A DNA stretch of 64,000 bases from Lingula anatina (Eukaryota; Animalia; Brachiopoda). Both the position numbers and the translations under genes were made by a program. Below are positions 1 to 64,000 of this stretch, piece after piece (the stretch's first letter is position 1; each line of letters begins with the position of its first letter). The DNA lies in contig CM120646.1 of the NCBI GenBank assembly GCA_051362555.1, positions 5,890,001 through 5,954,000 on the forward strand, in the 5' to 3' direction. Below the pieces are notes generated by a model. The model was not told where the DNA came from. It did not search any database and saw nothing but the letters and a program-made list of their open reading frames with translations.

Positions 1-132
1 GGAAAAGATTGATGGGCATGCCACTTTGTTTTTTCATTCCGTTACATCTTTTCTCTTTCATTTTATTTCAATTCTGTCCTCTCCAATTTAGTGAAAGACA
101 GATAACGGCAAGTGCTATTGCTCTTCCCCCCC

Positions 133-177
<45 letters not shown>

Positions 178-851
178 AAAATTAATCAAGAGGAAAGATG
201 TTATGAAGGTTTGGAGGAACAACTAAAATTATGATTTGATTCATACCCCAATCTTTTTTCAGCCCCTTTTTAGACTTTGGTGCATGAAGCAGTGCTGCTT
301 GTTGCTTTGCTATCTGTACTGTCTGTTTATGCATGTTCATATCAGGACCTTCTTAGTCTGAAAATAGACTACATCGTATCACTGGTAATGTAATGTAAAT
401 GCAATTTGGTCATTTTGTGATGTCATTCAGTCTATTTTCTGAACTAAGTTAGTCCTGATATGAGTAAAGGCTGGTATGTAAATCCCTGAATTTGGTACAG
501 TAACTATTTTAGTTACTTGTTAAAAAGTAACTAAAATACTTGTTTTTCTTGTTAAAAACACACTGGGAAGTGCAAACTAGACAGTTACATGCTATTTGCT
601 CACTTTGGAACAATTTGACAGCTTTGTGCTTATCAGAAAAGATAAAAACGCTGTCCTCTTCTTGAGGATAAAAAATTGATCAATTATAGAAATTATTAAA
701 TTATTTATCATAAGATACTACAGTGATTACTACAAACTGTAAACAGTCACCACTCTGCAGCACCCTGCCCTATAAAAGACTGCTTTTTAACTTGTGAACA
801 GAATGTGTCATAATATACTATTTAATTCGTTTTCATTCCTTTGTATTTCAG

Positions 852-1416
852 AATGTGACTGCTACGGGTGCTGGTTTTGTGGATGGTCTGGGTTACGGGG
901 ACAATACCAAAGCGGCTGTGATTCGTCTTGGACTCATGGAAATGGTGAAGTTCTGTGAGGAATTTTATCCAGGTATTGGAATTTTTTAAAACATTTTTAA
1001 TTTTTAAATGTTCAGTTATATACAGTAATTGTTTGCAACATTGAAACACCTACCTCATACAAAAGAAGAGAAGAATCAAAAACATTCAAGTCGTATGGTT
1101 TTAAAAAACATTACTCCAACTTACTTTTGTATCGTCTTTGTCAGATCTATATTACTTTTATTATTGATTTAGCAGTATTGGAAAAATGCATTAACCAAGC
1201 TGGTAAATTATTCAGTTGATTGTTGGGCTAAGTTGATGTGGTTGTAAAAGCAGTGATGTACATTGTTAATTATTTAACTATAGGGTCCAAGATGTCCACC
1301 TTCCTGGAGAGCTGTGGGGTGGCTGACTTGGTGACCACATGTTACGGAGGCAGAAACAGGAGAGTGGCCGAGGCTTTCGTCAAAACAGGAAAGGTTAGTC
1401 ACGCATGCATGCAGGA

Positions 1417-1454
<38 letters not shown>

Positions 1455-1893
1455 AATGAGTGAATGCAAACACACTATTAAATTTTCAGGCATAATTTTC
1501 TGAATATTTGGTCAACATATTATGATTTTACGGATACTGCCATACAGATCTTGTGGTCCTTTAGAAGTAGGTATTAAACCGACCTTATGTTTGTGGTTGA
1601 CGTGATAGACTTAGGTTGAACCTGACAGAAGGTCAGATAGGACAGGCAGGCATGTAAAAAAAAATTGAAATATAAATAAGCTTTGCCTCTGAAACTTAAT
1701 CTAGATTTTGTTGACTAAATTACATTTTCACTCCTTGTATTATGTCAGTATTTCTCCATTGTAGTCCATACCAGAGCTGGAGAAGGAAATGTTGAATGGC
1801 CAGAGCTTACAGGGACCCCCCACAGCAGCCGAGATAAATATCATGCTGAAAGCCAAGAACATGGAAGATAGGTGAGGACTTTTTGTTCTTGTG

Positions 1894-1929
<36 letters not shown>

Positions 1930-2320
1930 TATCAGGGATGAGATTTCTTTGACTATTGGTGGATTTTTCAACTCGATGCAGATCTGCAATAAATACTTAG
2001 GAGGGGAGGTCTTATTTTCATGCTTTTTCGCTAAATGGCAGTCTCATCCCTGACATATACACTGGTATAATTTCTTAGTGTTCTTTGTATTTTCAAATTG
2101 ACAAAAGCATTACACCTTTATGATGTGAATCTAGAACCCAGTATCCTAACGTAAATGTAATGAAGACGTGGGTTGTCAGACTTTGCCAATTTGATGAATA
2201 TGTTGGTTTGCCTTTTTCTCCAGGTTTCCTCTATTCACTGCCATCCACAGGATCTGTATAAGAGAACTGGAGCCACAGAAGTTCATAGACTGTTTGAAGA
2301 ATCACCCAGAGCACATGTAG
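852..2320 (+). CDS. GPD1: Glycerol-3-phosphate dehydrogenase [NAD+], cytosolic; last four coding exons (852-972, 1284-1393, 1765-1871, 2224-2320); 5' part lies outside the window
   Basis: Spliced translation [31 protein letters not shown]...[27 protein letters not shown]...LNGQSLQGP...[12 protein letters not shown]...NHPEHM* matches the GPD1/GPD1L C-terminal domain; all introns GT-AG and in phase. Confidence 0.96.
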
Positions 2321-3904
2321 ATAGACTATTAAGATTGCTGTTCTTTGACAACACATAGACTCAGTAGAATGTGTGCTCTTTCCTTCATTATTCCTCTGTC
2401 CCCTATTTTTTAAAATGTTTCTTGTGTGATATATTTTGTGAATCCTTAAATTCATTCAGTGGAAATTTCTGAGGAAGATGACCAGGTTTTGCTTTATACT
2501 TATTTTGAAGATTTATGCACTGACAATGCTTTTTTTTTATCCTTCACCCTGTTAGAACTTAAATAAAGAAATCCGTTGATGGTAGCTTTTATTTTGCAAT
2601 GCAATAGATGAACTAAATTCACAAAAGAATTGACCATTGGAATGAACTTCTGGATTGTGATGAACAACTGTTGCAGTGCCCTCAGTGTGCTGTTTTATCC
2701 ATACTAGAGCTAGAGCTATTGCAATGACAAATACTTTGAAAACCAGTTTTAATTATGTTTTGACAAGATAGCTTTATTATTAAATATGTATGCCATATTA
2801 AGTAATAATATTATGTCAGTTGTGAGACTGAACAGCGTCTGATTCCGAGAGTTTGAAGGTGCTGATGATGACTCAAGAAGAAAAACTCTGAGCAGGACAC
2901 GCAGAACACACTGGCACGAACCACGTACGGGCTTTATTTGTAAAAACAAGAGTATTAATTGATAATTTTACTCCAAATGAAAATTGTACATAGTTAAGAT
3001 ATTTATCTTGATATAAATGTTATCGAAAAGAAGTTTATCGTTCCAATGAAACGTATGGTTGATGAAAACTTTACAAGAAGTTTTCCAGAAGGCAGCGTTT
3101 ACAAGATACATGACAACAAGTTCTTCATTTTTAGAAATAATATTGTGATTGCAATCAAAAATATACATATTTACGTTCTACATATTCTGCTTGTAATAAG
3201 ACCAAGTTAAAATATTAAATGTTGAAAGGTGTTGTTATATTTTTGTCTTGGGAATTATTTACTTGTGCCTGTTTTAATTTAGACACAATGCATATTTTTT
3301 TTCGAATGGAATATTTTGTGTATGGACTTGCACAATGGTAAAGGAGCATGAATCCCAGAAAGAAAAAAAGGGAAAGAGGCGTTTTCTTTTTGATTTGTCC
3401 GTTGTCGTTGGATTGATAGGTAAACTACGTCTAAGACGTTAACTCGAGACCGACCACACAATGGAGTAAAAGTTACCAAGCTGTTGCGTTCCTCTTGTAT
3501 ATCGTTTTTAAAGATGCAAATTTGGTTTGTTGACTTCCCGCATATGATCATTTTTTCAGCAGGGGTATTAATCTCATAGCATGCGGAAAGGCTAACCCTT
3601 GCTTGAGGTATAAAGAGGCTATTTAAAAGGGGGAAATATGAAGAAAATCCCCTTTTAAGCGCTCGCGTACTCATTATAATAAGACCAATTTATGTCAAAA
3701 AACATTTGGCTAGTCTATGCGACAGTAGTCATAACAGAGGAACTGGAGTTTAGAATGGGACACCTTATATAGGGTTGATTTGTAGGACGAGAGTTAAGTC
3801 AACAAAACAAAACTTGCCGAGTCATAGAACTCGATACTTTGTAAACAATGAAATCCACTGTGAAGTTTGAAAGCTGTTAAAAGCCCCGTCGCTTATTGCA
3901 TTGT

Positions 3905-4023
3905 CGCAGTCGCCATTTTGGAGTTGAGCAATCGTCAGGCTTTACAACATTCGTCTGGCAAAATTTGAGGATCTTTGATATCTCACTCAAAGTCCAGAAG
4001 GTGACAAAGCAGATAAGGTAAGC
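3905..4023 (+). promoter_or_regulatory. Probable TSS region and non-coding first exon of the His-rich membrane gene
   Basis: YY1-like CGCCATTTTG at about 3911 followed by a strong donor AAG|GTAAGC at 4018; the next acceptor directly precedes the ATG at 4997. Confidence 0.5.
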
Positions 4024-4996
4024 GTCTAAGAATAAATATTGCGTAAGATAAACCCGAGACCTAGGGCATGCGATAGCGAGCCTTTAGCTGCTCTAAATTG
4101 ACGGGAAAATTTTATCGACTTTTAGAAATAGAGCACAGTATTGTGGGTGGATTGCAAGTAGACAGCTCAGTTTTCTTTTATATGCTGAAAGTATATCAAA
4201 ATCTTACTTATACCTAGTCTTTGTCATATGTGATATGCTAAAAATAAAATCACGCAGTATTGATCCGTAACTGACCTGGAAAGTTTGCTTAGGCTCACCT
4301 GACAGCTGCGCAAAAACATGGAAGTAGTGTGATCTCAAAATATAGAAAATATTCGATGGCAGAAATCGTATCTAGGTGAAACTAGGCCGGGCGGTTGCGC
4401 ATATCAAAGAAAAGATATGAATGTGCATATGTTTGTTGAAATCAATTTATATGTAGTACATATGTATTTACGTCGGTTGCAGAAACCACGGAGAGAGTTT
4501 ATAACAAACAGTATAGATTTTCCGACTCTACACTGACGTCTACTCAATTTTTGAAGCAAATTCATCGTTTTTGTGAATTATTTTGAAGAAAAAAATTTCT
4601 TTAGATCCTTGGGACCGGAGGAAAAAGACTAGTTTATCGAATAAATTTCTCCCTTTTTTTGAGTCTCGGACGACAGCGGTAAATGACCTAAACACAACGC
4701 CGAAAAAAAAACAACTTATTTTTAGCCTAATTAAAAATGACATGCATCATATATTGTACTTCTATCATCCCGAATTACCCATAGAAAATCCAATACTTCT
4801 CCTCGTCTTTTGATTTAAATTTTTCAAAGAAGTAATATATCTAGTCGTTTGGCGACGTATTTTGCTGATCAAAATTGGTTTACATTGAAGCCGCAATTGG
4901 TTTTAGCTGATATAAGCATCGCATAGATGGATTCTACTACTGCTTTCAGACAAATGGAACTTATTTCTATTGATGTCACTCTTATACTTCATACAG

Positions 4997-6662
4997 ATGC
5001 CTAAAGCAGCAGTACTGCTGATTCTCGGTCTGTTCGTCCTGGGTATCCAGGCAGACGACCGCCGCCATCATGGTGGGTCAGCGCACCCAGAACCGACCTC
5101 CACTGGTCACCATGATTACAAATATTATCAAGAGAAAAGACACCATGAAATGGATAAAGACGGTGAGTTTCGGATTTTATTTGTAAGATTTGATTATCAA
5201 AAGGCACAGTTTGTGAAAATATTGGTGCGGGAAAGAAACTGGAGAATATTTCCGTGTCCTCAACTGATTGTTACTCTTTGTCAACCATCACACTTTTTAA
5301 TAATTAGAGACCAAATAGTCTAAAACGAACGATTTTTTGTTGAAAATGCTGTTTATTTATTTGGATGTGGCGTTAACTACGGGACTGACTTATTTTTCAC
5401 GCCACTGAAAATTTTTAGTTTTGAGTTTGTATCACTGAATGAAACGAATAAATTAATTAACCATTATTGTCATCAATGCAGGCTATCTGAAATACAAGAT
5501 ATGATATCAAATTTATTCACCCATTTCGAAAAAAAAAAAAAAAAAAAAAAAAAAAACAGCATTAACTGGGTGTTTTTTTTGGATAACTTTTGTTCCGGAC
5601 TTTCTTTTCTTAAAAACATCATAAGTATCTCCTGCTCTCGATATTTCTATGGTATTGCATTGCGAAATTTTATCTCAAGAACTGTTATGCATTTTTCTTT
5701 AAAGATGATAAGGACGACGACAAGTGGAATTTCTCCTCGTACAAGCGCTTCCACTCGGCCTGGAAGATAACGGCCATAGTCCTCGGTGTAGTGCTCGTAG
5801 TGGGAGTTTTTGCCGTGTCTGTGGCCTGCTGCATCGTATGTAGATGCAAGCAGCGTTTCTGCACCACTTCCTACCGTAGCTCCTGTGGCGGGCCTCCAAG
5901 TGAGAAGTACAAGACGCCTTCTGGTACGTTCTAAAACAAACGTTTTTATTTATTTATTTATTTATTTATTTTTGTTTTTTAATGATGGGTTAATAGCGTG
6001 TGAACATGATAGAGATATGCGACTCTTCTGGTATGTTCCGGGAGAATGTTATGGCGTGGCTTATGACGAATAGAAATTAATTTTGAAAATCATTGGTTAA
6101 TTATGTTTGAATATGTTCAGAAATTTGCGACAACGTCTGGTATATTCTGAGAGCTTAATGTGGGTTATTTAGAGAACGGCTATTTTAAATGATTGGTTTA
6201 TAATGTTCGAGCGTGGACGGAAATGCTCTGTTATATACTGAACGTACCGTGTGGCTGCTTTTTACTTGACATTTTGAAACAATCAGTACATACCTTTTCA
6301 TGTATGACAATACATGAAAAGGCTAACACCGTCTAAACTTATGCTAATAGTTATGTATAGGAAGTTTGTGACTGAAATTTTTAAAAAGATAACTAAAAGG
6401 ATCAATGTGTATTTACAGAAATACGATATGTTTTCTTTGCGCATTGATATTTTAATTGATATTTTAAGTTTACTTTGACTGTTATTTCTATGTGCCATAT
6501 ATAAATACAGACTGCTCTCTCTCTCTTTCTCTCTCAAATAACATTGATAATTAAACTGAGTGTTACTTTTCAGGCATGGAAAAGGCTGTAGAGGCCGGAG
6601 TGTACGCACCCCCTGCGTACGACGAGGCAGTGAAACAGGCAGATGAAGTGAAGAAATTCTGA
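4997..6662 (+). CDS. Type-I membrane protein, 157 aa: signal peptide, His/Asp/Lys-rich ectodomain, TM helix, juxtamembrane Cys cluster, PPAY tail. Exons 4997-5162, 5705-5923, 6574-6662
   Basis: MPKAAVLLILGLFVLGIQA-DDRRHHGGSAH...HHEMDKDDDKDDDKW...ITAIVLGVVLVVGVFAVSVACCIVCRCK...VYAPPAYDEAVK...KKF*; phase-1 GT-AG introns; 474 nt total. Confidence 0.85.
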
Positions 6663-7693
6663 ACACCGTCATCACGAACTAACGCTTGTAGCTAATATAA
6701 TAACTCGTACAGCTGTCTGCATTTTATGCTTTTATGTTAAACGGTACACTGTGATATTGACTATAAGTAACAGGGACTTATTATTCACCATTTTACGTCA
6801 TGTGTTAGAGACAAAGGTTGGAACCGTCCTATTGTTTTACCAAGCAAGAATCCACCTCAAGCCGCCACGGTATGCACGGACGCTGTTGGCTTCCTTCCAC
6901 GGACGTAAAAAGATTGACCCACCTTTGCCAATTCCTGCGACGCAGACAAAAATGGTCGGAAATTGTAGTTTTGCTGGAACAGTGAAACTGAAAAATGTAG
7001 CGAAACCATCTCTCGATAAGCGCAAATGGATCGCCCTTAATCCAAATTTAACCAGTATCTGAGCTTTATGAAAACACAGCCTTAAAAAGTTTTTTTTCGT
7101 GATAATCTTTAATGAGTGTTTTAATTAGTATTAAATTATTTTTATTATTTAAAAACAGATCAAAACTGTGCACTTTAAAACGAAAAATATGTCTTTGTAA
7201 GACACAAAAGCTGTTTGTCGTTCTTGTTTTAATGTATTTGCTAAAAAGATTTTTTACTCTTTGGTTCGTATTTTTAACAGATGTGTGCAGCCCTTAAGAC
7301 GCTTTAGAATACAGTCATTATTTTTGAGCCATACTATTAATAATCACAGGCAGCAAGAGGATTTTAGGAGAATTCTCCACCTCTCGTTGCTGTTTTTTTT
7401 TTCTGAGTGGCTAGCGTACCCATGATAATAATTTTATCTACATGTATAATATGCGGAAATAAAGTGGTGTTTTTCTGTTTACAGTATGTCTTTGTTGTTA
7501 TTACTGCAGTATTTCATATCGCTGTAAGTCTGCACGTTTGGAAAAAACGTACTTTCTTGAGTCTTCGAAAATGTTCCTTTGGTCCCACTGGTCAAATTAA
7601 CAGGAAAATCAACCATTTTGGAAGCCGTCTGAGCCGCTCCCAAAACGTAGATTCGTCATATTCTCTCCACAATATTTCACTAAATAGTCATAG

Positions 7694-7918
7694 GGTGCTT
7701 TCCCAGAGATTTAGATCGATCTAAAGATTAAGATTTAGATCGACCTAACTCCCTGGGGGTTCACGCTAAATTGCAGTCAGCCGAGCGGGCACCATAGTTA
7801 ATTACCCCCTTACAGCTTTTAGTAGGCGGGACAGACGCTTAAGCCGGCCAAGCTGACAGTAATCTAGTGAGACTCCCCACAGGGATAGATCGATCTAAAA
7901 ATCTATGGAAATGGGGTG
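7694..7918. mobile_element. MITE-like element, family 1, copy a
   Basis: Terminal AGATCGATCT palindromes; interior matches 12771-12985 in reverse complement (e.g. GACCTAACTCCCTGGGGGTTCACGCTAAAT and CTGACAGTAATCTAGTGAGACTCCCC). Confidence 0.7.
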
Positions 7919-8739
7919 TTAGATATGTCGCTGGCTAATTCATGATCTCTGCGTTAAAGAAAAGTGCACATTATCTGGTAGGGAGTAGATCCCCAAGGAT
8001 TCTGCGCCAGAACTGGACTTGGATAAACGCATGGGAAAATATATCAGCACACATTATCACAATCCGTCAATGAGATACTTAAACTTTATTTCAGACTTAG
8101 GCATCATGGAAGAACTGATGAAAATGTACATTAAACATAAACAAGCTAGCACTCTGACAGCTCTGCATGTGCTTATATACAAATCTACTAAAACCACTTC
8201 ACAATAAGTTGCAGTATACAGATAATTCAGTTTTCCCGTGTATTACTAAGCGAGAACACAGCACCGTCTCTTTTTTCTAAGGAGTTATGAAGAAACTTTG
8301 CTGATGAGATGACCACTGCCCAGTTTGTGTTCTCCATTATGTGTGTGACTTTGTTGCTGTCATTCAAAAATTGTGCATGGAATAGATACAGCGTGGATAG
8401 TTGGCCTCTTTGCAATCCCACAAATTGAAATGCGTGCACTATTTGTTTGGAAATTATACTTCAAATGTAGATATTTTAGGCCTACACATGTATCAACACC
8501 ATCCAATGTTGCTCACTAATCCGCTTCAATGCTTTTTATTAATGGAACCTTCAATAAATGCAACCGTCATCGGCCAAATTTCAAACAACATGCTTCAGTT
8601 TGTTCTACTTTTTAAACTAGCACGTCTTATTACTTAAATCAGCCTTATCAAAGAGACAAAAAGATACAGCGTGGAAATACTCTGACAAGCACTCGAACGA
8701 TATACAGGGGATTTGAATTGTCCGCTCTTGTCACGCTAT

Positions 8740-8966
8740 CTGAACACAGGTGAGTCGTCAAACAAATGCAGGCGATAGGATTCGTTGTCGCGCGGCCTAT
8801 ATATTGATTGTTTACATAAAGGCCGCCATTTTAAGTAGTTGATCGATGATTTCACAATACAGACTGACATGGTTAGTAATATATAGTATTGTGAAATTCA
8901 CCACCACCTGTTACTTGTATTGGCAGTAAGAGGAAAAGTAAAAGAAGGAGGCAGGAACAGGTGAGA
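8740..8966 (+). promoter_or_regulatory. Promoter and non-coding exon 1 of CUB-TM gene A
   Basis: ACACAGGTG, TATA-like TATATA, CGCCATTTTAA, then donor GAACAG|GTGAGA at 8961; alignable to 20040-20275. Confidence 0.6.
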
Positions 8967-9558
8967 TGCATCACTACCTTAGACTAGATTTAGGGGGCTT
9001 TTATTTTAGAATTTCAAATTAGAATGGGGCTGGTCCTCCATAGACATAATGCAGGGAGGCTGCATCTTTAGTACGCCGGGTACGTCCTTACAATAGGCAG
9101 TCAGAGGCAAGACTTTGGAAGATGGATACCTCATTCGGAATTTGTGCATGCCCCTTGCACGAATACGTTCTCATTCTTCTGAAATTTTTCTCACTCTAAG
9201 CGGGTGTGTGTGTTTGTGCACGTGAGGACTACAGGAAATCGCCATTACCGTCACGTAATTTATAACGGTGACAATTAAGCAGATAGTTGATTACACTGCC
9301 TGAAAATGACCCAGCTTGGCCCTGACTGGGGGAGGGGGGGGGGGCATCGTGTATTTCGCAACACAATGCGCCATATAGTTGTTTATTCTGTTGATTCTGT
9401 ATAAGCGATACGTAATAAAAGTGTAAAAGGCGTGGTTGATAATATATATGGCTCAGCAGTGTTTGTTTGGATTACCGTCTACTGTGACACGCAGTGAACA
9501 CTGGGTAACTGAGACACGCGCTTGATTTAGTAAGTCTACATCGATGTACACACATGCA

Positions 9559-9563
9559 CTGTG

Positions 9564-9658
<95 letters not shown>

Positions 9659-9741
9659 AGAAGAGAGAGAGGGAAAGGGAAAGAAAGAGTTGGGGAGGAG
9701 GGGAGAGAGAGAGATGAAGGGAGTGAGAAAGGGAAGGGGGA

Positions 9742-9781
<40 letters not shown>
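9559..9781. repeat. Compound (GT)n/(GA)n microsatellite
   Basis: Directly visible. Confidence 0.95.
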
Positions 9782-10019
9782 CCGTATGCATTGTTGCTAA
9801 GGTCATTCAGTACATGACCCATCAGTGACAAAAAGACGCACGGACTCAGCAGGACTGTGTTTTGCACGTCTTTATAAATCCGATCCAAATAACTCTACCA
9901 ATTTACTGATGGCTTCCATGGGAAACTTGTCACCAGTTATTATAACGTGTTGCTCTAAAATGACGTAATTGTGAATCAATTTCAGGTCAAGGAAATATAT
10001 ATACCTTTGTGAGGTGATA

Positions 10020-11632
10020 ATGATGTCTGACACCAGCCTATATGTGTGCATATTAGCTTGGATGTGTGGTGTATTGCTGCACGGAGCTCATGGCGATATT
10101 TGTAAGTATATCAACAATCGAACGCTAGGTCACAGACGTCCTGCCTGATATCTCGTTTGGGACATCCCACAAAAACTTGACATTTGAGGCACGTCATTGT
10201 GGCACACCTTTTTATGAAATATTTGCTTAGCTTATATATAGCTTTTTAATATTTTTGTTGTTGTGTTTTGGAGGGGACTATAGTAATAAACGGAGAAAAA
10301 ATGACACAAGTCAAATTTACGCAAATATTTTACAAAATATGTGCATCACTGGCGTGGCTCAAATGTTCACTGTTATGAGGTACGACCCATATATTTCACA
10401 TATCGGGAGGGGAAGAAAAAAATACGCCTCTATCTTAAGTTTATGTAGAGTTTTTGATTTATCAGAATCATATTTCGGCGTGATTCATTTCATCCATTCG
10501 TGTATTTTTCGATCTTTCTATGTATTACAAACATTAAAAATATATAGAATTGCCTTGAAGCGCCTGTGATTTGCAAAGATTTTACGTCTAAATGAAAGCT
10601 CTCAACGAATTTGTGCGTGACGCACGTAAGGGCACAATATTTTGGCTTCTAATTGCACTTTACGCCATTTCATCAGAAGTGCTAAGCGTGGTTTTATAGT
10701 ACCAAATCTGTTTATTATTCTATTTGTTTTATTCAGATTACACGGAAAATTCGTATGACTGCGGTAAAACGCACGATGTGTATACTAGCACAACAAAGCT
10801 GCAGGCTTGGAAACCCTCTTTATTGAAGTGAGTATTAAGTTACATATATTTTCTTCTACTCAAAGGGCGTATATAAACTTGGGACGTGAATTATCTGACA
10901 CTAACAAGACACGCGCATTTCACGGGGTACGGTAAATCAGGCATACGTAGTTCTCAAAAGGGCTGTATCCCGAAAATGGGTCCCAGTTCAGTTTCGAAAA
11001 TGCGTAACAATTTACTAACGTTCTGCAAAAATAAAATGTGCATCTCTTGCTCTAAATCTGGCGCAGCGTTCCTTTTTATTGTTCGACTTCTGATTTGTAG
11101 TTTGGGTTAGAATTGTCTCATATTTTGGTCTAAAAGGTAAGATCAGTATTCGAACTAGCATTTTTATGAAACGAGGACTTTTCCTGTATCGATGATTCCG
11201 TACACTTATCAAATTGACAATGATGCTCACTTTTCTGTCCACAAAGTCAATGATGTCCAAAACGTAAATTGATACCGTATTTTTTTTTGTAGGAGCAGCC
11301 CTCCATCCAGATGCGTCATGTATTTTGACAGCGGCAAAGATGAGGTTGCCGTTAGGGTGGAATTCACATCGGTTCGTTTACCCTGCTCCACTCCCGTCAC
11401 TTTAAGTGTCTATGATTGGCGTAGCACACATCCCGACAAGGTGATTAGTACTTCTTCTGCTATTTAGATCTATTTTAAATACTATAAAGTAGAATATGCC
11501 AACAGTTTAGGTGAAATAATATAATATGTTTTATAATAATATTATTTTATTATCAGTGTGAAATTCATTTAAAATATTTAAAATACTCGTTAGACTCTAC
11601 ATAAAAACAAGTACTTAAGAACACAATAACCA

Positions 11633-11716
<84 letters not shown>

Positions 11717-14700
11717 TTAAATTAAAATGCTCTTTTGTAACTAAATAATTTATGCAAAGTTACGCAATAATTTATCACTGACATTACAATTTTTATCACT
11801 GACATAGATGCTCAATGGTCCATCGAAATATTTCATATGAGTGATAAAAGTTTGATAAGAAAAGGTGACTACAGAGCGTTTTCATTACTATCTGTTAATT
11901 TACTACAAAAGTTGCTTTATTGTTTACAGAAATAATTGGCCTACTTTCCCATGTTGTATCCTGCAGTATTTAATGTCTGTCGATCTTGCAACTGTTCTCA
12001 CGTAAATAAAAATCATCGATAAAGACAATTATCTTACCTAATTCTTCTTTCAGCTTTTAAAATCATTGTCCTGTACCCCTGACAAACCCGATGACATATA
12101 CTCCGAGAGTCGCTACTTGACAGTTGAGCTCAACGCCACAGTGAACAGCACCGACTATGACTTCGACATGGAACTTTGGATGAAAGTTGCGCCAGGTGAC
12201 GACCACGACCGCGGTAAGTAAAGGCCCACACACACGTTCAGCTATTACCTGAGTCACTTAGTACCAGCGTTGCGAGATTTTTCGCGTAACTTTGCATACT
12301 TTTTAAATTTTTTTTATTTCATTTTATTATTTTTTTTACTTATTGCAAAATTGTAATGACTAAGTTAGGGAGATGCACATGTAACTAAGCTAAATGCATT
12401 GGCAGGTTTTTAGGAAATAGCTGGAGGGGGGGGGGGGGGGGGCTGCGGAAAATGATGCATGGTCTTTGTTATCAGTGTGTATTCCCTGTTAGTCTTGGAG
12501 AATGAAATTTGGCAAATATGCAACAAAAGTTGCTGTTATAACTAAATTTGTCAAATATTATGTACGTGGTAGTTCACCATGGATTTGATCGACCTAGCTA
12601 ATGCGAACTAACACCACGGGGACTCTCGCTGAATGCAATCACATTAACAGACAGCCCCAACATTGAAGGGTTTGTGAGCAAACGTGGTTCCTAAGCTGTC
12701 GCAGGCTGACCAGCTCTAAGGCCACATATAGATATCCCACTAGATACTCACAGATATGTCTCTGTCTAAGGCTCTGTTCTCACAACTTTTAGATCGATCT
12801 ATCACCGAGGGGAGTCTCACTAGATTACTGTCAGATAATCCCCCTTAAGTGTCCGTCCCCGCCTACTACAAGCTTTAAGGGGTAATTAACTTTCGTGTCC
12901 GCCCGGCTGACAGCTATTTAGCGTGAACCCCCAGGGAGTTAGGTCGATCCAATGTAGGTCGATCTAATCTATGAGAATGGGGTGAAATTCTTTACATTTT
13001 TATGTACAGACACAGATGTGTCTGTACATATTGCCATCACCTGCGTCTGTCGTCGCCGTCGCCGTCGCCGATCATGTCGCCGTCGCCGTGCACTTTCAGC
13101 GTTAACACCATAAGTGGAAGACAGTTTTACTTTTTGGCTTTATATTTACAGAGTTGATGAATATTCATAAAACACAGGTCAAGTTCGAAAATCAGCATGA
13201 TCGGGCCATTATTGTAGAATTTATGCTGTTTTTTCATTTTTCAGCATATATGCAACACTGTTAACACATTTCAAGGAAAACCCATAGGCCTGTTGTCATG
13301 AAACTCACAGGAGTAATCAATCTAACTAAAACGCAGGTCAAGCTCAAAAATCAGCATAATCGGACCATTATTTTATAAGTTATGCCGTTTTTTCACATTT
13401 CCTCAGATTCAATTCTTAGGCATGTTAACAGTCTCATTATTTAATTTTAATTAAATTTATTAAAATAAGATACATAAAAGTGTTTGTTTGACATTTCCTG
13501 CATCTTTACAACATTGTTAGTTGATTACGTAAAAATGATGGTAAACTTGTAATCGTGTATTGTGTAATAAGGTGTCAAAAATGGAAATAAACTCATATCA
13601 TTGCAGTTTGTAAGATTCAATCATTCACTATGTTCAGAAACTCAGAATGGAGAAAATTGGACATTTGACACTGTTCTATTGATATTTTTCACATCTCATC
13701 AATTTTCTTAGTTGATCATATAAAAATGGCAGTAAACTGTTAATTTTGTTTCATGTTAAAAAAAGTGTTAAAAATGGAAATAAACCCATTTCAGAATAGT
13801 GCTGTCTTGTTTCACATTTCCTCAGATTCAATTTTTAGGCATGTTAACAGTTTCATTATTTAATTAATAAGATAAGTAAAAGTGTTTGTTTGACATTTCC
13901 TGCATCTTTACAACATTGTGAGTTGATTTTGTAAAAATGATGGTAAACATGTTATCGTGTATTGTGTAATAAAGTTTCAAAAATGGAAATAAACTCATAT
14001 CATTGCAGTTTGTAAGATTCAATCATTCACTATGTTCAGAAACTCAGAATGGAGGAAATTGGACATTTGACACCGTTTTATTGATATTTTTCACATCTCA
14101 TCAATTTCCTTAGTTGATCATATAAAAATGGCAGTAAACTGTTAATTTTGTTTTATGTTAAAAAAGTGTTAAAAATGGAAAATAAAAACATTCAGAATAG
14201 TGCTGTCTTGTTTACATTTTGGCATTTTCAAGTTGTGACTTTGAAGTTCCATGGGCCTGAAGACCTTTGCTAGTCACATTTTCTGAATATCCATAATACT
14301 AATATTTTATTATTAAAATTGATGGTCATTATGCTGTTAAACGTTATGTAATATTGCATCAAAATTTGGAAAAAATATTTTGGGCACTGCTCCCATAATG
14401 ACCATTTAAGAAAAATCATCTCACTTACTGTTCTCAAACTTACAGGAAAGAAACATGGGACTAAAATACAGCTTCAGTAGGCAATGCAGTCTGTTTGGTA
14501 ATTCTTTCTGCTAGTTAAACAGTTTTCTTGTGAAAATTTAATTTTTCACATATTGGCATTTTCAAGGTGTGACTTTGAAGTTCCATGGGCTTGAAGACCC
14601 ATGCTAGTCACATTTTCTGAAAATCCATGATACGTATATTTTATTATTAAAAATTGACGGTCATTATGCTGTTAACCACTATGTAATATTGCATCAGAAT

Positions 14701-17700
14701 AGAAGAAAACACAATTTTGGGTGCTGCTGCCATGATGACCATTATGGGAAAACCATGTTACTGATGATTGCCAAACGTTCAGAAAAGAAATACAGGACTA
14801 AAATGCAGCCTGAGTTGGAAAAGCAGTCTAATTGGCTTCTTTTTCTGGAAGTTATACATTTTCAAAGTGTGAACTTGAACTGCCATGGGCCTGAAGCCTT
14901 ATGCTTGTTACACATTTTACTTACATTGGTATTACCTGTTGAGCATAATTAAAATTTGATGTTGAATTTGCAGTTAAGCATAATGTACTTTTGCATCAGA
15001 ATTGACAGTAGCCTATTTTGTGCATAGTTATTTCCTGCTTTTTGTCTGTACATTTGACAGCTTTGCTGTCTTGTTCTCTGTTATAGTCCACCGAGAATTT
15101 GCGTATGGAATAGATTTCTCTACCCAGTTGGCCTGTGGTACAGAGTAGTTGCAAGCCTTGACTTACAGGATCTTGAGGCTTAACATATTTTTAAATTTCA
15201 TATTTGCAGATAAATTTTGGACTGGCGGAAATATATCGGGTATATTCAGCGGCGTTGGAGTCTTCATAGGACTCACCATTGCGATAGTGTGTGCTTGTCT
15301 TAGACGCTACTACATCGCCAAGCATGCCAACAGGCAGGGGGGCACTTGCATGGTTCCCCCTCAGACAAACATGGCGTATAGTTCTGCTACAGGTAGGGGC
15401 CCCTTCTCTCGGAACTCCTCGGCTGAGTTCGTTACTGCTATCCACTGCTATACTGCTTTAAGGGATAATAACTCTTTGTATAAGGTTTATATTTCACAAT
15501 AAAAACATTGTGAACTAGAGGATCAGAGAGGCGATACCGCCTCCGAATATTGTACCACCAGCTGGAGCAAGCGCATTCGTATAGACCCCCATATACACAA
15601 AATAAGGGACACAGCCACCAGTCTTATGCTTGACAAGCTGTAAAAATGCAATCAACAAGAATTTTCAAAATATGCAAAAAATATATATAACTTAAAATGG
15701 TACAATCAAAGTTAAGTTCATCGTAAGGTAGGTCAAAGGTCAATTTCAAGGTCACAGTAAATTGCCAGTATATGACTTCCTATTCAACTTCAATAGTAAC
15801 TATGGACCTATCTCGCTAGTTTTGGAAATAAAAGGGAACCAAAATTTGCAAAGTTCAATTCATGATAAAAAGTAGGTCAAAGGTAAATTTCAAGGTCACA
15901 TTAAGATTGCCAGTATATGACTTCCTATTCAAGTTCAATAGTAACTATGGACCTATCTCTGCCAGTTTTGGAGATAAAAGGGAACCAAAATTTGCAAAGT
16001 TCAATTCATGGTGAAAAGTAGGTCAAAGGTCAATTTCAAGGTCACAGTAAGATTGCCAGTATATGACTTCCTATTCAACTTCAATAGTAACTATGGACCT
16101 ATCTCTACCAGTTTTGGAGATATAAGCGACTAAATGTTATAATTTCGGAGTTACCTTAAGGTGCCATAAATTTCCTACAGAAAAAATTAATTAAAATAAA
16201 GAAAAGGTCATTTTGGTCAAAATTCTTGAAATGGGAGGTGCTCTGAAGTTCCAGAAGTTCAAAATTGATGAAATAATGTCATTTTTGACCACAAGTTGTC
16301 TGCTTTGCCAAGCCTTATGTTTTATTTTTCCAGAGTTCAAAATTTATTATCCATTACCGTACTGCACATTTTGCTTTCACCACCAATATGTACTTTTTGA
16401 TACAGCGTAACTCGAAAACCGTATGGAATACAAAAAAAACGGAGACCACCTTCTGTGTTGGGCTTTACATGCTCTACAAAATGCAAAAAAGAATGGGTCT
16501 CTAGCATTAACGGTTCCCGAATTAGAGACAGTTTTCAGTTTCGGTATCTTATGGCCGCTACACCCGTGAAAATGCACCGATTGACCCCAAATTCACACAG
16601 ATGAAAGATGAATTGAAGGGTAACATTTTCCAATAATATTATTGGTTAAGTCTGTGTGGTGTCTGAATAACAGCGCAAATAAATTTTTTTTCGTAAAAAA
16701 ATTCATTTTTTTGAAAATTTTTGCCCGTTTGACCTTGAAATAAAGGTCAAAGGTCAAATCCAAGGGCATATTTGAAATCTACACATATGACTTTTGGAAA
16801 GCCGTCTGTAGAAATTTTTCCCATAATTCCTTCCGTAGGGTAGATAATTAGCATTTAATTTTGTCATTTTTGGACAAGGGTGCATTGCAATGAGTGCCAC
16901 ACCTAGACCCCAATACCGACAAAGCCCAAATTTTACGTGGAACGAGTTGAGATTATAGGTGACCTAAATCCAAGAGATGGGTAAGGGGGCCCTTACCGTC
17001 TAGGAGGAGAAGCGTTAACGGTAGCCGTCCGGCGGAGCCGCAGGAGCCGGCGGAGCCGGCGGAACGATCCGGACGGGACTAAAACCATGTGTACCGCCAG
17101 CGCCTACGCTGGTGGTACAATAACTCACAGAAATATAATATATTCTGTTTTACCACAAAAACGACAGTTATAGCTATTATTCTAATATCTGAGCTGGTCT
17201 TCAGACCACGTGACCTCCACTGATGGCTATACTCTGTTATAATCTCTCAAGAGATTTTAACAAAAAAAAAAAAAAAAAAAAAACTTTTTAGAAAAAAAAA
17301 GGGACTAACTTTGAATGTAAAAATGGATTCATTAACCATTGGTAAGTATGGGAAAATTGTTGTTTACTCCAGGAAAATTCTTTTTTTTTTTTTTTGGCCA
17401 AAACAAAGAATTATTATCCCTTTAACACAATCTAATAAGATGCGCATGCACACTGAACTGACACTGATTGATAGCATGTTATTAAATGGCAAAAAAAGCG
17501 TTAAGCATTATATATAACATACATTGAATTTGTTTAAGAATTTGAACAATTAATTTCTCTTTTATTGCCCATATAAATGTTTTTAAAATCTGTTCACAAG
17601 TGCTGATTTTTAAATTTTATTCATAAGGAGATAAAGACTTCGGAATTATTTGCGTGGCACTAAATTGAGAAATATAAGGAAAATATATTTTTTACGTTCT

Positions 17701-17903
17701 TCTATGTCCATTTAGGTCAAGTAAACGCGGGTTATGGACCTCCACCGTCATATGGCGAGTTGACAGGCCAAGAACAAGAAAATCAAGGAGCAAAACCGTT
17801 GTATGCGAACCCGAAGTTCCAGAACGTGTCGTATCCCCGTCAACAGTGTGTGCCTTACGTGTACTCCCAGCCGCCACAAGCTCAGCCGAACCCTCCTTCC
17901 TAG
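10020..17903 (+). CDS. CUB-like domain type-I membrane protein A, 283 aa. Exons 10020-10101, 10737-10827, 11293-11440, 12054-12213, 15210-15392, 17716-17903
   Basis: Signal MMSDTSLYVCILAWMCGVLLHGAHG; 4-Cys CUB-like domain (YDCGK..RCVMYF..VRVEF..LPC..VYD..LSC..SRYLTVEL..DFDM); TM GIFSGVGVFIGLTIAIVCACL; tail GYGPPPSYGEL; 852 nt in frame. Confidence 0.85.
11634..11714. repeat. (AT)n microsatellite
   Basis: Directly visible. Confidence 0.95.
12771..12985. mobile_element. MITE-like element, family 1, copy b (inverted relative to copy a)
   Basis: Reverse-complement similarity to 7694-7918. Confidence 0.7.
12997..15076 (+). mobile_element. Non-autonomous Helentron-type (HINE/DINE-1-like) element with internal tandem repeats
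   Basis: 5' T-run plus palindrome TGTACAGACACA-GA-TGTGTCTGTACA; (CGTCGC)n microsatellite; internal duplications of about 410 bp and 340 bp; 3' subterminal TGTCTGTACA and hairpin GACAGC-TTT-GCTGTC followed by TTGTT. Confidence 0.75.
15458..17425. mobile_element. TTAA-flanked MITE (family 2) split by a HINE insertion; arms at about 15458-15512 and 17124-17425
   Basis: Termini TTAAGGGATAATAA and TTATTATCCCTTTAA; the joined arms align with the intact copy at 41235-41549. Confidence 0.7.
15512..17123 (-). mobile_element. Second HINE-like element with about 3 internal repeats of 145 bp
   Basis: Hairpin GAGGCG-ATAC-CGCCTC; subterminal inverted repeats ATTGTACCACCAGC (15549) and GCTGGTGGTACAAT (17108); (GGAGCCGGC)-type microsatellite at about 17030-17065; GGTCAAAGGT-containing 145-bp units at about 15731, 15876 and 16021. 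Confidence 0.75.
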
Positions 17904-18606
17904 TCTCCCCTCCCTCTCTCTCTCCCTCCCTCCATCATTATCTGCCCTCCTAATATTCAAGATGAGTATTATGAAGAGACACACTATTTTCAAGACCGGA
18001 AGAGGTTAAAATTCATGGGTCAAATCAAAGAAAGTTTTGTGACTTGACGCTAAAACGAAAACGCGTTGGCACCATGAGTTTGAAGCAAAACGGCAACTTT
18101 GCTTTGCAGTAACTGCGATTACAAGAAAGGCTAACGGCACTACTGTTTCTGTACATAAAAAACAATATCGGAATTATAGAAAAGGAACCAGCATTATGTT
18201 ACTTGATTATACAGTGTTAAATGCTGAGTTAAAGACTCACTCATATTTTAACTTCAGTTTTATAAAGGAAATAGATATTCGATAATCACATACATTAGCT
18301 CCAAATGACAGAGAAGTTTGTTCTGGCACTGAAAATGTGAAAATCGGTAAGTGGTTTGGGATGCACTGAATAGAATGAAGAGGATAGGCAAATGTTTCAA
18401 AATCTGTTTTTCTATACAATTTATATTGAATCATTTTTGGTCGAATTTAACAATTGTCCCAACGGCAATTGCAATAAGACTTTATTTGAAACTTTTTTAA
18501 AACGACAGTGACTGTGCTGAATTACGTATCACACAGAACTCTTTTACTGAGACCATCTCCACACTTTCTGAGCGCAACTGATATCATTTTATTTTGAGCC
18601 AGGTTA

Positions 18607-18722
18607 TTAAAGGGATAACAACTGTTCGTTTTGACCAAAAATGGATTTTCCTGGGTAAACGATGATTTTTCCATACTTACCAATGGTTAATAAATCCACT
18701 CCGACATTCAAATGAAGTCCAG
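18607..18722. mobile_element. Truncated family-2 TTAA MITE
   Basis: TTAAAGGGATAACAAC...GGATTTTCCTGGGTAAACGATGATTTTCCCATAC-like sequence, as in the copies at 28998 and 41235. Confidence 0.6.
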
Positions 18723-20039
18723 TTTACAATGTAGGCCTATTTATTGCGAAATAAGAATCTCATACGAACAGTTGCTATCTCTTTTAGTAGAAAAAGAAAC
18801 TTTTTTGCGTCTAAATGCTTCAGGTAAATCACAAAAACAAAAATGTTAAAAATTATTTTGTTTTTTTTAAATCTCAAAGCAGTATTTTTGTACATAAATA
18901 AATATAATACTTTAGATGAGCTCGATATCCAAGTGGTATGAAATGGACAAAATCTGTCACGCCACATCGAGCGTTGCACAAATTGACTACCTCAGCAAAG
19001 TTTGTCTATTTACATATGTGTTGCCGTAATTACCAGAGTTGTCCTAGTTAAGGATATGGTATCAGTGCGAGTCTAATAACGAGCACTTATAGACAAAACT
19101 TGCTTTGGACAAGTTGTTTACCAACGTGGCCTGTAATAATATTTTCTTAATATCATGACCACTTCTGTGGAACCATATTTGTTATGTAAAGGCTGTTCAA
19201 TTATTCGGCCATGTGTTATTATCATTGTTATTTTTTGTCATTTCATTAATCACCAGTGCATTTTTAGACATGTATCTTTTTATATAGATATTTGGATCAT
19301 GCACCTAATCTTTCATTTATCACATATTTAAATGGAAACAACCAGAACTTAAATATTTACAGAGGATGAAGTATTCTTTATAATACGCGGAATTAATAAA
19401 ACGTTTTTTAACGTAGACTATTCGTTATTATTTGTATAGAGGGATTTACTGTATGATTGGAATATGAGGAATGGAAGTCAGGGGAGGACCCCACCACCAA
19501 AATAAAGAAAGCTAAAGGGGGGTTTGGTTTGTCAGCCAACAATATCAAAAGTGGTAAATTTAAGCATATTTGAAATGATTTCTATATTTCTATATTTCTT
19601 ACTCGGGGGGCTGAACTGTTCCTTCGGTCTTCTTTCTGGCTAGCAAGATAGTTGTTTGATAAATGGATATAAAAGAAAAAATTAATGAAGTTTCTTGGCG
19701 TCTTCCTGTGCCATTCACAGTCTATCGATATCACAAAATGCCCGGCAAAATATAAATTCGGTCAAGTAGGATTAATGTTATGACCTGAATCGACTTGGGT
19801 CAATCATGTTAACATAGCTCCTCCAAAGGTAGACATGGGACAATCAAGTGGTATAATAATTAACGTCATCTAATTAAAACACCGCAAAATAAAATCTTTC
19901 TGCGGGTAAATAAATTTACAAATTTTTATATCTATAAATTGACTCCACTTAATATCCAATACTATTGTGCTAATGATATCAGTAGGTGAAGGACAGTAGA
20001 AACACACTTTAAACTGCGCACTTTTCATTACACCGCTTT

Positions 20040-20275
20040 AGCACACAGGTGCCATACGTTGCCAAGCGTTACAGATAAGCGACATAATTTAAGGTCATGA
20101 GCCTTTTATAATATCGGTCCGCTCAAAGTCCGCCATTTTAACTAAGTCGATCAACATTGTAATCAGATACGTACTAGTAGTCATATTGTCAGGTAATATT
20201 CATCGCCACCTAAGCATTTTTTCCTCTTGAAAGGAGGGATTAAAGAAAGGTCGGATTACTGAAAACAGGTTAGTG
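20040..20275 (+). promoter_or_regulatory. Promoter and non-coding exon 1 of CUB-TM gene B
   Basis: ACACAGGTG, TTTTATAAT, CGCCATTTTAA, donor AAACAG|GTTAGT; paralogous to 8740-8966. Confidence 0.6.
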
Positions 20276-20417
20276 GCAGCTACTAGTAGTGTTTCACAAT
20301 ATTATATCACAGTGTAGATGTACATTTTGTTTTTGAGGGAAGGGGGAGATATGTGGGGCATACATTTTAGCTTGTGTTCGTCATCTGTAAGTAACTTTTC
20401 TGTTAGCCTCCCCCTCC

Positions 20418-20453
<36 letters not shown>

Positions 20454-21006
20454 GTGTGTTTGTGTACGTGTTCGGGGGGTGGGGTGGGGGTGGGGGGGGA
20501 AGTGGTAGAGGAGATGCCGCCCAAAAGATGAATCATTATATATTTCTTAATATAATGCTCGATATAACATTTATCTAAGCGATAACGAGTTTGAAATTTA
20601 TTTCTGTTTAATCTGGGCCACTCACGTGTGACCTAGGACACAGTCATCTTCACTGCACACCCTTAATACAACATGGTGACACAGGCATGGGTATGGAAAG
20701 GAAAGAAAGGAATGTTCTGCGCCTTTTTCTATTAGTAAAAAACAATGTTATCATAATGTTATCAGCGTTTGGCCGCCATCATCTGTGTTTGTACTGCAAA
20801 CCCTTTTAAAATCCAATGTACATTTAGTACGTTTAATAATTGAAAAAGTATAGCTGTGTGTGCTTTCACGATCTAACTTTTTCACACTGTACTATGTAGG
20901 ACAGAATTTTGTTAAAACCAGCATATGCTTGCCTGGATTTCTTTAGATTGAAGCTATTGAATTTTTTTTATAGGTCGAAAAGAAGTGCCCTTTTTGAGGA
21001 CACAAA

Positions 21007-22204
21007 ATGACGGGTATCAATGTTTCCCTGTGCCTGATAGCATGCCTGTTTGGAGTGCTGATGCTTGAAATTGAAGGCAGTACTTGTAAGTATATATAAT
21101 ATTAACTACGATACAGCCTTACATGCTAGAACTCTAACTTCATTAATATTGTAAATGCAACATTGCATTTATTGACAAATTTTGATCATTTTAGAAGCAC
21201 GAAAAGACTTAAGACCGCATTCACAACGATTTGAGCCAGGCTTTACAAATCCTGAGACTAAATATGGCGGACGTACATGAAAGGAAAACCGCCTAATCTT
21301 TTAATAGTCTCTCCGCCTCTCACACGCCTCCCCACACGTCGTCCCTGCGGGGTACAGTCATTAAATCTCGGCTCCGTTCGCCATGTGGAAGCTCCTCTGA
21401 GCGTCCGACGGCGTCCTGGCCAGTGTCATGGTCGCACAAAGGACGCAGAAAGGACGCCTTCCAGTGTAAAGGGGGTTTTAGATAACAGTGTTAAAAAGAG
21501 TTGAAAAAGCTTTCTGTTGCACTAAATGGGAATGTTTCATTTTCAACGCGGGGGTGAGGGTGGGGGTCGTATTTGCTTCTAAAAGACAAACACATTTATC
21601 AAAAAGTGATGCATTCATTATATAGTAAAAATGTTGCTTTTTTTCTACATGTTCCCTGTGTGTCCACATAATTGGATTTTGAAAATCTGTATTGTTCGAA
21701 AAAAAGCTGTTGATGTTATCTTTTTTATATTTTTTTTCCAGATTACACAGCCGACTCCTACGACTGCGGGGAATCCCATTACGTTTACACATACTCCTCA
21801 ACCACGTTGAAAGCTTGGCAGCTGCTGTCAGACAGGTGAATATATTGGAGGTGTTTCTAAAGCCCCCTTTACATTGGACGGCGTCCATTCTGCGTCCCGT
21901 AGTACAGCTCCGTTTGAGAGTCAAAAATTTTTAAAAAATCTTTAAGTGCCGACAACTTGTCTTTCTACGACCACAGCTATGCCGGTTTCATGGTTGCACA
22001 AAGGACGGAGAAAGGACGCCGTCCGGTGTAAATGGGTTTTACTCGCTTGAAAGACGAATAAGACACGCTCAAAATCGTCATGGTTTAAACCGTTCATCGT
22101 CGTATGACAACGTGTTTACCCAAATAAATTAAAAAAAAATGCTTGTAGGTGATTCTTCATATACATATATGAGATTAATTTATATGGATACTTTTGCGTC
22201 ATTT

Positions 22205-22239
<35 letters not shown>

Positions 22240-22584
22240 TTTTTTATGATTTAGGAATTACCCACCGTCTTCCTGCACCATGTACTTTGATACTGGGATA
22301 GAAGGAGATGTGGTTCGCGTGTCATTCATCAATGTCCGTTTGCCGTGTTTCTCTTCCGCCAAGTTACATTTCTACGATGGCTATGGGACCTATGTTAACA
22401 AGGTAAAACCATATCGTTTTTAACATATGAAGCAGTATCCGTCTTTCACACTGTCAATTTTATCCCTGGCCGAAAGGAGTTTTTGAGTTTGTCAATGTGC
22501 CAATAACCGCGAGCCCAGTGAGTGAAAAAAGAAAAGTCTTGCTTGTTGGACTTTCATCTTTTCGAACACAGTCATTGTCAACGT

Positions 22585-22650
<66 letters not shown>

Positions 22651-24386
22651 AATATTACCATGTACTATATTTTTATAGATATGTTAGAGAAGATAAAGGC
22701 ATATTCAAGCCCTCTTTTGTTAATCAATAGCAAAGCTTCCCCCGTGTATCACATTACTTATTCGTCTGTATGTACATGTACTTCAACATCAGTACATACC
22801 TTCTCCTGTTCCTGGTCACTGTTAATGCATAAGCAAAGGTGATTTTCTTTTCACGTGCGATTTTATGATTTTCTTTTCACAGTTGAAAACATTATCTTGC
22901 ACCAGTGTAACACCGCAAGACTTCCGCAGCTCTGGACGCTATCTCACAGTTAAACTCGAATCAAGTTCTTCCGAAAGCAACTACGACTTTGAGATCGATT
23001 TATGGGAGGAGGATGGTGGTAAGCCTGGCCAGACAAATGGTGGTAATTTCTGTGACATCTAAAGATATTCTTCAATGCTTAAGCTGGTTTAGAGATTTAG
23101 AGCGATAATTGGTAGTATATACTTACATGGACTAATGCAGATTCATCTTGGATTTAATAACGCCATTATTTTCGTCGCAAAGTTAAGAACACATTTTACA
23201 AGATTTTGTGGACTTTTGCCTCCAACACTCTTGTAATTTCGCCAAGCGACCTCTAGGACAAGGAGGCTAAAAAGGGAAACGGTTCTAGTCATGCTTAATC
23301 TGATACTGAGATGAAAAAGTGCGATTTATACTATATGGTACTTTCTTTTTGGAAGGAGGGGGAGGTGGGAAGCTCTCGTCTTCATTATAAGAATTAACGC
23401 AACTGTTGACAAAGTCTGGAACAGGAGTGAATACGTCCGATTTTATGATTTTTTTTCTAGCCAACCCTAAGTAGACGTGAAGGGTGACGGTCGGATGGTG
23501 GGTGAGCGGGGGGTTGCCTGAATCTGAAGTTTTTTTTAGTGTAGTAGGCCTAATTTACTCATGATGATGAACTTTATTATATTTCCAGGATCAGCCCTAT
23601 CTATCGGAATCATACTTGGCATCGTTGGCGGTGTATTTTTCATCTTTGCTCTTCTGTTTACGGCGATGGGGCTGCTTTGTCGACGCTACGCCACGAACCG
23701 ATCTGGAAGGGGTATCACAGTCATGAGGCCAGTGGTGGCAAACGTGCCACAATATCCACCCTCTGGTAGGTCACCTTGCATTCGTGACTCTTCGGCCATT
23801 TATGATTTCAATTTCAGGTCATCGTTTGGAGAATTGTTGGGGGATGGCAGAGTGTTTTCCTTTCTACCAAAAAACGGCTTATATAAAATTGTGTTGCCTT
23901 CTACCACTTAAAAAACTTCTTTTCAAGTTTATCTCTTCATGTTTTGTTTGAATCGTATTTTTTATTGGAATTGGTTTATCATGTGGTATTTGTAAAAAGG
24001 TCTACGAGTGTAACAGTGAAAACTAGAATATCACCTAAAAGCAATTGGAACCATCTGATAGTTACGATTCACGATGTGAGCAATAACGAGTATGTTTTCA
24101 TTTTATCAAAACTTTTTTATAATTAGGTCAAATAAATCCGGGATTCGGACCTCCACCCGCGTACAGTGAAGTGACTAGTCCAGCGCCATCTGGAGGCCAG
24201 GCTAATCCTGGATTACAACCTCCGCCAGGGGGTTCTCAAGTACAACAAGGAGACACGACGAGACCTTATCCTCAGCAGCAGTTTTACGCTCCTTACCCTC
24301 AGCAACAGAGCGTGCCCTATCCCCAGCAGCCTAACGATCCGCCGAACCTCGAGCAGCCGAAAAATCCGCTTTTGCCCCAGCAGTAG
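21007..24386 (+). CDS. CUB-like domain type-I membrane protein B, 297 aa. Exons 21007-21085, 21742-21835, 22255-22402, 22883-23018, 23589-23765, 24127-24386
   Basis: Signal MTGINVSLCLIACLFGVLMLEIEG; YDCGE..SCTMYF..VRVSF..LPC..FYDG..LSC..GRYLTVKL..DFEI; TM IGIILGIVGGVFFIFALLFTAMGLL; tail GFGPPPAYSEV plus Pro/Gln/Tyr-rich PYPQQ repeats; 894 nt in frame. Confidence 0.88.
21860..22040. mobile_element. MITE, family 3, in gene B intron; related copy at about 21210-21478
   Basis: Imperfect TIRs CCCTTTACATTGGACGGCGTCC and GGACGCCGTCCGGTGTAAATGGG; right end shared with 21420-21478. Confidence 0.65.
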
Positions 24387-24859
24387 ACCGCCCCATTACG
24401 GACAGACCTTCGACATTCACACTCCTCATTCCAAAGAATCAAATAATTACAACATTACTGATTTCATTGATACGTTATTTTGATCTGCTAAGCATTTTTT
24501 TTTGCATTCTGAGGAGAAATATCATCGTTTTTTGTTTAACTGATTCTTACAGACTAGATTGTCGAAGGCAGAATGTCGTTAATTGCTGCAAACCTGATAG
24601 CATTATTTAGCCCAAAACTTTCAATTTCTTTGCTTAAAACAATAATTATTATATCTGATATACCACATCTTACTAGCAAATAATATTTGTTTGCGCAAGT
24701 TCATGACAAAAGTTACAAACATAAAAAGTAGTGAAATCAGTAACGAACTGTGATTTTTAATGTATGGTTATTCTAGAATTACTATTACACGAGTTCCGGG
24801 CCTGCAAGTTCAACCCGGTGGTCCACACATGTATAGCATTCTATAGAACTCTTCCATGT

Positions 24860-25252
24860 GTTTTTATAATTCTATAATAGACTTTATTTTAATATTACAA
24901 TATTTGGTGAACTTACTGATGTCCATTAATTAACTTTACCTCAATAACGGACTTTATTTAAATATTGCAATATTTGGTAAATTAAGCTATATCTATTAAC
25001 TTATAATTCTATAATGGAGTTTATTTTAATATTAAAATATCTGGTAAACTCACCGATGTCCATTCACTGTACTTCTATAAAGGGCTTTATCTTAAAATTA
25101 CAATATTTGGTGTCCATTAACTGTAATTCTATAATGGAGTTTATTTTAATATTAAAATACCTGGTAATCTCACCGATGTTCATTTACTGTACTTCTATAA
25201 AGGACTTTTATCTTAAAATTACAATATTTGTCATATTTACCAAGATCCATTG
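24860..25252. repeat. Degenerate AT-rich minisatellite (about 60 bp sub-units, about 120 bp dimers)
   Basis: Recurring ATTCTATAATGGAGTTTATTTTAATATTAAAATA and CTTAAAATTACAATATTTG. Confidence 0.7.
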
Positions 25253-25899
25253 ACCTGGGGTCTTCAGTTTCGTTTGCAGTCCAGAAAATAATTGTATTGA
25301 TTCTCAGTCAGCATGACAACTCTGGGCCGACAGCGAGCGAAAACGAGGTTTAAAGATGCAATTGAAGCCAATTTTTTTTTTGCCACAAAAACCGATCAAA
25401 AGCCAAGCCAACATATAATTTCAGTAGTATAATTTTGGAAATACCAAAGGAAATCTTTTCATATTATCTGGAAAAAATTAAATTTGAACGGATGTTTTCT
25501 ACCCACTTTCAAAGCAGAATATAACAGGGAGCAGAAGGGTTTCCTTATATACATAACCTATAATTAACTTTCCTACGATTTCAAATGCATTTGTCGTATC
25601 ATCTTTACTGTGCCACATGGAGTATTTCCTGCATCAAGGGCTGCTAGGGGTCCCTAGGAGCGACATATAACATTAAAAATAAACATAGAATGCCCTTATA
25701 ATATACCCAGTAGCTAGACAAAATAAACGTCGTTTTTTTTAGCAAAATCTGATGGTTTTAGCTTTTAATTATATAATACATATTTTCAACCAAATAATTT
25801 CACGGGCCATATAACAGAAAAGGCCAACTCAAAAACCTCAGCCTGGCCTGTAAGTTTCCTAGGAAGAAAGCAGAGACGGACAAAGGTCCTTGTGCCTTA

Positions 25900-26655
25900 T
25901 GCCCCTATTTCACACAGACCACGAATCCCAGGAATCGCCAGGAATTGAAAAATTTCAGGATTCGTGAGGATTCGTGAGATTTTGCCAATTTTCTGGTCTA
26001 ATTCGACACGCTCTACGATTCAGTTACGATACAGGTGCGATAGTGTTACGAATATTCGTGGGATTCGGCTGGAATCTCACGAATATTGTTCAGAAATTCA
26101 CTACGATTTTTCGGAATCGGGAGTTCGTGGCCAAAATTTTGAACAGCTCAAAATTTTTGCCATGAATTCCCGATTCATCAAGAATTGCAAGAACTGACTA
26201 CGATTATATACGAATCTGTTAAAAACTTCACGAACTGATTTCGATTCAACCACGAATCCTGAAATTTGTCAATTCATGGCCATTCGTGGGATTCGTGGTC
26301 TGTGTGAAATAGGGGCATCAAAGTTTTTGCCACTAATTCCTGTTGGTCAAGATGTGCAAGAACTGACTACGAATATATACGAATCTGTTTAGAACTTCAC
26401 GAACTGATTACGATTCAACCACGAATCCTGAAATTTGTCAATTCATGGCCATTCGTGGGATTCGTGGTCTGTGTGAAATAGGGGCATCAAAGGTTTTGCC
26501 ACTAATTCCTGTTGGTCAAGATGTGCAAGAACTGACTACGAATATATACGAATCTGTTTAGAACTTCACGAACTGATTACGATTCAACCACGAATCCTGA
26601 AATTTGTCAATTCATGGTCATTCGTGGGATTCGTGGTCTGTGTGAAATAGGGGCA
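25900..26655 (+). mobile_element. PIF/Harbinger (Tourist-like) MITE with a triplicated right end
   Basis: TIR TGCCCCTATTTCACACAGACCACGAATCCCA; right TIR repeated three times (ending at about 26317, 26486 and 26655); TTA target duplication at 25897-25899 and 26656-26658. Confidence 0.85.
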
Positions 26656-26761
26656 TTAACCATCTAAAGGAAAACACAGGGATTAGCACTCAAGGGAAAG
26701 AATGGAATGCTGAAAATGACATCATAAGTCGTCGGGGTTCGTATCGACCATGGCACCATAC

Positions 26762-26803
<42 letters not shown>

Positions 26804-27787
26804 AAAAAAATATATATACAGGTATATACTCCAATTGAAGTAAATTCTGCAACATATTTACCTGTCTTGTGACTCATAGCTTCAATTTTCCTGTTTGTAT
26901 AAAGAAATGGACGGTGAGCTGAATGTAATTAATTGTATTTCCGACTTTATATTCGATTTTATATTTTGCCTTTACAACCGTAAATACTTGAACCGAAAAT
27001 AGCCCCACTAACGCCACCGTACAACAACAACATAACAAAGGGACCCAGTGCTTGCACTTGTTACAAACTATGTCTGTCTGTCTGTCTGCCTGGTGACGTC
27101 AGATAGGCTGCTTCCGGTTTATATTAGTCCAGTTGTGAACATGTCTCAGGGCAGCGTTATGGGCTGCATATCTTAGATATATGACGTTCAAGTTTACAAT
27201 ATGAACGTGTTTGTTTGAACTTCAAGATAACAGCGGTCTGTGTGCCCTTCTCGTTTCTGTAATGCAATCTATTGCAAACAAGAATCAGAGAGGGTAAGAT
27301 CATTTCTGTTGTCATCATTTCATATGACGGGGTGTAATTGTGTCCTTGTTTGATAGTAATTCCTTGGAATTGAGGTACACCAATTGAGGGATGCCGGTCT
27401 GTTTATCAGACCTGTAGCCAACAGTTTTAAAGATGATAAATCATAGTGTTGGATCTTCCTTTGAAAAGTCATTCTCCTTGTTCCCGTACCGGTAGTTGGC
27501 CCAACTTTTGAAATGTCATACACTCTACTTAGTTCAGTTTTGATTTAGAGCTCGAGCGTACTTTCCCCGTCCAAAAGGGAATTTCTTTAATGTACATAGA
27601 CTAAGGCATGGGTATTCTTCCGTTTCATTATTATACATTGGAATAATATTCATGTAAGTTTTATAAGGTTAAACACAATACCATAGACTGGACATTAAAG
27701 CGTAAAACTAGATTATACTACTTGTACATGTAGTATTTGTTTGTTGACCAAGAGGCACACAATTACATTTGGTTTCATTGCCCCAAT

Positions 27788-27819
<32 letters not shown>

Positions 27820-27948
27820 CCAATCTTTGTAGAATTAAGCTGTTCATGTAAATACATGTACATATGCGGGAGATGTCCCACTTATTTTAGATTCTGTGAT
27901 TGCAATTTTTTTGCAGAAAGGTCTACAAGTTCATTGCAAACGTGGAGA

Positions 27949-30730
27949 ATGTCATATTACGTGCTGGTATTAACGTTAACGCTGGTGTGCCTTTCTTCTC
28001 AGACACAAGGCGAAATATGTAAGTATACTTTCAGGTCTATACGTCCAGCATTATAGATGCCCTCAGAGAAGCATTTCATCAGCTGTGTTATGTTATAAGA
28101 TTAAAATAATTTTTTTTTCCAATCAACAGCTTAATACTGAAATAAATTACCTCCAATATTTCGATGTCAAACAGAGCATCTTCATCAAGGAAGGAGGCTT
28201 TCTATGTGAAGTCATCCATATCACGAGGACTGCAGCCAATCTCAGCAGAAATGATGGTGCCATTCTCCCTGACCTATACTTGCCTTTCCTTATTCAATAG
28301 GTGGGCGGGAGGGGGGGGGGGAGGGGGGGGGGCAAGTATATCTCCTGAATGGAGGTTATTCAAAAAACATGATGTATACGCAATGTCGTGTAAAGCTGGA
28401 ACTCTACAGAACTCAATAAGCAGAAAACAAGCAACAAAATATTCCAGTACAAATTATGTCAATATGTCTTCGTCTTCCATTATTTCTGACCCGACCGCTT
28501 GATTTTACGATTATTGCAAGACTCTGGTCATTTTTTTTAAAGATTAAAATAGAAACCATCCCTTCTGAAAATTAGTTTGAACTTAAACGTTGCAGTTTGC
28601 GACCTTGATTAGACGCACTGAAACTTAGGGATAAGGATGATACAAATTAAAAAAATTAACAATGGTAAAGAAAATGGAGCATATTGTCGTAAATCCTATT
28701 TAATATCAAGGAATTAATACTCTGTTTCCGAAACCTGAGAGTGTCAAAGAATTGCGCAATAAAATTGTCTCAGATGTCAAACCTTTTATCATGTATGTCA
28801 AATAAGTCATTCCTAAATCAAAAAGTTTAATCTTTAACGCAGAGTCAATACCTTCGGGATGGTTGAACAGCGATATGGTCCATCTGAACATATCACTAAC
28901 TTATTACAGATAACGCGACAGGGTTGACACCTTTAAAAGAATTAGGAAGGGAACCAATCATTACAATGGATTTTATGACTGATAACTATTATATGACTTA
29001 AAGGGATAACAACTCTTCATTTTGGCGGGAAAAGTGCCATGAAATGGATTTCCTGGAGTAAACGACAATTTTCCCATATCTTTCAATGGTTCAAAAATCT
29101 GTTTCGAAATTCAAAAATAGTTGATTGTTTTTTTAAGTGTGGTTTTTTGTAATAATCTCTTAAAATAGATTAGTGCTGAGGGTAGCTCTTTACATAAGGT
29201 ACACGTGGTCTGATGGCATGCGCTGAGCACAGATTCCAAAATAATTATGATAACCGCCGTTTTTGGTGGCAAAGTGGAATTTATTATATTTACGTGTAGC
29301 TTGTAATATATTTATTATGGAATTTTTAAAAACTCATGTGAAAATTGTTGTCCTTTTCATATTAAATGACTGAGACATATTGGCTGACGTAGTTGCAGTC
29401 TTTTAATGGCAAGATTTTGCGATGGCTTTTGAGAACAATACTGAAATTGAAAACACAAATAACATGTAATCTGGAGATTGGATACAGGGTTGTTAAAGTA
29501 CAAGAAGCATTAATAAATCCTCGGTCTCTTTGAACAAGCAAGCAAAACAAATATACAAATTTCATAAATCAATAAACGGATTGTGTAAAGAATAATAGTA
29601 AAATATTTGTTTGATAACGAAGAGGGTTGAAACTTTTTTGGAATCCTGGACATCACGAAAAATTAAGTTTTTGATAAAACACATGATTCATCATGATGCG
29701 ATTAATTCAGTGACGGTTTAAGGGGAGAGGGGGGTCAGGGGGGTCATGATCCCCACTTTGGTTCCTGAAAAAAATTACATTAATATTCCCCTCTTAAAGT
29801 TATAATTTGGCTAGCTAAAGTACAGTACCAAACCGTCCCAAATTGCACCGTTTGTCCACCAAAACACCCGTGACAAGGAACCGAGAATCGGCTTTGCATC
29901 CGAGGCCTGCCATTCCTAAAAAGAAAAAAAAATTGAACCACTTCAAATATTCCTGGGTCCGTCCCTGGAATTGTATGCATAGACATAAGTACATGTACTA
30001 TTTCACTATTTATCAGTCACTTATTGAGCACATTTTGCTTCGAAATGATTTTGTTTAAAACCTGCTTACCTTGATAAGAAACAAAATGAAACATCACATT
30101 ACTCCCAGAAGACAAATTGATGTTTTTTATTATCTGATGAAAACAGATGTACAACGAGGAATAAACGATTTCCGTCTACTTCCAGACTACGCCGATAGTG
30201 CATATGACTGTTCCTCCGACCAAAAGTACGTGTTTACCTACTCATCAACAACTTTAGAAGCTTGGTCCAGTGGCATACGATCAAAAACCAACTCCTCTTG
30301 TGTCATCCATTTCTACACAGGGGTTTCCAGTGACGTCGTCAAAGTCATAAGTAACTTTATGGACATACCATGTTCTTCGGAAGCGTACTTGACTTTCTAC
30401 GATGGTCCATCAACAAATTCGAGGCTGGTGCGTTCTTCCTTTTTTGCTAAATGCTTTATAAGGACTTACGAACATTTTTCTAGCGGTTTCTGTTGTGGGT
30501 CTTGTACGAAAGATCGTTCAACAAAGCCGCTCTTTTTTTCATATTAAGATGGAATATTTGGTGATAGATATCTGTTGTACATGTAAGATATACCATTACA
30601 GTCTCCAGCATTTTAATAACTATTTAACTTTCTTTACATGTATTTTTGAATGTCAGTTTATATTTGAAGCGTGTTGTGATGGTGCCGGAATAGAATCATT
30701 AAAGAGACATTACATGTTTTAATGCAAAAT

Positions 30731-30802
<72 letters not shown>

Positions 30803-31773
30803 AGCGAGCGTCATGTATTAATCAAGTTTTTATGTTTCTTTGCTTTGAAAGAGGGCATGATTATCAGAATTGGTTGTGATTTGCCAATTGTTTCATCATA
30901 TTTTAGCTAAAGCACTACTCCTGTTCAGTGTCCCCAATCAAACCCTTCCAAACAACCTCTGAATATTTAACAATCAGACTTGGCCGCGCCGGAAAAACCA
31001 ATTTTGACTTTAGTTTGGATCTTTATGAAGTTTATGGTGGCGTGAGTAAGTACAAATTATTTCTGATATACAAGTAGTACTAGAAATCAAGAAATGGTAA
31101 GGGGATTAAGGGTAAAAATAGATATATTAAGGCCTATATTTATCGTGTGGAATTAGCATATTATGACAGGCAAAATCGAAGTTTTTTGTTGTTTTTTTTA
31201 TTTCTCTTCAATATATTTGTAGAAAATTCTGTTTTATTTCGTTCGTAACGGGCCCACAGTTCATGTTATGTTTTCTAAAAGAAATGTTAACATTTAGAAT
31301 CTGAATGGTCAAAGATCTCAACATAGATCTACGTTTTGGAATTCATTTTGAATTAAATCTTAAAAGACCTTTTGTGCAACGTTAAAGCTGTCAAGGCGTA
31401 TTAGATTTGTTCTCATAATCATTTGTTACATTTCAGAATATGTGGATGAAACTGTATATATTGCAGTTGGTGTCGGTTGTGGATTTTTCTTTTTGGTGAT
31501 GTTGGTGAGTCTGAGAGTGTTCTTGATCTATAGACGTCGCTCCGCAGCAAGACGAGGCCAGCTGGTAGTCACCGGGGTTCCAGTGAATTGTGATGTCCCG
31601 CAAGGTAGGTGAATGGTAAAACAACAGCTCCTTTTGACACTTCTAAATTGACATCATTGAAAAAAAGGACAGTAAGAGCGATTATCGTATGATCATCTTG
31701 TTTCTTTTCCCATGCTAACCGCATCCACTTCATTTCAAATATCCATGTTTGCCTCCAGAGAATAGGATATTTT

Positions 31774-31821
<48 letters not shown>

Positions 31822-32169
31822 GGGTGGGGTAATTTCGTTCATTTAGTTTCACATTTACTCTGGTAGTGCCAGGAATTCGTTTGGTGGTGGGGGGGAGAGA
31901 TAAAAACATTAATAAAAAAGGTGAAATTTTTGGGAAGGAAAGTAATGAGAATGGAACACCTCAGGAGGTGAGAGAGTGACATGTGGCCGTTCTGCCCTTC
32001 CCCGGATCCGCATTGTTTATAACATCTTAACTGATCTAATCCCATATTTTCTTGTTGTCTCTCAGGTTATGGCTCAATAACCAACAACTACATCGCCCAG
32101 CCTCCGCCATATGCTTCAGTGGTGCCCCCTACAGTAGAGACTCCGAAAGAGGCATTCGGGCCAAAGTAG
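27949..32169 (+). CDS. CUB-like domain type-I membrane protein C, 240 aa. Exons 27949-28018, 30186-30427, 30907-31045, 31437-31604, 32066-32169
   Basis: Signal MSYYVLVLTLTLVCLSSQTQG; YDCSS..SCVIHF..VKVI..IPC..FYDG..YSC..SEYLTIRL..DFSL; TM VYIAVGVGCGFFFLVMLVSLRVFLIY; tail QPPPYASV; 723 nt in frame. Confidence 0.85.
28998..29365. mobile_element. Family-2 TTAA MITE copy
   Basis: Starts TTAAAGGGATAACAACTC; colinear with 41235-41549; decayed right end TTGTTGTCCTTT. Confidence 0.65.
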
Positions 32170-32181
32170 GACACACAAGAC

Positions 32182-32341
32182 TTAGAGCGCACCAGAACAG
32201 CGGACTTACAGATCCGCGGATCAAATATGGGCGACACATTGACAGCTTGATGCTGATCAGAAATTAAGCGGCGAGCTTTTTAGTGGGTCGCCATATTTGA
32301 TCCGCGGATCGGTTAGTCTACTGTTCGGAATGCACTCTTAG
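32182..32341. mobile_element. Fold-back (palindromic) element in the 3' UTR of gene C
   Basis: Arms AGAGCGCAC..GAACAG..GAC..GATCCGCGGATCAAATATGG and CCATATTTGATCCGCGGATC..GTC..CTGTTC..TGCACTCT. Confidence 0.7.
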
Positions 32342-32605
32342 GTACAATGGCCCATTGACCGATATCCAGACGGCAGTTTGTTTTCCTTTGGATCCAGTGG
32401 TCTTTTTATGTGCGGAATATTACTTAATAGAGGTTGAATACCATTTCAAAGAGTATTTTTAAAGAGTAATCAACTTATTTATTTTTGGATCTGATAAGTT
32501 AAATATGGTGTTTATATATTAAATGAATACGCATATGGAATGAGATCGGGTATACTTTGTAGACCATCGGATTCTCTGTATGTTTCATACTAGAGGACGA
32601 TAACT

Positions 32606-32657
<52 letters not shown>

Positions 32658-32814
32658 GTAAATACAGCATGATACAAATTCAAACAATTGTTGATCACCG
32701 CAAAATGATAGGTAAAATAAACACATTAAGATAAAATGCATATTTGTTTTCTTTTAAAGGATCTAAATTAAAAAAAAACAAACATTTTCTGTCAAGAGAT
32801 TTGTTGCCCCCCCC

Positions 32815-32848
<34 letters not shown>

Positions 32849-33313
32849 GTGGTGATTAAACAGTGACCAGGCATGTGGCTCACTCCCCGACTTCCTCTAT
32901 TTGCTGGTGGTGTTGGAGAAATCTGGCCACTTTAATTGATTCATGACGTCAAACAAATCTCTGCAAACACTTTACCCGGAAGATTTTGTCCAATTTTCAT
33001 GTGTAACGTCGGTCTTGCCAACAAGAAACAGTTCAGCTGTTTTTCTTCATTTTGTTCATCTTGTCGTATCATTGCCTACAACATTGGTCAGAAAGGTTGT
33101 CCCACCCCCATTTCCATGTACTTTTATTTACAAATGACCACCTCACAGTTGTAAATTGTTAGAAAAAGTGCTTTTTATTACAGATACCGTGTCTAACATG
33201 ATTAATTTTTAAAGTAATACAAAATAGTGGTGAAAATATATACATTTTATACCATTTATTTTAATATGTTATGTTATTTATGTTAACATACGCTGTTCTG
33301 TGCTTTTCTGGAT

Positions 33314-33367
33314 TTGAGGGGGTACCTGTTATAAATGTTAAAACATTTATAACAGGTACCCCCTCAA
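33314..33367. repeat. Perfect 26-bp inverted repeat with a 2-nt spacer
   Basis: TTGAGGGGGTACCTGTTATAAATGTT-AA-AACATTTATAACAGGTACCCCCTCAA. Confidence 0.95.
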
Positions 33368-33401
33368 TGGGGGAGGGTCAAATCCACCGTGTGAGCGAGT
33401 T

Positions 33402-33566
33402 TTAAGTATGGATTTAAGTACAGAATAGCATTTAAGTTTTTCCATGAGTTGATTGTTAAGTATGGATTTAAGTACAGAATAGCATTAAAGTTTTTCCATG
33501 AGTTGATTGTTAAGTATGAATTTAAGTACAGAATAGATTAAAGTTTTTCCATGAGTTGATTGTTAA
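33402..33566. repeat. Tandem repeat, 3 units of about 54 bp
   Basis: Unit TTAAGTATGGATTTAAGTACAGAATAGCATT(T/A)AAGTTTTTCCATGAGTTGATTG. Confidence 0.92.
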
Positions 33567-34280
33567 TTTTTTTCTACTTACTAAGCCAATTTGAAATTGA
33601 AAATAAATTCTCAAACTAGAATTTGTCGAGCCTGTTAACCTGGAAGTAGCGTTCACCATTTCCTAGCCGATTAAAGTACTTAAAAGTAATTTTAAGGCGC
33701 TCATTCACATGGCATATTTAAATATAAGGCAAAAAGAAAAAGCTTTTCAAAATTGATGATGGTGAGAGAAATTAGCTATTGCTTTTCTCCCGCCATGGTT
33801 CATTTTACAACATGTATTCGACTTAAATACAGCGGGTCATGTGCCGGGGATCACGTGGGTCGGCTGTAATCTCCAAGACGTTACTCTTCCCTTGGTTTAA
33901 ATATAAACTAATGGAGGCTTATCTAGGCACATGACCGGGGTATCTTGCAGGGTCACCAGCAAACAAACATGCGGTTGTTGTTCTACCATTTAGTAAACTA
34001 TTCGTATGTGGACCCATTATAACATAGACCTGCCTCACTTATCACACGTTAAAGCTCTGAGGGATCGCATACCTGTATCATAATTCGCATAAATTAAAGC
34101 ACGGGTGAAAACTCATGTGCATGACATTAGTACATATGCGTTTTGAGACCCGCATGCATTTTACCATCCGACGTTGTTACTTATATATGGACAACCCGAG
34201 CTGCTTTTGGTTAATTATTTCTTCTGCACGTATCTTAAAGTGCAACGCGACTTTAGAACGCTAGCAGCGCTTGGGGCATC

Positions 34281-34810
34281 ATGGCGGGGGATGGTGGTAA
34301 AACGCATTTAATTAATGAGGATCACAGTGATCACAGTGACAGTGATGAGGATAAGTTCGGAAGCAGTGTGAATGTCTCAGCTGAAGATAATCTCCCAGCC
34401 AAATATGTCTACCCAGGTCAGCCTGTAAGCGGTGTATTTCCGCCAGTTCCCTCTGATGCCACAACGACCGCGGGGCCGGATCAACATTTCACCCCCGTCT
34501 ACTACAAGAGGCGATGGTATATTGTTTTTGTTTATTGTGTGTTTTCGTTAATTCAGTCAGTGATCTGGAATACATGGGGCCCCATTACTGTAAGCGCCGA
34601 ATATGTCTTTGGCTGGGAGGATTGGACTATAGACTTACTGTCTAACTGGGGACCGATCTCGTACTTGTTGACGTCGTTAGGGTTCACGTGGATCATGGAT
34701 GAGAAAGGTAAACTAAGGTGAAAGTGAAAAAAGCGGTGGAAAAAACAAGTGCACATGTATACCCATGTGTCTTATGTTTGCATTCTTAATCTTTTTGTTC
34801 TTCCATATGT

Positions 34811-34843
<33 letters not shown>

Positions 34844-35850
34844 GTTTCTCTTTCTTCTGTTGTTTCATTATTTATGTTAATTTTAGCGTTGGTTTGTAGT
34901 AATGTCACTTTCAGTCCCGATTGCCTGGGATCGTCAAAATGACTCGATCACAGTCTGTTAATATTATATAAACTAATCTTGTATGTAACCCAATCCCATT
35001 CCATATCTTATAAACGAATATCCTGTCTACGCTATCTAGACAATCATTAAACAATTTTTCTTGCATAGTTGGAAAGGAAACATATAATGAAAAACGGAAT
35101 CTAATTAATGTTAGGTCGTGTTTTATTTAGGACTACGTTGGGCTTGTCTTGCCTCTGCTTTTGCCGTAGCAGTGGGCGCCGCCTTGCGGTGTATAACAAT
35201 GGAACCAAAGTCAGCAACATGGTCAGTGACCTTTTTTTATTTTTCCTTAATTATTTGATGAAAACATAGCTATCAAATGTTTATAGTGTGTCGCAATAAT
35301 TTATGAATTTAAAAAAGGAAGAGACAGAATACGCGAGGACTAATGGGCTTTGTTTAGCAGACGACAGAAGGCTGGGGAGACAATGCGTTGTCACACCTCG
35401 TACATGAAACAACTAACACAATTACCTGAGCACATATATTTCATTATTTTAGCATGCACTCCAGTTTTGTTTATAAATTATTGTGAAAGTACTTATTTAA
35501 TGAAATAGAAACACAAAAGTATGCGTAAAAGATGCGTAATCTGTGGAAAAGGGGGAGATAATAAAATGGGCTTGAAAATCGAATATAGGCCTAGATAATT
35601 TTAATTATTGTCTTGGCAGAGGCGTGAGCTCTCTGCGTGCTCTTCTGGGGTCAGAAAACATATTATAATTATTTCTGATTAATTCCCATGCTCTTGCAAA
35701 TTTTTTATTGAAAGCATTTTAGTGTTTATTATTCAGTTTTTGATTATCTTAGCCTTGTCACTTTTCAATATATAGTTTTAGATTGTTTATAGTTTTATGT
35801 ATGTATACGGTATGTACTCACCACTCTGAGGTGGTAAATAAATAAACAAA

Positions 35851-35895
<45 letters not shown>

Positions 35896-38800
35896 CAGGT
35901 TCATTCACTCTGGCCAGTTCTTGAACGGCATGGGGTCCACGGTGGGCAGCATGGCCGGACCCCTGATTTCCAACACATGGTTCCCCTTGTCTCAGCGCAC
36001 CACTGTGACTACCATTACTTCAATGTTCACTGTACTCGGTGCCGCCGCGGGATTCCTAATAGGTACGTGACTGGCGACAAACAGATTGTTTTGCTTTGAA
36101 ATTCAAATACCGTGGTCGTTGTAATAGTGTGCTTCTCTTTTGGTTAGGGCATCGTAAGCTCATTCCTTTAACATTTAAACAATTCGATTCGACAGGAAAA
36201 AGTTGAAAATACTATTTTTATTTATCATTTATTTTTTATATTTTCAGACAGAATTCTTCTTAAATGTCGAAATGTCGGCATTTCTGGTGTCGAAATTGTC
36301 ATAAAATATAATTTAAGATGTACCTCTGGCACCAACATCTTATCAAAACAATATGCGGTGTCGGTACTAAAATGTGCCATTAATATTCTAGGTCCATTTA
36401 TCGTCCGAGACCCTAAATCTAATACCAGTTCTAACGCCACTGTGAACCAGACATGGTCAGTATGCTTTATGGGTAATATCGTGCCAGTCAGATTGTTAGG
36501 AATTGAAATAGCTGATATTCTGCCTGAAATGCATTAAATTTTGTTATTTTTGTGTATATGCATGAAGCTGTTTCTGTACAATTAACTTAGTTAAATTACA
36601 ATTCACAATTAAAATCTCCCACCCAAGAAGTTGAGATCGCTTCAAGATTGACAAAATCCACGATAAACAGAAAACCGGTGTAACGTTAACGAAACTGAGG
36701 GTCCAAATATGTAAGGTTAGCCTGACCTAGTTGGGTCAATCTCTAGGGCGAGGCTTACCTGTACAAATGAATTATCTCTATCGTGGGGGAATCTCTGTCA
36801 CGTTACACCGGGCTGATCGCGTGTATCGAGGATATCAAACTGATTTTTAAATGCATTGTATAACGTTACCTTTTTACTGCTCACAAATCACTCCCACTAT
36901 GTCTCTACATGTTTTCATTGCAGTAATTTAACGAGAGAAGAGGTGGCGGAAGACATACACAAGCTAATGTATATAGGTAACGGGTTGATTCATTTCATTC
37001 TGATTTCACACTGAGGAAGTCCTTTAAACGTGGAAATGTGTGTGCGTGTGCACGCTCGCGCACGAGTGTGAGGGTCCACGGGATCTCGTACATATTAGCA
37101 AAAACATAAATAAAATATAAGGAGTGAAATGAAAAAAATACTAATACCGGAGCGACCATCGCTCAAATTTTAAGATTTAAATTCTAAGCTCAGATGAACA
37201 GCCCTAGAGGGCGATATGTAAATGCGGTCTCTCGGGTGGAATCTCTCCCGTGTATAATTCCGCCTTTAACTCGCATTCACATTGTCGGGGACATTTAATA
37301 ATTCATAGACAATGTCAGTAATATTAAGTAATAACTTTAATTGTAAACGGTAATTCTCTATAATACATTATGTCAATTCTGAAGAGGCTGAGTAAGGCTT
37401 GTTTACCAGTCTCATTAAGAAGCCAGTGATAAGGAAGTGCATGAAGCCATTGGCTGGAGTACATACTAAAGGGTGTAATAGTGAATAGAGAGGCAGAATG
37501 TACCTGAGCAGGCAACGAGTTCACATTAAAAGTTTGAAACAGGTTATTATTGTCAGAGTAGGATTTCCTTCTCACAGGGGTGGAGAAGTTCTTAAGGGTG
37601 TTCCCCACAACATGTTGTCTCCAGAGGACGAGTAGACAACAAAGTCATCGTAACAAAGAGACCTTTTTTCCCTGTGCAGTTACACTACTTGGTCGTCTTT
37701 TAGAACAGAATGTGAATAGAGCATGGCCAAACAGGCATCTAATTATTCACATTGTCCATGTTTCAGAGGCTGGGATCGCAGTGGCAGTATTCTTAGCCAT
37801 AATTGTATACTTTCCCGCCAAACCACCCACGCCTCCCAGCGTGACCGCTGCTGAAACCAGAACAAGTTACTTCTCTGGACTGCTGGCGTTAGTCAAGTAT
37901 GATTCCCTTCTTTCTTTGATGTCATGCAAATGCAATATAAGACTACCAAGAATACCCATAATCACTCGAGTACAATAGGCCTTTGTTAATTTGTTAGTAT
38001 TAAAAAGAACGTTATTATTATGCTCTAGTCGCTAGTCTCTTCGTGTAAGAAGTCATATTTTCAATATTTTCTACTACGTGCTATACAATTTTAATGACTT
38101 GAAATTGGGTAACTGTACCTAAGTTGTATAACGTAAGTTGGTTGTGGTACAATGCAGGTCCTTAAGTTCGACAAATAATATATAGATGGGCAAACAAATG
38201 ATTAAATAAGTTGAAAAATAAATGAATGAACACAAATAAGTGCACCAATAAACTGACAAACAAATATTTAAATAAAAAAATCCTGGCAGCGTTGATGGGA
38301 GCATTATCAATTTAACTTCTGTGTTTACCAGAATGTGAATGGGATTCTCGCCTTTTAACTACTCTTCTGTAGTGCTCTTCACGTAAACATGTCTAATGTA
38401 AAACTCCAGAATACGGCCCCAGATCCTTAACGAGAGGCAGTGCCATACTGTCGGATTTAGGGTGTCATGAGTCACTATTTTACTTTCCCTCCGTTAAACT
38501 CCCAGTGGAAGAAATCAGTACGTAAGTCGCGATTGATTCAAAGACGCATGTACACGCGCGTATGAAAAAGGTCCGCGTGTGTTCGTATCATACAGTATTC
38601 AACAAGATTTGAACCTACTACAAAACCAATGAAGCTTGTTGATAATTCATTTCGGTCTTTCTATCTTTCGCTGCGACGTATCTTGACAGTGAAAACAGGG
38701 GAATGCGAGATCAAAGCTTTCTCCATTTATTAGATTGTCTTTTTATTGGTCTATTCAGTTGTATTCATTCATTTATATATCAGTTTATTTTTTCATTTAA

Positions 38801-39284
38801 ATACTCCTCTATAAGTTATTTGTAAAAAAAATAATTGATAACATAGTACGAACCATCCTCTCAAATTATACAGCTGAAATACAGTTACACATTGTGAAGT
38901 CATAAAAAATGTAAAACACGTAGCAGACAATGATTAAAATATGGCTTCTTGCACGTAGAGGCTAGCGGGTGCAAAACAGTAATGTACTTTTAAATTTTAA
39001 CAAATGAAAATGTCGGGTGGCTAAAACACTACTTATTTTAAAGTCCAATTACTTCAACAGTTTTGAAGATACTGTTATGAAATTTGAGATGTTTAAGGAA
39101 AGTGATGTTTCATATTTACTTTGCCATCTATTAAAAATCCCAGTTGAAGAAATCAGTGCGTGCGTGTAAGTCGTGATTAATTCAAAGATACATACGCTAA
39201 CGAAAAATAGTCCGCAGTGCGTGTGTTCGCACGATATTTTGCTTTGAACTTGCTACAGAATCAATAAAACTATTTTGGATCATT

Positions 39285-39327
<43 letters not shown>

Positions 39328-41960
39328 CCTTGTATTTTGGCATAGAAAACAAGGTGAATGAGGGAAGTGCCCTAGGCCTGTCTAAGCACTGTTTGGGCGT
39401 ACATAAAACCCCGCCGTGTACCATTTAAAGGTACTTTATCGAAGACTATCCCGGCAAATCGAATTTTCTGCGAGCAAAAATAATTTTTCTCACTCATGAA
39501 TCATTGATTGGCCTCTCCTTGCAGTAAGATTGGGCATATATATATCATTGCTTTATATCATTATTTGTTAATGAAACAGTTTGAAAATCATATTTTCCCT
39601 CATTGTATTGTTGAAAGATTTGTGTTGCGTCTCCCCTGTCCATGTTTCAGAAAACCCCAGGTGTGGCTTATTGCCACCCCATACGGCCTCTCGGGTGTTT
39701 ATGCCACGTGGAGCTCCGTACTGGGTGTGAACCTTCGGCACCACTCTGATGTGTCTGAGGTAGGACAGTGTTATTCACATATACATCATAATTTATATTA
39801 ATTATGGTTTTGATTTATTGAAAAACAGTGAGATAACTTATTTGATGCGTTAAACAGTATTTTTGAGTTTACAAGTTGATTACTCAGACTCAACGCGGGC
39901 CAAAGTCTGTAGAATTTGATTGAAGTTCAGTTGTGTACGATAGGTTGAGCTATTATATAAACATTGCATGCTATTCAAAGAAACAACTCACTCTGAACTG
40001 CTTTCTATCTGTCTAATATTTTAGAAAGATGCAGCATTTCTTGGTTTTTGGAGCATGATTGCAGGTGTGGTTTTTGCTGTGATTCTAGCAAGGTATTCGA
40101 TTGTGTTTCAGTTCACAAACCTATTGTCTCAGTCGTTCCCAAAAGGCTTCATTTAGTTTCTATTTACCTTGCGAACCGTTTATTTATAACATCTTCACTT
40201 TTAAAATCATATCTAATCACTAGGTCGTCCCATCTGCCATTGTTATTGATTTAGGGCGTTTGTTGTGCCAGTCTGTCAAGCACACATTTTATAGAGATAG
40301 CATTGTATAAGATTTAAAGCAATATGGACTAGTAGCTGATCTGATCTGCTGGTTGACTAAAAGCGCCGCATGCGGTTTACTACGTATTTTCACTTCCACA
40401 GGTTCGCAGACGTTTTCGTGGGGCACTTGAAGGTTCTGGTGTTGGCTTTGTTGGTTCTCGCCACGGCCGCCTTCGCATGGTTTGCGGTGCTCTTAAAGTT
40501 TGTCGATTTTCACACGCCTGGGTGGAAAGGTGAGAACAACATTTTTGGTAGAATTTTATATACATTCATTTTTGCTGCTGTGGTAAATGCAGAATCTTGA
40601 AGGAATACCGAGTTCATTCAGAGTATTATTACGGGAAGGGTATTCATAGTAGGTTTTTGAATCATCAGAACCAAAAATTAATGGAAACCCGACTGCGGCC
40701 ATGACTTTAACAGTGAAATGAATTGTTTTTAACCAATTTCCAATCTAAAGTAGTTTAGACGTTAACTTTGCCACAGATGTGTAACGTCACATTTCTTTTT
40801 TTTTAGTCATGATTTATGCCGCCATAATTCTTGGAGGCATGTTCCAGTTAGGTTTCCCGTGTCTTTGTTTTGAGTTGGCGTGTGAAGCAAGCTATCCCGT
40901 GGCCGAGGGGATCACCACTACATTTCTAGGGATAATAAACAATATATTTGCCGGTGCCTTTCTACTCATTTTCATGTTTATTCCGGACGGTGAGTTTATC
41001 GTTAATTTTATATGAAAAATGGATATTCTGTTTGCGTGATTTGTGCACTGTAAGTTGTAAAACGCCGGGACTCTATTTACCGTCTAAACGCCATGTTGGA
41101 ATCAACGGCCATGTTGATGCTCCTCAGAGACTAACATGTACTCCTAATCACAAATGTACATTGAAAGAGATCGTTTACATTGTGTCTTCTTTATAAAACC
41201 CGTTGTTATTGATTATAGTTAATTTCGTTCCTAATTAAAGGGATAGCAACCTTTTTTGTCGGGGAAGTGCCGTGAAACGCATATTCTAGGGGATAAATGA
41301 CGATGGTCCCATGCTTATCAATGGTTGGTGAATCCCTTCCCACATTCGAAGTTAGTCGATTATTTTTAAGTGTGTTTTTGGTAATAATCTCTTAAGATTA
41401 TATTACGGGGGTGAATCATCTATGAATGTCCACAACTTTCATTAAAAATTATTTTGGTGATAAAATTGAATTTTTTATATTCCAATGTGATGTTTACAAT
41501 ACATTTGTTGTGGAATTTTGAATCTAATGAAGCGTTGTTATCCCCTTAAGCCATGAAAATGCCGTGAAAATGCCATCACTCTCATTCTCTCTATTATATA
41601 GCTTGGATTATGACCTGGTGTTAGCAAGTTTAATCGAATAGTTGGCTAAAACTCTTAAAGAATCAATATAGTGTCTAACGTGTTACTCGTAAGAAGTGTT
41701 TGATATCGGAGATAGGAAGATCGTTAAATTATCATTTAGTTATATAATTATTATATTATTGCCTGTCAAATGCTAGATTTTCTTTGCAATTGCCTCCTCT
41801 AATTTCAGACAAAGAGTACATGAACTGGGCGATGGTCGCCTCGGTTGCTCTCGGAGTACCTGCCACGTGTCTGTACAAGGAGCGATATAGCAGGCTGCTA
41901 CTGGACACTCAGCGTTCAGTGGACAGTGGTCAGCGGAGTGACCACGATAATGAAAGCTAA
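34281..41960 (+). CDS. SLC49A4: MFS transporter, SLC49 family (SLC49A4/DIRC2-like), 522 aa. Exons 34281-34707, 35131-35221, 35899-36062, 36392-36455, 36924-36976, 37767-37896, 39651-39759, 40025-40092, 40402-40529, 40807-40989, 41809-41960
   Basis: Family motifs VYYKRRW, WNTWGPI, LLSNWGPI, MDEKGLR, GQFLNG..SNTWFP..QRTT, YFPAKPPTPPS, FELACEASYPVAEG and a C-terminal Y.RL..D; 1569 nt in frame. Confidence 0.9.
36674..36811. mobile_element. Small TIR element in an SLC49 intron
   Basis: Inverted termini CCGGTGTAACGT and ACGTTACACCGG. Confidence 0.5.
38500..39360. repeat. Diverged direct duplication (about 38500-38705 and 39139-39360) within an intron
   Basis: CCCAGT(G/T)GAAGAAATCAGT..GTAAGTCG..ATTCAAAGA..GTCCGC..GTGTTCG..GAAAACA occurs twice. 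Confidence 0.7.
41235..41549. mobile_element. Intact family-2 MITE flanked by TTAA (Kolobok/piggyBac-type target site)
   Basis: TTAA-AGGGATAGCAAC ... GTTGTTATCCCC-TTAA. Confidence 0.75.
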
Positions 41961-43817
41961 AAGTACGACACAGGAGTGTGTGACCGGAAGGTGGACACGG
42001 CTGAAGAGAGATATCTGTGAATGTATGATGAGGAAAATTACAATGATCGTTGCGTTTGGGTAAAATGGGGCGGGTAACAGAAAATGTATTTTCAACTGTT
42101 TCTCCTCAATTTACAGCTATGGCACTTTTGCAACATCTCCACGCATAACAATATAAGTGAAGAAGATGTTCATTGACACAATGCAGCGTCATTACAACAA
42201 TAATCTGAAATGTCTATTCAGAGGTGCATGCACAGATATTCGTGCAGAGTTTTAATTTGCACCCAGACGAACTTTTAATCATTATCCAATTTTTTAACTA
42301 ATATGGAGATAGTTATACACATATCGGACAATAAAGACCTACTGCTGTTCTATATACCTAAAAGTCCACCTTAGTATGGTGAACCACCCCTCCAGAAAGT
42401 TCTGTTTCAACTATGCCCGACTTTTAACTGCCATTTAATGCTGTGCTCCGAGAAAGAGTTGATTTCAACCAACCAGATATCATGATAGTTAACATACAGG
42501 AAAAGGGGCTTCATCAGATCATTGAAACCACTACAGATATGCTGTCTTTATTCAGCCAGCGCACTCTTTCGTTTGTATAAAGTGCAACACACAGGTAAAT
42601 TAGATTAAATCGTGTTTTCATCGCCCCTTATTTGAAATCACGCGCAATACTACACCCCCATTAAAAAAAACCCGCCTCCCTTTTCACCGTGGCTGTACGC
42701 AGTGCAGTGGATATTTAGCATTTGGTTGACACGTCTGAGGTCTGTGATAGTTATCTAGTTATATCACAAGTTACAGCAAGGTCTCTCAGTTAAGGCTATT
42801 GTAACCTTTCATTATTCCATTAACCCTTCATTAATCCATCTATCTTTATGCTGATTTAAAACGATTAAAAAATCTCGAAAATATAAAATATCGTTTTATC
42901 GCTGCAATGTTGTAAGCATGGACAACACAAAGCTTATTAAGTTAATTTGTCACCTTTCTTTTTTGAGGTGAGATAGCAATCGGCATGGGGCGTAACTTCA
43001 TCCCTTAACAAGATTTTATCACGAAAATTGTTGATAACGAGTGTTTAGGCCTCAATCCCGTGCCGTCATTTTGGCTCATATCTTTTTGTTGTGGAGTTAG
43101 GAGCCCCTAATTACAGATTTTCATTAACCAGAGGCATTATTTTGCTTTATTAACGATAAATCTGAACGATGACCTTCAAGAAAAATCGCTGGCAGGTTTT
43201 TAGAGTATTGAATGGTGTCATTCAATCGGCGTTAAAACGGTGATCGTGGGTGCTCAGGTAAAGGAGGAATTTGAGAAACCGATTTTCAGTTTTCGTCCCC
43301 AAAAATTGCAATTATGACGTCACCCGTAAGATGACATATGTGTAAATGCTAACTAATATATTCAATGTACATTGAAAAGTTTAATAATTACCCAAAAGTA
43401 TGTATGTAAGGCAATAAATAAGCAGTTTTGGGCGAAGGGTAACAATATCATTGAAAGAACAATTACATACAAATGTCATGAGGTTTAACGTTAAGCATTT
43501 ATATGACCTTGCCCAAGGACCTTAAGTTTCTTAAACGTGTCTCATTAACGAGATGAAACGTTCTGCGGCACGTGAAAACTCCGTCACAATCAAACAGAGA
43601 ATCTCTGTTATAACATCTAATGCAAAACTACCTACACGACTAAACATGTTTTAATTGCTCTGGTGCGGCATTTAACTCTGAATAACCCAAATGTAGGAAA
43701 AGTGTCAGTTTAGTGAAATGGACGCGTCCACCAAATGTTGGCATTAACACATATTACGAACGAAATACGGAAATACTGAAATATCTGTAAAAAAAGTCAT
43801 ACGAAACACGTATATAA

Positions 43818-43866
<49 letters not shown>

Positions 43867-44231
43867 TTTGATGTTTTTTTTAGTTTAACCCTTGGATGGT
43901 CTGAAACAACAAGCTAATTGTTATCGAATCAAAACAATGCCGCTGTAACACATTTGGCTGTTAGACCAGTCATTAATGCGAACGCCGATTGTTAATCAGC
44001 TAGCACAAAAAGAAAAAAAAAAAAAGATGAGAGCATTGTGGGCCGATTTACCTCGACGGTGGTATGACAAATGAATTGGCACTCACCCAGAAGGATAAAA
44101 GAAAAGAAGCATTGAACACGGTACCTTGCACACTTTTTCCAACAAGGAAATAGTTTGTAAATCTGTCCCATAATTCTTTTCAAAAGTTGCATAAAAGAAA
44201 TTAAGAATCCGTGGCACGCATCTTTGTTGAC

Positions 44232-44238
44232 TATAAAA
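44232..44238 (+). promoter_or_regulatory. TATA box of the Cys/Arg-rich peptide gene
   Basis: TATAAAA 63 nt upstream of the ATG. Confidence 0.6.
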
Positions 44239-44294
44239 AGAGATTTCCAAACAACGTTACTCCATCGCTTGCGAGGTTCATTTGAAAGATCGCA

Positions 44295-45575
44295 ATGGCT
44301 AACGTCAAAGTATTGATTATTGCCTTGTTCCTGCTGGCTGCCGTGGGCGTGGCCACTTCCTGCTATTCCTGTCGCGGTGGCAGTCTCCGTAAGTATAATC
44401 ATGGTTTCTGTTCACACTGCATGTTAACGGGGGACGTCAGATACCCAATTGACAGGGTTTTGGTTCATACTGTTCGCATATTGATTTTCAGCTTTTTCAG
44501 TATTCACATTGTTTAGATACTGGTCATTATTAATTTGGAGGGGGTTAGGGGTGGAGGAGAAAATGGCTGTGATCCCCCCAAATAAATTCGGGAACACTCC
44601 TGATAGTATTCAAATTTTTTCGGGACCCAACTTCCGGATTGATTGAAAAATTCAGCCCCCATCCTCAATGAAAATATCAGAACAGCGTTCAGAAGTAAAT
44701 TATCTAAAAACATGGCATAAAAAGTATTTCAAAAACACTCCACTCATGAGGGTACTTTAATGAAATATTTTATGTACAAATTGAAAGATTTTACAAAAAA
44801 AAAAAAAAAAAAAAACGTTGTTAAATACTCTGTTCAATGTAGGCACTCTATAATAAGACAGGATTTAACTGTAGATACTCAACAGTGCAGAATTTATTCT
44901 ATTCATTCTTATGAAAGAACACTAGAAGCATGAAAAGAAAGTTGAAATATAACATGGAGTTTAATCAGATTTTTTGACATTTTTTACATACATGTATTCT
45001 AGTGAGGTATATGATACAATGGTACACACACTGGACAATAGAAGGGTCACCCCCTAAATCAGAGTAATCAAAGTTATTAACCTGAAGAGGCGGAATATAA
45101 GAGATGTCAGAATATCGATACAGTTGAATTGTTCAGTCAGAACCGTTTCTTTTGTGAAATTTGATGTTAATAAAATGATACCAGGAGCATATCATTCCAC
45201 AGTCATTTATCTCCCCCAAAGTATTGGTTAAGTAGGGGTGACACTTCCATTGTCCAGTGTGTGTATATATAAATCATAGAGATGCATTAAAGCAGGTCAA
45301 TGCTAAACATCCCAAAAGAAAAAAAGTTGGAAAGATAATTGAATTAATTCAGGTGTGTATATGTCAATGTAAAGGTATATATGTCAATGTAAAGGTATAT
45401 ATGCCTTGTTTTCCTTTAATTTCAAGGTGGAGGGTACTTGCGATGCGGCTTAAGAAACCCGTGCCGCAACGTGCATTGCAGACGCGGATACAGTTGCGTG
45501 TAAGGAAAAAACAGCTGCTTGCAGCTTCTATGCTAAATCAGATAAATGACGAAATTGCTCTACAGTCATAGTGAT

Positions 45576-45611
<36 letters not shown>

Positions 45612-45902
45612 AGTATGTGTACGTTCGTTTGGATATGGAAAGTGAAAATCACCCTCTCTCTCTCTCTCTAATCTGAAATAACATTACGATAATGTGGAGC
45701 TCTTCTTTTCCAAGTTCCCTTATTTGGCAAAAGACATTTGGGTGATTTTGGTACATTTGTTTGTGCAATTTATGTACTGTTTTTTTCTGCTTCCAATGCC
45801 ATGCTGACACTCAGCTTGAATTTATTCTCTGACATTTTCAGGCACGGTTGCGCATGCAGAGCTGTCTGCAGGAGGCGCAGGGGTTGCTATTATTACGGAT
45901 AA
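44295..45902 (+). CDS. Secreted cationic cysteine-rich peptide precursor, 75 aa. Exons 44295-44388, 45427-45499, 45842-45902
   Basis: MANVKVLIIALFLLAAVGVATS + CYSCRGGSLRGGYLRCGLRNPCRNVHCRRGYSCVHGCACRAVCRRRRGCYYYG*; GT-AG introns in phases 1 and 2; 228 nt; TATA upstream; AATAAA at 46074. Confidence 0.88.
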
Positions 45903-46459
45903 TCCGATTCAAACCCTTGGCTACCTTCGATGCAACCAAACTGCAACGGAATTTGCTTCACCCAAGTCATTTGCATGACTTTGATGCTTTACCTCTTTTT
46001 CCTATTGAATGATTATACAAAACAGACTTAAGTGTTTACGTTATTTCGGCCTACCGGTTGCACAATGTAGTCTAATAAAGCAACGCATGAAAATATTTAA
46101 TGTGCTATGTTGTCATTGCAAGTATTATGGGGTTCGCTTAAGACTGCGGGGAAATAATATTCGGTCCTTGTGCCTAGAATAAATTTATGAATAAACAAAC
46201 AAAAACAAACAAACAAACAAACAAACAAACAAACAAACAAACAAACAAATAAATAAATAAAGTTGCCGTATCTTGAGATTTGATTAGTTTATTGGAACCT
46301 CAACATATTTACAAAAATGCAACTGTAAGAACTGACCAATATTCAGCGGCATATTCTTATACATACATACATACGCTCAATTCTGGATAGTTTTTGTCTC
46401 TCATTTTCGCATTGTTGGCGTTTTTAACTGGTAATTTCTGATACGAACCTTACTATATT

Positions 46460-46850
46460 TATCCCCTGTAGGCAGCCTGATCACCATGCTACCAACAAGA
46501 GTACGGGCTTGGTCAGGGCACAATAAAGCTGGCTTGCTCATTGCACCTTTCCATGTGTGGGATTTACAGGGTTGATGTGGGTTATATATGAAATCAAGAT
46601 CGAGCTGACAATACCGAAATCTAGAACCTAGGGTAGGGCTTGGCAGGAGTCGGTCTAAATTAATAAGGGGTTGATTCTCCTCTGCACAGAGCACCCAAAC
46701 ACATCCCACAGATGCCCAATAGGGTTATGACCAGGAATCAGTGTTAGTTGTTCCATCCTAATGACATTTTTGAGAGATCGGGCCACTCTAAGGAAAGATG
46801 GCACGAATTTGGAGGAACGCACTTTGTTTCCCGCGTTGTGCATTGATACG
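46460..46850 (-). pseudogene. Decayed Tc1/mariner transposase C-terminal fragment
   Basis: HNA...PGHNPIGHLWDVFGCSVQRR resembles the Tc1 motif DNA..H...SPDLNPIEHLWD.L.R; frameshifted and catalytic residues lost. Confidence 0.6.
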
Positions 46851-49800
46851 ATCTACACGTAAAACATATATCATATATAGCTGCATACAGGAGGCATGCA
46901 TGTCAGCCTCATTTCCCGTTATAAAATGTAACAGAGCTCACAGATCCCAATTGTTTTGCCAACAGAACATTGTTTACATGGCAACGGCCCCAATATGCAG
47001 TATTATATGGGAAGTGTTTTCTGTAATTAATTAACACGTTTTCATGCACATAGAAAATAACACAGTAAGCTTTAATGTGAATTGTTGTTGTTGTAATTTA
47101 GCTTCCATATAATTTTGCAGTCAAACGTGCCCGGTTTTTCCTCACTGGTTATTATACGAAACGACAAATAGTCTCTTTTCTTATATTTTTTTCACTAAAG
47201 AAACCACAACAGGCCTCTGGCTCTATTATTCCTGCTTTATTACCCCGACGTGCTCAATGTATATTGGGACAAGAAAGAACGAACCTAGGAGCCTTAATAA
47301 CTTTGTCAGCTCTGGCTGATAGTTTTTAATTGCAGTCAACAAGCTATTCTCCCTATTTCTCATCCATGTGAAAACGTCAAAGGCAGTTTCAGCAAAACTG
47401 GATTTGGTTCTAGATTCTGGGCCTTGAGATCAACACCCCACAACACAATTCACCTGACCATTTATATAACTATTTATTTTAAGAATTTATCCGTTTCTCT
47501 GTTTATTCAAAACATTCATGTATTAATTAATTTTATTAATAAATATTATCCATTCACTATATCAAATCAATAATTGTTTGGTTTCTCCCTCGCTCAACAT
47601 TATGCTTACAGTATTACTCAACGAATACAGACATATCGTATTATGTAGGGCGGAAAACCGATCGTTAATTTCCGCGAAGAACTCCATCAGCGTTTGCTAT
47701 TGCCCTCAGAATGGTTTCCTTATTATCCGAAATGACACAGTTGAATCTGGGTTGATAAGATTGATATGCAAGTCTTATCACATACGTCATTTTGATCTGA
47801 TTGTCTCTTCTGTGGTGCAACTTATGTAATGCAACATTGCAATACTCAAATCATATAATCGTGTTGGTTTCCAGAGAACGAGTACATAGATATTAAGTGT
47901 AGATAATAGAAAAATGTCATAAGGCAGAGCGCACATGTTGTTATTTCCAGGCAAAGGATCCATTTGCCTTTCAAAAGATTCATCGTATGAAAAGTCGAGA
48001 CGGCCCGTGACAGATAGAGTTACCTTTTTAGAGGAGTACGTTGCATGGATTCCAAGATCTGTGTACTTTGCTTTGTCTAATGATGCATGAAACCAATGGA
48101 TTACAAAGTCTTTGTTAGAAAAAGATAATACTTTTTTCAGTTAAGTAGACCGTTCACAAGGTAAATTTCTGACAGCACATCGCCTTTGGGTGGTACATGT
48201 GCTTGAATTCAGTGAGTCGATAGTATTATTTTCGGTGAGCCAATTCCTTTCCTGATGATGGGTCGGAGCGGTATGAATCGATCATAAACAGAAAAAGACA
48301 TTTAATATCTTCAGAAATAATCTCATTTTTTTATCACCAACAAATAATGTGAGGTTGTCAAGCAAGTTGCGCTAGTAAACAAGTATGGAATTTTACTAGG
48401 CTTGCGAATTTGAAGATGCACATAATTATCATTGACATAAAGTGAGTCCCTCTCTGTCTCTCTCTCTCTCGGTCTTTCTCTCTCTGTGTGAGCGCGCACG
48501 CAGAGGTATATTTAATAACCCTGTTCCTTTTATTATCTAGATTAAGTAGATTCACAGATTTATATTAACGTGGCGCTTACCCCCACAAATCCAAACAATC
48601 TGCAACTACTCCAAAAAAAAGGGTCCTCGGTGAAGTTTGTTTTGGTTGCTTCCAGTATGAACTCTGCCACTCTGTTCTAAACAATAGAGAGTATATTGTG
48701 CTTGTCCTAAACTGTCGTCGGTAACTCAAACATGGTATCAAGTGTTCCAAGTGATGTTATGGTTGATCCAGCCACCATGTTTACTTTCCATAAAAGAAGC
48801 TAGATCTTCTGATCTCAAAATAAACTGTTTTGTGTTCTCTCCGGCTGTCAAAGACGCACTGCGTACGAATTACTACACGTGGATGGTTAACTTCTTCAAC
48901 GTATAGCCAACTCTTCCCTTCATTTTTGTCTCAAATAAAATACGGGTTAGTCGTTTGGTTACCAATTAACTACTGGCGATGTTTTAATGGAGATCAAACA
49001 ATCACCTATTTCCACAAAGCACACAGTCTAAATAGAGTGTTGCGCATGCTGGTCGCAGTTTTCTTCCTGTGACGAGAAATTAGCTGCATGTATATATCTG
49101 TCATGTTGACTCAAAGAGTTGTTTATCTTGTGCCTTTGTGCGTCAGCAAGTAGAATTTTCAGGTGGAAATGGCCTATTGTCAGCTATATGTACAATATAT
49201 GGTGATTATTGGACATTTCTTCCTGTGCATTGTGGCATATCGTATCCATCATTTAAGAGTCATGCAGTACGCGTTAGAGCTTTACGTATACGGTAGCAAT
49301 ATTTCTCTAATTAAGAATATCAACATTTTCGAAAATCAGCACGACATAGAATATCCAAACATTGGCAGTATTACTAAATATAAACCTGGTTTTGAGCTCC
49401 CACTTTCTAATTTTCAGTAACTCAAGCGTAGATATAGAGGGGGATTTCACTCTTGCAGAACAAAATTAAAACATTTACATTTTTACACTGATGATTTTCT
49501 TCATGCCGACCATTAATAACTGCAGCTCTGGACAAAGTAAACGTGAAACTGAAGTGATTGCGAATAACTGGAAAGCAATGGAGCTTCGTATTAATTTGGC
49601 AAATACAATAAGTCTATATGCTGCCAAGTTTATTAAAGGCGTTTTAAGATATATAGGTACAAACAAAAGAATTATCAATGACGGTTAAATAGAGCCACCA
49701 TGTGATCAAAGGTCTTTGATGATGGATCGGAATTGTATGACACATAGGCAGAAAAAATAGTTCTCAGAGGATTTCATTATTCCCCCCATACCTGTAGAAA

Positions 49801-50258
49801 TCCTTTGTAAAAGGTTTGTGATCTGGCAGTGTCAAGTAACGCACACTCCAATACAAGACGGCGCACATTTTGATAGAATGCTGATTTATTGATTTTTTTT
49901 CTCAGTTTTACGTTCTACAATATAGCCGTGTTATTAACAGATAACGCTTTGTCGTATTTCTTTCTTTCTATTTTTCTTTCACAGTTTTGTACAGGCCGAC
50001 ATTCTGTGTCTAAATTGTTGAGTGGAATCACAGGAATGTTAATCAAATAACTACATAGTGTTCAGTTACGATCAATAAATTCGTCTTTCCTGAAGGTGCC
50101 CTGACAAGAGCATTATGTTTTTATTCAGGCAGTAACCCCCCATTTACACTTGACGGCGCCCTTTTTGCGTTCCATAGTACGGCCCTGTTTGAGAGCAAAA
50201 TAAATAAACAAATAAATAAATAAATAAATATGGCAGGGATTGAAGGTACTAACACACA

Positions 50259-51351
50259 TTATGTTTCTACACAGGGAGTAAACGCACTGACACACGTCTT
50301 GCTCTCGGCGCAAAAGCGTGTAAAACTTCTGCATTCATCCGCGGTGCAGTTCTTTTCGTCCGAAATGTCCGTAGCTGGGCAGTCCGGTGACCCGTTACAA
50401 CGCTTGTCAACAGCTATGCACGTGGACGATACCTCACACGCGAAGGAACCCAGGTGACATGTCCCGTCCGAGCAAGCATTTGTCGTCTTCACACAGCGGC
50501 GGTCAGAAGGGCAATAGCGTACCTCCGCCCAGGTCTGGCATTGCTCCGGGAGGCAATCCTTCTCGTCGGAACCATCCTGACATGTATTAGTGCCGTCACA
50601 GCGGTGTTCCATGGGAACGCACGTGTTTCCAGTTTCGCAGCCAAAGTGACCATCGGGACAAGGCTTTTCGGTACAGGGGCGTCTCACATCCACACACGTG
50701 GAGTTCGGAATACAGGGGACATCAGCCGTGTGGCATTCTGAAAATAAACACAATAAGATTCTTTGAAGGCAAAGGCTGAGGTGAAAACTGTGGTGAGAAA
50801 CATACCTTATGAGACAATAATAATAGCTTTCTCCTAATGTCCAGTGTCAACATAATATGGTGCAATTAGAACTGCATTCAAAACGATGTATCAGAACTTA
50901 TCTGCCATTGAAACAAATACTAGTCACGATGTAAAACCAACGCCACCGCAATAAGTAGCCATAGTAAGAAAATCAGATCTTTATTATTTGTTTTACATCT
51001 TATTTTGTTTTGATGTTTTAAACAAGTCAAAATAAAATCACATTTTACCAATAAATCACAAAATCTGATTGACGTTGGTACAAATTATAAAAGTGGTGCA
51101 CTGTTCCATTACTTTGACGAGTACCTGTTAAGTACTATTAACTATTAAGTAGCTATTCCCACTTTGTCTCAGTCTTTCATGACTTATAATACAGTTTTGA
51201 AGAACCTATGCTTACCTGGTTGAATTACAAATGTGGCTGGTTTCCCGTGGACATGGAAGCACACCAAAACTATAACAACTAAAGCAGGTAAAGAATATGA
51301 ACTACAGTTTGCGCCAAAATCTCGGTGAAGATCTTTCGTCACCATGGTCAT
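50259..51351 (-). CDS. Small secreted (or signal-anchored) LDL-receptor class A repeat protein, 204 aa. Exons 51351-51216, 50737-50259
   Basis: Exon 1 has the hydrophobic stretch LPALVVIVLVCFHVHG; exon 2 has two LDLa repeats (C..F.C...CV....CDG...CQDGSDEKDC and ..CNGSPDC...ISDEKNC); phase-1 intron; 615 nt. Confidence 0.85.
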
Positions 51352-53676
51352 AATACTTCGGACGTTTTACAACGACTCGGAGTCGAGTAGTGTGAACTTT
51401 CCGAGGTTGATTAGTCTAAATAGTTTTCCAATAAAGATCGATACTTTCATGAATGTCGGTCTAGTAAACAAGACACCATATAACCGGAAATGACGTTTAC
51501 CTGTGTATTACTGATAGATTTTCTAAACCAGGCAAAAAATACCCTCTAAACCGGGCACAAAAAGTCCTCTTATATGCAAAGGCAGACTTATTAGAAACCG
51601 AAAGCATAAAAAACGCCCAGACTGTGTTCATGATCTAGAAATGGATGCCTGATTGACGCATTGTTTGTGTATAAAGAATGGAATATAAGGAGTTATCCAA
51701 ACGACAAAAGTTCACTTCTGAATTTCAGATGAACCACCTCTTAAACTATTTAAGATACGAATCACGGTATCATGAAATGTGGGTAAGTTGTAGTGTCAAT
51801 TACGCTTACCGATGTGTTAAATGTTTCGCTAGTTCCAGAATTAGCAGTCTCCGGAATTAGAGGAAGTGCGCATTTGCATCAGGTATAATTTTATCTTTAG
51901 TCTAACGAAAATAAAATGAGAAACAAACCCCTGAGCGATCGATAACAGTCACTAATATGGTCCGGTTAGTTAACCACAAGGCGGTCACGCACTCAAATGG
52001 AACCGACACCTGCAAATGGCCAAAACTACGGCTATAGACCTACTAGTATTTCAACCACAAGTGTATTAAAACCTTTTTTCTAGGAAAATTTAACGAAGTC
52101 GTTACTGGATGCAGAATTGCTGTGCTGCGCCGGATTAAGACATGACGTCACACGTGTGCAAGCAACGTCCAGGGAGCTTAGCTATGACCCATTAGCAGAG
52201 TGAAATCATCCATTAATATGCTCAGCTGATGAGAATCTCAGGCACAATGGACTGAAATGGTGAAACTGAACAATTGTTTCTAACTGAACAATTTTTTCTA
52301 ACCTAGCGCTCTATGTGCTCTCCAAAGGCTTTTGTAGATGTAAATGAAGGGCAGCGAGGTTTCACTTTTACCGCTTCCAGGTCAGAAAGAAACTGTTGTA
52401 CAACTAAAATTATAATTCGTGACTTTGTAAACCCACAGTGCTGGTCCACTATTTGTATGTTATGTACGCATATGCTGATTGGTGCTGTCACGATAATAAA
52501 TTATCTAAACTCGAACTCAAATTTTAATATTTTAAAAATATTTTATTGGTCTTTGAACACTTACAAAATGGGTATGAACTCAAATTTTTTTTATATTAGT
52601 GATATAGACTCTATCTTTATATATAATTAAAAACACATGTATGCATACAGTTATATTTTCTGACAATCAATACTGTGGCGTTTAGTTCTGTTTCTAGTAT
52701 GTTTGAATAAACATATACATGTTAAGGCTGTGAATGTTTTATTTGAATACTCAATGGATAGCTTTGTGGTTCACAGTGAATCGCTGTGCTTCTTTCTCTA
52801 ATGCATATTTATATTTTGTGACATATCTGGCAATTGCCTTTATCTTTGTGTTTTTTTATCAAATGTCATCCGTGTTCCGAAATGCACTACTGCCTCTTTT
52901 AGGGGTATGTCAAGCTTTCCACACAATGGTCTGTCTTTAACGTGCATAATGTGATATTGTGAGGAGAAATGCACTTCGTCCTTCCATCACATAAAGCTAT
53001 TCTTTTAAATGGGGTACTAGGAGTGGCTTTTTGTATCCCCGCCTCGTAATTAAAGCCTTGCTAAGTGGTTGAGCTCATATTTTGGGATTTCGAATTTGCC
53101 ATTTGTTTCAATTTTGTAGTAAGTGGAACAACTAATATGATCGAAGAATTCCATTTTCTCTATGCATATATTTCTTTAGAAAATAGGTCTTAAGTAGTGT
53201 GTTTTAAAAAATCTTGTGTATGGTGCAGCAGTGAATCTCACTTGTTAGTAATTAATTATTACAAATGTATAAAAGTTGGTATTGCCCACCATTGTATGAG
53301 ATGGCCGATTTGCCACCGTGTCTAATGAACTCCATCAATTCTACATTGCCTGTAACATATTCTGGTACGTAAGAATTGAACAATGTCTCCAATTCAGACA
53401 TCTTTCTAAGAGTAGCTGTATCACAGAGTCACAAAGTGCAGTCACAGAAACTGCAGACACAGAATGATGTGTTTTAGTTTCCGTGTTCACTGATTGTGCG
53501 TCCTCTCCTTGAATAAACTTTTAGCGCCTTTCGTGCACAACTGCACTGCCAAGGCAACGACGTGGAAGCACATCAAAGTGCGCATGCGCTGTCTTCTCAA
53601 CTGACCATTCCAATGTCCCGTACACTTACATGTAACAAACTGAGGTATATGGTATTCGGAACCCTGTTGTCATGAT

Positions 53677-56600
53677 TCACTTCAAACTTTGGACCCGAGT
53701 TGTACTGACACGCCCTTGCTTTGTTGTCTTGAGGAACTTTCCACCAACAACCGCCCCAACGGCCTCGATCACATGCAGCAGAGTCAGAACACTAGCCCCA
53801 ATAAACAAACCCATCTGGCCTCCTATGTCGCCTGGAAAATAAAAAGTAAGTGAAGGTGAAGGTCGAAGCGTTTTAATACTTAGTTGAATGGCGTGGTTGG
53901 CGCTTTAGTAATTGCTAGTGCCTGTATGATACCTAATGTATCCGTGAAGTGTTGTACATGTACTGTGTTCGATCAGGGACATGTCACTCAAGATAATTTA
54001 AGTCAAAGGTCGGTAATAATTTAAAGACTTACAATTAAACATTCTACATAATTTAAGTCAAAAGTCTGTCTTAATTCAAAGAATAAAAAATCAAGGCCTG
54101 CTTGACCATTGAGATATCAGTATATTCATTTGTATACTGCAATGGGATCTTTCTGGGTTCACTGATATTTTTGGTCTTTAAGTTAAAAACAAACTCTTGA
54201 GCTGTTAATGTGTTGAACGATTTTAGACTAAAATTCTAATCCTGATGATTACAACTGGAAGCATATCAACATCGACGATCTCTTAAATGACTGGCAATTG
54301 AAATAAGTGATGGTTTTACTAACTAAGCAGTGCTGGTATGGAATATGCTTTGATTTGTCTGATGGTCTCATAGCACAGCTCTTCGTAATAGATGTTCAGC
54401 ACCAGCAGGTTATCTCTGCTGAAAATAGAAACTAATTGTAGTTACAGTAAATGTCAATTAACAATTAATACTAATTTTTTCAAATTGTTACTAACCATTA
54501 TTTCTTTCTTAAAACATATCAATTCTTTTCAATGCAACAAGTAATAATAAAATTATAATAAACGTTTTGCGGGTTTCACCATCAAAATTCAAAGATGTGC
54601 TTTTATATAACATTATCCATTGGTGATATTTGTCTTATTTATCGGTTGGATAATTATAAAACATTGTTTTGAACTCAATCTGAAATACTGTATCTCTAAT
54701 ATAACAAGAATTTAACGAAAATCAGGATATTAATTCATAATAACGGTTCTACCTTTGGAGCTCAGTTTCACTTTCGACTTAAAGCATTCTCGCACGCTGT
54801 CTCTCTCTCTCTCACACACACAAATACGCACACGCTCTTGCGATCAAAGAAATTAGATAACCTTAGTGTTTCCCGTTTAACTTGCGGGTTATTTTCGGCT
54901 ATGATATCTAAGGTAGTATCTCGAAGCCTTACGGAAGAGATGTCTCGCCTATAAGTGGTCATATCACATGGATTCTGACAGGAGCACAAGTCTGAGTGCT
55001 CCACTTCCTCTGAAACAACAGGGTAATAATAATAATAATAATAATAATAATTATTATTATAATGATGATAGTAATAATAATAATGCTTATGATAATGAGA
55101 AAATAGCAAAATGGTATTTCAGCCTCACTATATGTAGGTAAATATACAATAAGATCAACATTCGTCTGATCGCATTTGAAAAACTGTGGTGCCAGTTTAA
55201 GACTTATCCGCAACGCTTTGCGCACTTTCTTCCAGAATGAGGGAAGCATGTCGCAAGTAAACTGAGGTTGTGAGAAGCTATAAAAAATCCAACATTGCCA
55301 GTGCTAGATATAATATGCATGTAGACGTTTATTTTTTACTTAACCTACCTAAGGCTGGATAGGCACATCCCATGTACATGTGTCCTAGACATACGGATGT
55401 GTTGCCTGTAATGATGTATACTGATGTAATGAAATGTATAATACGGTCTCATGTACGGCTTACAAATTGCTCTTTCTCTAGTATAAATATAAAACATGCA
55501 ATTGCCGAGTACAAAAAAGCTATTTACACAGCCGTTATGAAAACCATTTAAATGAGTGTACAAGTGTATATACACAGGTTCATTACAAACCATCTGAAAA
55601 ATAGAGAGAGAGAGAGAGAGAGAGAGAGGAGGAGAATGAGAGAGAGGGAGGGAAGAAGAGAGAGAAAGGGAAGTAAGGAGAGGGAGACAGAAAAAGAAAT
55701 AGAGGGAGGGAGGGAGCTAGGGAGAGAGAGAACGATAAAAGCAAGGAAGGAGAGAGAGAGAGAGAGAGTGGGTGGGGGGAATCACCTGGCATTTCGGCCA
55801 GCTTGCAGCCACACTCTTTTACGATGGTATCTGTTTCACACTCTATCCTACAGGCAGGGACGCTATAATGAGAGTAATATTTGAGTTTCCCTTCGTAGCA
55901 GTTTCCCCATGGAGGAACCAAGTTGTGAACCTGTAATACAGAACCATGTCATTTAATTGTTATTTACTAGGTGGCAGTGCCAGATTTTCGTAAGAGTCGG
56001 AGATCCTGATACATGGATGAGCATAACAATATTGGGACGCACAAGATATTCTCAAACAAATTGCCATTAGGTTCATTTGACAATAACGGAATAAAAATAA
56101 TTTTTCAACAAGCTGTCCAACCTTCTGTTTGTTATCACGATATCAGCTAATAATGGCCGTTGACATATCAAAAATGTAAAAAGACATTATGTAATTCTGA
56201 TTAAAGTTCTTAAATCCTACGTATTTCTTCTGTATAGCGATAAAATGGTGGTCCCCCGGTAGCACTCCAAATCCCAACTCCTTCACAAATGGAGGCTCCT
56301 CCTGAGCGTGAATAACCATCTTCAGTCCTTTACAAGAAAAAATATACAAGGGTTAAGAATTTATTCAGCCAAAAGATCAGAAATCATTTTCCTTTGCAGC
56401 AAAGTAAGATTAATGCAGAAAGAAAAAGTAATACAATAAATACATTAAGAATTAGGTTAAAAAACAAATTCAACTGCATAACTGCACTCGGATAAAAAAA
56501 ACTGTGTAAAGGCGTTTACTTCCTTTGAAGGTTAAGATTCTACATGGCACATCTCACGTACTTAAAGCGTACGGTAATTTTTCTACTTTTTGCACGAAGT

Positions 56601-59600
56601 ATTAACCCTGTCACATAGTAATTTTGACTCACTAGCTTTTATGAATGCAACACGGAATTTACAAAATTCAAAGTTACTTAGTCAATTAAACTAAAGAGTG
56701 AGCAGTAGCGTTTAGTGAATTTTCGTGTTTTTCATAGGACAATATTCATCGAATTAACATTTTTATCCATCGATGTATCCGGATTATAAAACCTACCAGC
56801 ATCTTGCCCTGCTAGGACATCCGAAGTCAAATACTCCTCTTCTTCGATGTTGATATATAACTTCAACCCGTTCCCCGCCCCCGCCTTTCGTGATACGTAT
56901 TTATAAGAGTGGTCAGCATTGAAAGTATAACAGATGCCAAAATGAGTGAAAACCGAGGTAAAGTTCTCCGGACCACAGTGCTGCCCTTTCCACGAACACA
57001 GCAGTATCATGTCTTCTAGCTGGTGGCCGGTTCGACGTATAAATTCAAGCACGTCAAAATTTTCTGAAAGTTAAACCGAAAGTCCATTATGCTACGACCA
57101 GATAACTTTTAAACAAAACTGCAATGAATAATGTAGGGTACTAAGTAACCAGAATGATCAACGTAATTTGATAAGTATTTCTTTATTGAACAGATTTTAA
57201 AACTTATAACACCCATGGCGTAGTTCATTTTATAAGAAAATAAAACCATATTCTAGATTTATAAGTATACTGACAGTCAATGAAAACGCATCATTTATTT
57301 AGCAAATAATATTTTAAGTTCCTTTGGCACATTAAGAAATAACAGTTTTCGTGTGAAATATGTGAAATATGAAATACTGGTCAGCCCACTCTCTTATGAC
57401 CAAACAAGAACTCCAAATTTCAAAATATGAAATATAACAAAATCGCAGCAATATGCCTCCGTATGAATCTGTGCTTGTATTTTGCAAAAGTAAAAAGAAT
57501 ATCTACCTTCGTCATCGTTGGCAGCTAACTCTGTCCAATTAATACCGTGTACCCAATCCACCCAGCTCTGGTTGTAATATTCTGGGTGTATAAGGCGGCG
57601 GTTTTCATCTAAAATGTGCAGTTTTTCACCAAAATGTAATATATCAACGTCTGTCAAAGCGGATAGTCTATAGGAGTTCATGTTGCATATGGTAACGGCT
57701 GGAAACTCTGCAACAAATAAAGAATTTGTTGATTATTCGATGGTATAAAAACCAGTGCTTTTTTGCACGATCGTTCCATTCCGTTAATTTTCACGTTTTG
57801 CACGAACCATGTGACGGTCAGGTGAAACAAAACAAAAGCAAGGTCATTTAGATTTTTTTTGGAAAAAATTGCCAGGGGATTGAAGCAAATAAGCATATAT
57901 TACGTTTTTACAATGTTCAGCTGAGTATGGTTTGGCAAATGACATATCAATGTTTTTCTCATAGCTTCGCAAGCACCAGGTTCGACACTTGGGCATCATC
58001 AATATCAATCTCTGGACATGTGTACGTAGGCCTATATATAAGAGTTATTTTCCCATGCTTAGGCCTACACATGATCAACATCGTGTTGTTTCTTTTGAAA
58101 AACAATACATTAGAAATAATGGCTGCTACTAGTATCTTACTTATGTGAATTTTAATTCACATTAAAAGAAATAATATGAATTTGCGGCAGTCGGCGATAT
58201 GATCGCATACAGACGGGATATTGCACCCTCTTCCCTTCCACTGTGAAATACCCCCATACTAGTGCAATGTACTCCTATTTCACACAGACCACGAATCCCA
58301 CGAATGGCGATGAATTGACAAATTTCACGATTCGTGGTTGAATCCTAATCAGTTCGTGAAGTTCTTAACAGATTCGTATATATTCGTAGTCAGTTCTTGC
58401 ACTTCTTGACCAACAGGAATGGGTGGCAAAAACTTTGATGCCACTATTTCACACAGACCACGAATCCCACGAATCGCCAGGAATTGAAAATTTGGTTGAA
58501 TCGTAATCAGTTCGTGAAGTTCTTAACAGATTCGTATATAATCGTAGTAAGTTATTGCAATTCTTGATCAATCGGGAATTCGTGGCAAAAAAATTGAGCT
58601 GTTCACAGTTTTGGCCACGAACTCCCAATTCCAAAAACTCGTAGTGAATTTCTAGACAATATTCGTGCGATTCCAGCCGAATCCCACGAATATTCGTAAC
58701 ACTATCGCACCTGTATCATAACTGAATCGTAGAGCTTGTCGAATTAGACCAGAAAATTGGCAAAATCTCACGATTCCAGCCGAATCCCACGAATATTCGT
58801 AACACTATCGTACCTGTATCGTAAGTGAATCGTGAGCGTGTCGAATAAGACCAGAAAATTGGCAAAATCTCACGAATCCTCACGAATCCTAAAATTTGTC
58901 AATTCCTGGCGATTCGTGGGATTCGTGGTCTGTGTGAAATAGGGGCCTTACAGAGTAAATGCTGTCAAAAAAAAAAAAAAAAAAAAAGCGTTTGCCGTAA
59001 TGGGGAGCATCCATGATAGTGACACACAAAACAATTCGTGTACGTACAACAGATTATAATTCGACAGGACTTAAGGGAAACGACCACACAGTATCTGTCT
59101 ATAAATTATGTCGACTTTTATTCCTTGTTGCACCCCAGTTGATAGTCTGACAATATTTTGGACCCCGTTCTCCTCAAAATACTGAGAAATCTCAAATAAT
59201 TTTACGCTACGTCACCAGACTTTGCACTAGTTACATTGCTTTCAGGTTTCTTAGACGACATAAGCTGCACATAGAGAGTTTCAAACTCAACTGTCGCTGA
59301 AAAAGTACGCAGCCCCACGCAGATTCTCGCAAGTTTTATAGTCTCGTATGACGTCACGTTCGTAACGTCCACAGTCTCGTTTTGAGGCTATTTTCATTGG
59401 AAAGTGATAACACAGAGCGAGAGATTTAACATATGTTTCCGAACATCAGCCGTTAAACGGTTGTCAGTTTAAATGGAGGGAAACAAGCCTTATAATTGCA
59501 TCGATTGTTCACCCGTATACAAGTTGTGTCTGAAATGGTTGTTAAATCAATATTTTCGTAGTGACATCTGCCACTTAGGAAGAATATTGTTGTTATTTCC

Positions 59601-61247
59601 ATAGAGATAAACCGTTTAGTCATTATTCCCCTAGCGAAGTAATATTATATTCCAATTTTTATTTCAGTCATTAGTGATCTGAGTATACAGTGTTCAAGTC
59701 CACCAGTTTACGTGGATGGATGTCACCAACACGACCGCTTTGTCAGTGTTAAAAGCATTTTCTAGTACCATGTGGCAGAGTCATTTACAGCTACATTGTA
59801 CATAATGTGGGTTTGTTTTCAGCGTAGGCCTATTTTAATTGTAAATTTAATCATTTTGAGTAGGTGCTCTTCATCCAGATGTCGCTTTAATATGATGGAA
59901 ATTTTTGTTATGTTTAGCTTTTCAATTAAGACGTACATGTAGACCTATGTCTATCAATTGAATGGTTTGGGCTTCATACATGTAGTTTAATAAAAGAGTC
60001 TATAAAATGGCGGTTGTCTTACCTAACTCCATATCGTACATCACGTCTAGCTCAGACGAGTGTGGATACTGCAGGTAATAACTCAGCCTGTCCACTGTGT
60101 TGGCGATAAAACCCGTCAGTCCCGCCAGAAAGAAAAACAACCAAAAGGTTCTGCGTAACAGTGTATAGTCTCTCCTGAAGACACGTTTCAGTCCATGGAA
60201 GTCGGTGTCTTCTCCAAATTGTTCCAGGCCTTCGCTGACGGTTCCGCTTTCTTTGCTAGCTTTTGATTCTGTGGATTCTTAAATATAAAAATTAATAAAA
60301 ATAAAGGCAATGTTTGGTGTCGATATACAAGTAAGGGTGTAATGTTGAACATTATTATGGGGTAACATAAATGTGCAATGAAATTACGTAAAATAGCTTC
60401 ACTACAAATCGTATCAGCTTCGTGTTCAGTTTTGCCAATCACACTGTATTAGTACGTATTTAATAACAAGATGATAATAAGCCACCCATGTGCGTTTTTA
60501 ATTAGAATAAAATTGATGGGTCTATAAAGGTATACGACACACTGCATTGGTTTTAGTTCTTGAACCCAGATATTATATTACGGCTATCTGTCAAACGAAG
60601 GGACGTGAAAAGATGGAGACATTTTGCATCTCCATGACCCTATGTAAGGTGAAATTAAACTGTCATTTTACTGAAAATCTGTTTGTTGCGCACAGGGTTA
60701 TGCTGATTTTTAAAAAATGAATGCTTAACCAGGGTCACCTGAGAGTAAATCTTATCTTCATTTGTGAAGTGAGTTGACAGTATATCAAACGTGATAGTCC
60801 TTCCACACATGTAACTTTTCCTTCAAATTTATCCAATAATTCTGGAGTGAAGGTACGGCTGGGATGGAAATTACTCAAACAACTGTTCAAATGGTCAAGG
60901 AATGTTATGACCGGTACAGTAACCCTCACGCACTGTCGAATAGAATGACTTTGAGTGCTAAAATGACACATCATCCACATAAGATTCTTCCTCGTTTGCG
61001 CGAGTATATAATTAGGTGATAATTATTAAGTTTTTTGAATGGTACACGTGCCAAGAAGGCGCCTCCGATTGTGATCCAGCATATCTTTTCTTCGAATTTC
61101 TTCCGTATTTCCAGATGATTTTTAAAGAATATCTAAACTGCCTTTTGGTTGCAATTTCGTAAATTTACCTTTTGTTTTGTTTTCCTCTAAAGTCTCCATT
61201 TGGACTTCGAATGCAGAAGAGCGCCGTCTTACCATCTTCTCCGACAT
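53677..61247 (-). CDS. ASIC-like DEG/ENaC channel subunit, about 501 aa. Exons 61247-61169, 60277-60023, 57707-57507, 57063-56797, 56327-56221, 55930-55786, 55405-55349, 55009-54862, 54415(or 54418)-54324, 53831-53677
   Basis: HG motif (TDFHGL), TM1 RRTFWLFFFL, FPAVTICNMN, GICYTFN, GAGNGL, PPWGNC, Cys-rich thumb, TM2 SDIGGQMGLFIGASVLT; 1506 nt in frame. Confidence 0.95.
58273..58946 (-). mobile_element. Second copy of the Harbinger-type MITE (inverted), in a channel intron
   Basis: TIRs CTATTTCACACAGACCACGAATCCCAC at about 58275 and 58444, and GTCTGTGTGAAATAGGGGC at 58946; internal duplication of about 105 bp. Confidence 0.85.
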
Positions 61248-64000
61248 AGGTTCAATTTACTTCAAAAATGACAATTTTTTCCAACAGGTCCTCAGAAGTA
61301 TTAAATAAATCAACGTGTGTGCAAATATTTTAACCAAGAAAACGTTAAATCAGTACGTAGACGATTTAGCACAACTTCAGATCAACTTCCTTATTTCTTT
61401 CGTGAAATATATAAGATTGTTTACTACGATTCATTTGTCGCAAGCAATGGAAGGACTGTATTCTCTATAATTTGACGTCATATATGCAAAATGTTTTGAT
61501 TATGACATGCTTTGTTTCAAGGAGGATTCAAATTACGGAAGGTAGGCATCTTACGTATATGTACCGGGAACAAACCAGAATGACCAACAAAATAAACGTC
61601 ATTTGCAAACGTTAACCATTATACGGTGATAAGGCTTACGCCTCTTAAATAATATTCATTATTGTCAAACCTGATAATTGAAATGAAACAAACGACTGAT
61701 TAATTTCGCTCAGTTAAGTACAGTCGAAATAATTGAATATTATCAGTAACCTAGAATAAACATTACGCTTAGATATTTACATACACACCAATTTGTTATC
61801 TTAGTAACAAGTGTTACGTAACAATAAATTAACACGGAGTGATAATGTAAATATGCACTTCTAAGGTTAACGAGTGCAAATGCTTTAAGGAATTCACGGA
61901 ATAAATTATCTATATGGATAATATTACAAAACTGACTTTGATTTTCGACAATAAAATTAGTTACTACGTCAAATAAGTAGTTCACATAGAAACGGTCACT
62001 CCTCGGACGGTTGTCCATTACGTAGATGGCTCGATCTGGTTCCTTGGAGCGGCTCAACTCCGCTCAGCGGCTCATCATAGACGACTTTCAGAATATACAC
62101 TGCATGTTTGTCTTAACTTACCCTGCTTTAGTAAATTTTATTACAATTTATGAAAATGACGGAGGCAAGTACCAGTACAGAGTTACCCTCACACACAGCT
62201 TTGTGGTTTTCGTTTTCCATTAGACTTTACCAGCTGGATTCACTTGCTGAACAATAGAATATGAAATTAGAAAGCAGTTGATTATTTCCCTCAGCATTTT
62301 TCCAGAGCAACTCTTATCTACAAATTTGGTCTGTTTCTGTGGTTAGGTTCTTCACCTTGACATCTTAACTTTTGTGTGTAACTTTCTGTGTGTGTGTGAA
62401 TTATTTATAATGCACTAATAACACGATTTTCTTAATTAACTTGAACTGTGAGTGAAAGAAAAGGAGAGGGGTTGGAAGTTATTGATAAGCATTATTTTCC
62501 ATTGTGACATTCACTTTAGGAAACGTAACGGAGGTTACTGAGCAACAGTGGTTTAATTACGCGATGCCGTAACTATACGGTCAAATATGATAAAAAAACA
62601 TAAAAACCATCAGTATGACTGTGAATAAATTGAGGAAAAACAATACTGAAAGACGAAGACATATTAGTTTTTTACCTTTTTTTGTAAGATATAAACAAGG
62701 GAAAGGGAAAGATATGTAACCCCTGGAAACAGCATTGAGACGGGCCTCAGTATAATTCCACATACTTGTAGCTTCATACCTCCGCCGAACAATATTGGGT
62801 CGCTCGAGGATTTGTCCAGGCTATTCGACCGTTCTTTATCAAGTATTTACAATATTTGCCACACACTTAAATCATCGATTCCATTAGCACTCAGCCGTTC
62901 CGCTATTGTAATCTATATCACAGGCAATAAATCCACACAGTATTAGAACTGTAATTTCAGCCAATATTTCTTACCTACGAACGTATAAACGTGGAAAATG
63001 ATTAACGGTTGTATTCTGTATGTTTTTTTTTGTATGAGAATGAAATCACTTATTGGCATGGCACATTCTGTCGATCTGCATGGTCAATGGTCACAATTCC
63101 CGCTCTTAAGGCGAAATTGTTTTGCAAGTTATATGCAGTGAAAAAATACAATATGCACAATTGATAACCCTCGAAAGCCCATGGTTCCCGACAAGCTAAC
63201 CGAAGTTCATCAGATTCAAAAAACACTCAGATATAATGACAACGGCTGTTTTTTCTCGACAGAAATTCCATTTAACAGTTCCAATTTGCCTTTTCTATCC
63301 CTTTCCTTTTATTCAAGGTGCCACTTTCATATACTCTTAATTATAAAAATTAATTTCAAATTTGAGACTTGGTCTTACTAAATTTTTTAAAATAAGTTTA
63401 ATTTTATTGGCGCTAATTAGATTTTAATCAAATGTAAACGCAGATTAAAGATTATTCTTCAAAATGTTGTGCAACCATTAATCATCAGACACAACTTTAC
63501 GGTGGTAGTCTCATCAATTTCCCGCCAAACCTTTAAGATAATGATGTATTAATATTGCCTAAATAGCTTTCAAGTGTAGAATACATAAAACAATATACAA
63601 TTACAGGTACAACTCAAACATTCCTGTTCAGATAATTGCCTCGAAAAACCTTGAACTCCGGAATAAGGCAACAGTATTGATTTCAAAAAACGATTTTCAC
63701 TGGAAGGGAAATTTTCTCATTGAGTGAAATTAACAGCATGTAAACATAAGGCGGCAAGCAAATTGATGTTTACACTCATAGGTTTTAGACTTTTTAAAGC
63801 ACTTTTCATTAAAATAATACTTATCCTTATTCAAAGCCTTAAGTCCATTTAGAATGTTTAGATGACTTTGCAAAATAATGATTTAAAATGTGCATAGAAT
63901 TCAGATAGGAAGGAACAAAATGAGCAGCTCAATATTAGATTGATAAAATATTGTAAAGGTCAGTTTAAATCCAGATCATTCAGCTATACATTAGTGTTTT

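What the first reader, a model, noticed from the sequence alone, without database searches (positions are those of the whole stretch)
44295..45902. Three-exon gene for a 10-Cys, 12-Arg, probably amidated secreted peptide (candidate new antimicrobial peptide type)
Seen: splicing three short exons that the ORF track does not join gives a signal peptide of about 22 aa and a 53-aa mature peptide. It has 10 Cys, 12 Arg, no Asp or Glu, and ends in YYYG-stop. A TATA box and polyA signal are present. Known: a C-terminal Gly is the substrate for PAM amidation, and NPCRNVHCRRGYSC fits the follistatin-N/FOLN motif (C-x4-C-x5-C). As far as I can judge, the Cys spacing does not fit CS-alpha-beta defensins, mytilins or big defensins. 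Inference: a stand-alone FOLN-like module used as a strongly cationic host-defence peptide or toxin. A role as a shell, cuticle or egg-coat matrix peptide is an alternative.
Basis: partly seen in the sequence, partly recalled or inferred. Interest (0 to 1): 0.85.

Follow-up and report, generated by a model that had tools for sequence, protein, structure and literature searches.

The report
Lamp-shell five-disulfide cationic peptide gene
A small, transcribed three-exon gene of a lamp shell (brachiopod, Lingula) encodes a predicted secreted, very positively charged peptide with ten cysteines spaced unlike the antimicrobial peptide families checked; it is likely a defence peptide of a new build, but its fold and activity are untested.

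Summary
The gene is real. Exons 44295-44388, 45427-45499 and 45842-45902 splice (GT-AG) to 75 aa: a hydrophobic leader of about 22 aa, then 53 aa with 10 Cys, 12 Arg, no Asp/Glu and a terminal Gly. RNA reads join exon 1 to exon 2 (4 reads, 2 of 7 runs laid). Depth steps fit one read across junction 2. The reads are about 6% divergent, with 6 silent and 3 conservative changes (pN/pS about 0.2). The neighbouring transporter is 506/522 identical to Lingula anatina, so the host is a lingulid brachiopod. No relative was found, but only single exons could be searched. Exon 2 weakly resembles FOLN/CREMP/RhTx hairpin modules (E 0.03-1); exon 3 weakly resembles the arginine turn of androctonin (E 0.23). 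The Cys spacing 2-11-5-4-5-3-1-3-5 fails CS-alpha-beta, mytilin, big defensin, CRP-I and strict FOLN arrays. Best reading: an amidated host-defence peptide on a compact EGF-like core (0.5). Rivals: matrix/adhesive peptide, signalling ligand, protease inhibitor. Fold, processing and activity are untested.

The parts
44232..44238 (+). TATA box
   Evidence: Only TATAWAW match in 44150-44295; 27 nt before the initiator-like A
44257..44263 (+). Initiator-like element (YYANWYY), inferred start of transcription
   Evidence: Only match in 44240-44295; the most 5' RNA read starts at about 44282
44295..44388 (+). Coding exon 1: leader plus first 9 residues of the mature peptide with the Cys-x2-Cys pair; phase-1 donor
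   Evidence: RNA depth and joint 44388>45427
44295..44360 (+). Predicted signal peptide, residues 1-22 (cut site could be 18, 20 or 22)
   Evidence: Kyte-Doolittle 9-residue mean up to 3.4; cut site from the recalled (-3,-1) rule
44389..45426 (+). Intron 1, 1038 nt, GT..AG
   Evidence: Joint table
45022..45265 (.). Dispersed repeat inside intron 1 (not part of the mRNA)
   Evidence: Most of the 113-269 reads laid per run fall here and run on into unrelated sequence
45427..45499 (+). Coding exon 2: four Cys spaced x5, x4, x5; phase-2 donor
45456..45497 (+). FOLN/CREMP/RhTx-like start of an EGF-type hairpin (Asn-Pro-Cys-x4-Cys-xx-Gly-xx-Cys)
   Evidence: PDB phmmer E 0.034, 0.24, 0.99; pattern in 0 of 200000 shuffles, chosen after the fact
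45500..45841 (+). Intron 2, 342 nt, GT..AG, with CTGAC at 45804 and 45829
   Evidence: Zero RNA depth in 45510-45839 (a repeat at 45568-45620 skipped); depth arithmetic
45842..45902 (+). Coding exon 3: four Cys, five Arg, terminal Gly, stop
45867..45893 (+). Cys-x5-Cys arginine loop followed by two Tyr, like the turn of androctonin
   Evidence: 8 of 9 residues identical in the alignment, E 0.23, not significant
45897..45899 (+). Terminal Gly codon, predicted amide donor
   Evidence: Sequence; amidation inferred; a PHM gene is listed for Lingula (PMC4595640 supplement)
46074..46079 (+). AATAAA, likely polyadenylation signal
   Evidence: reads reach only about 45986, so the 3' end is not shown

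Best explanation
This is a real, transcribed brachiopod gene for a predicted secreted 53-residue, arginine-rich, ten-cysteine peptide that likely acts as a host-defence (antimicrobial) peptide. Shown: gene structure, splicing of intron 1, composition, an excess of silent changes. Inferred: the leader sends it into the secretory path and is cut off; PAM would turn the terminal Gly into a Tyr-amide; five disulfides would form, most likely a compact EGF-like core (mature Cys22-33 and Cys27-37 as the 1-3/2-4 hairpin, as in CREMP) with the Arg4-Gly loop either closed by Cys43-49 as in androctonin or by Cys39-49 as in EGF, and the N-terminal Cys1, 4 and 16 clamping the rest. The rigid peptide, charge about +12 with six Tyr and few aliphatic residues, would bind anionic microbial surfaces (LPS, teichoic acids, anionic lipids) and permeabilise or disturb the membrane, with low amphiphilicity like androctonin.
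For: Precursor is just leader plus cationic Cys-rich peptide with no acidic residue, the usual build of invertebrate defence peptides (general knowledge; mytilin example in PMC7168163 passages). Best PDB match of exon 3 is the antimicrobial peptide androctonin and the second is the antimicrobial EcAMP1. PMC4410394 (passages) says androctonin's RRRGG motif also occurs in scorpion defensins, that it has charge +8 and about 30% hydrophobic residues and still disrupts bacterial membranes; this peptide has 14 of 53 hydrophobic or aromatic residues. C-terminal amidation is common in Arg-rich hairpin peptides. Spliced transcripts exist and the frame is under constraint: 6 silent, 3 conservative changes in 150 nt, none at Cys or Arg, p 0.012-0.028. 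None of the 14 novel Lingula shell matrix proteins is shorter than 103 aa.
Against: No activity, tissue or induction data. Both structural likenesses are statistically weak (E 0.034-8.3) and cationic Cys-rich pieces match each other by composition. The best match of exon 2 is a structural eggshell-membrane protein, and such modules are typical of matrix proteins (PMC12723725 passages). Expression is very low: exon reads in 2 of 7 runs laid, roughly 0.4-1.6 FPKM, whereas defence peptides are often abundant (recalled). No paralogue in the 64 kb window and purifying rather than diversifying change, unlike the clustered, positively selected mussel CRP-I family. No strict NF-kB-type site within the locus: the 7 matches in the window all lie before 21.8 kb. 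No gamma-core pattern (pattern recalled). No anionic propiece to mask the charge.
Confidence: 0.5

Rival explanations
1. A structural or adhesive matrix peptide (periostracum, chaetae, pedicle glue, egg coat): a small Gly/Arg/Tyr/Cys-rich unit that would be cross-linked through Tyr/DOPA and Cys, or bind chitin or phosphate mineral.
For: Gly+Arg+Tyr are 27 of 53 residues. Cx4Cx5C hairpin modules build eggshell membrane, Dumpy, midge silk and octopus egg threads (PMC12723725). Many novel Lingula shell proteins are basic, and PHM itself is in the shell fraction (PMC4595640 supplement).
Against: Those matrix proteins are long tandem repeats; this is one module. No 75-aa entry among the 14 novel shell proteins, and none under 100 aa in the part of Table 25 seen, but that proteome was searched against gene models that may lack this gene. 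Very low expression in the runs laid (tissues unknown).
Confidence: 0.2
2. A secreted signalling ligand or neurohormone: an amidated EGF-like peptide, possibly cut at the Arg-Arg or Arg4 sites into disulfide-linked chains, acting on a receptor or channel.
For: Low expression, purifying selection, no neighbour paralogue, terminal Gly, dibasic sites at mature 28-29 and 44-47, loose EGF-like spacing in 92 of 200000 shuffles.
Against: Charge of +12 with no acidic residue is unusual for peptide hormones (recalled); no Pfam hit on any exon piece at E up to 10; no relative in molluscs or annelids surfaced (low sensitivity).
Confidence: 0.15
3. A small disulfide-rich serine-protease inhibitor of the antistasin/hirustasin type, or an ion-channel-active toxin like RhTx.
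For: Size and 10 Cys, and the run C-x4-C-x5-C-x3-C-x-C resembles the recalled N-terminal subdomain of hirustasin (pattern from memory). RhTx is a 27-aa two-disulfide peptide with the same start motif.
Against: The recalled antistasin C-terminal pattern is not met. RhTx match E 0.24. Brachiopods have no known venom system (recalled).
Confidence: 0.1

Closest known systems
CREMP / follistatin-N (FOLN) two-disulfide EGF-like hairpin modules (PDB 9PGB, SPARC 2V53; PMC12723725)
   Same: Cx4Cx5C with Pro before the first Cys and Gly in the second loop. In CREMP the module pairs Cys1-3 and Cys2-4 over a small beta hairpin.
   Different: Fourth Cys after 3 residues, not 8; single module, not tandem repeats; six further Cys; strongly cationic, free peptide.
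Androctonin (scorpion haemolymph beta-hairpin antimicrobial peptide, PDB 1CZ6; PMC4410394)
   Same: Cys-Arg-Arg-Arg-x-Gly-Cys-Tyr-Tyr stretch, high positive charge, low hydrophobic content.
   Different: Androctonin is 25 aa with 4 Cys; this is 53 aa with 10 Cys and lacks the outer Cys after the tyrosines. E 0.23; convergence is as likely as kinship.
RhTx (centipede TRPV1 toxin, PDB 2MVA; PMC4589873)
   Same: A free secreted peptide built on the same Asn-Pro-Cys-x4-Cys-xx-Gly-xx-Cys start; shows that this module is used alone as a bioactive peptide.
   Different: 27 aa, two disulfides, cut from a longer precursor, venom component; E 0.24.
Molluscan Cys-rich cationic defence peptides (mytilins, CRP-I, big defensins)
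   Same: Leader plus cationic Cys-rich peptide in a lophotrochozoan; big defensins occur in rhynchonelliform brachiopods (PMC7203481).
   Different: Different Cys arrays; no anionic C-terminal extension, no propeptide, no hydrophobic N-terminal domain, no adjacent Cys-Cys; mature peptide spread over three exons.

Membership tests
CS-alpha-beta defensins and mytilins | CxxxC helix motif followed later by CxC; mytilin array C3C3C4C11C1C1C2C | tested here: not met
   CxxxC...CxC in that order absent; spacing is 2-11-5-4-5-3-1-3-5; mytilin array from PMC7168163; general CS-alpha-beta motif recalled
Mytilins | Anionic C-terminal extension after the mature peptide | tested here: not met
   Stop follows the Gly; no Asp/Glu in the mature part (feature)
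Big defensins / beta-defensins | Hydrophobic N-terminal region plus six-Cys C-terminal domain (with terminal Cys-Cys, recalled) | tested here: not met
   No adjacent Cys pair, 10 Cys spread over the chain, no hydrophobic region after the leader (feature)
Mussel CRP-I / knottins | C-C-CC-C-C array and propeptide | tested here: not met
   No Cys-Cys (array from PMC10138031)
Beta-hairpin antimicrobial peptides (androctonin, tachyplesin, gomesin) | Single hairpin of 11-25 aa closed by disulfides | tested here: not met
   53 aa, 10 Cys (class limits from PMC13001179)
Beta-hairpin antimicrobial peptides (androctonin, tachyplesin, gomesin) | Arg-rich turn flanked by Cys and aromatic residues | tested here: inconclusive
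   Motif present; E 0.23 against PDB; pattern in 4 of 200000 shuffles, chosen after the fact
FOLN / CREMP module | Cx4Cx5C start with conserved Pro and Gly | tested here: met
FOLN / CREMP module | Fourth Cys about 8 residues after the third, no Cys between | tested here: not met
   Next Cys after 3 residues
FOLN / CREMP module | Pfam FOLN score above cut-off | tested here: inconclusive
   No hit on single exons at E up to 10; intron 2 cuts the module and the spliced peptide was not scanned
EGF-like / EB-type six-Cys domain | C..C..C..CxC..C spacing | tested here: inconclusive
   A loose recalled pattern fits mature Cys22-49, with an extra Cys in the last loop
EGF-like / EB-type six-Cys domain | 1-3, 2-4, 5-6 disulfides and EGF fold | not tested
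   No model of the spliced peptide was made
Antistasin / hirustasin | C-terminal subdomain spacing with long loop and terminal C-x3-C-x-C | tested here: not met
   Pattern from memory, no match
Other 10-Cys peptides (tachycitin/CBM14, theromacin-type macins, Ly6/three-finger) | Family Cys array or Pfam domain | tested here: inconclusive
   No Pfam hit on exon pieces; arrays compared by recall only and did not fit; tachycitin named as 10-Cys in PMC12466427
Antimicrobial peptides (functional class) | Kills or inhibits microbes | not testable with these tools
   Needs MIC assays

The most novel reading that the evidence does not exclude
Founding member of a new five-disulfide antimicrobial peptide family from brachiopods, in which a shortened EGF/FOLN hairpin carries an androctonin-like arginine loop and is clamped by an N-terminal Cys-x2-Cys arm: an EGF-type scaffold turned into an amidated antibiotic in a phylum for which the papers searched describe no tested peptide.
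Probability: 0.3. Interest if true: 0.72.

Novelty: new variant of a known kind. Interest (0 to 1): 0.5.

Why it matters
Brachiopods live buried in microbe-rich sediment (recalled), yet their defence peptides are almost unstudied: PMC7203481 calls the information on minor lophotrochozoan phyla very fragmentary and cites only big defensins in rhynchonelliforms, and two reviews of marine invertebrate antimicrobial peptides never mention brachiopods (text searches). The gene seems to be missing from annotated protein sets although its neighbour is present. If active, it adds a new disulfide framework and a possible case of an EGF-type module recruited to immunity; a 53-residue peptide is cheap to make and test. 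If it is a matrix peptide, it bears on phosphate shell or chaeta building. Orphan cationic Cys-rich peptides are common in invertebrate genomes, which caps the surprise.

Tried and rejected
No whole genome is held, so paralogues outside the window are unknown; tblastn within the window found only the three exons. The look-up of sequencing runs: no RNA holder listed; 9 runs added by species label; 7 of 9 were laid, at 6-30% of their reads; X2, X5 and X8 were laid only on exons 2-3 and gave 0 reads (no test); X1 and X4 gave no exon reads. Homologue searches used single exon frames: exon 1 plus read-through, residues 1-40, 1 candidate, none at E up to 10, lengths 40-128; exon 3 frame, no candidate, lengths 26-86; 1.84 billion representatives with the exon 3 frame, 3 hits, all bacterial-type repeat proteins matching the intron-derived part, spurious; ESM Atlas, no usable hit for exon 3 or exon 1; PDB, none for exon 1. 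Exon 2 was too short for these large searches. These blanks are weak evidence of novelty. Alternative donor 45497 (94-aa product, odd Cys count) rejected by depth fit. Unspliced read-through of exon 1 rejected: no reads in the start of intron 1. My first guess of a deuterostome host was wrong. Mirror-image Cys ladder: spacing not symmetric overall. Earlier scan notes: nothing for this genome or sequence; the 8 word matches are other genes. A first count of 5 silent/4 replacement changes misplaced one site by a base; corrected to 6/3. The search for RhTx with follistatin returned only follistatin papers. Gerdol et al. 2018 on the Lingula immune genes (PMID 29278680) is not held and was not seen; it may list this or similar peptides.

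Full report
Observation. Of the GT-AG choices near the boundaries, two keep a frame, and 44388/45427 with 45499/45842 gives 75 aa ending in three Tyr, Gly and a stop. After a hydrophobic leader (9-residue hydropathy up to 3.4) come 53 aa with 12 Arg, 10 Cys, 9 Gly, 6 Tyr and no acidic residue; pI 9.8, charge about +12, 6.06 kDa, Cys spacing 2-11-5-4-5-3-1-3-5. A TATA box (44232), an initiator-like element 27 nt downstream, an in-frame stop before the ATG and branch-like CTGAC sites in intron 2 are present, with AATAAA at 46074. The leader's cut site (18, 20 or 22) was judged by a recalled rule only.

Transcription. No indexed run was listed as an RNA holder; nine raw RNA runs were added by species label and seven were laid, each read to 6-30%. 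Junction 44388>45427 (GT..AG) is shown by 3 reads in X7 and 1 in X9; X1 and X4 gave no exon reads. On exons 2-3, X7 gave 7 reads and X2, X5, X8 none. Junction 2 is below the tool's listing floor, but four hand-fitted reads reproduce 13 of 13 tested depth bins if one read leaves exon 2 at 45499 and resumes at 45842; the alternative donor 45497 misses two bins. Expression is about 0.4-1.6 FPKM by a rough count; tissues are unknown.

Constraint. The reads are mostly 90-95% alike to the window. Over about 150 coding bases they show 9 differences: 6 silent and 3 conservative (Val/Ile, Leu/Val, Leu/Phe), none at Cys or Arg; pN/pS 0.18-0.22, binomial p 0.012-0.028 by transition weight (one silent site comes from the loose-end line; 56 rows were not shown, but the per-read difference counts agree with nine). 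The reads may come from a divergent population or from a paralogue. The first is plausible: the neighbouring transporter differs from the NCBI Lingula anatina protein at 16 of 522 residues, and passages of PMC8146825 describe deep divergence and a likely cryptic species within L. anatina, well above the 1.6% heterozygosity given in PMC4595640.

Host and neighbourhood. The upstream gene (34281-41957) is an SLC49A4/DIRC2-like transporter whose best hit is L. anatina at 96% over exon 1, the next best 59% or less. The window is therefore from a lingulid brachiopod. Downstream lie an LDLa-repeat exon and an ASIC-type channel gene on the minus strand. No paralogue of the peptide is in the window; no genome was available. 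No strict NF-kB-type site is near the gene.

Relatives. Only single exons could be searched. Nothing was found in 5.8 billion proteins, 1.84 billion representatives (3 spurious hits on the intron-derived part), the ESM Atlas, Pfam or earlier scan notes. A near-identical annotated orthologue of 40-128 aa should have appeared, so the gene is probably unannotated; distant relatives would have been missed. In PDB, exon 2 gave three weak hits, all to the same kind of module: CREMP (E 0.034), RhTx (0.24), SPARC's follistatin-N part (0.99). Exon 3 gave two weak hits, both antimicrobial peptides: androctonin (0.23; 8 of 9 residues identical across the Cys-x5-Cys arginine loop and two Tyr) and EcAMP1 (8.3). 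Exon 1 gave none. In 200000 shuffles of the mature peptide the FOLN-like start pattern arose 0 times with the Asn/Asp and 33 times without, the androctonin-like pattern 4 times, a compact EGF-like six-Cys pattern 92 times; all were chosen after seeing the sequence, so they overstate significance.

Likely build and action (inferred). PMC12723725 (passages) shows that Cx4Cx5Cx8C modules pair Cys1-3 and Cys2-4 over a small beta hairpin, are a truncated EGF, and tolerate other spacings (Dumpy Cx5Cx5Cx4C). Here the spacing is Cx4Cx5Cx3C followed by xC, which would make a tighter hairpin of that type. The Arg4-Gly loop could be closed by the two Cys that flank it, as in androctonin, or lie in the third EGF loop. 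The three N-terminal Cys would pair with what remains. No model was made, so the pairing is open. The terminal Gly fits PAM amidation (established pathway); a PHM gene is listed among Lingula shell proteins (supplement part 9 of PMC4595640). A rigid +12 peptide with tyrosines and few aliphatic residues would bind anionic microbial envelopes; PMC4410394 (passages) reports that androctonin, +8 and about 30% hydrophobic, disrupts bacterial membranes without lysing red cells. I give this defence reading 0.5.

Rivals. Matrix or adhesive peptide (0.2): half the residues are Gly, Arg or Tyr, the module type builds egg coats and silks, and many novel Lingula shell proteins are basic; but none of the 14 novel ones is under 103 aa, with the caveat that an unannotated gene could not be found by that proteome. 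Signalling ligand (0.15): low expression, constraint, apparent single copy, amide donor and polybasic sites. Protease inhibitor or channel toxin (0.1): partial likeness to the recalled hirustasin subdomain and to RhTx (passages of PMC4589873), the antistasin C-terminal pattern not met.

Membership. It fails the arrays of mytilins (PMC7168163 passages), CRP-I knottins (PMC10138031 passages), big defensins (PMC7203481 passages), the size limit of beta-hairpin peptides (PMC13001179 passages) and the strict CREMP/FOLN spacing. It may work like androctonin-type Arg-rich disulfide peptides without being a member.

In print. Searches for Lingula or brachiopod with antimicrobial peptide, defensin, cysteine-rich peptide or antimicrobial (listings of 30 of 74, 30 of 62, 15 of 17 and 40 of 45 papers) and for ten-cysteine or EGF-like cationic peptides showed no title or abstract on such a peptide. 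Term searches in two marine reviews found no mention of brachiopods (PMC10608444; PMC12466427). The key paper, Gerdol et al. 2018 on the Lingula immune repertoire, is not held; I saw only its citation, so novelty within Lingula is not settled.

Verdict. A real, spliced, constrained and apparently unannotated brachiopod gene for a secreted cationic ten-cysteine peptide with an unassigned Cys framework.

Noticed in passing
window 4916-5934, about 15210-15400, about 23580-23770 (+): At least three exons for single-pass membrane proteins with a Cys- and Arg-rich stretch after the helix (weak CYYR1/Shisa-like Pfam matches, E 0.012 and 0.13, below cut-off); the first has a predicted leader and a His-rich outer part. 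Possibly a tandem family; a Shisa-domain protein is among the novel Lingula shell proteins.
   Followed up: partly
window 34281-41957 (+): SLC49A4/DIRC2-like MFS transporter, about 11 coding exons, 506 of 522 residues identical to the Lingula anatina protein P0001.
   Followed up: yes
window about 53706-57732 (-): ASIC/DEG-ENaC channel gene, several exons with Pfam ASC matches.
   Followed up: no
window 50288-50737 (-): Cys-rich exon with two LDL-receptor class A matches, each followed by a further Cys-rich unit; rest of the gene not located.
   Followed up: no
window 45022-45265: Dispersed repeat in intron 1 that draws over a hundred RNA reads per run from other loci, so it is common in transcribed regions.
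   Followed up: partly
window 25899-26661 and 58274-58953: Repeat family with 169-nt tandem units and internal inverted arms, present twice in opposite orientation at 91-97% identity; looks like a MITE or satellite-bearing transposon.
   Followed up: no
window 30059-30547 (+): Open frame that reads like part of a CUB-type domain (by eye); no Pfam hit.
   Followed up: no
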